Origin: Actinomycetota bacterium
GTDB lineage: Bacteria; Actinomycetota; Thermoleophilia; Gaiellales; Gaiellaceae
Length of the DNA stretch: 64,000 bases
Assembly: GCA_046727655.1 (NCBI GenBank)
Contig: JBKPDB010000043.1
Span: 111-64,110 of the forward strand
Direction: 5' to 3'
In this document: positions 1 to 64,000 of the stretch, piece after piece
How the letters are laid out: each line of letters opens with the position of its first letter
How positions within the stretch are numbered: position 1 is the first letter of the stretch
The notes under the pieces: generated by a model
Told to the model about the DNA's origin: nothing
Database searches by the model: none
Seen by the model: only the letters and a program-made list of their open reading frames with translations
Translations under genes and position numbers: made by a program

Positions 1-859
1 CGTCGTCGGCCACGCCGAGTGCGCGTGCCGCTGCGGCGGCGGCGAGCGCGTTCTCGACGTTGAAGCTGCCACGGAGCTTCAGGTCTATGTCACCGAGGTC
101 GTCGCCGGCCGCAAACGTGATCGCGTCGGGAATCTCCGCCGCCAGCCGGGCGCCGAACTCGTCGCTCACGTTGATCACGGCCTGCGACGCCTGGGCGAAC
201 AATCGGCGCTTCGACTCGAAGTAGTCCTCCATCGTGCCGTGGAAGTCGAGATGGTCCTGTGTCAGATTCGTGAAGACGAGGACCGAGAAGCGCGTTCCTT
301 CCAGTCGTCCCTGCACCGAGGCCATCGAGGTCGCTTCCATCACGCAGATCCGGTTGCCCTTGTCGAGCATCTCGCGGAAGAGGCGCTGGAGGTCGATCGC
401 CTCCGGAGTGTTGAGCCCGACATCGCGCACCTCGTCGCCGACTCTCCGCTCGACGTTCGTCAGCAGCGCGGGCCGCTCACCCGCTGCGCCGAGGATCGAC
501 GAGAGGAGGTAGGCGGTCGTCGTCTTGCCGTTCGTTCCGGTGATCGCCGCCACCGGAAGCCGAGCGGTCGGGTCACCGAAGAAGGTGGCGGCGGCGCGCG
601 GCATCGCCGCACGGACACTCGGCACGACGACCTGAGGAGCATCGAGCTCGAGCCGGCGCTCGACAACGAGCGCCGCCGCCCCGGCCGCCACCGCATCCGA
701 CGCGAAATCGTGGCCGTCGGCCGTCACTCCGGGGATGCAGAAATAGAGCGAGTCGGCCGGCACGTCCCGCGCGTCGTACGCCAGCTCGCGGATCTCTGCG
801 GCTGCGCTTCCAATCACGTCGGTGGGGGCCAGCGCAGCGATGAGCCGCTCCAGCTGCAT
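1..859 (-). CDS. murE: UDP-N-acetylmuramoyl-L-alanyl-D-glutamate--2,6-diaminopimelate ligase (MurE), N-terminal part; gene runs off the left edge
   Basis: Own translation of the minus strand from ATG (complement of 857-859): MQLERLIAALAPTDVIG...AITGTNGKTTTAYLL (P-loop)...FTNLTQDHLDFHGTMEDYFESKRRLF. Absent from the ORF track because no stop lies inside the window. Position after ftsI fits the dcw order. Confidence 0.85.
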   Translation of the reverse strand, partial: MQLERLIAALAPTDVIGSAAAEIRELAYDARDVPADSLYFCIPGVTADGHDFASDAVAAGAAALVVERRLELDAPQVVVPSVRAAMPRAAATFFGDPTARLPVAAITGTNGKTTTAYLLSSILGAAGERPALLTNVERRVGDEVRDVGLNTPEAIDLQRLFREMLDKGNRICVMEATSMASVQGRLEGTRFSVLVFTNLTQDHLDFHGTMEDYFESKRRLFAQASQAVINVSDEFGARLAAEIPDAITFAAGDDLGDIDLKLRGSFNVENALAAAAAARALGVADD

Positions 860-909
860 ACGCCCGTCAAGTCTAGTGTCAGGGTCTTACGACGCTCGGC
901 GGGTGGCGC

Positions 910-2583
910 CTAGTACGTATGCGGCGCGTCCGGCGGAACCTCGAGGTACTGGAGGTCGAACCGCGCGATCTCCTGGAACGCCGGCGCCGCAACGACCCCG
1001 CCCCAGATTGCGCCGCGCGGCTCGTCGACGGTGACGAGCACGACGAGGCGCGGTCGCGACGCCGGCACGGCACCCACGAACGACGCGACGTAGCGCCCGG
1101 TCGCGTAGCCGCCGTGCGAATCGGGCTTCTGCGCGGTTCCGGTCTTTCCGGCAACCTGGTAGCCGGGAATGGCCGCGTACTGCCCGGTTCCTTCGGCGAC
1201 GACGTCCTTGAGCATCGTCATCAGCTGGCCGGCGATCCGCGGCGAGACCAGCCGGCGTCGATGAAGCGACGGCCGCCCGCCGCCGGAGACGTGGTCGATG
1301 ATGTGAGGACGGGACCAGACGCCGCGGTTGGCGATCGCCGCATACGCCGCGGCCATCTGCACCGGCGTGACCGCGATGCCCTGTCCGATCGGGACGTTCC
1401 CGATCGTCGACCCGGACCACCTGTCCGGCGGCAAGACGATGCCCGGGCTCTCGCCGGGGAAGTCGACACCGGTCGTCCGGCCGAACCCGAAGCGGTTGAT
1501 CCAGGCCGCGAGCCGCGTCTTCCCGAGCATCTGGGCGAGCGTGACCGCGCCGATGTTCGACGAGTGCGCGAGGATCTGCGCGACGGAGTAGTTCACGGTC
1601 CCGCGCTCTTCCGCGTCGTGGATGACGCGGTCGGCGACGTGGAGCTCGGACGGCAACGTGAACCTGGTGGACGGCGCCACGATCCGCTCCGACAACGCAC
1701 CCGCGACCGTGATCAGCTTGAACGTCGAGCCGGGCTCGTACGTGTCCGTGACGGTGCGGTTGCGCTGCAGGTCGGCGGGCGTCGACGGATACCGGTTCGC
1801 GTCGTAGCCCGGCTGCACCGCCATGGCGAGAATCGCCCCGGTGCGCGGATCGAGCACAATGCCCGTCGCGCTCTTCGCGTGCCACTTGCGCACAGTCTCG
1901 CGCAGCACCTCTTCGGCGTTCGCCTGGATCGTGTGATCGAGCGTGAGATAGACGTTGCGTCCCGGCACTTCGACACGCCGGCGCTGCACGTCGATGACGT
2001 GCCCGGCCGGGTCCTTGACGATCGTCTCCTGGCCCGTCCTTCCTCGAAGGACGCGATCGAGCTCGAGCTCGAGCCCGGACAGGCCCGTGCCGTCGACACC
2101 GACGTAGCCGAGGACCTGCGCGGCCACCGATCGCTGCGGGTAGCTGCGGCGCTCCTCGGGATAGCCGCCGAATCCGGGGAGCTTCAGCCGCTGGAGCGCC
2201 GCCGCCTGCGCCGGGTCCGCCTGACGGTCGACGTAGACGAAGCCGCGCGAGCGGTCGGCGAGCGATTTGTACACGCGGTCGGCGTCGAGGCCGAGCGTCC
2301 GCTCCACGGCCTGCGCCGCGCGGCGTGGATCGACGATCTGCATCGGGTTGGCGTACACGGTCGTCGCACGCTCGCCCAGCGCGAGCTCGACGCCGCTGCG
2401 ATCGAAGATCGTGCCGCGTTCTGCCGGAAGCGTCACCACCTGGCGGTGCTGCGTCTGGGCCAGACGCGAGAGCGATTCCGCCCGAACGCCCTGCAGCCAC
2501 ATCGCCCTGAGGAGGAGCCCTGCGAACCCGAGCGTCAGGACCGCGAGGAAGAGTCGGATCCGCCGGTTGACGAGGCGGTTCAC
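910..2583 (-). CDS. ftsI: Penicillin-binding protein 2/3-type transpeptidase (FtsI/PbpB, division PBP)
   Basis: 557 aa with an N-terminal TM anchor (LFLAVLTLGFAGLLL). Carries a PBP dimerisation domain and transpeptidase motifs (STFK in EPGSTFKLITV, SSN in AHSSNIG, KTGT in AGKTGTAQ). Lies between ftsL and murE. Confidence 0.9.
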   Translation of the reverse strand: MNRLVNRRIRLFLAVLTLGFAGLLLRAMWLQGVRAESLSRLAQTQHRQVVTLPAERGTIFDRSGVELALGERATTVYANPMQIVDPRRAAQAVERTLGLDADRVYKSLADRSRGFVYVDRQADPAQAAALQRLKLPGFGGYPEERRSYPQRSVAAQVLGYVGVDGTGLSGLELELDRVLRGRTGQETIVKDPAGHVIDVQRRRVEVPGRNVYLTLDHTIQANAEEVLRETVRKWHAKSATGIVLDPRTGAILAMAVQPGYDANRYPSTPADLQRNRTVTDTYEPGSTFKLITVAGALSERIVAPSTRFTLPSELHVADRVIHDAEERGTVNYSVAQILAHSSNIGAVTLAQMLGKTRLAAWINRFGFGRTTGVDFPGESPGIVLPPDRWSGSTIGNVPIGQGIAVTPVQMAAAYAAIANRGVWSRPHIIDHVSGGGRPSLHRRRLVSPRIAGQLMTMLKDVVAEGTGQYAAIPGYQVAGKTGTAQKPDSHGGYATGRYVASFVGAVPASRPRLVVLVTVDEPRGAIWGGVVAAPAFQEIARFDLQYLEVPPDAPHTY

Positions 2584-2589
2584 GGGCCC

Positions 2590-2958
2590 TCAGCGCGGGA
2601 GATTGAAATACGTCGTCTGGTCTCCGGTCGCCGGCACCCAGCCGAGTCGCCTCGCCGCCAGCCCCTGGATACGCGCCGCCGAGGCTGCGCTCGACAGCTG
2701 AGAAGACAACTGGGCCGTCTGCGCCCGCAAGTCGTTTCGCTGCTGGCCGAGGCGGTCGAGGTCCATGTTCAGGCGTAGCACCGCCACGTTCGTCGCGACG
2801 ACGCCGGCAAGCAGAACGGCGACGATCGCGATCCAGAGGACGCCTCCGGTGAGCCGGCGCTCGCGCCGTCTGACGCGAGGCAGCGACCGCGGCGCCGGCC
2901 TCTGCGCTTCCTCGACCCCGGCGGCCCAGGTCGCCACGTTACGTCTTGATCCCGACAC
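2590..2958 (-). CDS. ftsL: Cell division protein FtsL-like (single TM plus coiled coil)
   Basis: 122 aa with a basic N-terminus and a TM segment (VLWIAIVAVLLAGVVATNVAVL). A coiled-coil segment follows (LDRLGQQRNDLRAQTAQLSSQL). Canonical position between rsmH and ftsI. Overlaps the rsmH 3' end by 20 nt. Confidence 0.55.
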   Translation of the reverse strand: MSGSRRNVATWAAGVEEAQRPAPRSLPRVRRRERRLTGGVLWIAIVAVLLAGVVATNVAVLRLNMDLDRLGQQRNDLRAQTAQLSSQLSSAASAARIQGLAARRLGWVPATGDQTTYFNLPR

Positions 2959-3904
2959 GCAGGCGTGCGGAGGCCGCGCGCGGGTTCATGTCGATCTCGT
3001 GCGCGCTCGGCCGGATCGCTTTCCGCGAGGCCGAACGGAGTTCGGGCTCCCTCCCGCAGACGCAGATCGGAAAGTCGGGCGGGCACTCGCAGCCGCGCTC
3101 GAGGTCCCGCATGAAGCGCTTCACGAGCCGGTCTTCGAGCGAGTGGAAGCTGATCACGGCGAGCCGCCCGCCCGGCCGGATCATCGAGAACGCGGCCGGA
3201 AGTGCGGCCTCGAGCGAGCCGAGCTCGTCGTTGACTGCAATTCGGAGGGCCTGGAAGACCCGCTTGGCGGGATGCCCGTCGCCGAAGCGCGCCGGCGCGG
3301 GGATTGCCGCCTTGATCGTCTCGACGAGGTCCCCCGTGCGCTCGAAGCGCCGTTCCTTTCGGCGGCGGACGATCGCCCTGGCGATTTGCCGCGCGTACCG
3401 CTCCTCGCCGTACCGTTTGAAGATCGTCGCAAGGTCACGCTCGGCAGCCTCGTTGACGATGCCCGCGGCGTTCACGTCCGCGGCGGGGTCCATCCGCATG
3501 TCGAGCGGGGCATCGGCCGTGTACGAGAAGCCGCGCTCGGGTCGATCGATCTGCATCGACGAGACGCCGAGGTCGAGCAGGATCGCATCGGCCTCGACGC
3601 CGTTCTGCGCGAGCTGATCGAGCACGACGGCGAAGTCGCCGCGCAGGAACCTCGTCTGCACGCCGACTCGCTCGGCGAGGCGGTCGTAGTACGGGCGCGC
3701 GCCCGGATCGCGGTCGATCGCGATCAGCTTGCCGCGTCCTCGTAGGTCGGCGGCGAGGAGCGTCGCGTGGCCGCCCGCGCCGAAGGTCGCATCGATCACC
3801 GTTTCTCCGGGCTTGACGGCGAGGAGCCCCCGCACCTCGCCGGCGAGGACCGGGACGTGATCAGTCGGGCCGGGCTGCAAGACGTTCGGCAACATCTTCC
3901 GCAC
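2939..3904 (-). CDS. rsmH: 16S rRNA (cytosine1402-N4)-methyltransferase RsmH (MraW)
   Basis: HVPVLAGEV...DATFGAGGHA...IAIDRDP...DLGVSSMQID..RGFS: typical RsmH signature. Follows mraZ. Confidence 0.93.
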   Translation of the reverse strand: MRKMLPNVLQPGPTDHVPVLAGEVRGLLAVKPGETVIDATFGAGGHATLLAADLRGRGKLIAIDRDPGARPYYDRLAERVGVQTRFLRGDFAVVLDQLAQNGVEADAILLDLGVSSMQIDRPERGFSYTADAPLDMRMDPAADVNAAGIVNEAAERDLATIFKRYGEERYARQIARAIVRRRKERRFERTGDLVETIKAAIPAPARFGDGHPAKRVFQALRIAVNDELGSLEAALPAAFSMIRPGGRLAVISFHSLEDRLVKRFMRDLERGCECPPDFPICVCGREPELRSASRKAIRPSAHEIDMNPRAASARLRVGIKT

Positions 3905-4295
3905 TCCCTTCGACCTCTGCCAGCTCCTTGCGCCAGGCGGCGCGGTCCCAGATCTCGAGCCGGTCGTTGACGCCGGCGACGACGATTTCCCGGCCCAGCT
4001 TCGCGTGCTCGATCAGCTGGGCGGGAAGCATCACGCGGCCCTGTTTGTCGAGCTCGGCCTCGGCGGCCCCGGAAAAGAAGTGCCGTTGGAGCCGGCGGCC
4101 CTCCGGGCGGAGCGGATCCAGCGTGGACAGTCGAGACTCGACGAGTCGATCCCAATCCGAACGACGGAAGGCGTAGAGGCACCCGTCGAGCCCCCGGGTG
4201 ATGACGACACCCTCCGCGAAGGATTGACGGAACTTGGCGGGAAGGGTGAGACGGTTCTTGTCATCGAGGGTGTGGTCGTATGCGCCGAGGAGCAT
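3861..4295 (-). CDS. mraZ: Transcriptional regulator MraZ
   Basis: 144 aa: MLLGAYDHTLDDKNRLTLPAKFR...DKQGRVMLPAQL (two DxxxR SpoVT/AbrB-like repeats). First gene of the dcw cluster. Confidence 0.93.
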   Translation of the reverse strand: MLLGAYDHTLDDKNRLTLPAKFRQSFAEGVVITRGLDGCLYAFRRSDWDRLVESRLSTLDPLRPEGRRLQRHFFSGAAEAELDKQGRVMLPAQLIEHAKLGREIVVAGVNDRLEIWDRAAWRKELAEVEGSAEDVAERLAARPD

Positions 4296-4316
4296 TCTGG
4301 GGCCGGATCGAGATTA

Positions 4317-4358
4317 CCACTCTGCCCCACTTTAAACCACATTCCCCCACCTGTCCAC
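4317..4358 (-). promoter_or_regulatory. Putative MraZ operator: five GTGG direct repeats (plus strand CCAC) upstream of mraZ, four of them exactly 10 bp apart
   Basis: Plus-strand CCAC at 4317-4320, 4327-4330, 4337-4340, 4347-4350 and 4355-4358. Minus-strand reading: GTGGacagGTGGgggaatGTGGtttaaaGTGGggcagaGTGGtaat, ending 21 nt before the mraZ ATG (4295). MraZ is known to bind GTGG(G) direct repeats in its own promoter. Confidence 0.7.
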
Positions 4359-4384
4359 CCCTGGAGGTGGGTTGTTGCCGAGGC

Positions 4385-5227
4385 CTAGGGACCGGCGCTC
4401 TCGGCCTCTAGCTGCGCCTCGTACGGGCCGCGGCCGGTCATGACCGCCGCGCCGCAGCGAGCAGCGACCGCGACGGCCTCCTCGACGGAATCGCCGCGCC
4501 CGAGCGCGAACGCCAGCCCGGCCGCGAAGCAGTCGCCGGCGCCGTAGGTGTCGACGACCGGCGCCGGGAGCGGGGCCGGTCGGAACGGTCCGCCCGGCTG
4601 GACCCAGCCGCCGAGGGCGCCGGACGTCGTGACGACGATCCGCGGCGGCGGGTCAAGATCGCCCGGCCGGTAGACCTCGACCTCGTCCTCGGCACTCCCG
4701 ACGAGCGCGTCGAGCTGCACTTCCGCCTCGCGCAGCGTCGCCAGTTCGCGTGAGGTCGCGACGAGGACGCGTGCCAGGCGCGCATGGCGGAGGGCGTCCG
4801 CGTCGCCACTCACGAAGTAGACAGCGTCGAGCCCGGCGAGCTCACGCCAGGGAAGCCGGCTATCGCCGCCGCGCGGCCGAAGCTTCTGATCAAGGACGGT
4901 GATCGTCCGTTCGCCGCTGTCGTCGATGAACGTGAAAGCCCGCCTTGTCGCCTCGGCCTCCGGGATCGAGCGCACCTCGACACCGAGGCGCCCGAGCTCC
5001 GCGCGGGCCCGGCGCCCGAGCTCGTCGGCGCCGACCGCCGTGAAGAAGACACACGACCCGGCGAGCCGGCGCAGCTGGACGGCGGCGACTGCGCCGCCGC
5101 CTGCCGGCTCCTCCCAGGTCTCGAATGCGTGCGCGATCTCGCCGGGCCTGGGCACCGCTTCGACCCGGGCGAACTCGACCCACTCGACGTGCCCGACCAC
5201 CCCCACGCGCATGCGGCAGATCCTCAC
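4385..5227 (-). CDS. PfkB-family carbohydrate kinase (ribokinase-like)
   Basis: 280 aa. C-terminal motif DTYGAGDCFAAGLAFAL is the PfkB signature 2, with GG earlier (EEPAGGGAVAA). An alternative start at MRVGVVGH (5212) is possible. Confidence 0.75.
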   Translation of the reverse strand: MRICRMRVGVVGHVEWVEFARVEAVPRPGEIAHAFETWEEPAGGGAVAAVQLRRLAGSCVFFTAVGADELGRRARAELGRLGVEVRSIPEAEATRRAFTFIDDSGERTITVLDQKLRPRGGDSRLPWRELAGLDAVYFVSGDADALRHARLARVLVATSRELATLREAEVQLDALVGSAEDEVEVYRPGDLDPPPRIVVTTSGALGGWVQPGGPFRPAPLPAPVVDTYGAGDCFAAGLAFALGRGDSVEEAVAVAARCGAAVMTGRGPYEAQLEAESAGP

Positions 5228-5261
5228 ACCTAGGGCGGCCCGCGCGTTTCAAGATGTGTCG

Positions 5262-5714
5262 ATGACCCTGCCGCCTTTCGAGCGCTTCTACGAAGAGCAC
5301 CGTGAAGAGATCTACGCCTTCCTCGTTCGCCGACTCGGGCCTCAACGGGCCGAGGACGCCTTCCAGGAGACGTTCTTGAAGGCACTGAGGGCGTATCCGA
5401 GCCTGCAGCACGCGGAGCACCTCCGCGCGTGGGCGTACACGATCGCGAGTCGGGTGGCGATCGACGAGCATCGCCGTCCGGCCGCGGACGGCGAGCTGCC
5501 CGAGCTCGCCGCGCACGACGGCCGGCCGGCGTTCGCCGAGCTCGAGCATCTGGCGGAGTCGCTGCCGCCGACAGAGCGCGCGGCAGTCGTCCTTCGCTAC
5601 GGGTACGACCTCGACTACGAGGACATCGGCGCCGCCCTCGGCTCGAACGCAACCGCCGCCCGGCAGGCCGCCTCTGCCGGCATCCGCAGACTTCGCAGGA
5701 AGGAGACTCAGTGA
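5262..5714 (+). CDS. ECF-type sigma-70 family RNA polymerase sigma factor
   Basis: In-frame ATG at 5262 inside track ORF 4899..5714. Sequence MTLPPFERFYEEHREEIYAFLVRRLG..AEDAFQETFLKALRAY (region 2) ... ERAAVVLRYGYDLDYEDIGAALGSNATAARQAASAGIRRLR (region 4 HTH). The upstream part of the ORF overlaps the PfkB gene on the other strand. Confidence 0.85.
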   Translation: MTLPPFERFYEEHREEIYAFLVRRLGPQRAEDAFQETFLKALRAYPSLQHAEHLRAWAYTIASRVAIDEHRRPAADGELPELAAHDGRPAFAELEHLAESLPPTERAAVVLRYGYDLDYEDIGAALGSNATAARQAASAGIRRLRRKETQ

Positions 5715-6274
5715 ACGCCCTGTCCCCCGAGCTCGATCGCAGGTTCCGCGACGCCGCGGCGCGCGACCACTTGCTCGACGTCGCCTACGACCTCGTCGAC
5801 ACGCCGGTCGGCGAGCTGCTCGTCGCCGCCACCGACCGCGGTCTCTGCCGCATCGTCTACGACGCCTCGGCGGAACAGGAGGTCGAGCGCCTCGCGCGCG
5901 CCTTCGGCGTGCGGGTGCTCCGCTCCGCGAAGCCGATCGACGGCGCCCGCCGCGAGCTGGACGAGTACTTCGAAGGCAAGCGCCACGGCTTCGACCTCCC
6001 CCTCGACGTCCCGATGCTCGCCGATTTCAACCGGCGCGTTCTGCGGGAGCTCGCCCGCGTCCCCTACGGTCACGTCGTCACCTACGGCGAGCTCGCCGCG
6101 CGCGCTGCACGGCCGAGGGCTGCACGCGCCGTTGGGACAGTGATGAACCGGAACCCGCTGCCGATCGTCCTCCCGTGCCACCGCGTGATCGGCGCGAACG
6201 GCAAGCTCGTCGGCTACGGCGGCGGACTCGAGCGCAAGGAGGCTCTGCTCCGGCTGGAGGGCGCGCTGCTGTGA
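5711..6274 (+). CDS. ogt: Methylated-DNA--protein-cysteine methyltransferase (Ogt/MGMT family)
   Basis: GTG at 5711 overlaps the sigma stop (GTGA, 5711-5714). C-terminal domain GHVVTYGELAARA...VGTVMNRNPLPIVLPCHRVIGANG contains the PCHRV active site. Confidence 0.88.
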   Translation: MNALSPELDRRFRDAAARDHLLDVAYDLVDTPVGELLVAATDRGLCRIVYDASAEQEVERLARAFGVRVLRSAKPIDGARRELDEYFEGKRHGFDLPLDVPMLADFNRRVLRELARVPYGHVVTYGELAARAARPRAARAVGTVMNRNPLPIVLPCHRVIGANGKLVGYGGGLERKEALLRLEGALL

Positions 6275-6434
6275 CACCTGAGGAACTTCCGTCATGGCGG
6301 CGATCGACGCACCACGCCAACGGAGAGGCGTGCCGGGGCGAGTACGCCCGTCGCCGGGAGTCGGCTAGACCGAGGCTGCTACCCTCGGCTCATGCGTCGC
6401 TGGCGCGCAATCTGCTGCACGCAACACGGCTGAT

Positions 6435-6472
6435 CCGCCGCTTCCCACAACAAGCGTCCATGGAAGCGGCGG
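6435..6472 (+). other. Strong hairpin (11-bp perfect stem CCGCCGCTTCC/GGAAGCGGCGG, 16-nt loop) in the 270-nt ogt-GTPase spacer
   Basis: Read directly from the sequence. A second hairpin GACGCG(6478-6483)/CGCGTC(6492-6497) follows, then TCGGTTTCG. Function unknown (terminator or leader structure). Confidence 0.3.
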
Positions 6473-6544
6473 GACAGGACGCGAACTGAGCCGCGTCTCG
6501 GTTTCGCGCACCTTCCCGCAGATCTGAGAGGAAGGTGAAGAGCG

Positions 6545-7453
6545 ATGCCGATGCCGCATCGCACGCAGATGCAAGTGATCAAGCGCCGGCTCGTCGGCAA
6601 AGAAGGAACGGAGCGCATCCGCGAGTTGCGCGCGATCCTCGGAGACCTGCCGGGGTACAAGAGCGGCCCGTACGCCGACATCCGGAAGTGGGTCGAGGCT
6701 CAGCTCGAGCAGACGCGAACACGCAAGCGTGTCGTCCACCGCGACTCGATCGCGGTGCGCCGCGAAGGCGCCGCACAGGTCGCGCTCGTGGGCGCTCCGA
6801 ACGCCGGGAAGTCGTCGCTGCTGCAGGCGCTGTCCGACATCCAGATCAAGACCGGAGACTACGCGTTTACGACCACCCGTCCCGTTCCGGCGCTGACGCG
6901 CATCAGGGGCGTGCTCGTGCAGCTCGTGGAGATCCCCGGCCTGATCGAAGGAGCGGCCGAAGGACGCGGAGCGGCGCGTCCGCTGCTCGGCGTCCTCCGC
7001 AACGCCGACGCGATTCTCTTCTGCCACGACGCGGGGATGCCGGTCGACGAGCTTCGCGCCGTCATGCACGAGCTGGACGAGGCCCGGATCGAGATGCCGG
7101 CCGCGATCGTCGCCACGAAGGCCGATGAGATCGACGGAACTGCCGAGCTGCAGGCGGGATTTCCCGCGCTCGAAGTCATCGGCGTGAGCGTCCTCGACGA
7201 GGCGAGCCTGGATCTGCTCCGCGATGCGATCTGGCGGCTGACGGGGCTGATGCGCGTGTACCTGCGCGGCGGCGACCCGGTGGCTCTGCACCCACCCGTC
7301 ACGGTCGTGGACGTCGCGAACACGATCCACCACGATCTGGCGGCTCGGTGCACCGGCGCGCGTGTCTGGGGCCCGTCGGCGCGGTTTCCGGGGCAGCGCG
7401 TCGGCCGCGACCACCCGCTCGGCGACGGCGACGCGGTGGAGATTCTCGACTAG
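6545..7453 (+). CDS. OBG/DRG-like GTP-binding protein with C-terminal TGS domain
   Basis: G1 GAPNAGKSSLL, G3 EIPGLIEGA, G4 ATKADE. The C-terminal MRVYLRGG...VWGPSARFPGQRVGRDHPLGDGDAVEIL resembles a TGS domain. Confidence 0.8.
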   Translation: MPMPHRTQMQVIKRRLVGKEGTERIRELRAILGDLPGYKSGPYADIRKWVEAQLEQTRTRKRVVHRDSIAVRREGAAQVALVGAPNAGKSSLLQALSDIQIKTGDYAFTTTRPVPALTRIRGVLVQLVEIPGLIEGAAEGRGAARPLLGVLRNADAILFCHDAGMPVDELRAVMHELDEARIEMPAAIVATKADEIDGTAELQAGFPALEVIGVSVLDEASLDLLRDAIWRLTGLMRVYLRGGDPVALHPPVTVVDVANTIHHDLAARCTGARVWGPSARFPGQRVGRDHPLGDGDAVEILD

Positions 7454-7815
7454 GGCCAGCGCGGGGTCCGCGCGTCGACACGCTCGGCGTCGCGCCAATC
7501 GTCGCGCGTCGGCGCGAACACGTCGATCACGACCGCGCCGTCTGGCCCGACGTGCACCTCGTGCGGGACGTTGCTCGGAATGCACCACGTCTCGCCCGCC
7601 CCGAGCTCGCGCGACTCGTCACCGACGCGAAAGTCGAGGGAGCCCGCCAGGCACATACCGAGCTGCTCGTGATCATGGCTGTGCTCCGGGACGACGCTGC
7701 CGGGATCGAGCTCGATCACGCCCAACGTGAGCCGGTCACCGTGAACGATGCGACCGTGGACGCCGTTCCAGATCCGTTGCAGGTCGAGTGACGAGACGCT
7801 CCCGAATGCGCCCAT
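7450..7815 (-). CDS. Cupin domain protein
   Basis: 121 aa. G(X)5HxH...E motif region (GSVVPEHSHDHEQLGMCLAG) and second motif (GETWCIPSNVPHEV). Confidence 0.7.
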   Translation of the reverse strand: MGAFGSVSSLDLQRIWNGVHGRIVHGDRLTLGVIELDPGSVVPEHSHDHEQLGMCLAGSLDFRVGDESRELGAGETWCIPSNVPHEVHVGPDGAVVIDVFAPTRDDWRDAERVDARTPRWP

Positions 7816-7853
7816 GACGCGACCTTAGAGGACCCGCCGAATGACGCGTCGCG

Positions 7854-8486
7854 TTATGTGACGTCGAGCAGCCGGTATCCCACCCCCCACACGTTGATCA
7901 CGAAGACATGTCCGTCCGCGGGGGCCGAGAGCTTCCGCCGTAGGCGCGACGCGTGTGAGTCGAGCGTCCTCGTCCTCCCCAACGAACGGAAGCCCCAGAC
8001 CTCTCTGAGCAGCTGCTCCTTCGTGAAGACCCGAGTCGGGTCCGTCATCAGCTTCAGCAAGAGCTCGTACTCCTTCCCCGCGAGCACGACGCCGATGCCG
8101 GCGACGGTGACGGCGCGGGTGGCGAGGTCGGCGACGATCGGGCCGGCACGCCTCGTCTCATGGCCGGCAGGTGAAGTGCGCCGGAGAACGGCATGAATGC
8201 GCGCGAGCAGCTCCTCGTAGTGGAACGGCGTGACGAGGAAGTCGTCGCATCCGCGCTCGAGCGCGCGGACGCGGTCGACGGCATCCGCTTCGGCCTCGCC
8301 GAGCACGATCACCGGCACGTTCCCGTGTCGCGCGCGGCAATCGTCCAGGGCGGCCGTGTCGCCGAGAAGGACGAGGTCGGGATGCACCTCGTCGTCGACG
8401 AGCCGGAAACCGTCACTCGTCAAATGACGCTCGAGAAACGTTCGCGTATCCGGTTGAGGCTCGGCGAGCAGCAGTGCGGCGGACAT
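7854..8486 (-). CDS. Atypical OmpR/PhoB-family response regulator (degenerate receiver plus winged-helix DNA-binding domain), orphan
   Basis: The C-terminal winged helix is intact (LAGKEYELLLKLMTDPTRVFTKEQLLREVWG...RTLDSHASRLRRKL...VWGVGYRL). The receiver lacks the canonical acidic pocket and Lys (see finding). Start taken at the internal Met (MSAALLL); the track ORF extends to 8519. Confidence 0.7.
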   Translation of the reverse strand: MSAALLLAEPQPDTRTFLERHLTSDGFRLVDDEVHPDLVLLGDTAALDDCRARHGNVPVIVLGEAEADAVDRVRALERGCDDFLVTPFHYEELLARIHAVLRRTSPAGHETRRAGPIVADLATRAVTVAGIGVVLAGKEYELLLKLMTDPTRVFTKEQLLREVWGFRSLGRTRTLDSHASRLRRKLSAPADGHVFVINVWGVGYRLLDVT

Positions 8487-8577
8487 GCAACGAACGTAGC
8501 GAAGCGCCGGCGAGCACACCAGATGTCATTTCGCGTGAAACCGTGACGAACGATCTACAAGCGGCCGTTTGGGACGA

Positions 8578-10245
8578 CTACAGCCGTCCGCTGCGCAGCA
8601 CACCCCATAAGAGCCAGACACCGAGCACTACGGAGAACGCAAAACCGATCACGGAGATGATGTTGACGCCGAGCAGCTCCGGGCCGCCTTTCGAGAAGAT
8701 CCCGATCAGGCTCGAGCCGATCAGCCCGCCGGCGACGATCATCGCGACCACGAGCCGGTTGAAGACGACGTCGATGCGGTTGAGGAGGTCGTCGAGCCCC
8801 TTGTGCACGAAGCCGACCTCGATCTGTCCGTCGCGCACCTGCTCGAGCGTGTCGTGCAGCTGGTACGGCAAGTCGAAGGCCATTTGCCCGAGCCGGACGG
8901 TTTGATTTCGCGCCCGGGCCGCCACACGCCGTGGATGCAGCCGATCGAGCAGCAGCCGACGAGCGTATGGACGCGCAACCTCGAAAACGTTGAACTCCGG
9001 ATAGAGGTCGACGCCGACGGAGGCCAGCGTCGCGATCGCCCGGTCGAGGAGAAGGAACCGCGTCGGCAGCTGTAGGTTGAGGGAGTAGATCAGCTGGAAC
9101 ACTTCGCGGATGACCTGAAGCGGGTCGATCTCCGCGAGGCTCGCGCCGTAGTAGCGGTAATAGAAGTCTCGCAGCTGCGCGTGGAACTCCTCCTCGCGTT
9201 CCCTGGGGTAGCGCACGCCGAGCTCTGCAAGCCGCTTCGGCAGCAGGTCGACGTTCTCCGACGCAGCGTCGATGAACATCCGCGTCAGCTTCGACAGGTC
9301 GTCCTCGGTGAGCTTTCCGACGGCGCCGAAGTCGACGAGGCCGATCTGGTCGGGGCTGCCGAGCACAAGGATGTTCGCCGGGTGTGGATCGCCGTGGAAG
9401 AACCCGTGCCGGAAGATCATCGTCATCCAGGCCTCCGCCATCACGTGTGCGAGCTCGCGCCGGTCCTCGACGGGCCACGACTCAGGCAGGATGTCCGCTA
9501 CCTGCATCCCGTCGAGCCACTCGAGCGTCAACACTCGACTGCGCGTGTAGGTCCAGTAGACCCGCGGAACGCGCACGTGCGGATGTCCGGCGAAGTTGCG
9601 ATGGAAGGTGTCCGCGTTCCTGGCCTCGAGGCGGTAGTCGAGCTCCTGTCGGATCGAGCGGGCGAACTCGTCGACGAGCTGATGCGCGTCGATGAAGTCG
9701 AGTGCACGGACGCGTTCTTTCGCGATTCGCGCCGCCTGGTAGAGGAGCGCGAGGTCGGCCTCGATCTGGCGGGGCGCACCGGGACGCTGCACCTTGACGG
9801 CGACGCGGTTGCCGTTCGGAAGCGTCGCGAGGTGCACCTGCCCGATCGACGCCGCCGCGATCGGACGCACCTCGAACTCGGTGAAGAGCTTCTCGAGCGA
9901 GAGCCCGAGCTCCTCCTCGACGACGCGCTCGACATCCTCGAACGGAAACGGACGGACGTCGTCCTGCAGCCCTCGCAGCTCCGCGATGATGTCCGGCGGC
10001 AGGACGTCGGGCCTTGTCGACAGCAGCTGGCCGAACTTGACGAACGTCGGGCCGAGCTCGTCGAGCATCTCCCGCAAGTGCTTGCCCCGCTCGGAGGGCT
10101 GGCCGTCCAGCTCGGCGCGCGGGCCCCGGCGCGGGAAGAGATCGGCGAGACGATGCGTCTCGAACCAGTAGCCGAAGCCGTGGCGCACGGCGACCTGGGC
10201 GATCTCGGAGAGACGACCGAGGTTCCGGGTGGCCGGCTGAGCCAT
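8578..10245 (-). CDS. ABC1/UbiB (AarF) family atypical kinase
   Basis: 555 aa: LGPTFVKFGQLLSTRPDVLP...PIAAASIGQVH.A....G..VAVKVQRPG...HGDPHPANILV...GLVDFG. Two C-terminal TM helices. Confidence 0.85.
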   Translation of the reverse strand: MAQPATRNLGRLSEIAQVAVRHGFGYWFETHRLADLFPRRGPRAELDGQPSERGKHLREMLDELGPTFVKFGQLLSTRPDVLPPDIIAELRGLQDDVRPFPFEDVERVVEEELGLSLEKLFTEFEVRPIAAASIGQVHLATLPNGNRVAVKVQRPGAPRQIEADLALLYQAARIAKERVRALDFIDAHQLVDEFARSIRQELDYRLEARNADTFHRNFAGHPHVRVPRVYWTYTRSRVLTLEWLDGMQVADILPESWPVEDRRELAHVMAEAWMTMIFRHGFFHGDPHPANILVLGSPDQIGLVDFGAVGKLTEDDLSKLTRMFIDAASENVDLLPKRLAELGVRYPREREEEFHAQLRDFYYRYYGASLAEIDPLQVIREVFQLIYSLNLQLPTRFLLLDRAIATLASVGVDLYPEFNVFEVARPYARRLLLDRLHPRRVAARARNQTVRLGQMAFDLPYQLHDTLEQVRDGQIEVGFVHKGLDDLLNRIDVVFNRLVVAMIVAGGLIGSSLIGIFSKGGPELLGVNIISVIGFAFSVVLGVWLLWGVLRSGRL

Positions 10246-10249
10246 CGCC

Positions 10250-11839
10250 TCAGTCTGACACGCGCTCTGGCGGGACCCCCGCAGCCACGGAGCGCCGCGT
10301 CCACGGTCCCGGCGGCGTCAGCAGCGACTCGACCCTGAGATATGCAAGTCCCACCGGCGGCAGGTCCGTCAGCCGCTCGAAGCAGAGGTAACGCGGACGC
10401 CACTCCGGCCCGAACTTGCAGCTGAACACGAGCAGGCGCTCCAGCTGGAAAAGGCGGTCGGCGAAGCGCAGGAGCCGGCGAAGGACGGGAGTGCGTGAGC
10501 CTTGCGGCGTCGGCCCGAGGAAGTCGGAGAAGACGCAGAAGTTCAGGGAGACCTCGTCGACGTCGCGGCCCTGCGCCCAGAGCAAGAGCGAGGCGATCGG
10601 GAACTCCATCAACACGTTGGGCGTCGTCCGCCGGCGTCGCATCGCGCCGAGCGAGAAGCCGTTCAGGCTCGGCACGAGATGGAGAAAACCGCCTACCTCG
10701 TCACCCCGTTCTGCGACGGCGAACAGCGTGTCGCGCTCACCAAAGAGATCGTCCATCGCCATGGAGAAGCCGCGCTCGGCGCTTGCCCCGCGCCAAACGT
10801 CGGAGACGTTGATCAGCTCTGCTCGCAGCGGGCCGTCGACGTCGCCGGCCCGCACGACTCGGAAGCGATAGCCCGCGCGCTCGAGACGCGTGACCGATTG
10901 CCGTACCTTCCTGACGGCGCGCCCTTGGAGACAGAACGTCCAGGGGCGGACGACAGCTTCGTCCCCGATCTTGATCGTGCGCAGGTGGAGTGACCGAACG
11001 ATCGGCAAGAGATCGCTGCGCACGCTCAAGAGGGCGAGACGCCAACCTCGCGCGTGACAGACGCGACGGAACTCCTGGAGCAGCGGTGCGAGCTCGTCGT
11101 GCGCGCCGACAGGATCGCCGCTGACGAGTGCACAACCCGCGACGACCCGATAGGCGAGGAAGCTGCGCCGCGACGGCGAGAAGAAGTAGCTCTTGTCCTT
11201 GCGAAGGCTGAAGAACGCCAGGCTGTCATCTCCGTAGTCGCGGACGAGCGTCCTGACGACCCGTCGCTCCTCCGCCGACTGACGCACCCGTTGCGACAGC
11301 GGTCGAAGCCAGAGATACAAGGCGCGGAACGCGAGGACGAGCGTGAGCGCCATGAGCAGGTCCTCTAGCCTGTCCTGTTCGAAGCCGCGCACCTCGAGCA
11401 CGAGCGCCGAGGTGCCGAGCGCAGCAAGTGCGAACGCCGTGATCACGAGCGGACGCGTCTCGGAATCGCCGGGGACGTCGAAGCGCGCGCGATACCGGAT
11501 CAGCGCGAAGAGCAGCACGGCGGCCATCACCGCCTCCTCCACGTCGAGCCCCTTCGCCAGGTGCGCTAGAGAGATCCCGAAGACGATCGCCACCGAGAGC
11601 TGCCAAGCACGCAGACGGCGGCTCGCAAGCGAGCGCGCTAGCCAGATGAGGGCGAGCCCGAATGCGAGGGCAGCGACTCGAGCCGCACTCGGGATCCCGG
11701 GCGGAAGCACACCGCGAACGAAGTCGTACCCGTTCGCAAGCTCCGGAGTCAGCGCCGAGGCGATCCCGATCGCACCGACGGCGCCCGCAGCACAAGCGAG
11801 GATCAGCTCACCACTCGGAGCGGGTCGCCGCACGGCCAA
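10250..11839 (-). CDS. Membrane protein with lysyl-phosphatidylglycerol synthase C-terminal domain (MprF-like, DUF2156)
   Basis: N-terminal TM helices, then DSLAFFSLRKDKSYFFSP..RSFLAYRVVAGCALVSGDPVG...GWRLALLSV...AVRKVRQSVTRLERAGY, typical of DUF2156. Start uncertain: TTG 11839 or GTG 11833. The track ORF to 12043 would overlap the next gene. Confidence 0.65.
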   Translation of the reverse strand: MAVRRPAPSGELILACAAGAVGAIGIASALTPELANGYDFVRGVLPPGIPSAARVAALAFGLALIWLARSLASRRLRAWQLSVAIVFGISLAHLAKGLDVEEAVMAAVLLFALIRYRARFDVPGDSETRPLVITAFALAALGTSALVLEVRGFEQDRLEDLLMALTLVLAFRALYLWLRPLSQRVRQSAEERRVVRTLVRDYGDDSLAFFSLRKDKSYFFSPSRRSFLAYRVVAGCALVSGDPVGAHDELAPLLQEFRRVCHARGWRLALLSVRSDLLPIVRSLHLRTIKIGDEAVVRPWTFCLQGRAVRKVRQSVTRLERAGYRFRVVRAGDVDGPLRAELINVSDVWRGASAERGFSMAMDDLFGERDTLFAVAERGDEVGGFLHLVPSLNGFSLGAMRRRRTTPNVLMEFPIASLLLWAQGRDVDEVSLNFCVFSDFLGPTPQGSRTPVLRRLLRFADRLFQLERLLVFSCKFGPEWRPRYLCFERLTDLPPVGLAYLRVESLLTPPGPWTRRSVAAGVPPERVSD

Positions 11840-11874
11840 GAGCGTACCTCTGGCGGACCTAGCTTTTCGGCCTA

Positions 11875-11895
11875 GTCCGGTGCCTGGCACCAGAC
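11875..11895. repeat. REP-like palindrome copy a: GTCCGGTGCCTGGCACCAGAC
   Basis: Imperfect 21-nt palindrome centred on T. Intergenic, 15 nt 3' of the stop of 11910..12269. Same core as the copies at 23633, 30168 and 42675. Confidence 0.75.
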
Positions 11896-11909
11896 GTGGC
11901 TCGAGAGGA

Positions 11910-12269
11910 CTACGTGCGCGGCGGTTCGGCCGTCTGCGGCTCGTTTTCCACGAGCCGGAGGCGGTGTTCGAGCTGGGCGACGCGGAGCTCGAGCTCGTCC
12001 CACTCGGCCCGTGTGACGAGGCCGAGCTCACGCAGCACCCCATGCAGCGTCGCGCCGGCCCGCTCGCCGACCCGCATGGCGTCGCGGCGCCAGCGCGTCG
12101 TCGCCTCGTCGATCCAGGCCCGGACTTCCTCCTTCTGCATCCCGCCGCGATCGGCGAGCGACTCCGCCAGCTCGTCGGCCCGCTCGGCCGTCAGCGCGAC
12201 GGCACCGAGCGCGGCCGACGCAAGACGTCGGAGTTGATCCGGCGGGGGGCGATCGTCTCGATCGGTCAC
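11910..12269 (-). CDS. Phasin-like / coiled-coil small protein (COG3937-like)
   Basis: 119 aa, all-helical with an acidic/basic heptad-like pattern, ending LGLVTRAEWDELELRVAQLEHRL. GTG start abuts the secDF stop. Family assignment is from memory of similar actinobacterial proteins. Confidence 0.45.
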   Translation of the reverse strand: MTDRDDRPPPDQLRRLASAALGAVALTAERADELAESLADRGGMQKEEVRAWIDEATTRWRRDAMRVGERAGATLHGVLRELGLVTRAEWDELELRVAQLEHRLRLVENEPQTAEPPRT

Positions 12270-15083
12270 TTAGCGGGCGCGCCCATGCGGTCGCGTACGA
12301 CGGCGCTGACGCCGACGTTCGCGCTTCGCCTGTGCGGCGGCAGCCGCGGCGCCGTCCGAGCCGTCCACCATGGCCACGGGCGTCGGCGCGACGAGTCCCG
12401 GCGCGGGCTCCGCGGCGGCAGCCTCCTCCGCCTGCTCGAACGCGACCTCGAGCCCCACTTTGCCGACGACGTCGTCCTTGCGCCTCGCGTACTCGGGCTC
12501 GCGCTCCTTCCACATCGTCAGGAGCGGCGCCGCGATGAAGATCGACGAATAGGCGCCGGAGACGATGCCGACGATCAGCGCGAAGGCGAAGTCCTTCAGC
12601 GTCGCGCCGCCGAAGAGGAAGAGGGCGACGACCGGCAGCAGCGTGATGAACGACGTTGCCAGCGAACGACGGATCGTCTCCCAGAGCGACACGTTCGCGA
12701 TCGTCGCGAAGGACGACCGCCGCATGATCGGGATGTTCTCCCTGATGCGGTCGAAGATGATGATCGTGTCGTAGATGGAGTAACCGAGGACGGTCAGGAT
12801 CGCGGCGACAGTCGAGCTCGTGACCTCGCGCCCGACGAGCGCGTAGATGCCGATACAGATCAGGACGTCGTGGAGCATCGCGACGATCACGGGGCCCGCG
12901 AACTTGAGGTCGAACCTGATCGAGATGTAGAGGACGACGAGCAGCAGCGAGACGATGATCGCGACGATCGCGCTGCGGGCGATCTGCCGGCCGAAGCTCG
13001 ACGACACGGTCGTCGCGCCCGGCGCCTGGGTCTGGAGGTTCTCCTCGAGCGCGCGCGTGACCTGCGTCAGCTTGGGCCCGCTGAGGGCCTTGGTCCGGAT
13101 CTGGAAGCTCCTGTACTGGTCGCCGTTTCTCGCGTTGCCTCGCCCCTGGATGACTGCGTCGCCGAAGCCCTGCGTGTCCATCACCTGACGCACGTCGCCT
13201 GTCGTGTGGGCGACCGGCGTCCTGAAGGTGAGCTGCGTGCCGCCCTTGAAGTCGATGCCGAGGTTGAGCCCCTTGGCACCGAGCGCGATCGCGCCGACGA
13301 CGAGGATCGCGCCGGAGATCGCAAACCACAGGTACCGGCGCCGCATGAAGTCGATCTGCAGCCACTTGGCCGTCTGCTGACCCTGCGCTCCCATGAAGCG
13401 CGGGTTGTTGAACCACCGGAAGCCGCCGAGCAGACCCAGCATGGCGCGCGTCGCCGCGACCGCCGTGATCAGCGAGATCACGGTTCCGATCAGCAGCATC
13501 AACGCGAAGCCCTTCACCTGCGCCGTCGCAACCGCGAACAGGACGAGCGCTGTGATCGCCGTGACGACGTTCGCGTCGATAATGGTGTGGAAGCCCTTCG
13601 CGTAGCCGGCCGAGATCGCCGCGCGCACGGACTTCCCGGCGCGCACCTCTTCCTTGATGCGTTCGAACACAACGACATTCGCGTCGGCGGCCACCCCAAT
13701 CGTCAGGATCAGGCCGGCGAAACCCGGCAAGGTCAGGGTGACGTTGAAGAGGAGGAGCGCGGCGTACAGAAAGGCGGCATAGATCCCGAGGCCGATGACC
13801 GCGACGAGGCCGAGGAAGCGGTAGAAGAGGAGCAGGAAGAGTGCGACGACGATCAGGCCGACCGCGGCTGCCTTCTTCGCCTCCTGAAGGGAGTCCTTAC
13901 CGAGCGTCGCGGACACGTCCGTGCGCTCGGCCGTCTGGAACTCGACCGGGAGCGCGCCTGTTTGCAGGACGAGCGCCAGGCGCTTCGCATCGCCGAGGCC
14001 GCCGCTCCCCATGTCGATCTGCGCGCCGTTGTCGCCGGGGATCCCGTCGGGGTTCCGGCAGTAGTCGATGTAGGGCGTCGACTGGATCTCGTTGTCGAGC
14101 ACGATCGCAAAGTGCTGGACGTTCGGCGGCGGCGTTCCCTGGCTGCAGTCGCCGCCGAGCGCACCGCGCTGCGCCTCGCGCCGCGTGATCTCGTGGAAGG
14201 TCTTCTTCCCCTTGCCGGTGAACTGCATCAGCACGACCGGGCCGTTCGACTGCGGATCGATGTCGGCGCGGGTTCCGGAGAGCTTGAGGTCGGAGCCCGT
14301 CATCTCCGGGATCGGGTTGTTCGGGAAGTCCTTCGGGTCGTGGTTCTTGAGGAGGTAGAACCCCTTCTTCTTGTTGCCGGGAACTTGCGTCGGACAGTTG
14401 CCGGCGACGTTGTCGCAGCTGACCGCGACGGTGTTGGCCGGGACCGTCAGGATCTTCCAGTCCTTGGGAACGTGGTTCCCGAGACCGCCCTTCGCTTTCG
14501 GCTTGCGGACGATCTCGTTGGCGAGGAGCTTCTCGCGCGTCGGCGCGGGACCTGCCCTCACGATGTGCTTGTTGTCGAAGAGGTACCACTGCTCCGCCTC
14601 GCCCTTGTTCGCGAGGAGGCGTGTGGCCGGGTCGGAGAGCAGTTCGTACAGCGATCCTTTCGCGACGGGCGTCGGATGGAGCACGCCGCCTGCGACCGAC
14701 GGACCGGTGACGTCGGCCTCGAAGTCGTAGAACTGGAGCACGGCGGTCTTCCCGATCAGCTTCGCGGCCGTCGCCGGGTCGTGGACGCCCGCGAGCTGGA
14801 TCACGATCTGGTTCGAGCCCTGCTTGCGGATCTCGGGCTCGGAGACGCCGAGCTTGTCGATCCGCTTCCGCATGATCTCGATCGAGCGGTCGAGGTCCTC
14901 CGAGGTCAGTTTGTGACCCTTCGGCGGCACGGCCTTCAGGACGACCTCGAGGCCGCCCTGCAGGTCCAGGCCGAGAGTCGGCTTCTTGTGGGCCGGCGAT
15001 CCTGGCACGGCGAGTAGGGCGACGCCGATCAGCGCCGCCATGATGCAGCCGATCAGGATGAGATGGTTACGCCGGTCCGACAA
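12270..15083 (-). CDS. secDF: Fused protein translocase subunits SecD-SecF
   Basis: 937 aa, TTG start. SecD-like N-terminus (LGLDLQGGLEVVL, large periplasmic domain, 6 TM) followed by a SecF-like half (FMRRRYLWFAISGAILVVG...LGIDFKGGT...). Followed genomically by yajC upstream. Confidence 0.93.
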   Translation of the reverse strand: MSDRRNHLILIGCIMAALIGVALLAVPGSPAHKKPTLGLDLQGGLEVVLKAVPPKGHKLTSEDLDRSIEIMRKRIDKLGVSEPEIRKQGSNQIVIQLAGVHDPATAAKLIGKTAVLQFYDFEADVTGPSVAGGVLHPTPVAKGSLYELLSDPATRLLANKGEAEQWYLFDNKHIVRAGPAPTREKLLANEIVRKPKAKGGLGNHVPKDWKILTVPANTVAVSCDNVAGNCPTQVPGNKKKGFYLLKNHDPKDFPNNPIPEMTGSDLKLSGTRADIDPQSNGPVVLMQFTGKGKKTFHEITRREAQRGALGGDCSQGTPPPNVQHFAIVLDNEIQSTPYIDYCRNPDGIPGDNGAQIDMGSGGLGDAKRLALVLQTGALPVEFQTAERTDVSATLGKDSLQEAKKAAAVGLIVVALFLLLFYRFLGLVAVIGLGIYAAFLYAALLLFNVTLTLPGFAGLILTIGVAADANVVVFERIKEEVRAGKSVRAAISAGYAKGFHTIIDANVVTAITALVLFAVATAQVKGFALMLLIGTVISLITAVAATRAMLGLLGGFRWFNNPRFMGAQGQQTAKWLQIDFMRRRYLWFAISGAILVVGAIALGAKGLNLGIDFKGGTQLTFRTPVAHTTGDVRQVMDTQGFGDAVIQGRGNARNGDQYRSFQIRTKALSGPKLTQVTRALEENLQTQAPGATTVSSSFGRQIARSAIVAIIVSLLLVVLYISIRFDLKFAGPVIVAMLHDVLICIGIYALVGREVTSSTVAAILTVLGYSIYDTIIIFDRIRENIPIMRRSSFATIANVSLWETIRRSLATSFITLLPVVALFLFGGATLKDFAFALIVGIVSGAYSSIFIAAPLLTMWKEREPEYARRKDDVVGKVGLEVAFEQAEEAAAAEPAPGLVAPTPVAMVDGSDGAAAAAAQAKRERRRQRRRTRPHGRAR

Positions 15084-15085
15084 GC

Positions 15086-15424
15086 TCAGTCTCGAGGAAG
15101 GGTAGCCGGGGTCTCCTCCTCCGGTGGATCACCCTCTTGGGTCATTTGTTCGGGTTCTTCGCTCTCTGGGTTTTCGTCGCCGACGACGCCCGCAACGGCG
15201 CGTTTGGCGACGCGAACCTCCACATCATCGGCGATTCGGAGGCGAATCTCGTCCTCCTCGACCGCCGTAACGATTCCGTAAAGGCCGCCGGCCGTGACGA
15301 TTTCCTGTCCGACAGCGATCGAGCCGACGAGCCGCTGCGCCTCGTTCTGACGCTTCCGCTGCGGCCGGATCAGCAGAAACCACATCAGGGCCAGCAGGAC
15401 GAGGATGAAGATGAAAGCTTCCAC
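15086..15424 (-). CDS. yajC: Preprotein translocase subunit YajC
   Basis: GTG at 15424 preceded by GGAGG with a 5-nt spacer. VEAFIFILVLLALMWFLLIRPQRKRQNE...GQEIVTAGGLYGIVTAVEEDEIRLRI is a typical YajC. The longer track ORF (to 15634) overlaps the tgt 3' end. Confidence 0.85.
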   Translation of the reverse strand: MEAFIFILVLLALMWFLLIRPQRKRQNEAQRLVGSIAVGQEIVTAGGLYGIVTAVEEDEIRLRIADDVEVRVAKRAVAGVVGDENPESEEPEQMTQEGDPPEEETPATLPRD

Positions 15425-15432
15425 TGAGCCTC

Positions 15433-17953
<2,521 letters not shown>

Positions 17954-17980
17954 CCGGTGCCAACGGTAGCGTTGCCCGAC

Positions 17981-18433
17981 ATGGACGAGGGCGCGCTGGA
18001 ACGAGCGCGTACGCGCCTCGACGGGCGTGCGGATGCCGCCGCGCTCGAGTCGCTCGTGTTGCGGGCCCGCGAACAGGTCGAAGCCCTGACTGCGGCGACG
18101 GCCGCGCTCGAAGAAACGCTTCCATCACAGGTCGGCGACGTCGTGCGCGAGCAGGCTCGGCCCGTCGGACGGAACCTCGCCGAGATACGCGGTCTCATGA
18201 ACCAGGTCATCCGCCGGCTCGAGCACGTCGAGACGGATCTGACGAGCGAACGGCACGCGCGCGTGGACGATCTCGCATTGCTGGTCGACCTCGTGTCGGC
18301 GGGCTGGCAGAACGTCGACGCACGCATTGCCAAGCTCGAATCCCTGGTCGCGCGAGTCGAGCACCTCGAGGAGAGCCGCGGCGCCGTCGTCTACGACATG
18401 GACGAACGCCGCACCGAAGCGGCGACGTCCTAG
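17981..18433 (+). CDS. Hypothetical coiled-coil protein
   Basis: In-frame ATG 17981 just after the divergent queA start. 150 aa, helical, E/R/L/A rich with heptad character. The upstream part of track ORF 17153..18433 is antisense to queA. Confidence 0.4.
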   Translation: MDEGALERARTRLDGRADAAALESLVLRAREQVEALTAATAALEETLPSQVGDVVREQARPVGRNLAEIRGLMNQVIRRLEHVETDLTSERHARVDDLALLVDLVSAGWQNVDARIAKLESLVARVEHLEESRGAVVYDMDERRTEAATS

Positions 18434-18436
18434 CGC

Positions 18437-19345
18437 TCAGGTCACTGCAAGGATCACCGCAGCGCAAGCGGCCCACCCGGCGATGCAGAGCAGGATCGGG
18501 ACGTCGCGCAGCAGGACTTCCTCGGGCTCCTCGCCGAGATCCCGGCGATGCATGAGGAGCAGGTAGCGGAACACGCCGAAGACGACGAAGGGAATCGTCA
18601 CCATCATCGCCTTCGAGTCCCTCGCCGTGAATGTGTACAGGCAGTACGAGATCACCGTCGACGCGGCGACGATCGTCACCAGCTGGTCGACGAGCGCGAG
18701 CGAGTAGCCCTCGAGCACGGGACGGCCCGGCGTCGCCTCGGCTCCGACGAGCACGAGCTCGCCGCGCCGTTTTGCCAGGGCCAGGAACAGGGCGAGCAGA
18801 GCCGTGCACAGCAGCAGCCATGGCGAGATCCGCACGTCGACCGCGGCTGCCCCCGCAGCCGCACGGATGACGAACAAGCCGCCGATCGTCATCACGTCCA
18901 GCAGGACGACGTGCTTCAGCGACAGCGTGTACACGGCCTGGAGAGCGAAGAACGCACAGAGGAAGAGGATCGATGCGACTCCGAGCGGGATCACGAGCGC
19001 GAACGCGACGAGCAGGAGCACAGCGGCGAGCCCTACGGCCGCCCGGGCCGACAGCTCGCCGCGTGCGATCGGACGGGACCGTTTCACCGGATGGAGGCGG
19101 TCGTGCGGCGCATCGCGGACGTCGTTCACGAGGTAGCTCGCGCTCGAGGCGGCGCAGTAGGCGGCGAACGCCGCGAGCGCTTCCGCCCAGCGCGAGGCGT
19201 CACTGAGCTTCGCGGCGAAGATGATGCCCGCGAACAGGAGCAGGTTCTTCGTCCACTGGCGCGGACGCAGCGACACAAGGACCGCCGCCGGCAAGGACCG
19301 CCAGGCCGGCAAGCCGACGACTCGCGCAGGCTCCGAGAGGCTCAC
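18437..19345 (-). CDS. UbiA-family prenyltransferase, decaprenyl-phosphate phosphoribosyltransferase-like
   Basis: 302 aa, about 8-9 TM. First Asp-rich motif NDVRDAPHDRLHPVKRSRPIARGEL resembles the DPPR synthase (Rv3806c-type) subfamily. Confidence 0.65.
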   Translation of the reverse strand: MSLSEPARVVGLPAWRSLPAAVLVSLRPRQWTKNLLLFAGIIFAAKLSDASRWAEALAAFAAYCAASSASYLVNDVRDAPHDRLHPVKRSRPIARGELSARAAVGLAAVLLLVAFALVIPLGVASILFLCAFFALQAVYTLSLKHVVLLDVMTIGGLFVIRAAAGAAAVDVRISPWLLLCTALLALFLALAKRRGELVLVGAEATPGRPVLEGYSLALVDQLVTIVAASTVISYCLYTFTARDSKAMMVTIPFVVFGVFRYLLLMHRRDLGEEPEEVLLRDVPILLCIAGWAACAAVILAVT

Positions 19346-19356
19346 GCGGCGGGACT

Positions 19357-20739
19357 TTAGTTGTCGCGCGCTGGGAGAACGAGCTCGAAACGGCTGCCGC
19401 CGTCGGGCGGCGAGTCGAGCTTGATGCGGCCGCCGAGCGCAACGGCGAGCTCCCTGGCGATCGCGAGGCCGAGCCCGGTTCCCGAATCGTCCCGCGACCA
19501 GAACGGGCGGAAGATGCGCTCTTGCTCCTCGCGCGGAACGCCGGGCCCCGTGTCGCCGACAGCGACGGACACGATCCCGTTCGGAGCGGCCAGGTCCAGC
19601 TCGACACGTCCGCCGTCGGGCGTCCAGCGGAACGCGTTCGAGAGCAGGTTCGTGATGATCTGGAGCACGCGGTCGCCGTCGGTGACGATCGTGGGGCTGG
19701 CTTCGAAGTTCTTGTCGTACTCGATGCGGCGGCGGCGCGCTTCCTCCCCGAACGCCGCGTAGGCCTGGTCGCAGAGCCGGCCCATGTCGACCTCCTCCTG
19801 CAGGACCGTGAAGCGGTGCGCCTCGAGCTTGGCGAGGTCGAGCACATCGCCGACGAGACGCTCCAGCCTTGCGCTTTCACTCGCGATCATCTCGAGCGAC
19901 GCCGCGCGAACGTTCGGGTCTTCGGCCACGCCTTCTCGCAGAGCATCGACGTGTCCACGGATCGCGGTCAGCGGCGTGCGCAGCTCGTGCGAGACGGTCA
20001 TGAGGAAGTTGCGCTCCTGCTGCTCCGCCAGAGAGAGCCGGGCAGCCATCTCGGAGAAGCGGTCGGCAAGGTGCCCGATCTCGCCGCCCCGGACCTCGGG
20101 CACTTCGATGTCGTAGTTGCCGCGCGCGATCTTGTCGGTCGCCGCGGAGAGCGCGAGGACGGGTCGGCTGATTCGGCGGGACAAGTACCAGGCGAGCAAG
20201 CCGGCCACGAGGATGCCGCCGACGAAGGCGAGGGCGAGGCGCTTCACGAGCGGAGTGAGCCTGCTCGTGATCTCGGTCTTGGGTGTGGCGACGATGAGCG
20301 CGCCGAACGGGGAGGCCTTCGGCGCCAGCCGCAGCGGCCGCTGCACGGCAAGGTACGTGCGCTTGAATCCGGGAGGCCTGAACTCGAACGTGCGGCCGCG
20401 CTCGGAGCGCCAGTCGACGGTCTTCTGCGGCAACGACCGGAGGCCCGTCACCTGTCCCGGAAACGCGTCGCCGCCGACGTAGAAGATCCGGTCGCCGGTC
20501 GCCCGCTCGAGCTGCGGCGGCGCGAACCGCAGCGTGCGGACGCCGGTGTCGTTCGCGGCGATCGCCTGACGCTCGTACAGCTGTGTGAGGCCGTCCGCCT
20601 CGCGTCGCAGGTCTTTCAGGAGCTGCTGGCGCGCGTAGTTCTGGAAGAGGGCAAGCGCGATTGCAGTTGCGATCAGACCGCTGACGACGATGCCGACCAG
20701 GAACAGAGCCGGCAGCCGAAAGCGCAGCGATCTGAGCAT
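19357..20739 (-). CDS. Sensor histidine kinase (2 TM, HAMP, HisKA, HATPase_c)
   Basis: H-box FLMTVSHELRTPLTAIRG, N-box LLSNAFRWTP, G-boxes DTGPGVP and GTGLGLAIAREL. Confidence 0.88.
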   Translation of the reverse strand: MLRSLRFRLPALFLVGIVVSGLIATAIALALFQNYARQQLLKDLRREADGLTQLYERQAIAANDTGVRTLRFAPPQLERATGDRIFYVGGDAFPGQVTGLRSLPQKTVDWRSERGRTFEFRPPGFKRTYLAVQRPLRLAPKASPFGALIVATPKTEITSRLTPLVKRLALAFVGGILVAGLLAWYLSRRISRPVLALSAATDKIARGNYDIEVPEVRGGEIGHLADRFSEMAARLSLAEQQERNFLMTVSHELRTPLTAIRGHVDALREGVAEDPNVRAASLEMIASESARLERLVGDVLDLAKLEAHRFTVLQEEVDMGRLCDQAYAAFGEEARRRRIEYDKNFEASPTIVTDGDRVLQIITNLLSNAFRWTPDGGRVELDLAAPNGIVSVAVGDTGPGVPREEQERIFRPFWSRDDSGTGLGLAIARELAVALGGRIKLDSPPDGGSRFELVLPARDN

Positions 20740-20758
20740 CGCGTGTTACAAGGTACCG

Positions 20759-21472
20759 CTAGCTCGCTACTGCATCCCTCGCCGGGCCTGCCGGGCCGAC
20801 CTTGTAGCCGACGCCCCACACCGTCACGATCGGCGACGCCTCGCCCAGCTTGCGACGCAGCTGGCGGACGTGGACGTCGACGGTGCGGGTGTCGCCCGCG
20901 AAGGTGTACCCCCATACGCGTTCCAGCAGCTGGTCCCGCGTGAGCACGAGGCCGCGGTGGTCGAGGAGCTCCCAGAGGAGGTCGAATTCTTTCGGCGCGA
21001 GCTGCACCTCCTCCTGGCCCACCTTCACCTCGCGGCGGCCCGCGTCGACGGTGAGGTCGCCGTGTTGGATGACCGCGCTCTCGGGGTCCTTGCGCTCCGG
21101 AGCGGCGCGCCGCAAGATCGACTTGACGCGCGCGACGAGCTCGCGTGGGTTGAACGGCTTCGTCATGTAGTCGTCTGCGCCGACCTCGAGACCGATGATC
21201 TTGTCGACGTCCTCGTCGCGGGCAGTGAGCATGAGGATCGGCACGTCGGACTTCTGCCGGATCCGCCGGCAGATCTCGATCCCGTCGATGTCCGGCAGCA
21301 TGAGGTCGAGCACGATCAGCGACGGCTGCGACTTCTGCACCGAGACGAGTGCCTCGGTTCCGTTCGTCGCCGTGCGGACCTCGTAGCCCGCGTTCTTGAG
21401 GTACAGCGCGACGAACGAGGCGATCGAGGCTTCGTCTTCGACGACGAGGACTGACTGGGCGTTGCTGCTCAT
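20759..21472 (-). CDS. OmpR/PhoB-family response regulator (canonical)
   Basis: VLVVEDE...LIVLDLMLPDIDG...MLTAR...DDYMTKPF plus the winged helix LAPKEFDLLWELL...RTVDVHVRQLRRKL...VWGVGYKV. Upstream of its kinase. Confidence 0.92.
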   Translation of the reverse strand: MSSNAQSVLVVEDEASIASFVALYLKNAGYEVRTATNGTEALVSVQKSQPSLIVLDLMLPDIDGIEICRRIRQKSDVPILMLTARDEDVDKIIGLEVGADDYMTKPFNPRELVARVKSILRRAAPERKDPESAVIQHGDLTVDAGRREVKVGQEEVQLAPKEFDLLWELLDHRGLVLTRDQLLERVWGYTFAGDTRTVDVHVRQLRRKLGEASPIVTVWGVGYKVGPAGPARDAVAS

Positions 21473-21485
21473 CGCGCGGTCCAGG

Positions 21486-21971
21486 CTACGGGCTCTGCGC
21501 GGTGAGCGGGAAGCTCAAAGGCAGAGTCGGGAACGGCACGTAGCTGCCGCCGTTCACTGAGTAGATGCCGTCGTCCTCGAGGTCGTCCAATCCGTTGAGC
21601 TTCACGGTGCCCTTGCCGACGAACGAGAGGTTGATGCCACGCGCCTGCAGGCGGATCGTGAAGGTGCCGCCGACGATCCGGAAGCGGACCCTGTTCCCGC
21701 GCCACGTCGTCGTGGCGGCGTCGCGTTCCTTGGGCGGATAGTCGTCGCCCATGACGATCGGGCCGGTGCCGTCGCCGTCGATCGGGTCGCTGATCGTGAC
21801 CGACCCCTTGGCGAAGCTGCCGATCGCCGCACCGCGCCCCGAGACCACGACGATGCCGCGCCCGTCGCGCACGGACAGTGTTCCGTCCGTCGAGCCGCGC
21901 TCGCGCGCGGCCGATGAGGCGGGCAGTACCAGCGCTGCGAGCAGCGCAAAGGTGAGGAGACGCCTCGTCAC
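21486..21971 (-). CDS. Hypothetical secreted protein
   Basis: GTG at 21971 gives a signal-peptide-like N-terminus (VTRRLLTFALLAALVLPASSAA) and a beta-rich remainder. The longer track ORF (to 22211) would cross the divergent promoter region. Confidence 0.45.
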   Translation of the reverse strand: MTRRLLTFALLAALVLPASSAARERGSTDGTLSVRDGRGIVVVSGRGAAIGSFAKGSVTISDPIDGDGTGPIVMGDDYPPKERDAATTTWRGNRVRFRIVGGTFTIRLQARGINLSFVGKGTVKLNGLDDLEDDGIYSVNGGSYVPFPTLPLSFPLTAQSP

Positions 21972-22046
21972 GGTGCAAGTATCGACCGTGCAATTGTGCC
22001 CTTGTTCATTGGAAGGTAAGGAAACTGTAAGCGGAGGCAGGAACCT

Positions 22047-23618
22047 GTGACGGCCGCGTTGCTTGCCGTGGCCGCACTCGTCACCGCGCCTGGACCGCAG
22101 CTGCACGATCTGCGCGTGACGAACGGGTCCTCTCCGTTCGCCGGCGACCGGACCTTGCTGGCGACTGTGAGCCCGAACGACGACGGCTTTCGTGATGTCG
22201 CCGTCGTCCACGTCACCTTGACGCGTCCCGCAGTGGTGCAGCTGACCGTGGTCGCGACGAACATGGTCAGCGCCGGGAAGGGCGGGACGACGGTCGTCTG
22301 GCGAACGTCACGCCGCCTCGAAGCGGGCAGGCGAACCCTTACGTGGCGGCCGGCGCCGACGACGCAGCCGCGGACGTACATCCTTCGCCTGCGTGTGGGG
22401 CGGCGCGTCTACGGCGGCTACGGCCCCGGCGGCCGGCAGGACGCGCCTGTCGTGCGGATCCAGGGAATCGACGCCGGGTTCACGAAGCGGAGCTACGCGC
22501 CCGGTGAGGCTGCCGTCGTCCGGCTCGCAACCGACGCGCGGTTGCTGCGGCTGCAGGTCTTCGCATACCAGTCGCCCGGCCGGCCGAGCGAGCAAGATGT
22601 GAAGACGAGTGGCCTCGCGAAGACCGACGCGATCCGCGTCGACTGGAGCGGCCATCGTGACCGGCCTGCGCTGCTTCGCGTCGTGCGTGCCGGCGACTGG
22701 CCGAGCGGTCTGTACTTCTTGCGCGTCACCGCGGCCGACGGCCGCGTCGGGTATGCGCCGTTCATCGTGCGGCCGCGCAGGCTCGGAACGCATCGCATCG
22801 CCGTCGTTTTGGCGACGCACACCTGGGCGGCCTACAACTTCGAGGACGCGGACGGCGACGGCTGGGGCGACTCGTGGTACATCACCGCGCGCCACCGCAG
22901 CGTCGACCTGCAGCGCCCGTTCCTCGACTTCGGGGTCCCGTTTCGTTTCCACGACTGGGACCTCGACTTCGTCGCATGGCTCAACCGGCACGGGTTCGGT
23001 GCGGACTTCCTCTCCGACGACGACCTCGACGCCGTCGCGAGCGGCGCGGAGCTCGCACAGCGGTACGACCTCGTCGTCTTTCCCGGACACGAGGAGTACG
23101 TGACGCAAGACGCCTACGACGTCATCGAGAGCTACCGGAATCTCGGCGGCGACCTCGCCTTCCTCGCGGCGAACAACGTGTACCGCCGGGTCGACCGGGT
23201 CGGTGGGTGGCTCGTGCGACAGGCAACCTGGCGCGCGCTCGGCCGGCCGGAGTCGAGCCTCGTCGGCGTCCAGTACGTCGCGTCGGATCACGGAGCGCGG
23301 CAGGCCGGCTACACCGTCGTCGGCACCGCGGCGGCGCCGTGGGCATTCGCCGGCACAGGTCTACAGGAGGGCGACCCCTTCGGGCGCTACGGGATCGAGA
23401 TCGACGCGAGAACGGCCGCTTCCCCGCCGGACACTCGCGTGCTGGCCCGGATTCCGGACCTGCTCGGCGCCGGGCGGTCGGCGGAGATGACGTACTACGA
23501 GAACGCCGCCGGCGCGCAGGTGTTCGCAGCGGGCGCGCTCAACTTCGGCGCGTCTCTCGGCCGCCCGGAGGTCGACCGTCTCCTCGCCAACGTCTGGGCA
23601 CGATTGAGCCGCCCTTAG
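22047..23618 (+). CDS. Secreted protein with N-terminal Ig-like domain and N,N-dimethylformamidase beta-subunit-like (GATase1-like) C-terminal domain
   Basis: 523 aa. Motifs RIAVVLATHTWAAYNFED....WGDSWY and YDLVVFPGHEEYVT..AYDVIESYRNLGGDLAFLAANNVYRRV resemble the DmfA2-like family (from memory). Confidence 0.55.
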   Translation: MTAALLAVAALVTAPGPQLHDLRVTNGSSPFAGDRTLLATVSPNDDGFRDVAVVHVTLTRPAVVQLTVVATNMVSAGKGGTTVVWRTSRRLEAGRRTLTWRPAPTTQPRTYILRLRVGRRVYGGYGPGGRQDAPVVRIQGIDAGFTKRSYAPGEAAVVRLATDARLLRLQVFAYQSPGRPSEQDVKTSGLAKTDAIRVDWSGHRDRPALLRVVRAGDWPSGLYFLRVTAADGRVGYAPFIVRPRRLGTHRIAVVLATHTWAAYNFEDADGDGWGDSWYITARHRSVDLQRPFLDFGVPFRFHDWDLDFVAWLNRHGFGADFLSDDDLDAVASGAELAQRYDLVVFPGHEEYVTQDAYDVIESYRNLGGDLAFLAANNVYRRVDRVGGWLVRQATWRALGRPESSLVGVQYVASDHGARQAGYTVVGTAAAPWAFAGTGLQEGDPFGRYGIEIDARTAASPPDTRVLARIPDLLGAGRSAEMTYYENAAGAQVFAAGALNFGASLGRPEVDRLLANVWARLSRP

Positions 23619-23632
23619 TCCTTCCCGGCCGT

Positions 23633-23653
23633 GTCCGGTGCCAGGCACCTGAC
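23633..23653. repeat. REP-like palindrome copy b: GTCCGGTGCCAGGCACCTGAC
   Basis: Intergenic, 15 nt 3' of the stop at 23618. Shares the 3' flank GGTCCGC.CGAG with copy c. Confidence 0.75.
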
Positions 23654-23705
23654 AGGTCCGCCCGAGAGGAGAAGGACCGTCCGACGCGCTGGCGAACATG
23701 CCCAC

Positions 23706-23963
23706 ATGACCGAAGCCGACCGCACCGAGAGGACGGCGCGCCTGCTCGCGGCCCGACTCGAGGACGTTGCACGCGCCGCGGCCGGCCTGCCGCACGGCCA
23801 AGCAGAGCGGCTCGTCGAGCTCGCCTCGATCGCGACGGTGCACGCCGTGGAGCTCGAGCTTCTGGGCGCGGAGAAGGCGGACGAGATCTGGCACGAGGCG
23901 CATGTGCGCCATCCAGAGCTGCCGGACGTCCCGGTCGAGGTTCCCGTCAGGCTCGCGGCCTAG
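23706..23963 (+). CDS. Hypothetical small protein
   Basis: 85 aa from ATG 23706 (MTEADRTERTARLLAARLEDV...). The track start at 23631 lies inside the REP palindrome, so the internal ATG is preferred. No recognisable domain. Confidence 0.3.
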   Translation: MTEADRTERTARLLAARLEDVARAAAGLPHGQAERLVELASIATVHAVELELLGAEKADEIWHEAHVRHPELPDVPVEVPVRLAA

Positions 23964-24817
23964 CGCCCGTCGTACTCGTAGAAGCCGCGGCCGGTCTTCC
24001 GGCCGAGGTTTCCTGCCCCTTGCATCTGCAGCAACCGCTCCGGCGGCGCCATCCGGGGCTCGCCGAGCTTTCCCTGCAGGGCCTGGGAGGCGTGCACGTG
24101 CACGTCGATGCCGATCAGGTCGATCAGAGCGCACGGGCCGAGCGGCCAGCCGGCGCCGTTCGTCATGGCTTTGTCCATGTCCGACGGCTCGACGCGCGCT
24201 TCGTCCAGCACCCGCACGCAGTCGTTGAGCAGCGGGATGAGGATCCTGTTGACGATGAACCCGGGCGTGTCGTTGCAGCGCACCGGCTGCTTTCCGGCTC
24301 GCTCGGACCACTCGAAGGCGGCGTCGACCGCTGCGTCCGAGCTTCGCGGCGCGCGGACGATCTCCACGAGCGGCAGAACGGGCGCCGGGTTGAAGAAATG
24401 CATGCCGACGACGCGCTCGGGCCGTTCGGTCGCGTCGGCTATCTCCGCGACCGACAGCGCCGAGGTGTTCGTAGCGAGCACCGCGTCTGCCCGTGTGATC
24501 CGATCGAGCTCGGCGAAGACCTCACGTTTGAGGTCGAGCTCCTCGAGGACCGCTTCGATCACCAGGTCGCAATCCGCGAGCTCGGCCAACTCCGTCGTGA
24601 GCGTCAGCCGGGCGAGCGCGGCCTCGTAGTCGGCGTCGGTCATGCGCCCCTTCTCGACACCCCGCGACATGTAGCGGTCGACGGTCGCGCGGCCGCGCTC
24701 GCCCAGTTCCTCGTTCATCTCGCGCCCGATCGTGTCGAAGCCGGCCTGGACGCTGACCTGTGCGATGCCCGCACCCATGGTGCCGAGCCCGACAACGCCG
24801 ACCTTGCGAATTTCCAC
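23960..24817 (-). CDS. hbd: 3-hydroxybutyryl-CoA / 3-hydroxyacyl-CoA dehydrogenase
   Basis: GTG 24817: VEIRKVGVVGLGTMGAGIAQV (Rossmann)...ATNTSALSV...GMHFFNPAPV..LVEIV...GFIVNRIL...G.GWP.GP..L.DLIG.D. Confidence 0.88.
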   Translation of the reverse strand: MEIRKVGVVGLGTMGAGIAQVSVQAGFDTIGREMNEELGERGRATVDRYMSRGVEKGRMTDADYEAALARLTLTTELAELADCDLVIEAVLEELDLKREVFAELDRITRADAVLATNTSALSVAEIADATERPERVVGMHFFNPAPVLPLVEIVRAPRSSDAAVDAAFEWSERAGKQPVRCNDTPGFIVNRILIPLLNDCVRVLDEARVEPSDMDKAMTNGAGWPLGPCALIDLIGIDVHVHASQALQGKLGEPRMAPPERLLQMQGAGNLGRKTGRGFYEYDGR

Positions 24818-24828
24818 GGCGCGCGATC

Positions 24829-25500
24829 CTACGCGGGGGCGGCCGCCTGCGCGAGCAGCCAGCGAAACGGAACGTCGCCGTGGCCCGGCTCGTGCTGTGT
24901 CACGACCTCGTCCCGCACCGGTTCGAGGCCGGCGTCGCGCAGGAGCGACAGGTAGCGGTCGGACTCGAGGGACGCGAAGAACATCGGGACGCCGAGCCAG
25001 TCCGAGTCCACGTTCTCGCCCGCCTCGCCCGCCCCGACCGTCGCCAGGAACAGGCCGCCCGGGCGGAGCCACGAGCCGCACCGTGCGATCAGCTCCGGTT
25101 GCTCGTCGAGCGGGATGTGGCCGAAGAGGTAGAGCGCCACAACGGCGTCGATGGATGCAGGGGCAACGTCGAGCTCGACGGCGTCGCCGTGCACGAAGCT
25201 CGCCTCCGGCACGTGATGGCGCGCGAGCTCGATCTGCACTGCCGAGAGGTCGACGCCGGTCACGCGATGCCGCCGTGCCAGCTCGCGTGTTGCAGGCACG
25301 CCGCGGCCGCAGCCGAGGTCGAGGACGTCGGAGCCTTGTCGGAGCCTCGAGTCCAGGTCGCGCAGCCACTCGAGCGTCGGCGAGCGGACCGACCCCGCCC
25401 ATTCGGCGTAGCGCAAGGCAATCGCGTCGTACCCGCGCGCGACGATCTCCTTCGGATCGCGCGCCGTGGCGCGGCCTCCCGACTCCCCCACGCGCGGCAC
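24829..25500 (-). CDS. Class I SAM-dependent methyltransferase
   Basis: Motif I VLDLGCGRGVP, then RVTGVDLS. 223 aa. Confidence 0.75.
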   Translation of the reverse strand: MPRVGESGGRATARDPKEIVARGYDAIALRYAEWAGSVRSPTLEWLRDLDSRLRQGSDVLDLGCGRGVPATRELARRHRVTGVDLSAVQIELARHHVPEASFVHGDAVELDVAPASIDAVVALYLFGHIPLDEQPELIARCGSWLRPGGLFLATVGAGEAGENVDSDWLGVPMFFASLESDRYLSLLRDAGLEPVRDEVVTQHEPGHGDVPFRWLLAQAAAPA

Positions 25501-25533
25501 ACTAACGCCGCGCCTTTCCCGCTGTCGCAGTGC

Positions 25534-26691
25534 TTACAGGCGCTCGATGATGCCGGCGATCGCCTGGCCGAAGCCGATGCACATCGTCGCGATGCCGTAG
25601 CGCGCGTCGCGCCGGTCGAGCTCGTTGAGGAGCGTCGCGGTGATCCGCGCACCCGTGGCGCCGAGCGGATGGCCGAGGGAGATCCCGCCGCCGTTCGGGT
25701 TGATGTCGTCCCAGCGGTCCTCGAGCCCCGCATCCCGCGCAAACTGAAGGACGACCGACGCGAACGCCTCGTTCACCTCGATCACGGCCATGTCGTTCCA
25801 CGTCAGCCCCGCACGAGCGAGCGCGGCGGCACAGGCCTGCGGGTTCCCGTGGAGCATGCGGTGGGGATCCACGCCGGACAGTCCGAAGGAGACGAACCGG
25901 GCGCGCGGCTCGAGGCCGAGGCCCCCGGCGGCGCGTTCGCTGGCGACGAGCACCGCCGCCGCTCCGTCGCAGATCTGCGAGGAGTTTCCGGCGGTGACCT
26001 TCCCCTCCGGCAGGAACGCCGGCTGCAGGGCGGCGAGCGCTTCTGCCGAGGTGTCGCGCCGCGGCGTCTCGTCCACAGCCAGGACGACTCCGGTGTGCGG
26101 GTTCGTCAGGTCGATCGGCTGGATCTCGTCTTCGAAGCGGCCCTCGTCGATCGCCTCGACGGCCCGCCGGTGGGACTCGAGCGAGTACTCATCGAGCTCC
26201 TCACGTGAGAGGCGCCACTCGTCCGCGATCACCTCGGCGGAGATTCCCTGCGGCACGATCTGCCAGCGATCGAGGAGCTTGCTCGAGAGGTCGCCCCCGT
26301 TCGACCCCATCGGAACACGCGACATCGACTCGACTCCTGCGGAGACGACGAGATCGAGCTGGCCGGACCAGATCGCAGCCGCGGCGTTGAAGTTCGCCTG
26401 CATCGACGACCCGCACTGGCGATCGACCGTGGTGCCCGCGACCGTCTCGGGCCAACCAGCGACGAGCGGCACCATCCGGCCGATGTTCCACCCCTGCTCC
26501 CCGATCTGGGTGACGCAGCCGAGCTGCACGTCCTCGACCTCGGCGGGGTCGAGGTCATTGCGCTCGACCAGTCCGTTCACGACCTGGGCCGCGAGCTCGT
26601 CGGCGCGGATGGACGCGAGCGAGCCGTTCCGCTTGCCAATCGGCGAGCGGACCGCATCGACGATGAGCGCGTCGGACTCCCAGGACGACAT
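25534..26691 (-). CDS. Thiolase (acetyl-CoA C-acyltransferase family)
   Basis: 385 aa: active-site region VDRQCGSSMQA, NEAFASVVL, GGGISLGHPLGATGAR, MCIGFGQA. Confidence 0.9.
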   Translation of the reverse strand: MSSWESDALIVDAVRSPIGKRNGSLASIRADELAAQVVNGLVERNDLDPAEVEDVQLGCVTQIGEQGWNIGRMVPLVAGWPETVAGTTVDRQCGSSMQANFNAAAAIWSGQLDLVVSAGVESMSRVPMGSNGGDLSSKLLDRWQIVPQGISAEVIADEWRLSREELDEYSLESHRRAVEAIDEGRFEDEIQPIDLTNPHTGVVLAVDETPRRDTSAEALAALQPAFLPEGKVTAGNSSQICDGAAAVLVASERAAGGLGLEPRARFVSFGLSGVDPHRMLHGNPQACAAALARAGLTWNDMAVIEVNEAFASVVLQFARDAGLEDRWDDINPNGGGISLGHPLGATGARITATLLNELDRRDARYGIATMCIGFGQAIAGIIERL

Positions 26692-26710
26692 GCAGGTCTA
26701 GACTAGCCTC

Positions 26711-28132
26711 GTGGTCGCGACGATCGCCGAAAAACGCCTGCTCATCGACGGCGATTGGGTCGAGACCGGGGATTGGGTCGACGTCCGCTCGCCGTACTCC
26801 GGAGACGTCGTCGGTCGCGTCGCAAAGGCCGGCGCAGCCGAGACGCGAACCGCGATCGACGCGGCCGAGCGCGCGATGCGGGAGCCGCTGCCGGCGCACA
26901 AGCGCGCGGAGATCCTCGTGCGCGTCGCCGGCGCTCTCGGCCGCCGCCACGACGAGGTTGCGCGGCTCATCTCCGACGAGGCGGGCAAGCCGCTCAAGGC
27001 CGCCCGTGTCGAGGCCGCACGCGCGATGTCGACATACACCTTCGCCGCGGTCGAGGCGAGGAAGCTCGCGGGCGAGATGGTTCCGATGGACGGGGCCCAG
27101 GCCGGCGAGGGAAAGCTCGCGTTCACGTTGCGGCGTCCGATCGGCGTCGTCGGCGCGATCAGCCCGTTCAACTTCCCGCTCAATCTCGTGGCGCACAAGC
27201 TCGCACCTGCACTCGCCGCCGGTTGCGCGGTAGTGCTGAAACCCGCGAGCGCGACACCCCTCTCGGCGTTGCTGCTCGCCGAGCTCGAGGCGGAGGCCGG
27301 GCTGCCGGCCGGTTGGTTGAACGTCGTCGTCGGCTCGGCGTCCGAGATCGGCGACGTCCTCGTCGACGACGAGCGTGTGAAGGCGATCACGTTCACGGGC
27401 TCGGGACCGGTCGGCTGGAAGCTGCGGGAGCGCGCGGCGAAGAAGCGCGTCAACCTGGAGCTCGGGAACTCGACGCCGGTGATCATCGCCGAAGATGCGG
27501 ACGTGCCGGCGGCCGCGGCGAAGGTCGCGCAGAACGCCTTCTCCTTCGCCGGCCAGAGCTGCATCTCGGTACAGCGCGTCTACGTCGCGCGCGACGTCTA
27601 CGACGAGTTCGTCCAGGAGCTCGTCCCGAAGGTCGAGGCGCTGAAGCTCGGCGACCCGGCCGACGAGGACACGGACGTCGGCCCCCTGATCGACGAGGAC
27701 GCACGCCGGCGCATCCTCGAGTGGATCGAGGCGACGAGCGGCGAGGTGCTGACCGGAGGCGGGCTCGAGGGCGACCTGATCCGCCCGACGGTGATCGCGG
27801 GCCCCTCGCCCGACGACAAGGTGTCCTGCGAGGAGGCCTTCGGGCCGGTCTGCACCGTGACGGCGGTGGACTCCCTCGACGAGGCGATCCGGCTCTCGAA
27901 CGCCACCCGCTACGGCCTCCAGGCCGGAATCTTCACCGCGAGCCTCGACAACGCGCTGCGCGCCGCGCAGGAGCTCGAGTTCGGCGGGGTGACGGTGAAC
28001 GAGGCGCCGACCTTCCGCAGCGACCAGATGCCCTACGGCGGCGTCAAGGACTCCGGCAACACGCGCGAAGGGCCTAGGTACGCCGTGCGCGAGCTGACCG
28101 AGGAACGCGTCGTCATCCTCGAGCTGCCATAG
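26711..28132 (+). CDS. NAD(P)-dependent aldehyde dehydrogenase family protein
   Basis: 473 aa, GTG start: FNFPLNL..HK.APALAAG..VVLKP, ELGNSTPVII, catalytic Cys in FSFAGQSCISVQRVYV, EEAFGPV. Confidence 0.9.
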   Translation: MVATIAEKRLLIDGDWVETGDWVDVRSPYSGDVVGRVAKAGAAETRTAIDAAERAMREPLPAHKRAEILVRVAGALGRRHDEVARLISDEAGKPLKAARVEAARAMSTYTFAAVEARKLAGEMVPMDGAQAGEGKLAFTLRRPIGVVGAISPFNFPLNLVAHKLAPALAAGCAVVLKPASATPLSALLLAELEAEAGLPAGWLNVVVGSASEIGDVLVDDERVKAITFTGSGPVGWKLRERAAKKRVNLELGNSTPVIIAEDADVPAAAAKVAQNAFSFAGQSCISVQRVYVARDVYDEFVQELVPKVEALKLGDPADEDTDVGPLIDEDARRRILEWIEATSGEVLTGGGLEGDLIRPTVIAGPSPDDKVSCEEAFGPVCTVTAVDSLDEAIRLSNATRYGLQAGIFTASLDNALRAAQELEFGGVTVNEAPTFRSDQMPYGGVKDSGNTREGPRYAVRELTEERVVILELP

Positions 28133-28152
28133 TTTCTGGTGGTGCTCTTCCT

Positions 28153-28170
28153 CGGCGGCTTCGGCCGCCG
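28153..28170 (+). terminator. Hairpin CGGCGGC-TTCG-GCCGCCG 21 nt after the ALDH stop (no U-tract)
   Basis: Perfect 7-bp GC stem with a UUCG tetraloop, read directly. The lack of a T-run lowers confidence as an intrinsic terminator. Confidence 0.4.
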
Positions 28171-28224
28171 GACCGCTGGACGCAAGCCCTGACGAACCCT
28201 TAGCCGACGCCGGCCGCTGTTACA

Positions 28225-28800
28225 TTGACCCGCGTGGCGCGGCTGCTCCCACGTTTCCGCCGAGCGGGTGGATCAGCGGGCACCGCTGCGCCGCTCTCCG
28301 GGCCCGCGCGTCGATCGCTTCCGCACCCGAGCCAGCTACGCCGGGAGCGGAGAACGCTACTACGTGCCCGGGAAGAGCGGCTCCGTGATCTCGGCGGGCT
28401 GATGTTGGAGATGTTCCGCCGGGACCAGTTCCGACAGGACCTCCTGGTCGAGCGCTGCGAGGAGCTCGTTGCCGTGGACGAGCGGTTGCGCGAGCTCGAC
28501 ACCCTGCTGGCGGTCACCGTGTCGGCGCGGCGCGCGGCGCCCGCGGCGCGGTGCGAGTGCGGCGCCCCGCTCGTCTGGGGCTCGCACTTCTGTGCGAACT
28601 GCGGACGGCCGACGAGCGGGACGCGTCCCGTCGTGGCCTGCCAGCACTGCGGCACCGCGCTCGCCGCGGAGGCGAGGTTCTGCGCGGTATGCGGCCACGC
28701 CGTGACAGTCCAGCAGCAGTCCGAGGCTGCATCGGTCGAGCCCCCGCCCGAGTTTCTCGAGGCGCTCCCGGCTCCGGCGCTCGACCGCTGGGAGGAGTGA
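28225..28800 (+). CDS. Double zinc-ribbon domain protein
   Basis: Two CxxC...CxxC ribbons: CECGAPLVWGSHFCANCG and CQHCGTALAAEARFCAVCG. N-terminal coiled-coil segment. TTG start per the track; the true start is uncertain. Confidence 0.5.
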   Translation: MTRVARLLPRFRRAGGSAGTAAPLSGPARRSLPHPSQLRRERRTLLRAREERLRDLGGLMLEMFRRDQFRQDLLVERCEELVAVDERLRELDTLLAVTVSARRAAPAARCECGAPLVWGSHFCANCGRPTSGTRPVVACQHCGTALAAEARFCAVCGHAVTVQQQSEAASVEPPPEFLEALPAPALDRWEE

Positions 28801-29495
28801 GCTCGTCGGCGGAGGGGCCGACCTGTCCGCGCTGCGGCGTTCCGCACGACTCCGACCAGGAGTACTGTCTCGAGTGCGGCTATCGCCTCCGCGGGCCGGC
28901 CGGGGGCCGCGGCGCGCTAGCTGCGGGCTGGCCTAGCCGGTTCGGGCGCTATCCCGGCGATTGGGTGTGGCCGGTCCTGCTCGCGCTCCTCGTCGCGGTT
29001 GCCGGAGCGGTCGCGGCGATCGTCCTCACCGACGCGGGCGCCGGGAACGAGCCCATGGTGGCGACACAGGGCGGTCCGCCCCACTTGCCGACGACGTCGC
29101 CGGTGACGACGACCGTGGCGCTGCCGAACGTCCCCGCCGGCACTCCCACGGGGCCCCCGGAGACGCCGACCGAGCCGCCCCCGGCGACGAAGACGCCCGC
29201 AGCGGCAGGCGCTCTGACGAGCTGGCCCGCAGGCCGCAACGGGTTCACGGTGATCCTGGAGTCGGTTCCGCGGAGCTCGGGACGGTCGTTGGCGGTGGCG
29301 AGGGCGCGCGAGGCCTCGCGTGCCGGCCTATCGCAGGTGGGGGTGCTGGACTCGGGCGAGTACTCGAGCCTCCATCCCGGCTACTACGTGGTCTTCAGCG
29401 GGGTCTACTCCTCGCAGTCCGAGGCCGAGGGGGCGCGGGAGACGGCCTCCGGGAAGGGATTCCAGAGCGCCTACACCAAGGCGATCACGCGTTGA
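28797..29495 (+). CDS. Zinc-ribbon / TM / SPOR-domain protein (peptidoglycan-binding)
   Basis: GTG 28797 overlaps the upstream stop (GTGA). N-terminal CPRCG....EYCLECG ribbon, TM (WVWPVLLALLVAVAGAVAAIVL) and a Pro/Thr linker. C-terminal GFTVILESV....A.ARAREASRAGL..VGVLDSGEYSSLHPGYYVVFSGVYSSQSEA resembles a SPOR domain. Confidence 0.6.
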   Translation: MSSSAEGPTCPRCGVPHDSDQEYCLECGYRLRGPAGGRGALAAGWPSRFGRYPGDWVWPVLLALLVAVAGAVAAIVLTDAGAGNEPMVATQGGPPHLPTTSPVTTTVALPNVPAGTPTGPPETPTEPPPATKTPAAAGALTSWPAGRNGFTVILESVPRSSGRSLAVARAREASRAGLSQVGVLDSGEYSSLHPGYYVVFSGVYSSQSEAEGARETASGKGFQSAYTKAITR

Positions 29496-29622
29496 TCGTT
29501 CTCAACCATGGCAACGAAGGCACTGACTTTGTAACACCGCCTCGGACCCTATAGACTCCGCCTGCGGGCCAAGCCGAGCCACCACGGTTTACCGCCGCTT
29601 AACAAAGCTTTGCTGGGGATTA

Positions 29623-30093
29623 ATGGGAGCTAGAGATACTGTGACCGAGGAGTACGCCGCGCGTCTCCAGGCTTGTATGTATCAATACTCCCGAGCCATC
29701 TATCGGTCGATTAAGGATCTGATCGACCCGTACGTGGCTTCCGAGCTCCACCTCGAGTATCGCCGTGCGGTGCTCGAGCAGTGCGAGCTCACGATGGAGC
29801 GGCTCGCGCGCGATCCCCTCTACTTTGCGAAGCCCGATCGGGCCCTTTTCCAGGACATCCGGCGCTACTTCCCGATCACCGCGCAGGCCGAGGTGGCGTG
29901 GGCGGTGAAAGAGGGCATTGCCGCCGCGGTCGCGTTCATCGAGGAGCAGATCGAGGCCGGCGCGCTCGACGGCGGCGTGGCCCGCTGCCGGGCGACGACG
30001 CGGAAGGGGAAGCCGTGCCAGCGGACGCCGCTCCCCGAGCGCGACTACTGCCCGTCCCACCAGCACCTCGAGCGCTCGAAGGTCGCGGCCTAG
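29623..30093 (+). CDS. Hypothetical protein with C-terminal C-X9-C-X10-C-X2-H motif
   Basis: 156 aa. The first ~35 codons have noticeably lower GC3 than neighbouring genes. C-terminus is CRATTRKGKPCQRTPLPERDYCPSHQH. No family recognised. Confidence 0.45.
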   Translation: MGARDTVTEEYAARLQACMYQYSRAIYRSIKDLIDPYVASELHLEYRRAVLEQCELTMERLARDPLYFAKPDRALFQDIRRYFPITAQAEVAWAVKEGIAAAVAFIEEQIEAGALDGGVARCRATTRKGKPCQRTPLPERDYCPSHQHLERSKVAA

Positions 30094-30167
30094 CCGCAAC
30101 GGGCCGCCCACCCGCCAGCCAGGTCTCCGCTAGCCATGTCCCTTCCGGGCCCGGCCCCGCACGCCAG

Positions 30168-30188
30168 GTCGGGTGCCTGGCACGTGAC
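30168..30188. repeat. REP-like palindrome copy c: GTCGGGTGCCTGGCACGTGAC
   Basis: 75 nt 3' of the stop at 30093 and 74 nt 5' of the RAYT ATG (30262). Shares the core and 3' flank with copy b. Confidence 0.75.
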
Positions 30189-30261
30189 CGGTCCGCACGA
30201 GTCCTGTAACGGAACACGTCACCGCGTTCCGCCCGAGCCTTCGCCCCGCTACGTTCGCGTA

Positions 30262-30712
30262 ATGGGCCGCCCCCGCCGCTACCTTGCGCCCGGCGCGATC
30301 TACCACGTCACGACACGCGGGAACAACAAGCTCCCGATCGTCCTGGACGACTGGGACCGGGTCGTCTGGGCCCACATCCTCAGGCGCGTCGAACGCCGTT
30401 ACGGCTGGCGGATCCACATCCGCTGCCTGATGGGAAACCACTACCACTTCATCGTCGAGACGCCGGCGCCGAACCTCTCCGACGGCATGCGCGACCTGAA
30501 TGGCGCCTACGCGCGGGCCTTCAACGAGCGCCACCGGCGCTGCGATCACGTGTTCGGACGCCGCTTCCACTCCGTGCTGATCGAGTCGGAGGAGCAGTAC
30601 GCGAACACCTACGAGTACGTCCTCAACAACCCGGTTCATCACGGGTTCGTGCGGCGCTCAGAGGACTGGCGCTGGACGTCGACGGCCACGGCCCGTCCGA
30701 TAGATTCGCCAC
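30262..30712 (+). mobile_element. IS200/IS605-superfamily Y1 (HUH) transposase homolog, REP-associated tyrosine transposase (RAYT)-like; 3' end undefined
   Basis: ATG 30262: MGRPRRYLAPGAIYHVTTRGNNKLPIV...IRCLMGNHYHFIVETP (HUH = HYH)...NTYEYVLNNPVHHGFV..SEDWRWTS (catalytic-Tyr helix and W.W(S/T)S tail). The frame has no stop until 31657-31659. The end given here is only where pafBC starts. Confidence 0.7.
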
Positions 30713-32737
30713 GTGTCGCACGACACCGACAAGCTGATCCGTCAGCTGTCTCTCGTCGCCTACCTGATGGCGGAGCGGCGCGCCGTCACAGCTCGGGACG
30801 TCAAGTCGAACGTCGAGGGCTACTCGGAGATGTCGGACGAGGCATTCGCACGCCGCTTCTACTCGGACCGCGCGGAGCTGGTCGCACTCGGGGTCCCCCT
30901 CCAGTCTCAGCGCGACGAGTTCACGGGCGAGGAGCTGTACACGCTTCGCTCCGAGAACTACTTCCTGGAGAAGCTCGAGCTCGACGACGACGAGCTGGCG
31001 GCGCTGCAGACGGCCCTCTACCTGCTCGAAGGGAAGTTCGCGTACGCCGAGCCGCTCCGGCTCGCGCTCCAGAACCTCGCCCTCGGCCGCCCCGGCTTCG
31101 ACGAGCCCGCCACCGACACGGCGGTACGCGTAGAGGTCCTCGATCCCGACTACTCGCCGGAGATGCCCGGACGGCTCGGCAAGCTCGAGGGCGCGATCTC
31201 GAAGCAGCGCACGATCAAGTTCCCGTACTACTCGATCTCGCGCAACCGCCAGGGGGAGCGCACGGTCAACCCCTATGGGCTCCTCTCCGACAACGGGAGC
31301 TGGTACCTGATCGGACAGGACCTCGACCGCAAGGACATCCGCACGTTCCGCGTCTCCCGCATCCGCGGCGACATCCGCTTTGCGACACGCCGCGAGCGCG
31401 ATTTCCGGATCCCGGCCGACTTCGACATCGACGGCTACCGCGGACGGCCACCGTGGCAGATCGGAGACATCGTCGGCGAGGCCCGAGTCGAGCTCGCCGG
31501 CGACACGGCCTGGTGGGTCGATCGCGCCTACGGCAACGCCGGCCGTCTCGACGGCGACGTCTTCGTCACGGACTACTCGTCGGCCGCCCAGCTCGCCGCG
31601 TGGATCCTGCGCCAGGACGGACGGGCCATTCCGCTCGAGCCCGACGAGCTGCGCCGTGAAGTCGCCCAGGCACTGCGCACCGTTCGTGACCTGCACCGTG
31701 GGCCGGCCCCGACCCTGGCAGGCGAAGCGCCTGCCGTGCAGACCGATGGCGCGGGCGAGCGTCCCGCGGGCCCCGTCGTTCCCGAACGCTTCGCAGTCCT
31801 CCAGGCGCTGCTCGCCTACCTGCTCGCCGCCTGCGGCGAAGAGAACAGCGCGGTCATCCAGGCCTCCGAGCTCGTCGAGCGCTTCCACATTCCCAAGGAA
31901 GAGCTCGAGGAGCACCTCCAGCTCCTGAACCTCGTCAACTTCGGCGGCGGCTGCTACACGGTCTACGCGTCGCTCGACGGCGACACCGTCCACGTGGACA
32001 AGGAGCTCTACGGAGACACGTTTCGCCTCGCTCCGCGGCTCACCCCGCTCGAAGCGCGCGCGATTCGCCTCGCGCTGGAGTTCGTCGGGCCCATGATCGC
32101 CGCGGACGCGCACACGCCGCTCGACCGCGTGCGGAAGAAGCTCGAAGAGACGTTCGGGCAGTTCGAGCTGTCGCAGACACCGTCGCCGCCAGCCGGCGCA
32201 GGCGACGCGGAGGCGGACCTCGTCGCGACGCTCACCGAAGGCATCCGGGAGCGGCGCCTCGTGGAGATCGAGTACCAGAAGGAAGGCGAGCAGACCTGGT
32301 CGAAGCGCGTCGTCGAGCCCTACTCGCTCGAACGCGAGCTCCCGAACTGGCGAGTGCACACATGGGACCGGAGCAGAGACGCCGAGCGCAGCTTCCGACT
32401 CGACCGGATGCGGAGCGCGGCCCTGACGGCGGATCGCTTCGAGCCGCGACCGGGCTTCGAGCCGCGCGGCCTCCGGGATGCACGGACGGCCAAGGTCCTC
32501 TATCTCAAGGGAGTGGCCGCGCGGTGGGCGATCGAACGCGGAGCGACCCCGCTCAAGGACGGAACCGCAGTCGCGGAGATGCCGGTCGGAAGCCCGGAAT
32601 GGCTGACCAGCGAGATCCTCTCCCAGCGGGGCAGCGCGGTCCTGCTCGAGCCGGCCGAGATGCGTGAGACAGTGGCGGACCGTGCGCGCGAGCTCGCCGC
32701 GGAGCTCGGCGTCTCCCGCCTCCGCGCTCGCGCCTGA
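30713..32737 (+). CDS. pafBC: Fused PafB-PafC-type WYL-domain transcriptional regulator (HTH-WYL-WCX twice)
   Basis: 674 aa, GTG start. The first half starts KLIRQLSLVAYLMAERRAVTARDV (wHTH) and includes ...RTVNPYGLLSDNGSWYLIGQD (WYL). The second half starts RFAVLQALLAYLLA... and includes ...RVVEPYSLERELPNWRVHTWD (second WYL). Confidence 0.8.
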   Translation: MSHDTDKLIRQLSLVAYLMAERRAVTARDVKSNVEGYSEMSDEAFARRFYSDRAELVALGVPLQSQRDEFTGEELYTLRSENYFLEKLELDDDELAALQTALYLLEGKFAYAEPLRLALQNLALGRPGFDEPATDTAVRVEVLDPDYSPEMPGRLGKLEGAISKQRTIKFPYYSISRNRQGERTVNPYGLLSDNGSWYLIGQDLDRKDIRTFRVSRIRGDIRFATRRERDFRIPADFDIDGYRGRPPWQIGDIVGEARVELAGDTAWWVDRAYGNAGRLDGDVFVTDYSSAAQLAAWILRQDGRAIPLEPDELRREVAQALRTVRDLHRGPAPTLAGEAPAVQTDGAGERPAGPVVPERFAVLQALLAYLLAACGEENSAVIQASELVERFHIPKEELEEHLQLLNLVNFGGGCYTVYASLDGDTVHVDKELYGDTFRLAPRLTPLEARAIRLALEFVGPMIAADAHTPLDRVRKKLEETFGQFELSQTPSPPAGAGDAEADLVATLTEGIRERRLVEIEYQKEGEQTWSKRVVEPYSLERELPNWRVHTWDRSRDAERSFRLDRMRSAALTADRFEPRPGFEPRGLRDARTAKVLYLKGVAARWAIERGATPLKDGTAVAEMPVGSPEWLTSEILSQRGSAVLLEPAEMRETVADRARELAAELGVSRLRARA

Positions 32738-32738
32738 G

Positions 32739-33673
32739 CTACTCGCCGACCGGCAGCTCCACCGTGAACGTCGAGCCCTCGTCCGGCTGCGACTCGACGT
32801 CGAGCCATCCGTCGTGCGCCTCGACGATCGAGCGGGCGATGAAGCCCGAGGCCGGTGCCGGGCGAACTTCTCGAAGATCAGGCTCTGGACCTGGCGAAGC
32901 CGCTCACGGTCGCCGCACCACATGCGGCAGCGTCCCGCTCACCTCGGTCCGGACGCGCACCTCGCCCTGAGCCAGGTCCGCCGCGGCTGGCGACGTCGCG
33001 CAGGCGCTGTGCCAGGTCGACGTCCCGGACGAAGGTGAACGTGCCGGCTTCGATGCGCGACGTGTGGAGCACGTCGGCGACGAGGCTTGGGAGCCGTGAC
33101 GTCTCGTCCTCGGCTTCGTGCGCGCGGATGTTCTGAGCCGCCGTCGCAACCAGGCGGCCGAGCAGCGCCACGAGCTCGACCTCCTCCGGAGCGAACGCGA
33201 ACGCCTGACTGACGTCGAGCGACGACGCGAGCGTTCGCGCGCAACGATTCGGCCGCCTCGAGCGCGTCGACCGCCGGCCGAGCTGGTCGCGCAGCGCCTC
33301 GGCTTCGTCCGCGCGCGCATCCGCCCGACCCGCCTCGCGCGTCGGCTGGTTCGTCAACCAGCCGACGATCAAACCCGACACCGCCAGCACGCCGAACGGC
33401 AACGTGACGCGATTCCACATGAAGCCGGGCCCGGCGAAGTGATCGAGCCGCCACCACTCGACGAAGACGAGGATCGGGAACAGGCCGGCACTGATGACGA
33501 TCACGCCGCCGATGCCGTAGACGAGGGCGGCCTCGAGTCTCGTAACCGCTCGGGTAGTCGTCGTGCCTGAACCCCACCTCGGCCACCGCCAACAGCACGA
33601 CGACGAGCCGCACGCGCGCGATCCAGAGCCCGGCCTCCTCTACGTGCGTTCGACGCGCCTCACGGGTCGGCAT
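32739..33673 (-). pseudogene. Decayed membrane GAF/sensor histidine kinase (multiple frameshifts and deletions)
   Basis: Recognisable pieces lie in different frames. They are an N-terminal TM piece (MPTREARRTHVEEAGLWIARVRLVVVLLAVAEVGF), a second TM piece (LEAALVYGIGGVIVISAGLFPILVFVEWW) and a GAF-end-like piece (FAPEEVELVALLGRLVATAAQNIRAHEAE). A HisKA tail (LVADVLHTSRIEAGTFTFVRDVDL) follows. Finally IFEKFAR, GTGLGL and FIARSIVEAHDGWLDVESQPDEGSTFTVELPVGE-stop sit in three different frames within about 60 nt. Confidence 0.6.
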
Positions 33674-34670
33674 GACGTTCCTCGATTCGGGCTACGGTCC
33701 ATTCCGCCTGCTTACGCAAGAGCTCGTCTTCGTCCTCTAGGAAGGGCTCCGCGAGCGCTGCATCGTCAGGCGTGCCCGTGTTCCCGAGCGCGATCAGGGC
33801 GTTACGGCGGAGGTAGCGAGGATCGTTCCTCGGAACGAAGAGCCGCTCGAAGTGCTTGCGGAGCGCCGGGCCGTCGCCCGCGAGCCAGTCCGCCAGAGAA
33901 ACGTGCGGCGTCGCGTCTGCGGGCAGCGAATCACCGGCCCGCCGCTTCTCGATACCGCGGTTCCACGGGCAGACGTCCTGGCAGATGTCACATCCGTAGA
34001 CCTGAGCTCCGAGCTCGGCCCTGTACTCCTCCGGGACGGCGGCCGGCGCCTGCGTCCAATACGACAGGCATTTGGTCGAATCGACGACGCCGGGCTCGTC
34101 GAGCGCGCCCGTGGGGCAGGCCTCGATGCACAACGTGCACGAACCGCAGTCGAGCTCGAGCGGCGCTGACGACTCGACCTCCGCCGTCGTCACGAGCGTT
34201 CCGAGCACGACCCACGAGCCATGGCGTCGCGTGATCAGCATCGTGTTCTTGCCGTAGAAGCCGACGCCGGAACGCACCGCGGCCTCGCGGTCGACGTGCT
34301 GGTTCGCGTCGACGAGGACTCGGTACTCGCCGCCGAGGCGCCTGCCGAGCTCGTCGAGCCGAGCGCGCAGCACCGCGTAGGCATCGGACCACGTGTAACG
34401 CGCGAGGCGTCCTTCGCCTGGCCGCACGAGCGGCTCGGGCGCGTAGTAGCAATGCGCCGCCGAGACGACCGTGCGCGCGTTCGGGATGAGCGTCTCGGGG
34501 TGGCACGAGACTTCGGGCTGCGCCATCGTGAAGCGCATATCGGCGAAGAGGCCGCGCGCCTTCCGTTCGCGGATGTGACGTTCCGTATCGGTGTACGCCG
34601 ATGCGGGAGCCGCGCCCACAACGTCCAGCTCGAGCTCCCGGGCGAGCGCCTCTAGCTCGGTCGTTGTCAT
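33660..34670 (-). CDS. queG: tRNA epoxyqueuosine(34) reductase QueG
   Basis: ATG 34670 (MTTTELEALARELELDVVG...). Two 4Fe-4S motifs, CGSCTLCIEACPTGAL and CDICQDVCPWN, and C-terminal HEAT-like repeats (RRNALIALGN). Confidence 0.88.
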   Translation of the reverse strand: MTTTELEALARELELDVVGAAPASAYTDTERHIRERKARGLFADMRFTMAQPEVSCHPETLIPNARTVVSAAHCYYAPEPLVRPGEGRLARYTWSDAYAVLRARLDELGRRLGGEYRVLVDANQHVDREAAVRSGVGFYGKNTMLITRRHGSWVVLGTLVTTAEVESSAPLELDCGSCTLCIEACPTGALDEPGVVDSTKCLSYWTQAPAAVPEEYRAELGAQVYGCDICQDVCPWNRGIEKRRAGDSLPADATPHVSLADWLAGDGPALRKHFERLFVPRNDPRYLRRNALIALGNTGTPDDAALAEPFLEDEDELLRKQAEWTVARIEERHADP

Positions 34671-34773
34671 GTCGAGGATTGTGCCCGTGAAAGCCGTGCG
34701 CATCCTGAGGACGGCGGTCCGGAGGTGCTTCGCTACGAGGATGCGCCCGACCTGGAGCCGGGCTCGAAGAGAT

Positions 34774-35055
34774 TCAGTACGCCGGGCGCCGCCTCCCGTA
34801 TGCCCCGGCGCCGTGCGAAGCAAAGTCGCCGAACAGCGCCAGGATGACGAAGATCCACTCCCAGCCCGTGACTCCGCGCCCGCCCGTGTTCCAGAGGATG
34901 ACGTAGAGCAGTGTCGTCAACGGGAGAAAGATGATGCCGAGAATCGGCCAGATGATCGGCCCGAAAGCGCGATCGACCCACGGCGTGAAGATCCACATCA
35001 GCAACACCGCCAATCGAGGCGAAAGTGCTGCGATCAGCACGAAGATACATCCCAC
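34774..35055 (-). CDS. Small integral membrane protein (3 TM), hypothetical
   Basis: 93 aa, strongly hydrophobic (MGCIFVLIAALSPRLAVLLMWIFTPW...IIWPILGIIFLPLTTLLYVILW...WEWIFVILALFGDF). Confidence 0.5.
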   Translation of the reverse strand: MGCIFVLIAALSPRLAVLLMWIFTPWVDRAFGPIIWPILGIIFLPLTTLLYVILWNTGGRGVTGWEWIFVILALFGDFASHGAGAYGRRRPAY

Positions 35056-35132
35056 CTCGGTGCCCCTCTCTGCGCACGCCGGCAGTCGAGCGGCGACGAG
35101 CCTCTCACATTACGGCTTGCTGTGCGTCGGGA

Positions 35133-35432
35133 CTAGCCGATACCGAGAATGAACTTTGCGTCGTCCGACATCCGCTCAGGGGTCCACGGTGGATCCCACG
35201 TGAGCTCGACATCCACGTCCTCGACACCCGGGATCTCGCGCGCGACGCGGTTGATGTCATCCTGGATCATCGGCCCCGCGGGACAGCCCATGGACGTGAG
35301 GCTGTGCGTCACCTTGACGCGGGGTCCTTCAACCTCGACGTCGTAGAGCAGGCCGAGCTCGACGATGTCCATCCCGAGCTCCGGGTCCTCGACCTGGCGG
35401 AGCGCTTCGAAAACGTCGTCCTTCGTCGGCAT
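35133..35432 (-). CDS. Metal-sulfur cluster assembly factor (DUF59 / SufT-like)
   Basis: 99 aa: V.EALRQVEDPELGMDIVELGLLYDV...V.V..SLTSMGCPAGP.I..D: classic DUF59 pattern with the conserved Cys. Confidence 0.8.
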   Translation of the reverse strand: MPTKDDVFEALRQVEDPELGMDIVELGLLYDVEVEGPRVKVTHSLTSMGCPAGPMIQDDINRVAREIPGVEDVDVELTWDPPWTPERMSDDAKFILGIG

Positions 35433-35459
35433 CGACTCGAGTCTAGCGACGCCCTTGGC

Positions 35460-36311
35460 TCAGTCGTTGGCCGCGGCGGCACCGGCCGCGGACAGCCGGA
35501 ACTTCGAATCGACCACGACCTTTCGGCGTGCAGGCTTCGTCGTGAGAGCAACAACTCGCCACCGGTAGCGTCCTGCTGCGAACCGGAAGCGGTTCGGGAG
35601 CACGTATCGCGGCTTGGCCGTCCGCGCTGCGATCACTCGCTTGCCGTTTCGCCGCAGCGTGAACACGTACCGGCGTGCGCGGGACTGCGGCTCCCAGCTC
35701 CACGTTCGCGCGGGAACGAAACCCGTCACGGCGGGTCGCCCTGGACTGCGCGGCCGTGTCGGCTTTTTCGCCGCCTTTTTCGCCGGCTTCTTCGCAGGCG
35801 CCGTCTTCGGCGTCGTGCTCGCCTTTGGCTGCGCTTCCTGTTTGGACTGCGGGCGACTCGTTGATCGACCGCTCTCCTGCGGCTTTTTCGCGACTGTCGT
35901 GACGGGCGTCTTCGACGGGACGGTTGCACTGTGACGGCGCACGGGCGTGCCCTTGCGTTGCGCAGTGCTCTCACTCCCGTTGTCGCGCAAGCCGGCGAGG
36001 CCGATGGCTACGGCGGAGCCGACGACGAGCAGCAACACGCCGACGAGCAACGTCCTCCGAACCCAACGTCGCCGGCGTGGTGCCGGGCGCGGCGGACTGT
36101 CGGACGGCCGCGGCGGCGGGCCGACTCGGCCGTTGGAGACCCGCCGATCCCGTTGGGTGGCCGGGGCCTCCGGCAGCTGTTCTCGCGCGCGTTTTGCCTC
36201 GTCCGGAGGCGCCACGAGCACGAGCTCCGGGCTGACGGGGTCCGGCACAGAAGACGTGCCCCAGCTCGCCTTCCCCGCAGTGGAACGATCGCCGCGCAGA
36301 TCGCTCGGCAT
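35460..36311 (-). CDS. Hypothetical membrane-anchored Pro/Lys-rich protein with C-terminal beta-rich domain
   Basis: 283 aa. TM (TLLVGVLLLLVVGSAVAIGLAGL), a low-complexity K/P/A/T linker, and a C-terminal ~90 aa domain (RYVFTLRRNGKRVIAARTAKPRYVLP...GRYRWRVVAL). Confidence 0.4.
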   Translation of the reverse strand: MPSDLRGDRSTAGKASWGTSSVPDPVSPELVLVAPPDEAKRAREQLPEAPATQRDRRVSNGRVGPPPRPSDSPPRPAPRRRRWVRRTLLVGVLLLVVGSAVAIGLAGLRDNGSESTAQRKGTPVRRHSATVPSKTPVTTVAKKPQESGRSTSRPQSKQEAQPKASTTPKTAPAKKPAKKAAKKPTRPRSPGRPAVTGFVPARTWSWEPQSRARRYVFTLRRNGKRVIAARTAKPRYVLPNRFRFAAGRYRWRVVALTTKPARRKVVVDSKFRLSAAGAAAAND

Positions 36312-36339
36312 CGCGGAAGCCTACCCGCCTGCGCGGTCG

Positions 36340-37356
36340 CTAATAGCCGAGCAGGCGCACCTCTTCACGCCGGTCGCGAGCGAAGAAGTGGATGCCGTCC
36401 GTGAAGCGGACCCAATTGCAGCGCGTGCACATGACGAGGGAATGCGTGCGCGCCGAATCCGCGAGGAAGCGAACGCCGCGAAGCAGGTCGCCGTTCGACA
36501 CGCCCGTCGCAGCAACGATGACTTCCCCCGGCGCGAGCTCTTCGGTCGTGAAGACACGCGTCGCGTCGTCTATGCCCACCTCGCGCGCCTGCTCGATCTC
36601 GAGTCGCGACGTCGGCCAGAGCTGCGCCTGAACCTCGCCGCCGAGACAGCGGAGCGCAGCGGCGGACATGATGGCCTGGCGCGTGCCGCCGATGCCGACG
36701 GCGAGGTGGTCGTTCGTCCCGCGAATCGCGGCCGAGATCGACGCCGTGACCGTGCCGTCCTGGATCAGCTTGATGCGCGCACCCGAGGCGCGGATGTCCT
36801 CGATCAGATCGTGGTGACGCGGCCGGTCGAGCACGATAGTGGTGATGTCGTTCGTCCGGCGGCCGAATGCGTCCGCGATCGCCTGGACGTTCTCCCCCAT
36901 CGGCTTCAACAGGTCGATCGAGCCGCGCGCGAGCGGGCCGACGGCCATCTTCCGCATGTACATGTCCGGCAGGTTCAACAACGAGCCCGGCTCCCCGACC
37001 GCGATCATCGACATCGCGCCGTTGCCGCCGCGTGCGACGACGCCGCGGCCCTCGAGCGGGTCGAGCGCGAGGTCGACCGACTCGCCGCCGGCGCCGACCT
37101 CGTCGCCGACGCGCAGAGGCGACTCCTCTTCGGCCGCCCCGATCACGATCCGTCCCTGAATCGGGAAGTCCTTCAGCGCGGTCCTCATCGCCTGCGCCGC
37201 GTCGAGCTCCGCCGCCTCCTGGTCGGCGCGGCCGAGCCAGCGCGCGGCCCGCAGCGCCGCGCCGTCGGTCACACGCACGTACTGCTCGCAGAGACAGAGG
37301 CTCGGCCGACCGGTGTCGTCTCGTGCTGCCGCCGTCTCCTCGGCCGTCTCCGCCAC
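36340..37356 (-). CDS. glpX: Class II fructose-1,6-bisphosphatase (GlpX)
   Basis: GTG 37356 shares one nt with the stop of the upstream gene (TAGTG). DLALDPLEG......G..GAMS.IA........L...PD.YM.K.AVGP...G.IDL...NV..IA.A.G....D.T...LDRPRH..LI..IR..GARI.LI.DG: GlpX signature. Confidence 0.9.
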   Translation of the reverse strand: MAETAEETAAARDDTGRPSLCLCEQYVRVTDGAALRAARWLGRADQEAAELDAAQAMRTALKDFPIQGRIVIGAAEEESPLRVGDEVGAGGESVDLALDPLEGRGVVARGGNGAMSMIAVGEPGSLLNLPDMYMRKMAVGPLARGSIDLLKPMGENVQAIADAFGRRTNDITTIVLDRPRHHDLIEDIRASGARIKLIQDGTVTASISAAIRGTNDHLAVGIGGTRQAIMSAAALRCLGGEVQAQLWPTSRLEIEQAREVGIDDATRVFTTEELAPGEVIVAATGVSNGDLLRGVRFLADSARTHSLVMCTRCNWVRFTDGIHFFARDRREEVRLLGY

Positions 37357-38258
37357 TAGACTCGTTGTACCTGCTCGGCGTGTGACAGAACCAGCTCGAG
37401 CACCGCGTCGATCGTTTCCCGCATGTCGGGGCGGTCGATCACGGGAACCCCGTGTCGCCGTGCGCGCCGGACGATGAGGTCCTGGATCCGGCGTATGTCG
37501 TCGAGCCGGTCGATGTACTTGGCGTGCGGACGCAATCCCTCGTAGCCGGCCTCGCGGATAAGGAAGTGGGTGCTGTGGTCCTCCTCGTCGTCGATCGCGA
37601 GCACGCATTGCACGACCAACGCGCCCTCGATCGGCGGCAGCATCCCGGGCACGAGATGGACGCCCTCGAGCACCATCGACCAGCCTTCCTCCAGTGCGCG
37701 CTCGATCGATGCGCGGACGCCGACGAGCACGTTCCGCGTCTGCTCGAGGAAGCCGGCAATGACGGGATCCTCGGCGTGTTCCGGCTCGCGCAGCCCGGAC
37801 GACGCCTCGAAGCTCGAGTAGTGGATGGACGGCATGAACTCCTGTGAGAAGAATGCCCGCATCGTCTGGCGGACGAAGTCGGTCGAGGTCACGCGCGTGA
37901 TCCCCAGGCGATAGGCGGCTTCGGTTGCAACCGTCGACTTGCCGGTGCCGGTGGCGCCGCCGACCAGGACGATGAGCGGCAGGTCCAGCTCGTGCAGCTC
38001 GCGAAGGCTCCGCAGGCGCCGCACGGCCTCCGATCCCTCGGCCTCCCCCATCACGTCCACTGCGAGCTCCTCGACTCGCACCAGATCCGTGCCTTCCTCG
38101 CCGCGCTCGGAGAGGTCGGCCTCGATGCGCTTCGCCAGCTCGTACGCGCGGCCGAGCGGCACTCCGACCGCCACGAGCGCCCGCGCCATGAGGCCCTTCG
38201 AGTAGGGCTGGGCGGACGTCCCGAGCGGCAGCGGCTCGGAGTGACGGGGATGCGTCAT
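37356..38258 (-). CDS. 2-phosphoglycerate kinase (COG2074 type)
   Basis: 300 aa. N-terminal PYSKGLMARALVAVGVPLGRAYELAKRIEADL matches the 2PGK N-domain as I remember it. P-loop LVGGATGTGKSTVA. Its ATG overlaps the upstream stop (ATGA, 38255-38258). Confidence 0.75.
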   Translation of the reverse strand: MTHPRHSEPLPLGTSAQPYSKGLMARALVAVGVPLGRAYELAKRIEADLSERGEEGTDLVRVEELAVDVMGEAEGSEAVRRLRSLRELHELDLPLIVLVGGATGTGKSTVATEAAYRLGITRVTSTDFVRQTMRAFFSQEFMPSIHYSSFEASSGLREPEHAEDPVIAGFLEQTRNVLVGVRASIERALEEGWSMVLEGVHLVPGMLPPIEGALVVQCVLAIDDEEDHSTHFLIREAGYEGLRPHAKYIDRLDDIRRIQDLIVRRARRHGVPVIDRPDMRETIDAVLELVLSHAEQVQRV

Positions 38259-39451
38259 GCGCGCGCTCCTGCGGGGACGAGGCTCAGGATGGCATCGTCG
38301 AGGTCTGGCTCACCCTCGAGCGGTACCACGTCGTTCGCGGCGAAAACGACCTCGACTCCGCGCTCCTGAGCAGCCTCGGCGACGACGTCGATCGCCGCCG
38401 CCTTGAGCTCGACGAGGTAGACCTCGGCGTCGGAGCGCGCGAGATCCTCACGGAGCTTCGCGCGGTCGGCAAGGTTGCGGGAGACGGTCGTTACTTCCGC
38501 GTCGAGGTGCTCCGTCGGCGCCGGGCCCGTCGTGAACACGGCGACGCGTCGGCCGGCGACCGAAGTCATCGGACGCAGTCGCAGGTCGGCCTGCACGACC
38601 GGGATCTCCTTCAAGCGGCGGACCCGATCGCGATCGATGCGGCCGATGGAGACGAGGAGATCGGACACGAGCACGCGATACGCGTTCAGGTACGCCGTCG
38701 GGTCCTGCCCGCGGCCGGTGACGAGGATCCGCGCGTCGGTCTGCACCGGCGGGATCGCGGCCCCACTCCCATCGAAGACGACGACGTCGGGCTCCCGGTC
38801 GGCGGCGAGGGCGGCGCCCTCGAGCACGTTCGAGGATGTGACGGTGCCTGCAAGCCCACCTCCTGCACGGCGGCAGCCGATCGTCACGACGCCCGTCACC
38901 GCAGCCGTCTCCAGGTGGTCAGATGCAGCATGTTCTCCGGCGCGCGACAGCTCGACGAGCGACTCGACCGTCGGCTGCGCGTCCGCTGTGACGGGGTGTG
39001 CCGGCCCACCCCGGCCCATCGCGACGACGACGACGCTGCCGGTGCGAGAAAGCAGGCGCGCGACATGTCCCGTCACGGCGGTCTTGCCGACGCGTTTCCC
39101 CGTCCCGATCACTGCAATCGAGGGCAGCGGGAAGGCCGCGAACGCCGGTGCCTGGAAGTGAAAGTCCGCGCCTTCGTAGCGGAGACCGGCCGCCAGCACC
39201 CGGCTCGCCAGCAGTAACCGGTCCCGGGGCGCGAGCACGGGCTCGTCGGAGAGATCGACGACCACCTGGGCCTCGGCGAAGCCGTCCTCGAGGCCGGGCA
39301 GTAGCGGGACGCCGTAGTCCGGATCGTCACGGAGCTTCTCGGTGCCGCCGGCAAGCCATGCACCGACCACCTCGTACGGCAGCCCCGCGATCGCGTCGCG
39401 GACGACCGGCGGATAGTGCTCTCCGTCGATAATGACGAGCGCGGGAGTCAC
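38255..39451 (-). CDS. Cyclic 2,3-diphosphoglycerate synthetase (cDPGS)-like P-loop enzyme
   Basis: GTG 39451 overlaps the upstream stop (GTGA, 39448-39451). VTPALVIIDGEHYPPVVRDAI at the N-terminus, central P-loop VIGTGKRVGKTAV, about 398 aa. Adjacency to 2PGK supports the call. Family assignment is from memory and needs an HMM check. Confidence 0.7.
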   Translation of the reverse strand: MTPALVIIDGEHYPPVVRDAIAGLPYEVVGAWLAGGTEKLRDDPDYGVPLLPGLEDGFAEAQVVVDLSDEPVLAPRDRLLLASRVLAAGLRYEGADFHFQAPAFAAFPLPSIAVIGTGKRVGKTAVTGHVARLLSRTGSVVVVAMGRGGPAHPVTADAQPTVESLVELSRAGEHAASDHLETAAVTGVVTIGCRRAGGGLAGTVTSSNVLEGAALAADREPDVVVFDGSGAAIPPVQTDARILVTGRGQDPTAYLNAYRVLVSDLLVSIGRIDRDRVRRLKEIPVVQADLRLRPMTSVAGRRVAVFTTGPAPTEHLDAEVTTVSRNLADRAKLREDLARSDAEVYLVELKAAAIDVVAEAAQERGVEVVFAANDVVPLEGEPDLDDAILSLVPAGARA

Positions 39452-40251
39452 CGCCGGGACGTCACCTCCCCCTCGATCCGCGCCGTGTACTTCTCGAACT
39501 CGAGCGTGTCCACCGCGAACTGGATGATCCTCTCCTGGTCGTGGAACGGGTACTTGCGCCAGACGTCCACGTGCATGCCCGAGAACTCGATGACGTTGTA
39601 ACAGGGCCGCGTGTTGCCGCGCAGCCGCAGCGACGACACGGTCCCCGCGTTGACGATGAACAGGTTTTCCAGGCGCCACGCATACGGCACGTGCTTGTGC
39701 CCGGTCAGGACGAGGTTGACGCCGGCGCGCTGCAGGCATTCGATCGCGTCGCCGGCGTCGTAGATGATGTTCCGCTCACGCCCGGTGCCGGGGACCGGGA
39801 GCAGGTGGTGATGGCAGACGAAGATCCTGAGGTCTGCCGGCGTGGCGAAGCTCTCCTCGATCCATCCGTAGCGGCCGCGTCCGATCTGCCCGTGATCGAG
39901 GTCGGGCTCCGTCGAGTCGACGGCGACGACCGTCACGCCGTCGACCCGCATGACGGAGTTTCGGTCCCCGAAGAGCTGCTCGAAGTGGATGTAGCCGACG
40001 TTGCGCGAGTCGTGGTTGCCCGGTATGACGACGACGGATTCGCATTCGATCCGGTCGAGGTACTGCTTCGCGAGCGCGTATTCCTCCTTGAAGCCGAACG
40101 TCGTCAGGTCACCGGAGCAGATGACGATGTCCGGTTGAAGGTCGTTGACCTCCGTGATCGCACGCTCGAGGAGATTTGGCAAGAAGAACTGCGTCCCGCA
40201 ATGCAGATCGGAGATCTGGACGATGGTGCAGCGGCCGTCGCGCGTCGCCAT
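39448..40251 (-). CDS. Calcineurin-like metallophosphoesterase
   Basis: 267 aa with all MPE motifs: ISDLHCG, SGDLTTFG, IPGNHD, CHHHL, TGHKH. Confidence 0.85.
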   Translation of the reverse strand: MATRDGRCTIVQISDLHCGTQFFLPNLLERAITEVNDLQPDIVICSGDLTTFGFKEEYALAKQYLDRIECESVVVIPGNHDSRNVGYIHFEQLFGDRNSVMRVDGVTVVAVDSTEPDLDHGQIGRGRYGWIEESFATPADLRIFVCHHHLLPVPGTGRERNIIYDAGDAIECLQRAGVNLVLTGHKHVPYAWRLENLFIVNAGTVSSLRLRGNTRPCYNVIEFSGMHVDVWRKYPFHDQERIIQFAVDTLEFEKYTARIEGEVTSRR

Positions 40252-40306
40252 GCGCGAAGTCTAGGCGGCACAGAGACATCCGGACCGATTGCTACCCTGA
40301 TTCGAC

Positions 40307-40675
40307 GTGACGCTGGAAACCCCAAATTTCCAGGCATATCGTGGCAAGGAACCGCCCCGGTTCGCGAACCGAGCCGAGCTCGAGTGCGCAAAGGTCCTGG
40401 ACTACTACGGCGTTCCGTGGGAGTACGAGCCGACGACGTTCGTCCTCGAGGCCGATGAGGAGGGTCGCACCGTCGAGGCCTTCAAGCCTGACTTCTACTT
40501 GCCGGAGCAGGACCTGTACGTCGAGGTCACCGTCATGAAGCAGTCGCTCGTCACGCGCAAGAACCGCAAGCTGCGCAAGCTCCGCGAGCGCTACCCGGAC
40601 GTCCGCGTCAAGCTGTTCTACAAGCGCGACATCGAGCGCCTGGCGGAGCGATACCGGCTCGAGTTCGCGTCGTAG
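40307..40675 (+). CDS. Hypothetical small protein, possible PD-(D/E)xK nuclease-like fold
   Basis: 122 aa. AFKPDFYLPEQDLYVEVTVMK resembles the PDF(Y/L)L...(I/V)E core of restriction-endonuclease-like domains. Basic C-terminus. Weak, motif-only evidence. Confidence 0.4.
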   Translation: MTLETPNFQAYRGKEPPRFANRAELECAKVLDYYGVPWEYEPTTFVLEADEEGRTVEAFKPDFYLPEQDLYVEVTVMKQSLVTRKNRKLRKLRERYPDVRVKLFYKRDIERLAERYRLEFAS

Positions 40676-40782
40676 CTTCGGGCGCACAGCTCGGGGACGT
40701 CTACCTCTCCCGGGAGGAGCTTCGGAGGCGCGTCCACGAGCTCGGCCGAGAGATCGAGCGCGACTACGACGGACTCGAGCCG

Positions 40783-41226
40783 ATGCTCGTCGCGCCGCTC
40801 AAGGCAAGCCTCGTCTTCGTCGCCGACCTCTCGCGCGCGATCCGCATCCCGCACGAGCTGGACTTTCTCGAGCTCGCGAGCTACACCGCCAGCGCCGACA
40901 GGGGCGGCCACGCACGCGCCCGCTTGCTGAAGGACCTCGACGCGGAGATCGCCGGACGTCACGTCCTCATCGTCGAGGACGTGATCGACACGGGCCTGAC
41001 ACTGAACTACCTCTGCAAGACGCTTGGATTGCGCGAGCCGGCCTCGCTCGCCGCAGCGACGCTGCTCGACCGTCCCTACCGCCGGCTCGTCGACGACCTG
41101 CCGGTCCGCTACGTCGGCTTCACCGTCCCGGATGAGCTCTTCGTGGGATACGGCTTCGACTTGCAGGAGCGCCACCGGAACCTGCCTGACCTGCACGTCT
41201 TGCGCGGGTCGAACGCATCAACCTAG
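40783..41226 (+). CDS. hpt: Hypoxanthine(-guanine) phosphoribosyltransferase; coordinates from the first canonical ATG, but homology extends upstream to about 40693
   Basis: PRPP loop HVLIVEDVIDTGLTL, FVGYGFDLQERHRNLP. The in-frame upstream codons encode GDVYLSREELRRRVHELGREIERDYDG, which aligns with the E. coli Hpt N-terminus (IPEAEIKARIAELGRQITERY). No ATG/GTG/TTG exists there (see finding). Confidence 0.88.
   Translation: MLVAPLKASLVFVADLSRAIRIPHELDFLELASYTASADRGGHARARLLKDLDAEIAGRHVLIVEDVIDTGLTLNYLCKTLGLREPASLAAATLLDRPYRRLVDDLPVRYVGFTVPDELFVGYGFDLQERHRNLPDLHVLRGSNAST
41151..41202 (+). repeat. Direct repeat copy 1 (authentic hpt 3' end)
   Basis: 52 nt, of which 48 are identical to 41287-41338 by hand alignment. 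The first 32 nt are identical (cggcttcgacttgcaggagcgccaccggaacc). Confidence 0.85.
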
Positions 41227-41286
41227 ACGGATGCGCCGGCAAAGCCGGCACATCCTCTGTGGTCGGCATCGCAAGCGATGCCTTGG

Positions 41287-41338
41287 CGGCTTCGACTTGC
41301 AGGAGCGCCACCGGAACCCGCCTCACCGGCGCGTCTTG
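41287..41338 (+). repeat. Direct repeat copy 2 (duplicated hpt 3'-end fragment in the hpt-mntH spacer)
   Basis: See copy 1. It would encode GFDLQERHRNPPHRRVL. It is separated from copy 1 by 84 nt containing a GGCATCGCAAGCGATGCC hairpin. Confidence 0.85.
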
Positions 41339-41374
41339 GCCAAGAAAGTTAGGCGCGGCTAAACTTCAGGCAGG

Positions 41375-42661
41375 ATGATGGCCACCCGCGTGGAGGAAGT
41401 CCAGCGCCTGCCCGGCCAGGGCGAGCACGTGCTGCGAGGCAGCAACGACGCGCGGTGGCGCCTCCTCCCGTTCCTCGGCCCGGCATTCATCGCCTGCGTC
41501 GCATACATGGACCCGGGCAACTTCGCGACGAACATCGCGGGAGGCTCGAAGTTCGGCTTCATTCTCGTCTGGGTGATCGTCGCCTCGAATCTGATGGCGA
41601 TGCTGATCCAGACGCTCTCGGCGAAACTCGGGATCGCCACCGGTCGAAACCTCCCTGAGGTGTGCCGCGAGCGATTCTCGCGCAGGACGTCCATTGGCCT
41701 CTGGATCCAGGCCGAGGTGATCGCCATGGCGACGGACCTCGCCGAGTTCCTCGGGGCGGCACTCGGCATCAAGCTCCTGCTCGGGATCGGCCTGTTTCCG
41801 GCGGCGGTGATCACGGGCGTCATCACCTTCATGATCCTCGGGCTGCAGCGTTTCGGCTTCCGCCCGCTCGAAGCGGTGATCACGGCGTTCGTGTTCGTGA
41901 TCGGGATCTGCTACCTCGCCGAGCTCTGGCTCGCGCATCCGCCGCTCGGCACAGTCGCGAAACACGCCGTCGTGCCGGAGTTCGCCGGCAACGAATCCGT
42001 GCTGCTCGCGGTCGGGATCCTTGGCGCGACCGTGATGCCGCACGTCATCTACCTGCACTCCGCGCTGACGCAGCAGCGCATCGTGCCGCGTAACGACCAC
42101 GAGGCGAAGATCCTCTACAAGTACACGCGGATCGATGTGCTGATCGCGATGGTGATCGCAGGCCTGATCAACATGTCGATGCTCGTCGTCGCAGCCACCG
42201 TGTTCTTCGGCAGCGGCCTCACGGACGTGGACTCGCTCGAAGGCGCGCACCGGACACTCGAGCCGATCATCGGCGGCGCGTCGAGCGTCCTCTTCGCGCT
42301 CGCGCTGACCGCTTCCGGTCTCTCGAGTTCGACGGTTGGGACGATGTCCGGCCAGGTCGTCATGCAGGGATTCATCCGGCGACGAATTCCACTATTCGTG
42401 CGCCGGCTCGTGACGATGCTGCCGGCGTTCATTGTGATCGGAATCGGCCTCGACCCGTCGAGGACGCTCGTGTTCAGCCAGGTGGTGCTGTCCTTCGGGA
42501 TCCCCTTCGCGCTGATCCCCCTCGTGATCTTCACGAGCCGCCGCGACGTGATGGGCGTCCTCGTGAACCGGAAGGCAACGGTCGTCGCCGCGTCGGTCGT
42601 TGCGGCGCTGATCTCCGCCCTCAACGTCTTCCTGCTCGGACAGACCTTCGGCGTGACTTGA
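41375..42661 (+). CDS. mntH: Nramp-family divalent metal (Mn2+/Fe2+):proton symporter MntH
   Basis: 428 aa: LGPAFIACVAYMDPGNFATNI (DPGN motif), 11 TM, GATVMPHVIYLHSAL (MPH motif). Confidence 0.92.
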   Translation: MMATRVEEVQRLPGQGEHVLRGSNDARWRLLPFLGPAFIACVAYMDPGNFATNIAGGSKFGFILVWVIVASNLMAMLIQTLSAKLGIATGRNLPEVCRERFSRRTSIGLWIQAEVIAMATDLAEFLGAALGIKLLLGIGLFPAAVITGVITFMILGLQRFGFRPLEAVITAFVFVIGICYLAELWLAHPPLGTVAKHAVVPEFAGNESVLLAVGILGATVMPHVIYLHSALTQQRIVPRNDHEAKILYKYTRIDVLIAMVIAGLINMSMLVVAATVFFGSGLTDVDSLEGAHRTLEPIIGGASSVLFALALTASGLSSSTVGTMSGQVVMQGFIRRRIPLFVRRLVTMLPAFIVIGIGLDPSRTLVFSQVVLSFGIPFALIPLVIFTSRRDVMGVLVNRKATVVAASVVAALISALNVFLLGQTFGVT

Positions 42662-42674
42662 TCACGCGGGCCAG

Positions 42675-42695
42675 GTCCTGTGCCTGGCACCGGAC
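42675..42695. repeat. REP-like palindrome copy d: GTCCTGTGCCTGGCACCGGAC (extended near-perfect palindrome 42669-42701)
   Basis: GGCCAGGTCCTGTGCC-T-GGCACCGGACCTGGCC has a 16-nt arm with one mismatch. It starts 8 nt after the mntH stop. Confidence 0.8.
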
Positions 42696-42759
42696 CTGGC
42701 CCGAACAAACAGCCGGCCGCTCCGGGGGAGACGGCCGGCATCGTCGGGAGACGAATCGC

Positions 42760-42807
42760 GCGTACGCGGTCAACCCGTTTCCTCGAACCCGGCCGCGTAC
42801 GCTTTTT
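42760..42807 (+). terminator. Intrinsic terminator candidate for mntH: GCGTACGCGG ... CCGCGTACGC followed by TTTTT
   Basis: 10-bp perfect stem (42760-42769 / 42793-42802), an unusually long 23-nt loop, and a T5 run at 42803-42807. A T-run is rare in this GC-rich window. Confidence 0.55.
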
Positions 42808-42855
42808 ACAAGCTAGAAACGCCGTGCAATGCGATCCGGATACGGCCGGCCCGGC

Positions 42856-44019
42856 TCAGAGGTAGCCAAGCGGGTCCACTGGGGCCCCGTTGATCCGGAC
42901 CTCGAAGTGGAGATGCGCCCCGAAGCTGTGCCCCGTGCTGCCCACGTACCCGATCACCTGGCCCTGGGACACCTGCGCGCCCGCCGAGACGGCGTACGAG
43001 GACTGGTGCGCGTAGCACGTGGCCAGCCCGCCGCCGTGGTCGATGCAGGTGTAGTTGCCGTAGCCGCCTGTCCAACCTGCCAGCACCACGGTTCCCGCCG
43101 CGGCGGCATGGATCGGCGTGCCATAGCCGACACCGATGTCGATGCCCGCGTGCAACCGCCCCCAGCGATAGCCGAACGGGCTCGTCACCGGGCCGTTCAC
43201 GGGCCAGATGAGGCCGTGCGCGGACGGCGTCGTGTCCGTCGAACCGGACGACGCACGTGCCGTCTGTGCTGCCGCGAGCTGCGCACGAATGCGCGCATCC
43301 TCGGCGGCGAGGGCGTTGGCCTCCGCGATCATGACCGCCTTCTGCTCTCGCGTAGACGCGAGAGTGTTGCGCTGCCTGACGCGCTTCCCCGCGAGGCCGC
43401 GCTTCGAGGCGAGGAGCTCGATCCTGGCGATCCGCTGCTGTTGCGTCCGCACGGCGATCACCTGCGTCTCGGAACGGACGCGGGTACGCACCTCCTTGGT
43501 GCGCTCTCGCGCGACGCGGACGCGATCCCGCGCAGTGCCGACCGACCTCGCGATGTGCTTGTCCTGCTCCGCGATCGCCTCGAGGTAATGGATCCGATCG
43601 AGCGCGTCCTGCAGTGAGTGGGATTCGATGATCACATCCAGGAGCGTGGGATCGCGCGTCTCGTAGATATCGATCATCCGGACGTTCAGCTCGCGGACGA
43701 CCCGCGCGTACTCCCGGCGCAGAAACGCCAGCCGGTCCGACTGGAGAGCGAAGAGCTCGGTCAGGTGCTCGAGGCGTCGACGGTGCAGCTCGAGGTCCCG
43801 CTCGAGCACGGACAGCCTCTGGGAGACGTCGCCGACCCGCGCCTCGAGCTCCCGGATCTCGGACGTGATGTCCGTGATCTGGGCGCTGAGGTGAGACTCT
43901 TTCACCCGGGCGGCGGCGATCCTCTGGTGAAGCTCGCTGATCTTGCCGCTGTTGTCGCCGGCCGCGGGCGCGGCGAACACGAGCACGGCAGCGAGGACGA
44001 CGGCCAGTCTCCGGGCCAT
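42856..44019 (-). CDS. M23-family peptidoglycan DD-metalloendopeptidase with N-terminal coiled coil (EnvC-like architecture)
   Basis: Signal peptide, a ~250 aa coiled coil, and a C-terminal LytM domain: GRLHAGIDIGVGYGTPIHAAAAGTV...GGYGNYTCIDHGGGLATCYAHQS...VGSTGHSFGAHLHFEVRINGAPVDP. Confidence 0.88.
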   Translation of the reverse strand: MARRLAVVLAAVLVFAAPAAGDNSGKISELHQRIAAARVKESHLSAQITDITSEIRELEARVGDVSQRLSVLERDLELHRRRLEHLTELFALQSDRLAFLRREYARVVRELNVRMIDIYETRDPTLLDVIIESHSLQDALDRIHYLEAIAEQDKHIARSVGTARDRVRVARERTKEVRTRVRSETQVIAVRTQQQRIARIELLASKRGLAGKRVRQRNTLASTREQKAVMIAEANALAAEDARIRAQLAAAQTARASSGSTDTTPSAHGLIWPVNGPVTSPFGYRWGRLHAGIDIGVGYGTPIHAAAAGTVVLAGWTGGYGNYTCIDHGGGLATCYAHQSSYAVSAGAQVSQGQVIGYVGSTGHSFGAHLHFEVRINGAPVDPLGYL

Positions 44020-44071
44020 GGCGGAAGCTTCGGCAGGGCGTCGGATGTCCCTGCCGCGCTAGGCCGTGCGC

Positions 44072-44932
44072 CTAGCGGTGCCGTTCTCCTTCAGGTGCTT
44101 CCGGCCCGGGCTCCGGTATCACCGCCGGGCCCGGCTCCGGGATGATCGCCGGCTGCGGCGGCGTGCCCTCGTCCGGCGGCGGGTAGGGCTCGGGGATCCT
44201 CGCGGGCTCCGGCGTGACCGGCTGTCCGGGGGAGGGCTGTTCGGGCGTATCGGGCACCTCGACCATCTCGGTGGGGCGCACCTCGAGACGCCGTTGCGTC
44301 ATGCGCTCGTGCGCCTCGGCCACCACTGCCCTCATCTGCTCCTCCTTCTCTGCCGCAAGCTCGTCGAGCTCTTTTACCTGCTCGCGGGCATTTTCGGCCG
44401 CTCGGTCGTCCCCACGGTACACGGCTTCGCCGAAGTCCGACAGGAGCCGCCGCCGGGCGTTTCCCAGGCGTTGGACCTCTCGGCGGAGGACGATGAGCCG
44501 CCCGGTCGCCCGTCCGCGGGTGGCGACCGAGTCCGCGGCCACCCCCGCCCGAGCCCGTACGCCTCCGAGCGCGTCACCGCTCGTCCGGGCCACCGCCGCG
44601 CCGGGTCCCGAGCCGCGCCGTGCGGCCTCCAGATACACAACCAGGAGGAGCAGGCCGACACCGAGCAAGATCAGCCCGACGGGCCAGTGTCCCGTGACCA
44701 GCAGGTAGATCGCGAGCGCCAGTGCGGCCGCCGCGAGCACGAGCACGAGCGTCGCGGGCGCGACGCCGTAGTAGCGCGGCTCCGCGCGGGCGTAGTTCAC
44801 CGGCACCGTGCCGGTCTCGTCCGTCGGTAAGTCCAGGCCCTCCGTTAGGCCGTCCGACGACGGATGCCCACACTGCGGGCAGTACCGGCTCGTGTCCGGA
44901 AGCCCGGCGCCGCAGTTTTGGCAGCTAGCCAC
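44072..44932 (-). CDS. Zinc-ribbon membrane protein, hypothetical
   Basis: N-terminal CQNCG.......YCPQCG ribbon, two TM segments, a coiled-coil segment and a Pro-rich tail (PEPGPAVIPEPGP). Confidence 0.5.
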   Translation of the reverse strand: MASCQNCGAGLPDTSRYCPQCGHPSSDGLTEGLDLPTDETGTVPVNYARAEPRYYGVAPATLVLVLAAAALALAIYLLVTGHWPVGLILLGVGLLLLVVYLEAARRGSGPGAAVARTSGDALGGVRARAGVAADSVATRGRATGRLIVLRREVQRLGNARRRLLSDFGEAVYRGDDRAAENAREQVKELDELAAEKEEQMRAVVAEAHERMTQRRLEVRPTEMVEVPDTPEQPSPGQPVTPEPARIPEPYPPPDEGTPPQPAIIPEPGPAVIPEPGPEAPEGERHR

Positions 44933-45254
44933 GCGTCGTCACCCGCTCCTCCGCGGCGTGCTCGGCCCGCAGGTCGAGCGCGCGCAACGCGCTCGCCGCG
45001 CGTCGCCTCAGAGGCCCGACGAGCCGGCGGTAGTCGTCGTCGGACACCTTGCCCGTGCGGTGATCGAACTCGAGCTCCTTGAGCGCGGCCAGAGCCCGGT
45101 CCCGTTCCTCGGCCAGCGACAGACGCCGCTGCTCGAGCTCGTCGGGACGTCCGAGCCGATCGTCGCCTGGGCGCGGCTCACGCAGAAACGGAAGTGCTAC
45201 GAGCAGCACGCATGCGACTGCGAGCACCGCGCCGACGACGAGTGCGACCGTCAT
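44925..45254 (-). CDS. Small TM plus coiled-coil protein, CcmI N-terminal-like (tentative)
   Basis: 109 aa. TM MTVALVVGAVLAVACVLLVALPFL, then L.EERDRALAALKELEFDHRTGKVSDDDYRRL, reminiscent of the CcmI/CycH N-terminal module. ATGA overlap with the ccmF stop. Confidence 0.35.
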   Translation of the reverse strand: MTVALVVGAVLAVACVLLVALPFLREPRPGDDRLGRPDELEQRRLSLAEERDRALAALKELEFDHRTGKVSDDDYRRLVGPLRRRAASALRALDLRAEHAAEERVTTRG

Positions 45255-47239
45255 ATCCGGACGGTCGCTCCTGCGTAGCGTTCGGCGAGCCGCCGCTCCT
45301 CGCGTGCGTCCGGCCAGAGCGCGATCAGCGAGCCGGCGAGGAAGACGAAGCCGGCGAGCCAGATCAGGTTGACGAGCGGTTTCTGCAACACCTTGAGATC
45401 GACTGTCCCGTCGCTGTTGATCTGGTCGGCGATCATGAAGAGGTCCCCGCCCGTGAGGAGATCGTGGCGGATCGACACCTCGTTCGAGATCTGGTCCTCG
45501 GCGAAGTACTGGTTCTTCCCGGGCTTGTACCGGCCGAGGTAATCGCCGCCGCGATAGACGTCTACGAGTGCCCGGATCGCGCGGTGGTTCGACGCGAGCG
45601 AGGTCTGATACCCGCGGAAGACGACTCTGTGATCCGCCACGTTCATCGCCTGGCCGGGTGCGAGCCGGCTTTCCCGAACGGTTTCGTAGGCACTTGACCC
45701 GGTGACCCCGAGGGCGAGCAGCACCACCGCGGCGTGGACGATGTAGCCCCCGTAGCGCCGGCGGTTACGCTCGACGAGGGAGCCGAACGCCCCCACCCAG
45801 CTCTCCCTCCCGAGTGCCTTACGCGCGGCCGTCCCGCGCGCGAACTCGAGCACGATCGACGCGAGGACGAACACCGAGAACGTGTACGCAATCACGCCGA
45901 TCCGGGACGAGCCCGCACCGAGAGCGAGAAGACAGACCCCGGCGACGACGGCGACGCTCAGTGGCCAGAGAAACGTCCGGCCAAGAGCGCGCAACGACGC
46001 GCGGCGCCACGCGACGAGCGGCCCGATCCCCATCAGCAGCAGAAGCGGCAACCCGAACGTGTGGAGGAAGAAGTTGTAGTAGGGCTTGCTGACGCTCGCG
46101 GCCTCGCCCGTCACCGCCTCGGACAGCAACGGATAGACGACGCCCCAGAGGATCGTCAGCGCGAGCGCGACGAGCAGCAGGTTGTTGTAGAGGAAGGTCG
46201 CCTCCCGCGAGACGAGCGACTCGAGCCGAGTCTTCGCGCGGAGGAGGGGCAGCCGCGCGAAGATCAGCGCGAGCGAGCCGGCGGCGATCAGACAGATGAA
46301 GCCCAGGAACCACGGTCCGATCGAGCTCTGCGTGAAGGAGTGGATCGACTGGACGATCCCGCTACGCGTCAGGAACGTCCCGAAGAGCGACAGCCCGAAC
46401 GCGAGCACGACGAGCAGCACGTTCCAGACCTTCAGCATGCCGCGCTTCTCCTGGATCATCACCGAGTGGAGGTACGCGGTCGCCGCAAGCCACGGCATCA
46501 GCGCCGCGTTCTCGACCGGATCCCAGGCGTAGTAGCCGCCCCAGCCGATCTCGACATACGCCCAGTGCGCGCCGAGCAACTGGCCGATGCCGAGAAACAT
46601 CCACGCGGCGAGCGTCCAGCGACGAGTCGCGACGATCCAGCGTTCGTCGGTCCTCCGCGCCAGCAGCGCTCCCATCGCGAACGCGAACGGCACCGTCAGG
46701 CCGACGTAGCCGAGGTAGAGGAGCGGCGGATGCACCGCCATGTAGGGGTTCTGGAGACTCGGGTTGAGGCCGGCGCCGTCCGCGACAGCCGCCTGCGTCA
46801 CGAACGGGCTCGCGACGAACACGAGCAGCAGGGCGAAGAAAGAGCCGACGAGCCCGAGCACCGGCACCACCCACGCCAACACCTCCTGGCCGACGCGGCG
46901 CGCCGTCAGCACGGCCGCCGCGGAATAGCCGCAGAGGACGAGGAGCCACAGCAGCAGGGAGCCTTCCTGCCCGCCCCAGAACGCCGTGAGGGTGTAGCCG
47001 AGCGGCAGCTCGCGGCTCGTGTGGTCGGCGACGTACTGGAAGGAGAAGTCGTGCCGGGCGAGCGCCGTGAGGAGGACGACCGAGGCGACGAGCGTCGCTG
47101 CGAAGGATCCGAGCAGCGCGTTCTGCGCAGACTCCGCCAGGCGGCGTCGTCCCTTCCACGCGGCGAACGACCCGGCAACGAGGGCGTAGACGAGCAGGAG
47201 GAGCGACGTGACGAGCGCCGCACGCCCGAGATCAGCCAT
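45251..47239 (-). CDS. ccmF: Cytochrome c-type biogenesis protein CcmF (heme lyase component)
   Basis: 662 aa, about 15 TM. WWD-type motif WGGYYAWDPVENAALMPWL and conserved His residues flanking it. Confidence 0.92.
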   Translation of the reverse strand: MADLGRAALVTSLLLLVYALVAGSFAAWKGRRRLAESAQNALLGSFAATLVASVVLLTALARHDFSFQYVADHTSRELPLGYTLTAFWGGQEGSLLLWLLVLCGYSAAAVLTARRVGQEVLAWVVPVLGLVGSFFALLLVFVASPFVTQAAVADGAGLNPSLQNPYMAVHPPLLYLGYVGLTVPFAFAMGALLARRTDERWIVATRRWTLAAWMFLGIGQLLGAHWAYVEIGWGGYYAWDPVENAALMPWLAATAYLHSVMIQEKRGMLKVWNVLLVVLAFGLSLFGTFLTRSGIVQSIHSFTQSSIGPWFLGFICLIAAGSLALIFARLPLLRAKTRLESLVSREATFLYNNLLLVALALTILWGVVYPLLSEAVTGEAASVSKPYYNFFLHTFGLPLLLLMGIGPLVAWRRASLRALGRTFLWPLSVAVVAGVCLLALGAGSSRIGVIAYTFSVFVLASIVLEFARGTAARKALGRESWVGAFGSLVERNRRRYGGYIVHAAVVLLALGVTGSSAYETVRESRLAPGQAMNVADHRVVFRGYQTSLASNHRAIRALVDVYRGGDYLGRYKPGKNQYFAEDQISNEVSIRHDLLTGGDLFMIADQINSDGTVDLKVLQKPLVNLIWLAGFVFLAGSLIALWPDAREERRLAERYAGATVRI

Positions 47240-47242
47240 GGG

Positions 47243-47641
47243 TTAGGTGCTCTTCTTCGGCGAGTACTTCGACGGGCACCTCGTCACGAGCGTGTCCGGC
47301 ACGGCGGTGAACACGCCGCCGCGCAGGCGGCCGTCGACGACGATCTCGCGACCCACGCGGAAGAGGTCCGGCACCGAGCCGCGGTAGCGAATCGGCACCG
47401 TCGTCGTCCCCTTCGGGTCGCGGAGACGAAACTGGAGGCCGGCGGCTCCGTGCGCGTCGCCTCGGACGGGTCCCACGACGACGCCCCCGAGCGACACGCG
47501 ACCGTCGTGCCCCGGAAGCTGGCTCGGCTGGAGCGACGGCGTGCCGCCGCCGGCGATGGACGTGTAGAGCAGGAAGACGGCGAGGACGGCCGCGACCGAG
47601 AGCGCGACGATCAGGCGAGCAGGGCTCCCTCTACGAGCCAC
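47243..47641 (-). CDS. ccmE: Cytochrome c maturation heme chaperone CcmE, Cys (CxxxY) variant
   Basis: 132 aa. TM anchor, OB-fold region (VPIRYRGSVPDLFRVGREIVVDGRL) and C-terminal LVTRCPSKYSPKK where canonical CcmE has H-x3-Y. The Cys codon is the complement of 47276-47278. Confidence 0.85.
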   Translation of the reverse strand: MARRGSPARLIVALSVAAVLAVFLLYTSIAGGGTPSLQPSQLPGHDGRVSLGGVVVGPVRGDAHGAAGLQFRLRDPKGTTTVPIRYRGSVPDLFRVGREIVVDGRLRGGVFTAVPDTLVTRCPSKYSPKKST

Positions 47642-47912
47642 CCTGAGATTCTAGTCCGACCCGCCTCGCGGCTCTTGGTTCCCAGCGGACGTCAGAGGCA
47701 TAGATCGAAGCGAGCGCCGCCGCCAGCTTGGGCTCGCCGCGCGCCGCATCGAGCAGACCTTCGACAACCGCCGTGGCAACACCTGCCGCGACATCCTCCA
47801 CCGCACGGCGACGATCGCCCGGCAGCGAGCGGAGCGGCCCTCGCGCCCGGTAGAGCTCGTGGTCGAGCACGACGCGAGCGTGCCGATGGAAGGCATGGGA
47901 TACCTGGCTCAC
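47631..47912 (-). CDS. Hypothetical small ORF translationally coupled to the oxidase paralog (GTGA overlap)
   Basis: GTG (complement of 47910-47912) overlaps the stop of 47909..51106. The 93 aa are helical and Ala/Arg/Val rich (…AVEDVAAGVATAVVEGLLDAARGEPKLAAALASIY…). It fills the otherwise empty 268-nt gap before ccmE. No homology recognised. Confidence 0.3.
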   Translation of the reverse strand: MSQVSHAFHRHARVVLDHELYRARGPLRSLPGDRRRAVEDVAAGVATAVVEGLLDAARGEPKLAAALASIYASDVRWEPRAARRVGLESQGGS

Positions 47913-50900
47913 CGCGCTCCCATTGCAGGGCGGACGGCAGACTCCGACGCCGCCCGAGCGGGAGCGATCGTCGGAAGGACGAAGCCGCAGAACATGAGCG
48001 CAATGCCGATCAGCTCGCCGACGTAGAGGAGCGACGTGTCGCCGGCGCGCGAGAGACCGGTCGATGCCGCGACCACCAGTGCACCGCACGCGATCCAGAC
48101 GTTCGCCCGCACCCGCTGTCGTCGCGCGATCGAGAGCAGCGACCCTCCGACGAGAAACAGCGTGCCGACGCAGTTGAGCGTGATCGCCCAGAGGAACGCG
48201 TGACCTCCGAGAGCGGAGTTCGCCGGCGGCTCGCCGCTTTTCGCGGCCGCGAGCACGCCGCTGTCGACAGGAGCGAGCGAGACGGTGACGATCGCCGCAG
48301 CCGTGGCGGCGAGCAACGCCCCCAAGAGCACGTCGCGCGCACGGCGGGGCAGCAACAGCCATGCGGATCCGCAACCCAGATACGCGACGGTCAGAACGCC
48401 GCCTGCGATGTAGTAGATGCGAAAGAGACTCGGCGTCCACCCGGCGCGCTGTGCCAAGGCTTCGCTGCCCGCGGCAAGAGCGAAGAGAACAAAGCCCGCG
48501 GCCCAGAGCGCCTTCGGGCCCGCAGGCCTATGCAGGAATGAACGTACGAGCAGCAGCGCAAACGCAAGGGCAAGCAGCGCCGCACCGACTGGAAGGAACG
48601 AAGAGGCGATCTGAGGTGAACTTCGGTCTCCACCAGAGCTGATGGCGGTGACAGGGGCGTCGCGCGCCACGACGACGAAGTAGGCGAAGTCGCGGCCGCC
48701 GAACATCCCCTGATGAGTCCCCACGAAGAGGTAACGCCCCGACTGCAGCCGATCCCGTGGCGCCAGAACGAGGGCCCTCGGCGAGCTCGAACGAACGGCC
48801 AGTTGGACGGGGCGTCCGCGCGCCAGGTTGAAGAGCTGGTACGCCTCGGGACTATCGACGACAGCGGCCCGGGCGATGAGCGCGTGGACGTCGGCGGCGT
48901 GCAGCCTCAGCGCGTCGCGCGGGTAGGGATTCTGTGGATCGGGCCAGGAGAAGAGCTTCACCGTACCGCCCCGGGTGACCAGGAACTGGCCCGTCACCTC
49001 GCGTGTGAAGCCGGTCTGGTACGTGTACCTGAGCGACCCAGAGACGATGCCGGACACGGGCGGAACGAAGGGGAGCGAGACGAGCACGAGCAGGATCGAC
49101 CCGATGGCCACGCCGACGCGCGTGCGGTAGCGATTACGTGACGAGGGTGGTCGCCTGCGGGCGATTCGGCGACGGCGGCGCCGGTGCGCGCGATAGAGCG
49201 CACCGGCGGAGAGAAGCGCACTGACCGCGAGCCACACGAACTCGAACTTCCAGCCAACCCCGCGCAGCGGGCCCGTGCCGTATGGGCTGAACGCCGATGG
49301 GATCACGGCCCAGGCGAGCACGGGGCCGATGAGGAGCAGGATCGCCGCGGTGAACGGAAACCCAGCGAAGAGCCAGCCGATGCCGGGGAAGCCGAGAAAC
49401 GCCATCGGCAGCTCGTAGCCGGCGAGCGCCGCCGGGCTCCGCATCCGTACACGCTTTGGAACCGGTCCTGCGTAGACCCTTGGTGCGGCCACGAGGGCGC
49501 GCCGGCCTGCCGCGCGCTGGCGCGCAGTCAGCTTCCAGGTGGCCACGGCGTAGGCGCCGAAGCCACCGAAGACGGCGAGAGCTGCCGGGATCAATAGGAG
49601 GGCGGGCCACGGTTGAAGAGCGGCGACGACGGAGGGGAACGTCTCGCCACCCGCGACGCGGCGAGCCTCGAGCGCCGAAATTACCATGCCCGCCGCGTAA
49701 TAGACGGCCATGCCGGCGGCGACGCCGACGAGCGTCATACGGGCATAGCCTGGACGGGTCCGAACGTCGAGGCCGCCGACCAACACCAGCGCGGCGCCCA
49801 CGAGGACCACCATCAGCCCGCCGAGCATGTTGAGCTGAGCGTGCAGGTTGACGATCACGCCGCCCGCGTCACCGCCCCGGTCGAGCAGCTCGTGCACCGC
49901 GGGGACGGCCTGCACCGGTCCCTGCAGCGTCCCGACCGCGAGCGCAGCGCATCCGGCGAGGACGAACAGGCGCGGCAACCCGTTGGCTCGCCAGAAGCAG
50001 CGGACGAGTACAGCAAGCAGCAGCCAGACAGCCGCGAACATCGCCACCCCACCGGCAATGATCAGGTAGGGATGGAGCGGCGTCGCCTCCTCGGCCTGCT
50101 CCGGGGTGAGCCCGCGCCGAGCAACCAGACGCCCTTCGTGAAAGCCGAGATAGAGCGCAGCGGCGTAGAAGGCGAGCGAGCCGCAGAGCAGCAGGTAGAA
50201 GCATGCGTTCGCGACCTTGCGCGCCGGCGGGGTCCCGCCGAGCAGCGGGACGAGGTAGAAGACGCAGCCGGCGACGAGCATCGTCAGCCCTGTCACGAGG
50301 TTGACGTGAGCATGGCTGATCGGGTCGATCCACTCCCCGGCGTGGCCCGCGCGGTAGAGCCAATCGGCCTGCGCAGGCGCCACCTGGATCACGCCCTGCA
50401 CCGTGCCGACCGTCAGTCCAGCGGCGCCGGTGGCGAGGAACTTCCAAAGATGCCCGCTCGGCTTCGGTACCTGCACCAGGCGCGCGTGGAAGACGGTCAG
50501 GAACACGTTGGCGGCGAAGCACCAGTAACCGAGCCCCATGACGCCGGCGCCGATTCCGACCGGCACCTTGTACCACTTGCCCATGCTCGCCTTCGCGGTC
50601 TCGTAGTCCCAGCCATGCGCGACGAGGCGCCCGATCACGATCCCGTTGCCGACGAAGGCGACGTAGAAGACGAGCAGCCCGACGGCTGTGAACCAGAACG
50701 CACACTGGGCCAGCGCGTCGCTGGCGAGCGGCCTGCCGACGATGCGCGGCAGGACGTACCAGCACAGGCCGGTGGCGATCAGGGTGCCGCCGCCGACGAT
50801 CATCACGTGCGTGTTGGCCAGGTCACGGACGAGATGTCCGGCGTAGCCGGCGCGCGCGAGCCACTCGGCCGTCCAGGGCATGTTCTTCACGACCATGTGG

Positions 50901-51106
50901 AGGCTGCCCAGGACGAGGAAGCCCCCGCCGGCGACGAAGTACTTCGCCAGCTTCCGGTCATGCGCGCCGAGTTGCTCCTCGCTGTGAGGCACCGTTCGAA
51001 CGGGCGGAGCCTTCCCCGGCAGGAGGCGCCAGAGGGAGGCAATGACGATGGTGAAGAAGGCGACGTAGGTCAGGAACTCGAGCGACGAGAGGTGCTTCAG
51101 GTACAC
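47909..51106 (-). CDS. Divergent heme-copper oxidase subunit I (cbb3/CcoN-like) paralog fused to a ~575-aa C-terminal multi-TM extension
   Basis: 1065 aa, GTG start. Residues ~50-480 align by eye helix-by-helix with the CcoN encoded at 53692..55203 (e.g. THVMIVGGG...YVLPRIVGRP vs GHVNGVILAW...YMLPRLCGTR; SHAHVNL vs YAHNLFG). Two canonical His ligands are replaced (see finding). No in-frame stop splits it. Confidence 0.6.
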   Translation of the reverse strand: MYLKHLSSLEFLTYVAFFTIVIASLWRLLPGKAPPVRTVPHSEEQLGAHDRKLAKYFVAGGGFLVLGSLHMVVKNMPWTAEWLARAGYAGHLVRDLANTHVMIVGGGTLIATGLCWYVLPRIVGRPLASDALAQCAFWFTAVGLLVFYVAFVGNGIVIGRLVAHGWDYETAKASMGKWYKVPVGIGAGVMGLGYWCFAANVFLTVFHARLVQVPKPSGHLWKFLATGAAGLTVGTVQGVIQVAPAQADWLYRAGHAGEWIDPISHAHVNLVTGLTMLVAGCVFYLVPLLGGTPPARKVANACFYLLLCGSLAFYAAALYLGFHEGRLVARRGLTPEQAEEATPLHPYLIIAGGVAMFAAVWLLLAVLVRCFWRANGLPRLFVLAGCAALAVGTLQGPVQAVPAVHELLDRGGDAGGVIVNLHAQLNMLGGLMVVLVGAALVLVGGLDVRTRPGYARMTLVGVAAGMAVYYAAGMVISALEARRVAGGETFPSVVAALQPWPALLLIPAALAVFGGFGAYAVATWKLTARQRAAGRRALVAAPRVYAGPVPKRVRMRSPAALAGYELPMAFLGFPGIGWLFAGFPFTAAILLLIGPVLAWAVIPSAFSPYGTGPLRGVGWKFEFVWLAVSALLSAGALYRAHRRRRRRIARRRPPSSRNRYRTRVGVAIGSILLVLVSLPFVPPVSGIVSGSLRYTYQTGFTREVTGQFLVTRGGTVKLFSWPDPQNPYPRDALRLHAADVHALIARAAVVDSPEAYQLFNLARGRPVQLAVRSSSPRALVLAPRDRLQSGRYLFVGTHQGMFGGRDFAYFVVVARDAPVTAISSGGDRSSPQIASSFLPVGAALLALAFALLLVRSFLHRPAGPKALWAAGFVLFALAAGSEALAQRAGWTPSLFRIYYIAGGVLTVAYLGCGSAWLLLPRRARDVLLGALLAATAAAIVTVSLAPVDSGVLAAAKSGEPPANSALGGHAFLWAITLNCVGTLFLVGGSLLSIARRQRVRANVWIACGALVVAASTGLSRAGDTSLLYVGELIGIALMFCGFVLPTIAPARAASESAVRPAMGAR

Positions 51107-51119
51107 CGCATCCGCCGAG

Positions 51120-51314
51120 TTAGCGGAGGCCGGGCTCGATGAAGTAGACGGTGAGCATCCACCCCAATGAGAGGGCGATCATCACCGCCAGAATGACCCA
51201 CGCGCGGACATGCGCTTGGCGCGACCAGCGGACGTCCTCGCCCACGTCGCGGTAGCCGAGCAGCGGCCGCGCCGGGCGAGCCTGGCGCTGCTCGCGGTCC
51301 TCGGGCTCCTCCAT
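51120..51314 (-). CDS. Small single-TM protein, hypothetical
   Basis: 64 aa from ATG 51314 (MEEPEDREQRQ...AWVILAVMIALSLGWMLTVYFI). The ATG shares one nt with the upstream stop (TGATG). Confidence 0.35.
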   Translation of the reverse strand: MEEPEDREQRQARPARPLLGYRDVGEDVRWSRQAHVRAWVILAVMIALSLGWMLTVYFIEPGLR

Positions 51315-51631
51315 CAGAACACCTTCTCCATGATCAGGCTCCGCTCGGGCCCGAGACCCTCCCCAAGATCGGCCAGCAGACGCTCGAAGGTGTAGCCGCG
51401 TTCGAGGAAGGCCTCGAGCTGGGTAGACGTGTCCCACGTCGTGTAGCAGTGAATCCGCACGTCGTCGCCTTGCTCGACACGGGTGAAGACGTCGAATCGC
51501 TGGCACCCCGGGTACTCCTGCACGTGGCCCTTGAGCGACTGCAGCGACGCGTACACCCCTTGCCACTCGCTCGCAGGCACGAGGGTTTCCGTCAGGCTCG
51601 AGTAGGCGACGAACGGCGGGGCGGCGGCCAT
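51314..51631 (-). CDS. ABM (antibiotic biosynthesis monooxygenase-like, ferredoxin-fold) domain protein
   Basis: 105 aa from ATG 51631: MAAAPPFVAYSSLTE...SLKGHVQEYPGCQRFDVFTRVEQGDDVRIHCYTTWDTSTQLEAFLERGY has the typical ABM pattern. TGATG overlap with the upstream stop. Confidence 0.55.
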   Translation of the reverse strand: MAAAPPFVAYSSLTETLVPASEWQGVYASLQSLKGHVQEYPGCQRFDVFTRVEQGDDVRIHCYTTWDTSTQLEAFLERGYTFERLLADLGEGLGPERSLIMEKVF

Positions 51632-51978
51632 CAGAAGCGCTGTCCCCAGATGAGGTGGCTGACGACCAAGACAACCGCGAACGCGGTCAGGAACGCCGTC
51701 AAGATGAGAAAGAACGCTGTCGCAGGACCGGCCGCCTCGGAAGCCCAGCCGCCGAAGCGGTCGACCGGGTAGATCCCGGCGCGCTGCCTGGTCGTCCTGT
51801 ACTGCTTCACCCACAGCCCGGCAGCCACGATGAGCACGATGATGAAGCCCCAGAGCCAGGCGAGCGAGAGCCAGTCGACGTGCCACGTCTCGACGCGGCC
51901 GTCGACGATGTGGTGGCTGTTCAGGTAGTCGTAGTACTGCTGCGCTGTCTCCGGCGAGTCACCGGTTGGCATCGCCAT
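51631..51978 (-). CDS. Hypothetical membrane protein (2 TM)
   Basis: 115 aa with TMs WLSLAWLWGFIIVLIVAAGLW and ATAFFLILTAFLTAFAVVLVV. Lies in the oxidase operon. Confidence 0.4.
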   Translation of the reverse strand: MAMPTGDSPETAQQYYDYLNSHHIVDGRVETWHVDWLSLAWLWGFIIVLIVAAGLWVKQYRTTRQRAGIYPVDRFGGWASEAAGPATAFFLILTAFLTAFAVVLVVSHLIWGQRF

Positions 51979-52270
51979 CGTCCCACTCCTCCTCGTCGTA
52001 CGCCCAGTCGGGCGTGTAGTAGTCCTCCTCCTCGATCTCGAGTGGCACCCGCGAGGCCTCTGCCAGGTTGTGGAAGTGGCCGAGCTTCCAGGTGATGACG
52101 AACGCGATCAGCGCGACGCCCGCGAGGATGAAGAACATGTCGAGCATCCAATCCGCCATGACCCACTTCGACTGGTCGTTCTCCGGCGCATCGTGCCCAA
52201 GCGCCGCCGCGGGAACGGCGAGCGAGGCTGCCAGCGCGAAGACGGCCGTGATGAGAAGACGCCTCATCAA
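51959..52270 (-). CDS. Small exported/TM protein with acidic tail, hypothetical
   Basis: 103 aa. Signal-like N-terminus (MMRRLLITAVFALAASLAVPAAALG), TM (MFFILAGVALIAFVITW) and an acidic tail EEEDYYTPDWAYDEEEWDDGD. ATGA overlap with the ccoO/P stop. Confidence 0.4.
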   Translation of the reverse strand: MMRRLLITAVFALAASLAVPAAALGHDAPENDQSKWVMADWMLDMFFILAGVALIAFVITWKLGHFHNLAEASRVPLEIEEEDYYTPDWAYDEEEWDDGDANR

Positions 52271-53688
52271 TGGCCCGGCAGTGTCGGAGGAATGTCCTTC
52301 TGTACCTCAGGCGGTAGCTTGTCGCCGCGAGCCCTTGCGTCGGTCCAGGCGCGGTCGAGGAGATCTTCGTAGATCGTCTTGATGCCGGCGGCGGCGTCCT
52401 TGAGGGTGAGCGGCGTCTCGAGGCCGTTGACGACAATCACGTCGCTCGGCGCAAGACCCGGGAAGGTGCGCCGCGCTGCCTGGAAGAAGGGATCCGCGAG
52501 CTCGTGCTTGGCGAACGACGCGTTCTTCGCGATCTGCTGGCGCGTCTTGACCCACGCCAGCAACTCCTTCGACGGTGACCAGACGATGTAGTCCTTCGGG
52601 GTCGGGATGCGGTGTTTGGCCAGCGTCTTGTTCGGGATCGTCTTCAGGAACAGGACGACACGCCAGATGTCGTCCACCGAGAGCCGCTCGCCGAAGTTCT
52701 CCATCCCAGTGCCCGGCCACCCGCGCAGGATGCGGTAGTAGAAGTCACCCGGACCGGTGTCGCCGCCGCAACATTGATCGTCGGCGTCGTCGAACGGAAG
52801 CGGAGTCGGCGACAGGAAAGATTCCGCTGGACCCTTCCCGTTGCCCTGCGGCCCGTGGCAGCCGACGCAGCGCTCGAGAAAGATCTCCTTGCCGCGGAGC
52901 AGGTTCGCCGTCGTCACCGGCAGGGGGTTGGCGGCGAGCCAGTAGCTGCGGTCGATCTGGGCGAGGTTGGGCGCCTCTTCGAGCTGGTTCGGCGGCGGCT
53001 TCACCTCCTTCGGCTTGAGGGGTGGCCTGTGCGCACCCTGGAAGCCCGTGTACGGCGCCGGGAAGCCCTGGACCGTGTTGACGACGTGCTTCGCATAGAG
53101 CTGGCTGGCATACCGCAGCAGGCCTGACTTGCCGCTGCGCTCCTGCGTGAACAGGATGAGGTTGTCGACCTGCTTGTCCGAGAAGAGCGACTTCATCGGC
53201 GGCATCAGCGACAGCGGGTCGATGAACCGTGGGTTGTAGAAGTGCGCCCGGTGCCAGTCGTCGGGGTGCCAGCCTGCATCCTGCGACAGGTCGGGGCCCG
53301 TCCGCTCCGTCCCGAACAGGTTCGGCGACTGGTCGCTGCCGAAGAAGTCACCCGGCTGGGAGACTTTCGGATAGAGGAAGTACAGCGCGTAGCGCACGTC
53401 CTGCGGCCGTGAGTAGCCGGAGTGGCACACGTAGCAGCCGTTGGAGGCGAACAGGTCGCGGCCCTTGACGGCGCTCTTGGAGAGGGGCGCCCAGTCGGCC
53501 GACGCGGGGGGATCGAAGGTGTGGATCGGGAGCCAGACGACCGCGAAGACGACGGCGAAGAATGCCAACAGCCCACCGAGGCCGGCAACGAGCGGCGTCA
53601 TCAGCATCCGCTCGCGCGGGTGCGGAGCCCAGCCGCGCGGAGCTCGCGGCTCGGCCTCGTTCGACTCGAATCGGTCGCCCTCGGCCAT
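52267..53688 (-). CDS. Fused cbb3-type oxidase cytochrome c subunits (CcoO-like N-terminal half plus mono-heme CcoP-like C-terminal half)
   Basis: 473 aa. TM anchor, a first CxxCH (GCYVCHSGY) within GRDLF..NGC..CHS...R.....GPDL...G......H..H..NP......S.MP (CcoO pattern), and a second CxxCH (CVGCHGPQGNGKG) followed later by Met (PGTGMENF). Confidence 0.8.
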   Translation of the reverse strand: MAEGDRFESNEAEPRAPRGWAPHPRERMLMTPLVAGLGGLLAFFAVVFAVVWLPIHTFDPPASADWAPLSKSAVKGRDLFASNGCYVCHSGYSRPQDVRYALYFLYPKVSQPGDFFGSDQSPNLFGTERTGPDLSQDAGWHPDDWHRAHFYNPRFIDPLSLMPPMKSLFSDKQVDNLILFTQERSGKSGLLRYASQLYAKHVVNTVQGFPAPYTGFQGAHRPPLKPKEVKPPPNQLEEAPNLAQIDRSYWLAANPLPVTTANLLRGKEIFLERCVGCHGPQGNGKGPAESFLSPTPLPFDDADDQCCGGDTGPGDFYYRILRGWPGTGMENFGERLSVDDIWRVVLFLKTIPNKTLAKHRIPTPKDYIVWSPSKELLAWVKTRQQIAKNASFAKHELADPFFQAARRTFPGLAPSDVIVVNGLETPLTLKDAAAGIKTIYEDLLDRAWTDARARGDKLPPEVQKDIPPTLPGH

Positions 53689-53691
53689 CGG

Positions 53692-55203
53692 CTAGCTCAC
53701 AGGCAGAGGCGGCGAGGCGGCCTCGGCGAACCGCAGCGTCTCCAGCCGTCTCCGTTCCTGCGTGTTCGACCAGATCGTCATGCCGACGTTGATCATCTGC
53801 ACGATCCCCGAAGCGATGATCATCACGCCGAAGATTCCGCGCGCGATGAAGTACGCATGGAGCTGCGGCAGCACGTTCACCTCGGGGATCCCCTGAGCCC
53901 AGCTGAAGCCCTGCTGGAAGCCGGCGAGGGTGAGCACGCTGAAGAAGCCCGTGAAGCCGATCGTGACTAGCCAGTACTGCCATTCGGTCAGACTGCGACT
54001 CCATAACGGACGTGCGTAGACCTGCGCGACGATGTAGTCGATCACGCCCATGCCGAGGATCGTGAAGGCGCCGAGTAACGCGAGGTGCGCATGAGCGACG
54101 ACGAAGTTCGTGAAGTGGGTGAGCCGGTTGAACGGCTGCAGCGCCTGGAAAGCTCCCTGAATGTTGACGAGCCAGTAGAAGAAGAACGCCGTCAGCGTGA
54201 AGCGAAGGGGTAAGTTCGTGAAGAACTTGTCCCAGTTGCCCTTCATCGTGCCGAGGATGTTGATCGTGAAGGCGAAGACGGGGACGAGCAGCATCCAGGA
54301 AGACGTCGTGGCGATGGTCTTGAGCCAGGCCGGCGTCGGCGACTGCAGGATGTGATGGTCGCCGACCCCGGTGTAGAAGAAAGCGATGCCCCAGAAACTG
54401 ACGAGCGAGAGGGTGTAGCCGTAGAGCGGCGTGTTCGTGACGCGCGGAACCATGTAGAGCGTCAGCGCGACCAGCATCGGCGTCAACCAGAGACCGAACA
54501 GGTTGTGCGCGTACCACCAGTTCAGCATCGCGTCCGCGAGACTGTTCGAGAGGGTGCCCGAGGGCGCGCCCCAGATATGGCCGGGCCTCCAAAGGACGTT
54601 GCCGATCGCGTAGTCGACCGCGAGCCACAACGGACTCGCGAGGAACCACCAGACCGTGACGTAAATCGGCCTGATCGTCCGAATCTGGACGGTGGCGATG
54701 ATGTTGACGATGTTGAGGCACCAGATCACGAGCAAAGCGATGTCGAGCGGCCAGATCAGCTCGCCGTACTCACGACCCTGGCTGTGACCTGTAAGCAACC
54801 CGATCACGCCCAGCAGGTACATGGCGTTCCACGCCCACGCACACCACACGCCCAGCCGCTCGCTCCACATCCCGCGTGTGCCGCACAGCCGCGGGAGCAT
54901 GTAGAAGAGCGCGCCGAAGTACATCATCGTCAGCCAGGCGAGGATCACGCCGTTGACATGGCCCTGACGGACGCGTGAGAAGGCGAGCCACGAGATGCCG
55001 CCGAAGGCATCCGGGCTGATGAACTCGGTCGAGAGCACGCCGCCGAAGAGGTCGACGACGGTCAGCCAGATGATCGACGAGAGCAGCCAGTGACGAGCCG
55101 CACGATCCCGGTACGGGAGCGCGCGTGGAGCCTTGAGCGGAATCGCAGCAGGAGCAGGCGGCTCGAGGACCGCCGCGCTTGGCTCCCGAGTTCGCTCGGC
55201 CAT
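53692..55203 (-). CDS. ccoN: cbb3-type cytochrome c oxidase subunit I (CcoN)
   Basis: 503 aa, 12 TM, with all six canonical His: RQGHVNG, NWWYAHNLFG, GVGDHHIL (Tyr six residues before the HH pair), VVAHAHLALLG. Confidence 0.88.
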   Translation of the reverse strand: MAERTREPSAAVLEPPAPAAIPLKAPRALPYRDRAARHWLLSSIIWLTVVDLFGGVLSTEFISPDAFGGISWLAFSRVRQGHVNGVILAWLTMMYFGALFYMLPRLCGTRGMWSERLGVWCAWAWNAMYLLGVIGLLTGHSQGREYGELIWPLDIALLVIWCLNIVNIIATVQIRTIRPIYVTVWWFLASPLWLAVDYAIGNVLWRPGHIWGAPSGTLSNSLADAMLNWWYAHNLFGLWLTPMLVALTLYMVPRVTNTPLYGYTLSLVSFWGIAFFYTGVGDHHILQSPTPAWLKTIATTSSWMLLVPVFAFTINILGTMKGNWDKFFTNLPLRFTLTAFFFYWLVNIQGAFQALQPFNRLTHFTNFVVAHAHLALLGAFTILGMGVIDYIVAQVYARPLWSRSLTEWQYWLVTIGFTGFFSVLTLAGFQQGFSWAQGIPEVNVLPQLHAYFIARGIFGVMIIASGIVQMINVGMTIWSNTQERRRLETLRFAEAASPPLPVS

Positions 55204-55279
55204 AGCCGGCGCCGACCATAAACGCGGCGTAGGCTCGGGCCCGCGCAGATGACCGAACTGTCATCCGCAGGTCATATTC

Positions 55280-55981
55280 ATGTCATCTCAACTGCGTTAT
55301 GGTCGGTCTGCGGTCATGCGGATCATGGTGATCGAGGACGAGCCTCGCATCCTCGGGTTCCTCGTCCGAGGGCTCGAGGCCGAAGGCTTTTCGGTGGAGG
55401 CTGCACGCAACGGTTCCGAAGGACTGAAGCGCGCCCGCCGCGGTGCGTACGACCTCGTTCTCCTCGATCTTCTGCTTCCCGGCCAGGACGGACTGAGCGT
55501 CCTACACGAGCTCAATCGCGCACGCCCGGAGCTGCCTGTCGTCATCGTGTCGGCACGTTCCGACCTCGCGACGAAGCTGCGCGGATTCGGCCTCGGCGCT
55601 GCCGACTACCTCAGCAAGCCCTTCTCGTTCGATGAGCTGATCGCACGCGTTCGCGTGCAGCTCCGGAGGGCGCGAACGGGCGAAGAAGGCCATGTTCTAC
55701 GCTCGGGAACGCTCGTCCTCGACCTCGCGCGACGCGAGGCGCGGATCGGGTCGGTTACGGCCCATCTGTCGGACCGCGAATTTCGCGTCCTTCATCACTT
55801 GCTCGAGCATCCCGGCGAGGTCATCAGTCGCGAGCGGCTCCTGTCCGAGGTGTGGGGATACCACTTCGATCCAGGTTCGAACGTCGTCGACGTCTGCATC
55901 CGCCGGCTGCGGAAGAAGCTCGGCACCGACGCCCCGATCGAGACGGTTCGACATGCGGGTTATCGGCTTACTGCAGCGTAG
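55280..55981 (+). CDS. OmpR/PhoB-family response regulator (canonical)
   Basis: MRIMVIEDEPRIL...DLVLLDLLLPGQDG...SARSD...ADYLSKPF plus the winged helix. The likely true start is the internal ATG 55316 (MRIMVIEDE). Confidence 0.9.
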   Translation: MSSQLRYGRSAVMRIMVIEDEPRILGFLVRGLEAEGFSVEAARNGSEGLKRARRGAYDLVLLDLLLPGQDGLSVLHELNRARPELPVVIVSARSDLATKLRGFGLGAADYLSKPFSFDELIARVRVQLRRARTGEEGHVLRSGTLVLDLARREARIGSVTAHLSDREFRVLHHLLEHPGEVISRERLLSEVWGYHFDPGSNVVDVCIRRLRKKLGTDAPIETVRHAGYRLTAA

Positions 55982-57023
55982 ATCCGTCGAGGTCGCGTGG
56001 GCGGCGTTCGCGGTCGCGAACCTCGTCGCGATGCGGGTGTGGCCAGGGTGGGAGACAATTCCGTTCCACTTCATCTGGATCAGCCTCACGCTTGTCTACG
56101 GCTTTCGCGTCTGGCGATCCGCGGCGACGTACCTGACGCTGTTGGCGGTTGTCGCTTCGACCGGCGCACTCATCCTCGACGACACCTTTTCCGGTGAACA
56201 GCTTTGGGGCGAGCTGTTCGAGGTGCCGCTCATGTCGGCGATGTTCCTGGCCATGGTCTGGCACGCACGGAGGCGTCACGATGCGCTCGGGATCGTGGAA
56301 CGCCAGGCCACGCAGCGAGCCTCGCTCCTGGAACGGCAGGAACGCTTCCTGCACGACGCCTCACACGAGTTGCGTACCCCGGTCACGATCGCGCGCGGGC
56401 ACCTCGAGGTGCACCGCAGGATGAACGGGAACGACGCTCCCGAAATCGACGTCGCGCTCGACGAGCTCCATCGCATCGAACAAATCCTCGAGCGCCTGCT
56501 CCTCCTCGCCAAGGCCGATCAGCCCGACTTCGTCGTGTTGGAAGAGATCGACCTCGACCCGTACCTGGAAGACGTGTTCATGCGCTGGTCCGAGGTTGCG
56601 CCGCGAGCCTGGAAGCTCGGTCATCTGGCTCCGGGACGGCTAGCAGTCGATCCGGAGGGTCTCCGGTGTGCGCTCGACGCGCTGTTCGAGAACGCTGTGA
56701 AGTTCACCGATGACGGCGACACAATCGAGCTGCGGGCGCGCGCCGTGGGGGGAGACGCGGTGATCGAGGTCGAGGACGGAGGTGACGGAGTTCCAGAGGC
56801 CGCGCTCACGCACATCTTCGATCGCTTCTCCCGTGCAGACGCCGCGCGGACGCGGGTGCACGGGGGCGTGGGCCTCGGCCTCGCGATCGTCGATGCGATC
56901 GCAAAGGCACACGGCGGCCACTGCACGGTCCGCAATCTGAAACACGGCGCGGTCTTCGCGCTGCGCATGCCGAGATTCCGGGCGGCGTCGCTGACCACGC
57001 TCGGACTCTTACGCAACTCTTAG
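55953..57023 (+). CDS. Sensor histidine kinase (membrane, HisKA plus HATPase_c)
   Basis: ATG 55953 overlaps the RR 3' end by 29 nt. 4 TM, H-box FLHDASHELRTPVTIARGH, N-box LFENAVKFT, G-boxes DGGDGVP and GGVGLGLAIVDAI. Confidence 0.85.
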   Translation: MRVIGLLQRRSVEVAWAAFAVANLVAMRVWPGWETIPFHFIWISLTLVYGFRVWRSAATYLTLLAVVASTGALILDDTFSGEQLWGELFEVPLMSAMFLAMVWHARRRHDALGIVERQATQRASLLERQERFLHDASHELRTPVTIARGHLEVHRRMNGNDAPEIDVALDELHRIEQILERLLLLAKADQPDFVVLEEIDLDPYLEDVFMRWSEVAPRAWKLGHLAPGRLAVDPEGLRCALDALFENAVKFTDDGDTIELRARAVGGDAVIEVEDGGDGVPEAALTHIFDRFSRADAARTRVHGGVGLGLAIVDAIAKAHGGHCTVRNLKHGAVFALRMPRFRAASLTTLGLLRNS

Positions 57024-57097
57024 ACCGCAAGGCGCCTTTCTCAGCGCGTTCTTAGAGAGTGTCCATACGTTGGTCGATTGAAGGAGGTGATCGACCT

Positions 57098-57280
57098 ATG
57101 CATCTGTACGGTGACATTCTCGAGAGCTACTTGGTGCGCGACCTGCCGCCTGCAACGCTCGACGCAATCGACGCGCACGTCAGCAACTGCCTCTTCTGCG
57201 CGCACACTCTTGCCGATCAGACGGCTAACTCGACCGACTGGGAAAGGCGGGGTTTGCTCGGCCGTCTCGTACGCGTCTAG
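57098..57280 (+). CDS. Small zf-HC2 (anti-sigma ZAS-like) protein
   Basis: ATG 57098 preceded by AAGGAGG with a 9-nt spacer. 60 aa with H-x3-C-x2-C (HVSNCLFC). No TM and no adjacent sigma factor. Confidence 0.5.
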   Translation: MHLYGDILESYLVRDLPPATLDAIDAHVSNCLFCAHTLADQTANSTDWERRGLLGRLVRV

Positions 57281-57308
57281 GTGCAGGGCCGCCTGAGGCG
57301 AATCCTGG

Positions 57309-57590
57309 CTAGGCGTCCCGCGCCGGCGCGGGACGCCCTCCGGGGATGCGGTACCCGTGGTCGTGGCAGAGCGACCCGGGCGCGTCCTCGGTCAGGGCGT
57401 CGCAGTAGCCCTTCCCGTACGCGGCGCGCATGAAGGCGGCGACGACCTCGAGATTCCATTCGGTGATCTCGCCCGCCTCCCGCCAGAGGTCTGTGAGCCG
57501 GAGGTCGATGTCGAGCTCCAGCAGGTCGATGCGTGACGGCTTCTTCGCCATGGCAGCCAGCGTAGGGAGGGCGTCGGACGGCACGGGCAC
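57309..57590 (-). CDS. Hypothetical protein
   Basis: 93 aa ORF (possibly starting at MAKKPSRIDLL, 57552). No domain recognised. Coding character is moderate. Confidence 0.3.
   Translation of the reverse strand: MPVPSDALPTLAAMAKKPSRIDLLELDIDLRLTDLWREAGEITEWNLEVVAAFMRAAYGKGYCDALTEDAPGSLCHDHGYRIPGGRPAPARDA
57312..57337. terminator. Perfect 26-nt palindrome GGCGTCCCGCGCC|GGCGCGGGACGCC between/within convergent 3' ends
   Basis: Read directly. It lies 32 nt after the stop of 57098..57280 and inside the last codons of 57309..57590. Candidate bidirectional terminator hairpin with no U-tract. Confidence 0.45.
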
Positions 57591-57614
57591 CGGTTGCTCC
57601 CCGGCGACGGCGTG

Positions 57615-58976
57615 TTAATGCGAGGCGGCGCGGAGGAGGACCGTGCGCGACGCCTTGTTCTCGTGCCCGAACATGTCGGACGCTGTCGCGGTTGCGCGAG
57701 CTGCAAGGGCCCCTGTCCGACGTAGCGCTTTCAGGGCCGCTTCCCTCAACTTGACGTTCACTGCTGTGGTTCCTCCCGCTCGAAGCGAAAGCGACCCCGC
57801 CCCCAGCGCCTGCCTGCCCTCAGCGAGCGACACGTCGCCCCTGCAGAATCCGGCGGTCTCCTCCGCGCAGGCGACCCTTATTCGGACGCGGCCGTTCCGG
57901 CCGACCCGGGCACGCCGCGTCGGAATCGACAGCCCCGGCCCTTTCGTCGCCCGGGGATCGTCGTAGAACATGCCGTGGACGGATCCACCGCCCGGATAAG
58001 GCCACGTCGCAACGATCGTGTTCGTCCGATGGTCGATGACTCCGACCCCACCGGGATCATCGAGCGAGACGAACGTGTACCGGCCGTTCGCACTGAGCCA
58101 GTTGTGCCCTGCGAGCCGCACCCCGGTGAACACGATCTTCTTTACGGCGAAGGTGTGAAGGTCGACGACGTCCACCTCTGCAGGGGTAGCGCGCAGGGCA
58201 ACGACGAGGAAGCTCTCGTCGGGGGCGATCTGGACCGTGTCCGGTTGGTCGCCGACCGGGATCCTGCGCACGACCTGTCGCGCGACCAGATCGATGAGGT
58301 CGATCTCATCGAGATTGCGGACCGAGAGAAAGCCGGTTCGCCCGTCCTTCGAGATGTGGAGCTCGCTCGGGTTGTCGCCCGTTGGCATCGACCACTCGAT
58401 TGCGCCGGTCCGCGCGTCGAGCGCAGCGAGCCTGTTGCCCACCGAGTTGACCGCGTAAAGCACCTTGCCGTCGGGGCTCGGCGCCGGCGCGTGTGTCCGT
58501 TCTGTCGCCGGTCCCGTTGCCCACTCCGCGACGAGGCTGTCGGTCATCGTGTCGATCACGCCGATCTTGTTCGTCCCGAATTCCGCGACATACACGCGGC
58601 TCCCGTCGGGACTTGCAAACATGTGGTGCGGTCGCGACCCGACATTGATCGTTGCGATGACTTCACGCCGCGGCACCGAAACGACCGAAACGGAGTTCGA
58701 CCCCTCGTTGCCCACGTAGAGCTTGTTCGTTCCGGGGGGAAGCGCTAGCCCCATCGGCGCCTTGCCGACGGAGATCGTCTTGACAACGCTCCCTGAGGCG
58801 CCGTCGAATCCCGTGATCGTGTCCGGGCCACGGCTCGTGGCCCAGGCCGTTCCCTCGGGAAGCTTGGCGCTCCCGTGCACCGCGCCGCCGGCGAGCGGCG
58901 AGAAGGTTGCGCCCACGATGAGGCAGCCGATGGCCCCGAGAAGCACCGTTCGAGACATCCCAACCCTTTCTTGCAC
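57615..58976 (-). CDS. Secreted YVTN-type beta-propeller repeat protein
   Basis: Signal peptide and repeated ~40-aa units (KLYVGNEGSNSVSVVSV; RVYVAEFGTNKIGVIDT; VLYAVNSVGNRLAALD; ...). C-terminal Ig-like tail. Confidence 0.7.
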   Translation of the reverse strand: MQERVGMSRTVLLGAIGCLIVGATFSPLAGGAVHGSAKLPEGTAWATSRGPDTITGFDGASGSVVKTISVGKAPMGLALPPGTNKLYVGNEGSNSVSVVSVPRREVIATINVGSRPHHMFASPDGSRVYVAEFGTNKIGVIDTMTDSLVAEWATGPATERTHAPAPSPDGKVLYAVNSVGNRLAALDARTGAIEWSMPTGDNPSELHISKDGRTGFLSVRNLDEIDLIDLVARQVVRRIPVGDQPDTVQIAPDESFLVVALRATPAEVDVVDLHTFAVKKIVFTGVRLAGHNWLSANGRYTFVSLDDPGGVGVIDHRTNTIVATWPYPGGGSVHGMFYDDPRATKGPGLSIPTRRARVGRNGRVRIRVACAEETAGFCRGDVSLAEGRQALGAGSLSLRAGGTTAVNVKLREAALKALRRTGALAARATATASDMFGHENKASRTVLLRAASH

Positions 58977-59021
58977 CCTTGCACAGGTGCGCCGCAGCTA
59001 CAAGACGGAGTCTACGCCTCT

Positions 59022-59834
59022 TTACGGCGGGATCCAATAGGCCACGACCGAATCCCGCTTCCCCTTCACGGTGAGCTCCTCGCGCCTTGCGTCGGGAAAC
59101 GCTCGAGCCACGTCCTCATAGGTCGATGCGTCCACGACGATCTGCCCGTCGCGCGCGCTCGAGGTCAGCCTCGCAGCTGTGTTCGTCACGTCGCCGACCG
59201 CGGCAAAGTCCTTGTACCCGCCGCCGCCCACATTGCCCACGAACTCCTCACCACTGGCGACGCCGATGCCCACTTCGATCGAGCCTGCCGGCGACTCGGT
59301 GTAGCGAACAGCTCGAACGAGGCACCGCGCCGCTTCGACCGCTTTCCGGCGGTAGTTCGGGCCGGCGAGCCCGGGGACGAAGAGCCCCTCGATCTCATCA
59401 CCCGCAATCTGCCCGAGCAAGCCCTCCTGTGCGAGCAACGCGGCAGACGACGTCTCGTAGAAATATCGGACGAGCTTCGTCAAGTCTTCTGGCGCGAGCC
59501 GCTCGCAGATCGCCGTATAGCCGCGGACATCCGCGAACAGAACGGTGACCGGCACGATCGCACCGCCCTCCGGCGCTCGCTCGATGCAGCGCGCGCAGAG
59601 CTGCGGATTCTTCCGAGACGGCGCGTAGCCGACCGTGCCGAACGCGCCGGCATAGCGCCCCTTGAAGGGAGCGTTGCAGAACTTGCACCGCGAAGCGCTC
59701 GGCATGAGGGCGAACAAGCGCCTCCCAGCGCGCTGCGTAAGAGCGAGGGCGCTCTCTCCGCGCAAGATGGCGGCCCAACGCGCGCTCATCTCGCTGATCC
59801 CGTCGGGAAGGGTGCCGACGTCGACAGTGTCCAT
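59022..59834 (-). CDS. Class III adenylate/guanylate cyclase with N-terminal zinc-ribbon-like segment
   Basis: ATG 59834. CKFCNAPF....CARC, then the cyclase core VTVLFADVRGYTAI...GDEIEGLF...VGIGVASGEEFVGNVG...DFAAVGDVTNTAARL. Confidence 0.85.
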   Translation of the reverse strand: MDTVDVGTLPDGISEMSARWAAILRGESALALTQRAGRRLFALMPSASRCKFCNAPFKGRYAGAFGTVGYAPSRKNPQLCARCIERAPEGGAIVPVTVLFADVRGYTAICERLAPEDLTKLVRYFYETSSAALLAQEGLLGQIAGDEIEGLFVPGLAGPNYRRKAVEAARCLVRAVRYTESPAGSIEVGIGVASGEEFVGNVGGGGYKDFAAVGDVTNTAARLTSSARDGQIVVDASTYEDVARAFPDARREELTVKGKRDSVVAYWIPP

Positions 59835-59913
59835 TACCTGAATTCCAGCACCCCTTGCTGTCGTAGCCAAGAGCCACTGTGAAACCGTGGACAAGTAAGG
59901 GACAATCCCTCGC

Positions 59914-60147
59914 GTGTTCGTCGGGATGATGCGCGACCACTGGTGGTGGCCTTGGTGGGTCAGCTCCCTGATCGACGTCGGCGTAGTCATCGCCGCCGTG
60001 ATCGTGTACTGCCTGAGCTCCCGCCGCGCCGTGCGCGCAGTGGCCGCTGTCTTTGCGCTTGCCGCCCTTGTCGCCGCAGTAGCCGCGCCGATTGTCATGA
60101 CCGACAGGGGTAACCACGCGAAAGACGAAACGCCGATGATGCCTTGA
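59914..60147 (+). CDS. Small membrane protein, hypothetical
   Basis: 77 aa, Trp-rich N-terminus (RDHWWWPWWVSSL) and two hydrophobic helices. Only ORF-level evidence. Confidence 0.3.
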   Translation: MFVGMMRDHWWWPWWVSSLIDVGVVIAAVIVYCLSSRRAVRAVAAVFALAALVAAVAAPIVMTDRGNHAKDETPMMP

Positions 60148-60168
60148 GCGGCCCATGGCGCTCTCCGC

Positions 60169-60966
60169 GTGAACAGACGTAGGCGACGAGCCGCACTCGT
60201 CCTGGTCGCGTTCTGCGTGGTCGTCCCCAGTGCGGCTGCGAACGGCGACCCGGCGAGCGATGTGCTGCCGACGCAGAACATCTATCTGCCTTACGAGGCA
60301 CCCTCGGCAGCGGCCGCGAAGACGCTCAAGCGCGCCGTCGAGGCCGCCTATGCGCGCCATTTCCGCGTCAAGGTCGCGGTCATCGCTAACCAGCTCGATC
60401 TCGGCGACGTGCCCTCACTCTGGGGAAAGCCGAACCAGTACGCGAAGTTTCTCGGAACCGAGCTCGACCCCTTTTACGTCGGCCCGCTCCTGATCGTGAT
60501 GCCGGCCGGGTTTGGTGTGTACGACGGCGGCCGATCCGTTGCGGCCGAGGAGCGGATACTCGGGTCGATCGCCGTCAAAGGTGCGGACTCCGACAGCCTG
60601 ACCTCGACCGCGGCCGACGTCGTGACGCGGCTGTTGAAGGCCCGCGCCCTGCGGTCGAAGGACATCAGGTCTCCATTGGCCACCGCCTTCTCCGCAACCG
60701 TCCACCGCGGCAAGACTGCCCGACTCGTGATCGGAGCCAGCGATGACAGTGGATGGAGCAAGATCGTCGCTCGAGTCCTCGCCCGGTCACGCTCGATCGC
60801 GACGCTGAAGACGCCGCTCGTGCGCCTCAGCCCGGCCGAGACAATCGCCCTGCCTTGGGAGGTGCCGCGGACGGTCCGCACCGGGACCCTCCGCCTGTGC
60901 GTCGTCGCCTCGGACGCTGCCGGCAATCGCAGCGCCAAGAACTGCGGCGTCGTGACGGTCGCCTAG
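60169..60966 (+). CDS. Hypothetical secreted protein with C-terminal Ig-like domain
   Basis: Signal peptide (RRRRAALVLVAFCVVVPSAAA). C-terminal beta-rich segment (TARLVIGASDDSGWSKIVARV...TLRLCVVASDAAGNRS). No family recognised. Confidence 0.4.
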   Translation: MNRRRRRAALVLVAFCVVVPSAAANGDPASDVLPTQNIYLPYEAPSAAAAKTLKRAVEAAYARHFRVKVAVIANQLDLGDVPSLWGKPNQYAKFLGTELDPFYVGPLLIVMPAGFGVYDGGRSVAAEERILGSIAVKGADSDSLTSTAADVVTRLLKARALRSKDIRSPLATAFSATVHRGKTARLVIGASDDSGWSKIVARVLARSRSIATLKTPLVRLSPAETIALPWEVPRTVRTGTLRLCVVASDAAGNRSAKNCGVVTVA

Positions 60967-61006
60967 ATCCGCTCCGCCGTCTCGAGGGTCCCGATACCTT
61001 CAAGCA

Positions 61007-61900
61007 ATGACGGAGCTGCACTTCGGCCCGGCCCGCGTGCCCTCGCGAGAAAGCCCCGAGGAGGCGATCGCCCTGCTCTCGGAGCGAGGCCACACCGCGT
61101 GCGAGATCGACTTCGAGGGCAAGTTCTGGATGGACTACGACTGGGCGGAGCGCTTCGGGGAGCTCGCTCGGGCGGCCGACATCGTCCTCTCGGTCCACGC
61201 TCCGATCGCCGGCTTCATGGGCCACGCCGAGCGCGGCCGGAAGCTCAACATGGCCGTCGGCATGCTCGACCACTCGGCGGGGATCGCCAAGGCGTCCGGA
61301 GCCGAGCTCGTCGTCTTCCATCCCGGCTTCCTGCTCGGCCGCGAACGCGACGCGGCGATCGACTCCGTGGTCGAGCAGCTGGGCGAGCTGCGCGAGCGGC
61401 TTGAGAAAAAGGACCGGGCCGTGCCGTTCGGTGTCGAGATCATGGGCCGCGTCCGTGAGCTCGGGACCGCAGAGGACGTCTTCGCGATCTCGTCACGGCA
61501 GGGCTGGGTCCGCCCTGTGCTCGACTTCGCGCACCTCCACGCCGTCACCGACGGCGGCTTCACCGAGGCGCCCGCTTTCGCCGCTGTGCTCGCAGGCGCC
61601 GACGCGGTGATGGAACCGGACGCGCCGTTCCACGTTCACTTCTCGGACATCGCCTTCGCGAACCGCAACGAGACGAAGCACCTTCCCTACGGGGAGGGGA
61701 CGCTGCGCGTCGCTCCGCTCGGGGAGGCGCTGCGGGCGTTCGACCGTCCGGCGACGGTGATCAGCGAGTCACCGGACCTCGAATCGACGCAGGCGATCCG
61801 CGACGAGCTCTACGCGGCGGTGGGCACGCGCTCGGCGAGCCGCGCCTCGAGCTCGACAGCCTCCGCGCCGCGGTCCCGCGCGCGCAGGAACTCCGCGTAG
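61007..61900 (+). CDS. Xylose-isomerase-like TIM-barrel protein (sugar phosphate isomerase/epimerase or endonuclease IV-like)
   Basis: 297 aa: ...LSVHAP....L......R......M......A...GA..VVFHPG....E......LDFAH.H...: pattern of the AP_endonuc_2 / TIM-barrel family. The last ~30 codons overlap the convergent gene. Confidence 0.6.
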   Translation: MTELHFGPARVPSRESPEEAIALLSERGHTACEIDFEGKFWMDYDWAERFGELARAADIVLSVHAPIAGFMGHAERGRKLNMAVGMLDHSAGIAKASGAELVVFHPGFLLGRERDAAIDSVVEQLGELRERLEKKDRAVPFGVEIMGRVRELGTAEDVFAISSRQGWVRPVLDFAHLHAVTDGGFTEAPAFAAVLAGADAVMEPDAPFHVHFSDIAFANRNETKHLPYGEGTLRVAPLGEALRAFDRPATVISESPDLESTQAIRDELYAAVGTRSASRASSSTASAPRSRARRNSA

Positions 61901-64000
61901 GCCGGCAGCACATCCAGCAGCACGCGGCAGTACTCGCTGCCATCGATGATCTCCACCGCCTCCTGGAAGAGCGTCTCGGCTTCCTCGTCGCGCCCCTGCG
62001 CCGCACGAACCTGAGCCAGCGCCACGCGTGTCGTCGCGCGTGAGGTCAGGTCCTCTGCGCTGACCGTCTCGCGCGAGGCGAGCGCGTACTTCTCCGCTTC
62101 GTCGATGCGCCCCTCGGCCAACAGGATCTGCGCGAGGAGGCGCTGGCTCTCGCACATCGTGCCGCGTTCCTGCATCGGCGCGAGCAAGCGGATCGATTCG
62201 CGCAGGAGCTTCTCCGCCTTGGCCGGATTGCCCGTCTTCCAGGCCACGAGCGCCAGCTGCCTGGACGTCCAGGCGATCTCGGACGCCGACGCCGCCTCAC
62301 GGTAGAGGTCGAGTGCCTTCGTGAACCAGCCTTCGGCCTCTTCGAGCTCGCCTCGCACACGATGGAGCTGGCCCTTCGACTGTGCCGCGCTCGCGCGTGC
62401 GACGATGCTGCCGCTCTCGTCGGCCAACTCGAGCGCCCGGGCGATGAGCGGCTCGGCTTTGTCTTCCTCCATGCGACCGATGTGGATCCCCGCCAGCTGG
62501 AGCGCCGCCCTCGCCTCGTAGTCCTTCCGCCCGGCTGCACGTGCCGCCTCGAGCGCCTGCTCTTCGTACTCCTCGCCTTCGGACTCGCGCCCGGCCCAGC
62601 GGGCGACACGCGCGCGCCGGTCGAGCGCGGTGAAACGGCCCTCGTGGTCGTCGGGCTCGACGACTTCGAGCGCCGCGTCTGCGAGCTCCGCTGCCCGGCC
62701 GAGCTCGCCGTCGAGCGAGGCCGCGACTTCGGAGAGCGCGGTCAACGCCCGACTCTGAATGGCGCGATCGCCCTCGATCTCGGCCTGGTCGGCGAGCACG
62801 GTCATCTCGTCGCGAACCACCGGTAGATCGGCCAGCTGCCACGCGGCGCGTGCCGCGAGGAATCGCCGGCCGAGCGTCGGCTCGAGCTCCACGGAGCGCG
62901 TGAGGAGCTTGCGGGCCGCCAGGTTCGACTCGCGAGCCAGAGCCCTCTTGCCGGCAGCTTCGAGTGCCTTCGCCGCTTCCCGCGCGAGCTCCTCGGGTGC
63001 CTCGCCGTCGAGCTCCGCGTAGAGCCGGCAGGCTTGGTCGAGGTGGTACGCCCGGATCTCGAGCAGCTCCTTGTCGGCCTTCTGCCGCAACCACTCGGAG
63101 AATCGCGTGTGGTATTCGGCGCGACCCGATTTCGACAGGCCGCCGTACGAGACCTCGCGGATCAACCCGTGCTTGAAGCGGTACGCCGATTCGCCCGTGA
63201 TCGTCGAACGCTCCTCGCGCGTGACGAAATCACGCAGGAGCAGGTCGTCGAGGATGTCCTCGAGCTCGTCGGCGTCGTACTCCGGGGAGAGGTAGTCGAT
63301 CGCGCCCGCCCAGAAGACGCGCCCGATCACGGAGCCGCGCTGCAGCACGATCTTCTGGCCCGCCGGCAGGCGGTCGATGCGCGCGCCGATCAGCGCCTGC
63401 AGCGAATCTGGGATGCGGTCGCCGCCGTCCGTCCCTTGCTCGAGCAGCATCCGCACGATCTCCTCGACGAACAGCGGGTTGCCCTCGGTCTTGTCGAGCA
63501 GCCGTGCCTGCACCTTGTCGGAGACGTCGTGCTCGGCCAGCAGGGCGTCGGCGAGCCGCTCGCTCTCGTCACGCGGCAGCGGCTCGAGCTCGATCGCGGT
63601 CGATCGGACACGTCCGCCGCCCCACCCCGGCCGCACGTCGAGCAGCTCCGGTCGAGCAAGACAGATGATCAGGAGCGCGCGCTCGCGCACCCATTGCGCC
63701 AGGTGGTCGATCAGCTCGAGCAGCGGCTCCTCGGCCCAGTGGATGTCCTCGAACACCATCACGAGGGGCTGGACGTCGGCCAGCTCGTCGACGAACTCGC
63801 GCGCCGCCCAGGCGATCTCCGGCTGGCCGCGCTGCCCCTCGACCGCCTCCATCACGCCGCTGGCGAGACCGAGGAGCTCGGCGATCGCTTCGTCGCCGCA
63901 GCACTCGATCAGCTTCTCGCGCGCCCGTTCCATCGGGTCGTCGTCGGTGATCCCGGCCGCCGCCTTCACCATCTCCGCGAGCGGCCAGTAGGTGACTCCC
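61810..64000 (-). CDS. STAND-type AAA ATPase with C-terminal TPR repeats (C-terminal ~730 aa; gene continues beyond the right edge)
   Basis: The frame stays open to position 64000 (…GVTYWPLAEMVKAAAGI…). LVMVFEDIHWAEEPLLELIDHL..W.....LLIICLARPELL...LEPLPRDESERL...TEGNPLFVEEIV is typical of MalT/AfsR-like regulators often fused to cyclase or LuxR domains. TPR repeats follow. Confidence 0.7.
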   Translation of the reverse strand, partial: GVTYWPLAEMVKAAAGITDDDPMERAREKLIECCGDEAIAELLGLASGVMEAVEGQRGQPEIAWAAREFVDELADVQPLVMVFEDIHWAEEPLLELIDHLAQWVRERALLIICLARPELLDVRPGWGGGRVRSTAIELEPLPRDESERLADALLAEHDVSDKVQARLLDKTEGNPLFVEEIVRMLLEQGTDGGDRIPDSLQALIGARIDRLPAGQKIVLQRGSVIGRVFWAGAIDYLSPEYDADELEDILDDLLLRDFVTREERSTITGESAYRFKHGLIREVSYGGLSKSGRAEYHTRFSEWLRQKADKELLEIRAYHLDQACRLYAELDGEAPEELAREAAKALEAAGKRALARESNLAARKLLTRSVELEPTLGRRFLAARAAWQLADLPVVRDEMTVLADQAEIEGDRAIQSRALTALSEVAASLDGELGRAAELADAALEVVEPDDHEGRFTALDRRARVARWAGRESEGEEYEEQALEAARAAGRKDYEARAALQLAGIHIGRMEEDKAEPLIARALELADESGSIVARASAAQSKGQLHRVRGELEEAEGWFTKALDLYREAASASEIAWTSRQLALVAWKTGNPAKAEKLLRESIRLLAPMQERGTMCESQRLLAQILLAEGRIDEAEKYALASRETVSAEDLTSRATTRVALAQVRAAQGRDEEAETLFQEAVEIIDGSEYCRVLLDVLPAYAEFLRARDRGAEAVELEARLAERVPTAA

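Follow-up and report, generated by a model that had tools for sequence, protein, structure and literature searches.

A conserved metallophosphoesterase–cDPG synthetase–2-phosphoglycerate kinase gene triad in soil Gaiellales: a putative cyclic 2,3-diphosphoglycerate pathway in bacteria

Biosynthesis of cyclic 2,3-diphosphoglycerate (cDPG) proceeds via 2-phosphoglycerate kinase (2PGK) followed by cDPG synthetase (cDPGS) (PMC10690619), and reviews describe the compound as exclusive to hyperthermophilic methanogens. For Methanothermobacter, a storage role of cDPG as well as a cDPG hydrolase, the gene of which was not named, have been described (PMC1224877). According to the account given in PMC1224877 of the work of van Alebeek 1994 and Sastry 1992, the M. 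thermautotrophicus hydrolase is membrane-bound and converts cDPG to 2,3-diphosphoglycerate (2,3-DPG), fitting a mobilisable store of phosphate and carbon. The preliminary description of the locus studied here held that cDPG has not been demonstrated in bacteria, in agreement with a 2023 paper (PMC10690619). Bacterial homologues of cDPGS are already named in databases, but our literature search found no paper discussing them.

Here we describe a chromosomal operon that encodes full-length homologues of both enzymes of the archaeal pathway in a Gaiellales bacterium from ordinary soil rather than a hyperthermophilic methanogen. Relative to the archaeal system, the cDPGS homologue is shorter, with the E305 segment absent, the 2PGK homologue scores below the equivalog level, and a conserved metallophosphoesterase (MPE) gene precedes the pair while a class II fructose-1,6-bisphosphatase gene (glpX) follows it; the product is predicted to be cDPG. 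We consider the operon to be a bacterial version of the cDPG pathway, extended by the two genes for MPE and GlpX, with a probability of about 0.6.

Operon architecture and its conservation

In the 64-kb window, i.e., the whole stretch of DNA that was analysed, four minus-strand genes (40251..36340) are chained via stop/start overlaps. They encode MPE (39448..40251, 267 aa), the cDPGS homologue (38255..39451, 398 aa from a GTG start), the 2PGK family protein (37356..38258, 300 aa, ATG start) and GlpX (36340..37356, 338 aa from GTG). Read on the minus strand, GTGA at 39451-39448 combines the MPE stop TGA with the cDPGS start GTG, ATGA at 38258-38255 joins the cDPGS stop to the 2PGK start, and in TAGTG at 37358-37354 the 2PGK stop TAG and the GlpX start GTG have nt 37356 in common. 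These coordinates and overlaps had been given in the preliminary description and were all confirmed by minus-strand reads and ORFs, and each of the peptides listed there (LVIIDGEHYPP, GTGKRVGKT, PYSKGLMARAL, GGATGTGKST) was found in the ORF translations. The short starts of cDPGS and GlpX are backed by homology, with similarity opening 4 residues past the GTG and at residue 22-25, respectively; a 99%-identical public gene call for cDPGS is likewise 398 aa long. Such overlaps alone are unremarkable, since this high-GC genome has many overlaps of four bases (e.g., at 17021-17024 and 52267-52270 among the ORFs of the window). Their conservation across loci, though, exceeds chance: an overlap of -4 or -1 nt is available at the MPE>cDPGS and cDPGS>2PGK junctions in 69/84 loci each and at 2PGK>GlpX in 44/61, all of these counts being upper estimates because the script takes the start nearest to the stop.

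Synteny was analysed in the 80 best-matching species genomes, all Gaiellales or other Thermoleophilia and mostly soil MAGs. The order MPE-cDPGS-2PGK is found in every one of these relatives wherever the contig shows it, with MPE as the first gene, upstream of cDPGS, in 80/80 Gaiellales loci; MPE also lies upstream of cDPGS in four other Actinomycetota loci (L083, L086, L087, L089). Of 76 Gaiellales loci that are informative on this point, 61 have GlpX after 2PGK and 15 lack it. A survey of other Actinomycetota, as suggested in the preliminary description, revealed that the triad is kept there but GlpX is not, its place being taken by a transaldolase/FSA gene (TAL_FSA), rho, or nothing. As the triad persists while the fourth gene varies, MPE-cDPGS-2PGK is the conserved unit and glpX a lineage-specific addition. 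Thus, the four-gene operon proposed initially holds for the window and the 61 loci, with the triad at its core, and the special coupling to GlpX is confined to the clade level and does not define the unit. The cDPGS and 2PGK genes lie side by side, in most cases overlapping by 4 nt, in the Gaiellales loci, the four other Actinomycetota, Thermococcus, a Hodarchaeota archaeon and two unplaced loci (L090, L092). This adjacency across bacteria and archaea is as a two-step pathway predicts. In the two archaeal loci examined (Thermococcus and Hodarchaeota), the pair is adjacent and overlapping as in the window, with no MPE seen beside cDPGS. Lower-glycolysis partners found elsewhere are iPGM in Bipolaricaulota and apgM in L092 and L083.

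A -10-like hexamer, TAGACT (40258..40263, minus strand), ends 6 nt upstream of the MPE start codon. Among 19 relatives with a fixable MPE start, 18 have a TAnnCT-type hexamer 6-8 nt upstream of it; a sigma-70 consensus scan found no promoter. The TAGACT hexamer is the probable site of the operon promoter, whose transcript would be leaderless and start at or beside the MPE ATG; this reading draws on general knowledge of actinobacterial promoters. Downstream of the operon lies a gene for a 99-aa DUF59/Fe-S assembly (SufT-like) protein (35133..35432, minus strand; Pfam FeS_assembly_P, 2.9e-22), present in 71/80 relatives. In loci with coordinates that allow a comparison, it comes soon after GlpX, or soon after 2PGK if GlpX is missing (e.g., L001, L003, L032, L037); several loci have it another 1-2.5 kb downstream, and L061 and L075 have it on the opposite strand. 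Its relation to the operon is one of synteny only. On the other side, 55 nt from the MPE start, a divergent gene (40307..40675, plus strand) encodes a conserved 122-aa protein that matched no Pfam or NCBIfam family and resembled T7 endonuclease I only weakly (3cae, E 0.0037). About 75 of the 80 relatives have this protein at 69-94% identity, its gene usually being directly upstream and divergent.

The four gene products

The preliminary assignment of the 38255..39451 product to the cDPGS family was borne out by phmmer searches against the PDB, which gave E-values of 8e-68 to 9sxb and 8e-64 to 8oru/8ork, the M. fervidus cDPGS, over the full length (residues 5-393). Like the archaeal enzymes, the protein has a DGEHY domain at its N terminus, a Walker A motif (GTGKRxGKT), D208 as Mg ligand and an ELK motif, and is identical to them at E45, K46, K145, R146, K149, T150, D208, T353, E404 and K406. 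All 2,3-DPG, Mg and phosphate ligand residues are thus intact, and these ligands are invariant among 26 diverse family members, including the 2,3-DPG contacts of the crystal structure (E45, K46, K145, R146). The window enzyme is about 40-60 residues shorter than its archaeal counterparts; E305, an adenosine contact in M. fervidus, falls in a deletion. A 99%-identical cDPGS cluster is annotated with Pfam PF27272 (CpgS_N) and named cDPG synthetase by JGI.

For gene 3, the 2PGK assignment stands as the best family match, NCBIfam PRK04220 (4.6e-77, 259 bits, 283/306 model positions), at a score that remains below the NCBI equivalog cut-off of 343 bits. One paralogue in the family, mevalonate-3-phosphate 5-kinase, acts on another substrate; paralogue models score far lower on gene 3, at 140 and 79 bits, the latter for the mevalonate-3-phosphate kinase model. 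Gene 3 is alignable with the cDPGS-adjacent kinases of eight other bacterial and archaeal loci, with LPYSKGL, GGATGxGKST and EGVHLVPG as common motifs. PRK04220 scores form a continuum, from 401 bits for the Thermococcus kinase, which passes the cut-off, to 265-313 bits for bacteria.

Gene 4 is, by its sequence, an ordinary class II FBPase: it matches Pfam FBPase_glpX (1.6e-103), passes the TIGR00330 equivalog cut-off (270.3 versus 259.3 bits) and can be aligned along its entire length with FBPase II of M. tuberculosis (6ayu; 7.5e-69). It resembles the M. tuberculosis (6AYU) and E. coli GlpX enzymes except for its context, as it is, unlike these, translationally coupled to a 2PGK gene.

MPE matches Pfam Metallophos (1.3e-18) with a complete set of metal-ligand motifs (DLH, GD, GNHD, HHH, GHKH) and thereby has fold and motifs in common with Rv0805, CpdA/Icc and Enterobacter GpdQ. 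Its predicted fold is the generic one, with TM-scores of 0.53-0.67 to this class, and among solved proteins it comes closest to Rv0805 and GpdQ, at E-values of only about 1e-11 to 1e-13. The protein differs from these enzymes in its fixed place before cDPGS and in its invariant loop HHHLxPVPGTGRERN; the subfamily-specific Arg-rich loops GTGRERN and LRxRG do not occur in cyclic-nucleotide enzymes. Although treated as a bystander in the preliminary description, MPE is rather the most conserved member of the unit, with 50-58% identity across the Gaiellales and the four other Actinomycetota loci versus 41-47% for 2PGK and 35-41% for cDPGS, in addition to its presence in 80/80 loci. On these features, it represents a distinct, very well conserved subfamily without close characterised relative.

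Proposed pathway and competing explanations

In the pathway we propose, the 2PGK homologue would phosphorylate 2-phosphoglycerate with ATP to 2,3-DPG, as suggested by its family membership and its conserved adjacency to cDPGS. The cDPGS homologue would then spend a second ATP on joining the two phosphates of 2,3-DPG into the cyclic pyrophosphate cDPG, in line with full-length homology and the intact ligand-binding set. MPE, encoded first and coupled to cDPGS, is a candidate cDPG hydrolase or 2,3-DPG phosphatase; we infer from gene linkage and chemistry alone that it would most likely act on the product side, opening cDPG to 2,3-DPG, the reaction of the M. thermautotrophicus hydrolase, or converting 2,3-DPG to phosphoglycerate. 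This would make the pool available as a source of carbon, phosphate and energy. There is precedent for such chemistry: pyrophosphate bonds are cleaved by the metallophosphoesterases LpxH/LpxG and, in the case of the cyclic bond of cyclic ADP-ribose, by ADPRibase-Mn. GlpX, the last gene in the clade, may tie expression of the pool to gluconeogenic conditions, under which 2-PG and 3-PG are converted to hexose phosphate, and the stop/start overlaps would lead to coupled translation of all four proteins. Several points weigh against parts of this scheme. Without regulation, a synthetase and a hydrolase for cDPG that are expressed from a single coupled operon would set up a futile cycle. The MPE step has to be reconciled with the generic fold, with the lack of MPE beside cDPGS in the two loci from archaea known or presumed to make cDPG, and with the membrane association of the M. 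thermautotrophicus hydrolase, as gene 1 encodes no evident signal peptide or membrane segment. The GlpX link is weakened by the loss of the gene from a fifth of related loci.

It is conceivable, if unlikely, that 2,3-DPG or cDPG is made while MPE is an unrelated cyclic-nucleotide phosphodiesterase (CpdA/Icc) on a shared transcript. In its favour, JGI annotates orthologues of MPE as 3',5'-cAMP phosphodiesterase (CpdA or Icc), the closest solved proteins are Rv0805 and GpdQ, and the archaeal pairs are free of MPE; yet the CpdA equivalog model reaches just 34 bits (cut-off, 225 bits) and the SpdA model just 45 (cut-off, 400 bits). The subfamily's own Arg-rich loops likewise speak against a cyclic-nucleotide enzyme, as does the invariable position of MPE immediately before cDPGS in the Gaiellales and the four other Actinomycetota loci, in most of which the two genes overlap by 4 nt or 1 nt, while the genes flanking the triad change. 

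Quite improbable in our view is that 2,3-DPG itself is the key end product, as cofactor of a dPGM-type mutase, as regulator or as intermediate of an ATP-spending shunt, with cDPGS only buffering the pool. The preliminary description had allowed 2,3-DPG as an alternative pool, the M. fervidus cDPGS reaction is reported to be reversible (PMC1224877), and phosphoglycerate mutase genes adjoin cDPGS in other lineages. A shunt from 2-PG via 2,3-DPG to 3-PG, analogous to that of Rapoport and Luebering, would be completed by MPE acting as 2,3-DPG phosphatase. However, no dPGM gene was found within the 64-kb window, and cDPGS has been kept with its 2,3-DPG, Mg and phosphate ligand residues invariant in 26 diverse family members, arguing for selection on the cyclisation step itself. 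Finally, kinase and cDPGS-like ligase might have drifted to other substrates and yield a related but different product. The sub-threshold 2PGK score in a family with a mevalonate-3-phosphate 5-kinase paralogue and the deletion that removes E305 count against the cDPG reading as well as for such drift, for which mesophilic hosts, where a thermoprotectant is unexpected, could also be cited. We consider it very unlikely nonetheless, given that PRK04220 is by far the best model (259 versus 79 bits for mevalonate-3-phosphate kinase), that scores grade continuously from the passing Thermococcus enzyme to the bacterial ones, and that the four 2,3-DPG contacts are invariant.

Returning to the cDPG pathway as the preferred reading, a role as phosphate, energy or carbon reserve, or as osmotic, desiccation or oxidative protectant, is more likely than thermoprotection because the hosts come from ordinary soils.

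Operon layout and the synthetase and kinase genes

The preliminary description had placed four overlapping minus-strand open reading frames at this locus, and both the frames and their junctions were confirmed exactly on the minus-strand sequence. The series runs from a metallophosphoesterase gene (MPE, gene 1; 39448-40251, minus strand, 267 aa) through the genes for a cyclic 2,3-diphosphoglycerate (cDPG) synthetase (cDPGS, gene 2; 38255-39451, minus strand, 398 aa) and a kinase of the 2-phosphoglycerate kinase family (2PGK, gene 3; 37356-38258, minus strand) to glpX, encoding a class II FBPase (gene 4; 36340-37356, minus strand). At the gene 1/gene 2 junction, GGCGGTGACTCCC at 39451-39448, the GTG start lies inside the TGA stop; the gene 2/gene 3 junction reads GCGCATGACGCAT at 38258-38255, and at the gene 3/gene 4 junction, GAGTCTAGTGGCGG at 37358-37354, nt 37356 is common to TAG and GTG. 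The maximal open reading frames of genes 2 and 4 comprise 494 and 422 aa and extend far into the preceding gene; homology begins in both cases only just past the proposed overlapping start codons, and a 99%-identical public gene call likewise gives gene 2 a length of 398 aa. Shine-Dalgarno-like GGAGG/AGGAG motifs precede the start codons of genes 2 and 3 by 11-16 nt, and in most relatives' loci each of the three junctions offers a 4-nt or 1-nt stop/start overlap.

The earlier identification of gene 2 as a cDPG synthetase gene was borne out by whole-length alignment of its product with three solved cDPG synthetases (phmmer against the PDB, 8e-68 to 8e-64). The best of these is 9sxb (8e-68), and residues 5-393 align to chain residues 7-449 of the characterised M. 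fervidus enzyme (8oru/8ork, 8e-64). The Pfam and NCBIfam copies that we searched gave no match; they contain no model for the cDPGS family, and PF27272, for which a precomputed match exists on a cluster 99% identical to gene 2, is newer than the Pfam copy used, so that this null result is not evidence against the assignment. Using an alignment of the gene 2 product and 25 diverse homologues, we mapped the residues reported to bind 2,3-diphosphoglycerate (2,3-DPG), Mg2+ and the nucleotide phosphates (E45, K46, K145, R146, K149, T150, D208, E404 and K406), together with the adenosine/ribose contacts outside the P-loop (E305, P335 and T353) (De Rose 2023, PMC10690619). The gene 2 product is identical at every residue of the former set and at T353, and the ligands of 2,3-DPG, Mg2+ and phosphate are invariant in the 26 diverse family members except for D208 (24/26). 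The E305 position falls inside a short deletion in the gene 2 product and is occupied by E in only 19 of the 26 sequences, while the published P335 corresponds to no proline under the alignment numbering used here.

For gene 3, the proposed 2PGK identity held up in comparison with the paralogous kinases and fell short of the curated family threshold. Its product scores 259.4 bits against PRK04220 (NCBIfam NF003259; COG2074; 4.6e-77, 283/306 model positions), below the 2PGK equivalog cut-off of 343 bits; related models gave 260 bits (PRK12337), 140 bits (PRK12338) and 79 bits (PRK12339, the mevalonate-3-phosphate 5-kinase model), which places gene 3 closer to 2PGK than to the paralogues. On the 2PGK model the kinases adjacent to cDPGS form a continuum, descending from Thermococcus (401 bits, above the cut-off) and Hodarchaeota (331 bits) to other bacteria (265-313 bits). 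Kinases neighbouring cDPGS in eight other bacterial or archaeal loci align with gene 3 and carry the same motifs, namely the P-loop GGxTGxGKS, LPYSKGL and EGVHLVPG. A PDB search with the gene 3 product returned nothing meaningful and no 2PGK relative among solved structures.

The metallophosphoesterase and the conserved neighbourhood

The gene 1 product belongs to the calcineurin-like phosphoesterases (PF00149, 68.6 bits against a gathering threshold of 21.5), and the metal-ligand motifs D15-x-H17, G47-D48, G78-N79-H80-D81, H147-149 and G184-H185-x-H187 are invariant in an alignment of its orthologues. JGI names these orthologues CpdA (3',5'-cAMP phosphodiesterase) or Icc. This name is unsupported, as the protein reaches 34.4 bits on the CpdA/Icc equivalog model NF008359, where the cut-off is 225 bits, and we regard the label as a likely mis-annotation that is corrected here; the SpdA model NF050112 is failed as well (44.8 bits, cut-off 400). 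No solved structure is closer than Rv0805 and GpdQ (1e-11 to 1e-13). Foldseek matches of the AlphaFold model (pLDDT 77) were confined to generic folds (purple acid phosphatases, Rv0805, GpdQ, Vps29), and the predicted structure gives no help on the substrate. Two Arg-rich loops, GTGRERN and LRxRG, are likewise invariant in the orthologues and would suit a polyanionic substrate, which may be taken as weak evidence. Across the four non-Gaiellales Actinomycetota loci described below (L083, L086, L087 and L089), MPE shares 50-58% identity with the gene 1 product, and the corresponding values are lower for both cDPGS (35-41%) and 2PGK (41-47%).

The nearest database proteins belong to Gaiellaceae and Gaiellales MAGs. 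Among 185,579 species, each represented by a single genome, at least 470 loci encode a cDPGS relative, and the best 80 of these all belong to Gaiellales, Thermoleophilia or unclassified Actinomycetota MAGs, mostly from soil collections; the family amounts to about 250 clusters at 50% identity (E<1e-30). When the four window proteins were compared with the best 80 loci by tblastn, MPE was found upstream of cDPGS in 80/80, 2PGK adjoined cDPGS on its downstream side in 78/80, with the remaining two stopping at a contig edge, and GlpX followed 2PGK in 61 of the 76 informative loci. Beyond this set, the triad MPE-cDPGS-2PGK is followed by rho in a Solirubrobacterales MAG (L087) and on a low-GC contig (L089), and by a protein of the transaldolase/fructose-6-phosphate aldolase family (TAL_FSA) in an Actinomycetota MAG (L086) and on another low-GC contig (L083). 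On both low-GC contigs the triad is preceded by homoserine-dehydrogenase and threonine-synthase-like genes, and rho lies downstream; L089 additionally carries rpmE and prfA. Thermococcus (L084) and Hodarchaeota (L091) possess an overlapping cDPGS-2PGK pair only, Bipolaricaulota (L081) has cDPGS-iPGM, and two unplaced loci show the orders 2PGK-cDPGS-apgM-CBS (L092) and 2PGK-cDPGS (L090). By these contexts cDPGS plus 2PGK form the conserved functional core everywhere; MPE is an addition in Actinomycetota, and enzymes of lower glycolysis and gluconeogenesis are variable partners. A neighbour-joining tree of cDPGS from 15 loci was star-like and offers no dependable clue as to which way transfer between archaea and bacteria would have gone.

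Public metagenome proteins in which MPE is apparently fused to cDPGS or cDPGS to 2PGK (P0292, P0219, P0250, P0175) were considered as Rosetta-stone evidence and rejected, since long wrong-frame Arg/Ala/Pro stretches in their sequences identify them as frameshift artefacts. They probably arise from a single indel that merges the overlapping stops and starts, and they could mislead surveys of PF27272 domain architecture.

GlpX, expression signals and flanking genes

Gene 4 passes the TIGR00330 equivalog model (270.3 vs 259.3 bits), covers 302/307 positions of Pfam FBPase_glpX (1.6e-103) and matches the M. tuberculosis enzyme 6ayu (7.5e-69); by these similarities its product is a standard class II FBPase GlpX. 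Further downstream lies a gene for a 99-aa DUF59/FeS_assembly_P (SufT-like) protein (35133-35432, minus strand), which was found in 71/80 loci, usually shortly past GlpX or 2PGK, in several loci 1-2.5 kb further downstream and in two on the opposite strand. As a same-strand downstream neighbour of the operon it is more constant than GlpX. In the GlpX-less loci checked, the DUF59 gene follows within about 100 nt after 2PGK, so that GlpX looks to have been either inserted into an older gene block or lost from it. Between GlpX and DUF59 the window has a Pro/Ala/Lys-rich open reading frame of 283 aa without a family match (35460-36311, minus strand), possibly a membrane-anchored low-complexity protein; a recognisable counterpart is present in only 2 of 80 relatives (L005, L072), which makes it a recent or fast-evolving insertion. 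The TAL_FSA protein (215 aa) that takes GlpX's place after 2PGK in two low-GC Actinomycetota loci (L083, 8325-8972; L086, 3175-3822) provides another tie between the triad and hexose-phosphate metabolism, independent of the first.

Upstream of the operon, the hexamer TAGACT (40263-40258, minus strand) of the form TAnnCT ends 6 nt ahead of the MPE ATG, and such a hexamer is positioned 6-8 nt ahead of the MPE start in 18/19 relatives. The -10 element TANNNT of actinobacterial promoters precedes the start of transcription by about 7 nt, and the spacing of the hexamer, read against this position, suggests that the operon transcript is leaderless. A generic sigma-70 scan returned no promoter, and terminator-like matches were no commoner than in shuffled sequence. 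Rfam at gathering thresholds and a tRNA scan gave no RNA family or tRNA in the window, hence no known riboswitch or leader. On the other strand, 55 nt from the MPE start, begins the gene of a highly conserved 122-aa protein (40307-40675, plus strand). Neither Pfam nor NCBIfam assigns this protein to a family, its only match, to T7 endonuclease I, is weak (3cae, E 0.0037), and about 75 of the 80 Gaiellales loci encode a counterpart at 69-94% identity. The gene is almost always oriented divergently at 45-55 nt from the MPE start and has its own conserved -10-like element, TGnTACCCT.

Elsewhere the window is ordinary chromosome, encoding among others mraW/PBP, SecDF, queA, a cbb3-type oxidase and Nramp. 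One 674-aa protein (30713-32737, plus strand) combines two WYL domains with a PafC-type HTH and WCX domains; it looks like a fused PafB-PafC-type regulator and is unrelated to the four-gene operon. The cbb3/FixO-like haem-copper oxidase cluster (47909-51106 and 52267-55203, minus strand) includes an unusually long open reading frame of 1065 aa, whose COX1 match is weak and partial.

A possible cDPG pool in mesophilic Actinomycetota

Judged from its sequence, the operon combines an active-looking MPE with an intact cDPGS, a kinase of the 2PGK family and GlpX in a conserved, coupled gene order, and as a case built from homology and synteny only it is solid. The gene 3 product would convert 2-phosphoglycerate and ATP to 2,3-DPG, and the gene 2 product would convert 2,3-DPG and ATP to cDPG, ADP and Pi, both as in M. 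fervidus (PMC10690619). MPE may provide the mobilising step, either from cDPG to 2,3-DPG or from 2,3-DPG to PG and Pi, a role suggested by gene linkage and by the superfamily's chemistry; in Methanothermobacter this mobilisation of cDPG has been described only as an enzyme activity (PMC1224877), and the hydrolase there is reported to be inhibited by K+ and Pi. In the Gaiellales clade, co-translation of GlpX would connect the pool with flux through gluconeogenesis, a pathway to which the preliminary description had also linked it. The presence of both a synthetase and a hydrolase in one operon would imply post-translational control.

We advance only tentatively, with a rough probability of 30%, the reading that abundant mesophilic soil Actinomycetota, among them Gaiellales and further deep-branching lineages, make and turn over cDPG, with gene 1 as the missing cDPG hydrolase or 2,3-DPG phosphatase and the triad as a complete charge-and-discharge module that would store phosphate, energy and carbon or furnish a stress solute. 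A defence-system reading of the locus was considered as well and rejected, the PADLOC matches being weak and non-specific. The proposal of cDPG synthesis and turnover is directly testable, since members of the genus Gaiella are culturable and one Gaiella MAG has the operon.

According to a 2023 paper, cDPG is exclusive to hyperthermophilic methanogens (PMC10690619), and cDPGS homologues of ammonia-oxidising archaea have been taken as a marker of thermophily (PMC7554672). In the searchable literature we found no relevant work on cDPG or cDPGS in bacteria, whether for Gaiella, Actinobacteria or metagenomes. Bacterial homologues already bear the labels 'cyclic 2,3-diphosphoglycerate synthetase' (JGI) and '2,3-diphosphoglycerate synthetase' (NCBI) in databases, so that the annotation by itself is no novelty; what is new is that the genes extend through mesophilic soil Thermoleophilia, that MPE-cDPGS-2PGK is conserved as a triad and that the coupling to GlpX is clade-specific. 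Gaiellales rank among the commonest actinobacterial orders of soil, and cDPG is under commercial development as an extremolyte; mesophilic bacterial enzymes could, if the reading is true, be used for its production. The translationally coupled MPE would then offer a specific candidate for the enzyme of cDPG breakdown, to which no gene is assigned in the sources read, and the role of cDPG would be broader than thermoprotection, extending for example to phosphate and energy storage or to desiccation or oxidative-stress tolerance. Synthesis and turnover of cDPG in these soil bacteria would thus end the view of a compound confined to hyperthermophilic methanogens and would assign a gene to its degradative step.

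Follow-up and report, generated by a model that had tools for sequence, protein, structure and literature searches.

Does a heme-copper oxidase (HCO)-like protein encoded in the same gene train as a canonical ccoN act as an oxidase in its own right, or does it serve the enzyme beside it? The question is raised by a 1065-aa ORF in a 64,000-nucleotide stretch of DNA from an Actinomycetota bacterium (the whole stretch is referred to here as the window). The ORF lies at 47909..51106 on the minus strand, as do all features described below unless stated otherwise. It is uninterrupted over 1065 codons, as originally reported, starts with GTG, and shares its start position with its homologues. From the N- to the C-terminus, its product comprises an HCO-fold domain, a module of two TM helices with a 'GFPGxGW' motif, an anchoring TM helix, a beta-sandwich in the periplasm and a bundle of seven TM helices. 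The initial annotation, made from the sequence alone, described a CcoN paralogue with His to Glu and His to Gln ligand substitutions, and proposed a new HCO family with NO/O2-related, sensory or assembly functions rather than a redundant oxidase.

Fold and conservation of the family

Foldseek searches against the PDB showed that the N-domain adopts the 12-TM fold of HCO subunit I, with its three four-helix arcs (TM-score of 0.67 to 3mk7_A and 0.73 to 3o0r_B; ~500-530 aligned columns, probability 1.00). At the level of sequence, the Pfam COX1 profile (PF00115) matched the protein with 37.8 bits, above the cut-off of 34.8, and the match was local and out of register (aa 216-351 against profile positions 304-430); Chloroflexia-type relatives reached 81-108 bits. 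NCBIfam matches were limited to CtaD_CoxA (31.9 bits) and PRK14485 (27 bits), and a sequence search of the PDB returned no match. TIGR00780 (ccoN) gave no match at E <= 0.1, which leaves the protein below the equivalog level for C-family CcoN in a model whose trusted/equivalog cut-off is 583 bits, and with which the true CcoN of the window itself scores 248 bits.

Matches to the protein fell into more than 730 clusters, with relatives encoded in at least 579 species genomes, and the family occurs in Thermoleophilia and Chloroflexota. Full-length homologues with 66-98% identity were present in more than 100 clusters and had 295 invariant positions, and the mean column identity was 78%. The synteny of the locus is conserved across two phyla. 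A decaying or frameshifted, functionless duplicate of ccoN could account for the weak Pfam score and the empty PDB search, but is ruled out by this conservation, by the number of genomes that encode relatives, by the synteny and by the confident fold model. The ORF is therefore real and conserved, and the data support a distinct family of HCO fold that is neither a redundant oxidase nor a decayed copy. The proposal of a new HCO family thus stands as regards a distinct, conserved family with an HCO fold and a conserved C-terminal extension, but not as regards altered NO/O2 chemistry. A description of this family was not found in the literature, and database entries label its members 'hypothetical' or 'cbb3 subunit I'.

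Internal repeats and histidine register

Comparison of the N-domain with itself using hhalign revealed three tandem copies of a single four-helix module, with between-copy E values of 3e-42, 3e-36 and 6e-29. In the same comparison, the CcoN of the operon gave about 1e-5 among its three units; overt sequence repeats set the protein apart from CcoN. Both share a conserved Y-x-x-P motif that follows helix 2 of every unit. The boundaries of repeat 1 (aa 45-215, TM1-4; 50462..50974) and repeat 2 (aa 216-375, TM5-8; 49982..50461) were drawn from alignment between repeats, register and conservation, and those of repeat 3 (aa 376-525, TM9-12; 49532..49981) from alignment and conservation. All three repeats found their best match in CcoN helices IX-XII. 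Because each of them resembles these helices, the Pfam, NCBIfam, BLASTP and PDB-profile matches were all out of register, and the helix-by-helix correspondence with CcoN described initially is not unique.

Only four histidines are invariant among 159 diverse members of the family: H100 in repeat 1 (codon 50807-50809), H265 and H267 in the H-A-H segment of repeat 2 (codons 50312-50314 and 50306-50308) and H422 in repeat 3 (codon 49841-49843), with one sequence gapped at H265/H267. H265 is an additional invariant histidine to which no weight had been given. Q424 of repeat 3 (codon 49835-49837) was retained in 157 of the 159 members and E324 in 154; the latter (codon 50135-50137) lies with H323 in helix VII of repeat 2 (50135-50140), and the codon positions assigned earlier to Q424 and E324 are correct. 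When the Y-x-x-P motifs were used to set the register, the canonical H82 (position a), H233 (b), H371 (a) and H373 (b) were to be compared with H100 (b), H265 (a), H267 (b) and H422 (a) of the protein. On this register, the four histidines represent the canonical pattern displaced by one four-helix module.

Of the six canonical HCO ligand histidines, only those at helix VI-b (H267) and helix X-a (H422) are present in register. Both were correctly placed before: the distance from His to Pro is +20 in both proteins for the helix-VI CuB ligand, and H422-A-Q424 lies opposite the H-x-H of CcoN. The helix-II histidine, however, had been considered to be kept as H100, while the ungapped Y-x-x-P register pairs the canonical residue with N98 (position a; codon 50813-50815), against the CcoN of the window as well as that of Pseudomonas. 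H100 (position b) sits two residues later and can be paired with the canonical histidine only if a 2-residue gap is placed inside the helix. With N98 at helix II-a and Q424 at helix X-b, both histidine ligands of the canonical low-spin heme site are missing in register. Neither could the conversion of the helix-VII HH pair to HE be upheld, since profile alignment places H323/E324 elsewhere than opposite this pair. E324 is part of a G-x-x-E-G motif that recurs among the repeats, and H323 is limited to Thermoleophilia; almost all other members, whose operon is the same, have Ile, Val or Ala there. A counterpart of the HH pair is absent across the family. Beside a His pair, no conserved Tyr was seen that could correspond to the active-site cross-linked Tyr defining the O2 reductases, within a helix VII alignment too uncertain to assign its position.

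The protein therefore resembles CcoN (cbb3, C-family; for example, PDB 3mk7_A) in its 12-TM fold, its three four-helix units, its ccoN-ccoO operon and its histidines at helix VI-b and helix X-a. It differs in the extra invariant histidines at helix VI-a (H265) and helix II-b (H100), in the residues at the low-spin ligand positions, and in the absence of the helix-VII pair, so that it has no CuB site. A CcoN with two substituted ligands is thus not an adequate description of a family that lacks the helix-VII His pair outside Thermoleophilia and both low-spin ligands in register.

C-terminal extension and operon context

In comparison with CcoN, the protein has an additional N-terminal helix and, across the family, a C-terminal extension of 120-575 aa. 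The extension begins with a module of two TM helices carrying E565 and the motif G-F-P-G-x-G-W578 (aa 555-650; 49157..49444), followed by a polybasic cytoplasmic stretch. This module, to which no Pfam family was assigned, occurs family-wide, in the long forms as well as in the short ones of about 650-730 aa. AF2 models predict two further elements in the long forms only, an extracytoplasmic beta-sandwich (aa about 690-815; 48662..49039) and a C-terminal 7-TM bundle (aa about 833-1040; 47987..48610). The hydrophilic stretch noted earlier at residues 685-835 is therefore modelled as a beta-sandwich, and the further hydrophobic segments amount to about 10 additional TM helices after the HCO-like domain. 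The beta-sandwich showed weak but repeated matches to the CopC/PcoC fold (TM-score 0.50-0.60, E 0.025-0.08) and had no Pfam match, CopC included. CopC proteins bind Cu(II) through an N-terminal His, an Asp/Glu and a His. These copper ligands are not conserved here, and no His of the domain is invariant across the long forms.

In 62/62 loci, the gene closes a compact operon with the order ccoN-ccoO/P-four small ORFs-HCO-like gene; ccoN and ccoO/P precede it on the same strand in all 62, and the four small ORFs in 58-60. Successive gaps from ccoN onwards are 3, -4, -20, -1, -1 and 13 nt, and the same operon surrounds members that are only about 30% identical (L004, L005 and L086). In the window, ccoN (53692..55203; C-family HCO subunit I; 248 bits with both Pfam COX1 and TIGR00780) lies 2.6 kb upstream and encodes all six canonical ligand histidines, in agreement with the canonical ccoN reported earlier in this gene train. 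It is followed by ccoO fused to a CcoP-like cytochrome c domain (52267..53688; Pfam FixO, Cytochrom_C and Cytochrome_CBB3). In the first small ORF, sA (103 aa, 51959..52270, 60/62 loci), a signal-peptide-like N-terminus is directly followed by a conserved His. The protein also has a single TM helix, an acidic tail and the motif W-V-M-x-D-W-M, and its match to FixS/CcoS was sub-threshold (FixS, E 0.18). Two TM helices are present in sB (115 aa, 51631..51978, 59/62 loci), while sC (105 aa, 51314..51631, 60/62 loci) is soluble with a sub-threshold match to ABM (19.7 bits, cut-off 23.1). The last, sD (64 aa, 51120..51314, 58/62 loci), has one TM helix and a conserved E-P-G-L-R end, and 13 nt separate its stop codon from the start codon of the HCO-like gene.

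Beyond the operon, ccmE and ccmF are variable neighbours. In the window, ccmE (47243..47641; Pfam CcmE) lies 267 nt downstream, followed by ccmF (45251..47239; Pfam Cytochrom_C_asm and CcmF_C); they were found in 23/59 and 25/59 loci, respectively. A divergent two-component system (OmpR-type response regulator and histidine kinase; 55280..57023, plus strand) is located upstream of ccoN, and was also seen in L001 and L003. In one relative, the cluster representative P0150, a C-terminal SCO1/SenC domain (125.7 bits) occupies the topological position of the beta-domain. A YtkA-domain gene is present directly upstream in one locus (L004), and Caa3_CtaG adjoins the operon in another (L005).

Possible roles beside the cbb3 oxidase

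We tentatively favor, at a little below even chances, a protein that holds cofactors without catalysis and serves as an accessory to, or assembly partner of, the cbb3 oxidase encoded in the same operon; an assembly scaffold was among the options raised initially. From the pseudo-symmetry of HCOs, a cofactor would be expected at each module interface, clamped by the 'b' His of one second helix and the 'a' His of that in the next module. This rule and the sequence register suggest that two interfaces are occupied, H100/H265 between modules 1 and 2 and H267/H422 between modules 2 and 3, so that helix VI, with its H-A-H, would take over the role of helix X in true oxidases. At the interface where those enzymes bind the low-spin heme, N98 and Q424 would be found. 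Close to the outer face of the membrane, each His pair may clamp a heme of the b type or perhaps a metal ion. Reduction of O2 or NO by the protein is not expected, because the helix-VII His pair required for CuB/FeB is missing in most members. The protein would be a dedicated partner of the cbb3 oxidase, presumably produced along with CcoN, CcoO/P and the four small proteins through translational coupling within a single operon. Most likely, it would act as a biogenesis scaffold that docks extracytoplasmic chaperone modules (the fused SCO1/SenC, the product of the neighboring YtkA gene or its own CopC-like beta-domain) and passes copper and/or heme to CcoN, and it might remain bound as a subunit.

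The SCO1/SenC fusion, the YtkA and Caa3_CtaG neighbours and the CopC-like fold argue for a link to copper delivery, and ccmE/ccmF downstream in a subset of loci for a role in biogenesis. In Proteobacteria, the CcoG/CcoH/CcoI/CcoS and SenC (SCO1) relay is similarly membrane-bound, encoded directly after the structural cco genes and linked to a copper chaperone, as seen here in P0150. The likeness would, however, be functional and is drawn from context, since Pfam and NCBIfam revealed no homology of the protein to CcoG, CcoH, CcoI or CcoS. In addition, the SCO1, YtkA and CtaG associations could simply serve CcoN, and the similarity to CopC is weak and lacks the copper ligands.

A permanent, stoichiometric subunit would account for the tight translational coupling as well as an assembly factor does, if not better. 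As such a subunit, the protein would hold a pair of adjacent bis-His b hemes close to the outer face. These would pass electrons to the c hemes of CcoO/P, the source being either menaquinol oxidized at the HCO-fold domain or a partner complex. The four invariant histidines at heme-holding positions of HCOs, the strict operon and a conservation typical of structural subunits are in keeping with this role, and multiple origins of quinol oxidation within the HCO fold have been reported (PMC11214002). We nevertheless consider it rather unlikely. Residues of a quinol site could not be identified, two sites at equal membrane depth would gain no charge separation, and the copper-chaperone fusion and neighbours are left unexplained, as is the role of the beta-sandwich and 7-TM extension.

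Less probable still is the catalytic HCO family proposed earlier, in which the H422 heme would face a non-heme metal on H267, H323 and E324 and carry out NO/O2 chemistry, for example, shielding the neighboring cbb3 oxidase from NO. All four residues are invariant in 121 Thermoleophilia sequences, in which H267, H323 and E324 could form a catalytic-type 2-His-1-carboxylate site, E324 is kept nearly family-wide, and the HCO fold is present. The HCO NO reductases (cNOR, qNOR, eNOR, sNOR, bNOR, gNOR and nNOR) and NOD have a high-spin heme opposite a non-heme metal whose three ligands come from helix VI and helix VII (His3, in some cases with Glu), and gNOR provides a precedent for a carboxylate, with a proposed His-His-Asp site (PMC11214002). 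One active-site His replaced by Asp, in gNOR, is the maximum among gNOR, nNOR, sNOR, eNOR, bNOR and NOD; one low-spin heme ligand is changed in nNOR and some eNORs, and the non-canonical HCOs derived from the B-family have a cupredoxin-type subunit II (PMC11214002). The protein shares with these enzymes, which lack the cross-linked Tyr, an HCO fold, changed ligands and occurrence mainly in uncultured lineages. Unlike these families as that paper describes them, it lacks two active-site histidines, has a His pattern one module off, has no subunit II of its own and is located within a C-family operon. Only H267 and E324 of the putative metal site are found family-wide, H323 being clade-specific and, together with E324, not opposite the canonical HH. 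The usual path of electron entry would be absent, since both canonical low-spin ligands are missing in register. Pfam searches of the window, L001, L003, L004, L005 and L086 found neither NorC nor a cupredoxin-type subunit II, and no dedicated electron donor other than CcoO/P, the partner of the bona fide CcoN. No denitrification genes were present in the neighbourhoods examined.

We regard as very improbable a membrane sensor that modulates the oxidase through its HCO-like domain. The extension does resemble 7TMR-DISM receptors in its extracytoplasmic beta-sandwich followed by seven TM helices, and the bundle gave weak GPCR-like 7TM fold matches; however, the Pfam matches to 7TMR-DISM_7TM (17.7 bits, cut-off 29; E 0.0008-0.0035; one of five long-form members) and HisKA_7TM (two of five) were all sub-threshold, and the protein ends about 25 aa past the last helix without a cytoplasmic signalling domain. 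Since short forms lack the extension and have the same operon, sensing through it cannot be the core function.

The relationship that we tentatively favor, that of an accessory or assembly partner to CcoN, would have a conceptual analogue, among unrelated proteins, in NifEN and NifDK. NifEN is a scaffold paralogue of the catalytic NifDK. It has lost catalysis and kept its cofactor sites, and its genes adjoin those of the enzyme that it serves. Were the protein instead a permanent redox subunit, the operon would encode a quinol-linked cbb3 complex in lineages without soluble cytochrome c.

Conservation of the target gene and its operon

The 1065-codon reading frame at 47909-51106 on the minus strand (the target) is open throughout, as the initial annotation had described, and begins with GTG; the canonical ccoN on the same strand (53692-55203) was recognised by both Pfam COX1 and TIGR00780, at 248 bits each. 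All six ligand histidines of this CcoN, the catalytic subunit I of cbb3 oxidase, were conserved on comparison with 62 orthologues. A search of 5.8 billion protein clusters yielded at least 733 matches to the target. The best 120 matches, from MAGs of Gaiellaceae, Thermoleophilaceae and Solirubrobacteraceae, were without exception full length (1017-1079 aa, 66-98% identity); the majority bear the name 'hypothetical', and a small number that of 'cbb3-type cytochrome c oxidase subunit I'. Across 121 sequences, 295 positions were at least 99% conserved, among them H49, H91, H100, H265, H267, H323, E324, H345, H422 and Q424.

A profile of the target searched against 1.84 billion representatives gave 1532 matches with E < 1e-3, of which 245 had E < 1e-30; these cluster counts, and that of 741, overstate the real diversity of the family, because many of its representatives are frameshifted or chimeric gene calls. 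P0159, P0168, P0196, P0207, P0227, P0251 and P0252 were among many such calls in error-prone, high-GC assemblies. Since the number of matches is small for a superfamily of the size of the heme-copper oxidases/oxidoreductases (HCOs), we infer that the profile misses most HCOs. Relatives of the target are encoded in at least 579 GTDB species genomes; the best 80 loci from the genome scan were all from Thermoleophilia, and distant members were reached by other searches. The full-length homologues, the 295 conserved positions and this spread therefore exclude a decayed copy of ccoN, a reading that can be regarded as refuted.

The G+C content of the window is ~69%. Two long antisense frames on the plus strand, 45734-48541 (935 aa) and 49613-51142 (509 aa), which overlap ccmF, ccmE and the target, were rejected as genes; their low-complexity translations, rich in Arg, Ala and Gly, are what stop-poor frames at 69% G+C are expected to give. 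The AT skew of the plus strand was 0.27-0.31 over ccmF and the target (46001-50000) and ~0 to 0.1 over most of the remaining window, a rise that is likely to stem from T-rich codons, as the minus strand encodes hydrophobic membrane proteins here.

In the window, ccoN is followed after a 3-nt gap by ccoO/P, which overlaps by 4 nt the first of four small ORFs, sA (103 aa). The overlaps are 20 nt between sA and sB (115 aa), 1 nt between sB and sC (105 aa) and 1 nt between sC and sD (64 aa), and sD is separated by 13 nt from the target. Both ccoN and ccoO/P precede the target gene on the same strand in 62 of 62 fetched loci with enough flank, and sA-sD were present in 58-60 of these; the same order was found around members of only ~30% identity (loci L004, L005 and L086). 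The genes ccmE and ccmF lie 267 nt beyond the target in the window and follow it in only 23-25 of 59 loci, and were set aside as variable neighbours. This pair (System I cytochrome c maturation; 45251-47641, minus strand) had no other adjoining ccm genes in the stretch examined. Downstream of ccmF, in synteny with the Gaiellaceae locus L001, are an Nramp-family metal transporter (427 bits; 41375-42661, plus strand) and an M23 peptidase (42856-44019, minus strand). Divergent from ccoN are the genes of a histidine kinase and a response regulator of the OmpR type (55280-57023, plus strand); as this arrangement is repeated in L001 and L003, the two-component system is a candidate regulator of the operon.

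The small ORF sA (51959-52270, minus strand), with homologues in 60 of 62 related loci, encodes a small membrane protein in which a signal-peptide-like N-terminus is followed immediately by a His that is at least 90% conserved (A-x-x-H-D-x-P-E). A conserved W-V-M-x-D-W-M segment and a single TM helix come next, and the tail is strongly acidic. Its sequence suggests that the N-terminal His and Met-rich segment may form a copper-binding peptide; comparison with FixS/CcoS gave only E 0.18. The soluble sC protein (51314-51631, minus strand; in the operon at 60 of 62 loci) showed a sub-threshold match to the ferredoxin-like alpha+beta barrel ABM (19.7 bits, cut-off 23.1). Since proteins that bind or degrade heme are among those with the ABM fold, sC could be a cytoplasmic heme handler.

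Fold and internal repeat

The AF2 model of the whole protein had a mean pLDDT of 75, with most TM-helix blocks of the N-domain at 84-94. It matched cbb3 CcoN (3mk7_A) with a TM-score of 0.67 and the cNOR subunit NorB (3o0r_B) with 0.73, as well as ba3, bo3, qNOR and aa3 subunit I, with 500-530 columns aligned. Judged from these fold matches of the model, the N-domain is an HCO-fold protein. The link to HCOs by sequence was marginal for the target (Pfam COX1 37.8 bits, cut-off 34.8) and clear for its Chloroflexia-type relatives (81-108 bits). When the target was used as a single query for a PDB search by sequence, only chance matches to ribosomal protein L16 were obtained.

The single helix-by-helix correspondence to CcoN proposed in the initial annotation could not be sustained, since every sequence-based match to canonical oxidases was out of register. 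Residues 216-351 of the target aligned with positions 304-430 of Pfam COX1, residues 228-369 with positions 338-467 of NCBIfam CtaD, and residues 97-160, in a second NCBIfam match, with the helix-X region; BLASTP against the window CcoN gave three overlapping registers. These shifts arise because the target carries an internal repeat, with residues 45-215, 216-375 and 376-525 forming homologous four-helix modules (modules 1-3). Comparison of the modules with hhalign gave E-values of 4e-14, 7e-15 and 2.5e-6 with the Thermoleophilia alignment, and 3e-42, 3e-36 and 6e-29 with a 16-member alignment (29-43% identity), whereas the three units of the co-operonic CcoN reached only about 1e-5. Each target module was closest to CcoN unit 3 (helices IX-XII; E 6e-16, 1e-12 and 7.5e-9), with weaker matches to units 1 and 2. 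We know of no other HCO-fold protein with three four-helix units plainly homologous in sequence. A triplication origin of the oxidase core has long been assumed; the repeat profile of the target connects the three canonical CcoN units as well (E 1e-6 to 1e-16), and the triplication origin thus becomes testable by module-level phylogeny.

No description of the target family was found in the literature searched, which covers few subscription journals, and no NCBIfam model covers it. We classify it accordingly as a new family of a known fold, which belongs to none of the existing families and is not a wholly new kind of system either. Compared with the HCO families A, B, C, cNOR, qNOR, eNOR, sNOR, bNOR, nNOR, gNOR, NOD and the putative N2O reductase (PMC11214002), in which low-spin heme ligation is altered in nNOR and some eNORs, the target family is much further from canonical, and none of them has a comparable repeat structure.

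Ligand positions and predicted cofactor sites

The second helix of each module ends in Y-x-x-P or Y-x-x-x in the target and CcoN alike, which fixes the register without gaps; position a lies 22 residues, and position b 20 residues, before the motif Pro. The window CcoN carries H82 at a in module 1 (helix II), H233 at b in module 2 (helix VI), and H371 at a and H373 at b in module 3 (helix X). The corresponding a and b residues of the target are N98 and H100 in module 1 (helix II), H265 and H267 in module 2 (helix VI), and H422 and Q424 in module 3 (helix X). Profile-to-PDB alignments placed the helix-II His of Pseudomonas CcoN opposite N98 and the Asn two residues later opposite H100; the canonical residues are assigned to heme b, CuB and heme b3 after the 3mk7 structure, and the chain numbering in the alignment agrees. 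The codons of E324 and Q424 had been located correctly in the initial annotation. Its identification of H100 as the retained helix-II ligand is at odds with ungapped alignments to three CcoN sequences, which put N98 there, and collinear equivalence of H100 was rejected as the default because it requires a 2-residue gap within the helix.

Among 159 diverse members, H100, H265, H267 and H422 were invariant, bar one sequence gapped at H265/H267, and Q424 was kept in 157. In module 1, actinobacterial forms have Asn or Tyr at position a, and 43 of 106 Chloroflexia-type proteins have His there, with H-x-H in two modules and H-x-Q in the third. H323 is invariant in Thermoleophilia only, with Ile, Val or Ala elsewhere. 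Where the third helix reaches its outer end, E324 (154 of 159 members) forms part of a G-x-x-E-G motif, which recurs in module 1 in 96 of 106 Chloroflexia-type proteins and in module 3 (E480) in 132 of 159 members. The proposed change of HH to HE in helix VII was not borne out, since profile alignment leaves H323/E324 not opposite the canonical His pair, and this pair is absent throughout the target family.

Known HCO structures follow a three-fold pseudo-symmetry rule, in which b(X) and a(X+1) supply the site between modules X and X+1. Thus b(3) and a(1) bind the low-spin heme, and at the binuclear centre b(2) holds CuB and a(3) the high-spin heme; to our knowledge, the b(1)/a(2) interface is empty in all known HCOs. 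Two invariant His of the target, H100 and H265, fall at this b(1)/a(2) site. The spatial pairs in the target would be H100/H265 at b(1)/a(2), H267/H422 at b(2)/a(3) and Q424/N98 at b(3)/a(1). From sequence, the four invariant His appear to repeat the four-His core of canonical HCOs, displaced by one module, with helix VI (H-A-H) probably in the role of oxidase helix X (H-x-H), so that to describe the target as a CcoN with two substituted ligands is to misread it; both low-spin ligands are absent in register. The family would represent a natural experiment in which cofactor sites have been moved around a pseudo-symmetric scaffold.

It is possible, if doubtful, that the family keeps or independently re-created an ancestral HCO state, namely a triplicated H-x-H four-helix module with a cofactor at every interface; jointly with this, a cofactor is predicted at H100/H265 ('pore A'), and the low-spin heme interface would have been vacated. 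Thermoleophilia members may in addition hold a putative 2-His-1-Glu metal site. If true, the ancestral state would be the first evidence at sequence level that the oxidase core arose by triplication, and the HCO fold would gain a new cofactor arrangement. Circular permutation, in which R1-R2-R3 of the target correspond to canonical R2-R3-R1, is another candidate and fits the His pattern; however, similarity between modules does not decide the matter, as canonical module 3 is the closest counterpart of all three target modules.

Domain architecture and possible function

The family occurs in two forms. The short form (~625-730 aa), which predominates in Chloroflexota (Chloroflexia and Candidatus Chloroheliales), consists of the HCO-like domain and a two-helix module bearing the invariant E565 and a G-F-P-G-x-G-W motif. 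In the long form (~1065-1120 aa), to which the target belongs, these parts are followed by a TM anchor, an extracytoplasmic beta-sandwich and a bundle of seven helices, and the fusion to a C-terminal extension noted initially thus recurs in relatives. Likeness of the GFPGxGW region to CopD (one sub-threshold match, E 0.054, reproduced in 1 of 14 diverse members) was dismissed as noise, and likeness to the TM2 domain (1 of 14, E 0.045) was unsupported. Apparent stand-alone C-extension proteins (P0192, P0196, P0207, P0227, P0251 and P0252) turned out to be fragments at contig edges or frameshifted gene calls in high-GC assemblies.

No Pfam family scored above threshold in the C-terminal extension of the target. 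A separate AF2 model of residues 541-1065 (pLDDT 71) gave weak, repeated fold matches of the beta-domain to CopC/PcoC (TM-score 0.50-0.60, rmsd 3.5-5.5 Å, E 0.025-0.08); the copper ligands of CopC are not conserved in the beta-domain of the family. Genes for copper chaperones and other copper handling accompany distant members of the family. In the relative P0150 (878 aa; L005 8001-10637), the short form is followed by a TM anchor and a C-terminal SCO1/SenC domain (Pfam 125.7 bits) exactly at the place of the beta-sandwich. A Caa3_CtaG gene lies beside the P0150 operon (L005 2748-3404), and a YtkA-domain gene directly upstream of the relative P0177 (L004 7413-7979). The polybasic stretch after residue 640 would be cytoplasmic by the positive-inside rule, and by the helix count from there both the beta-domain and the SCO1 domain found in P0150 would lie outside the cell, where copper chaperones for oxidases act.

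We tentatively favour the explanation that the target is a non-catalytic, cofactor-holding pseudo-oxidase dedicated to the cbb3 oxidase encoded next to it, either as a scaffold for its biogenesis or as an accessory subunit. At the two His-pair interfaces it would bind cofactors, most likely a pair of b hemes or possibly metal ions, and it would couple extracytoplasmic chaperone modules to CcoN. That it is instead a permanent di-heme electron-input subunit is rather unlikely. It is improbable that the target is a new HCO with catalytic activity and, in Thermoleophilia, a heme/2-His-1-Glu centre; no cupredoxin subunit, NorC or denitrification genes were seen in the examined neighbourhoods of the window and the relatives' loci. 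The seven-helix bundle weakly matched GPCR-type 7TM bundles in model-based fold comparison, in keeping with sub-threshold Pfam matches to 7TMR-DISM_7TM and HisKA_7TM, and a 7TM-receptor-like regulator is highly improbable. The remaining probability falls to functions outside these readings.

PGAP and IMG call the short forms of Chloroflexota 'cbb3-type cytochrome c oxidase subunit I'; P0111, P0276, P0293, P0309, P0313, P0372 and others are so annotated despite the absence of CuB ligands. Hundreds of soil Thermoleophilia and Chloroflexota genomes carry the gene as 'hypothetical' or, wrongly, as oxidase subunit I, a label that inflates or double-counts oxidases in metabolic reconstructions of both groups. 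The known cbb3 biogenesis factors, CcoGHIS, are a proteobacterial set. None of these was found in the examined operons and flanks, where the target and the four small ORFs follow ccoN and ccoO/P instead; the target is therefore a concrete candidate for the route by which these lineages deliver CuB and heme to CcoN, or else for a large oxidase subunit that has escaped recognition.
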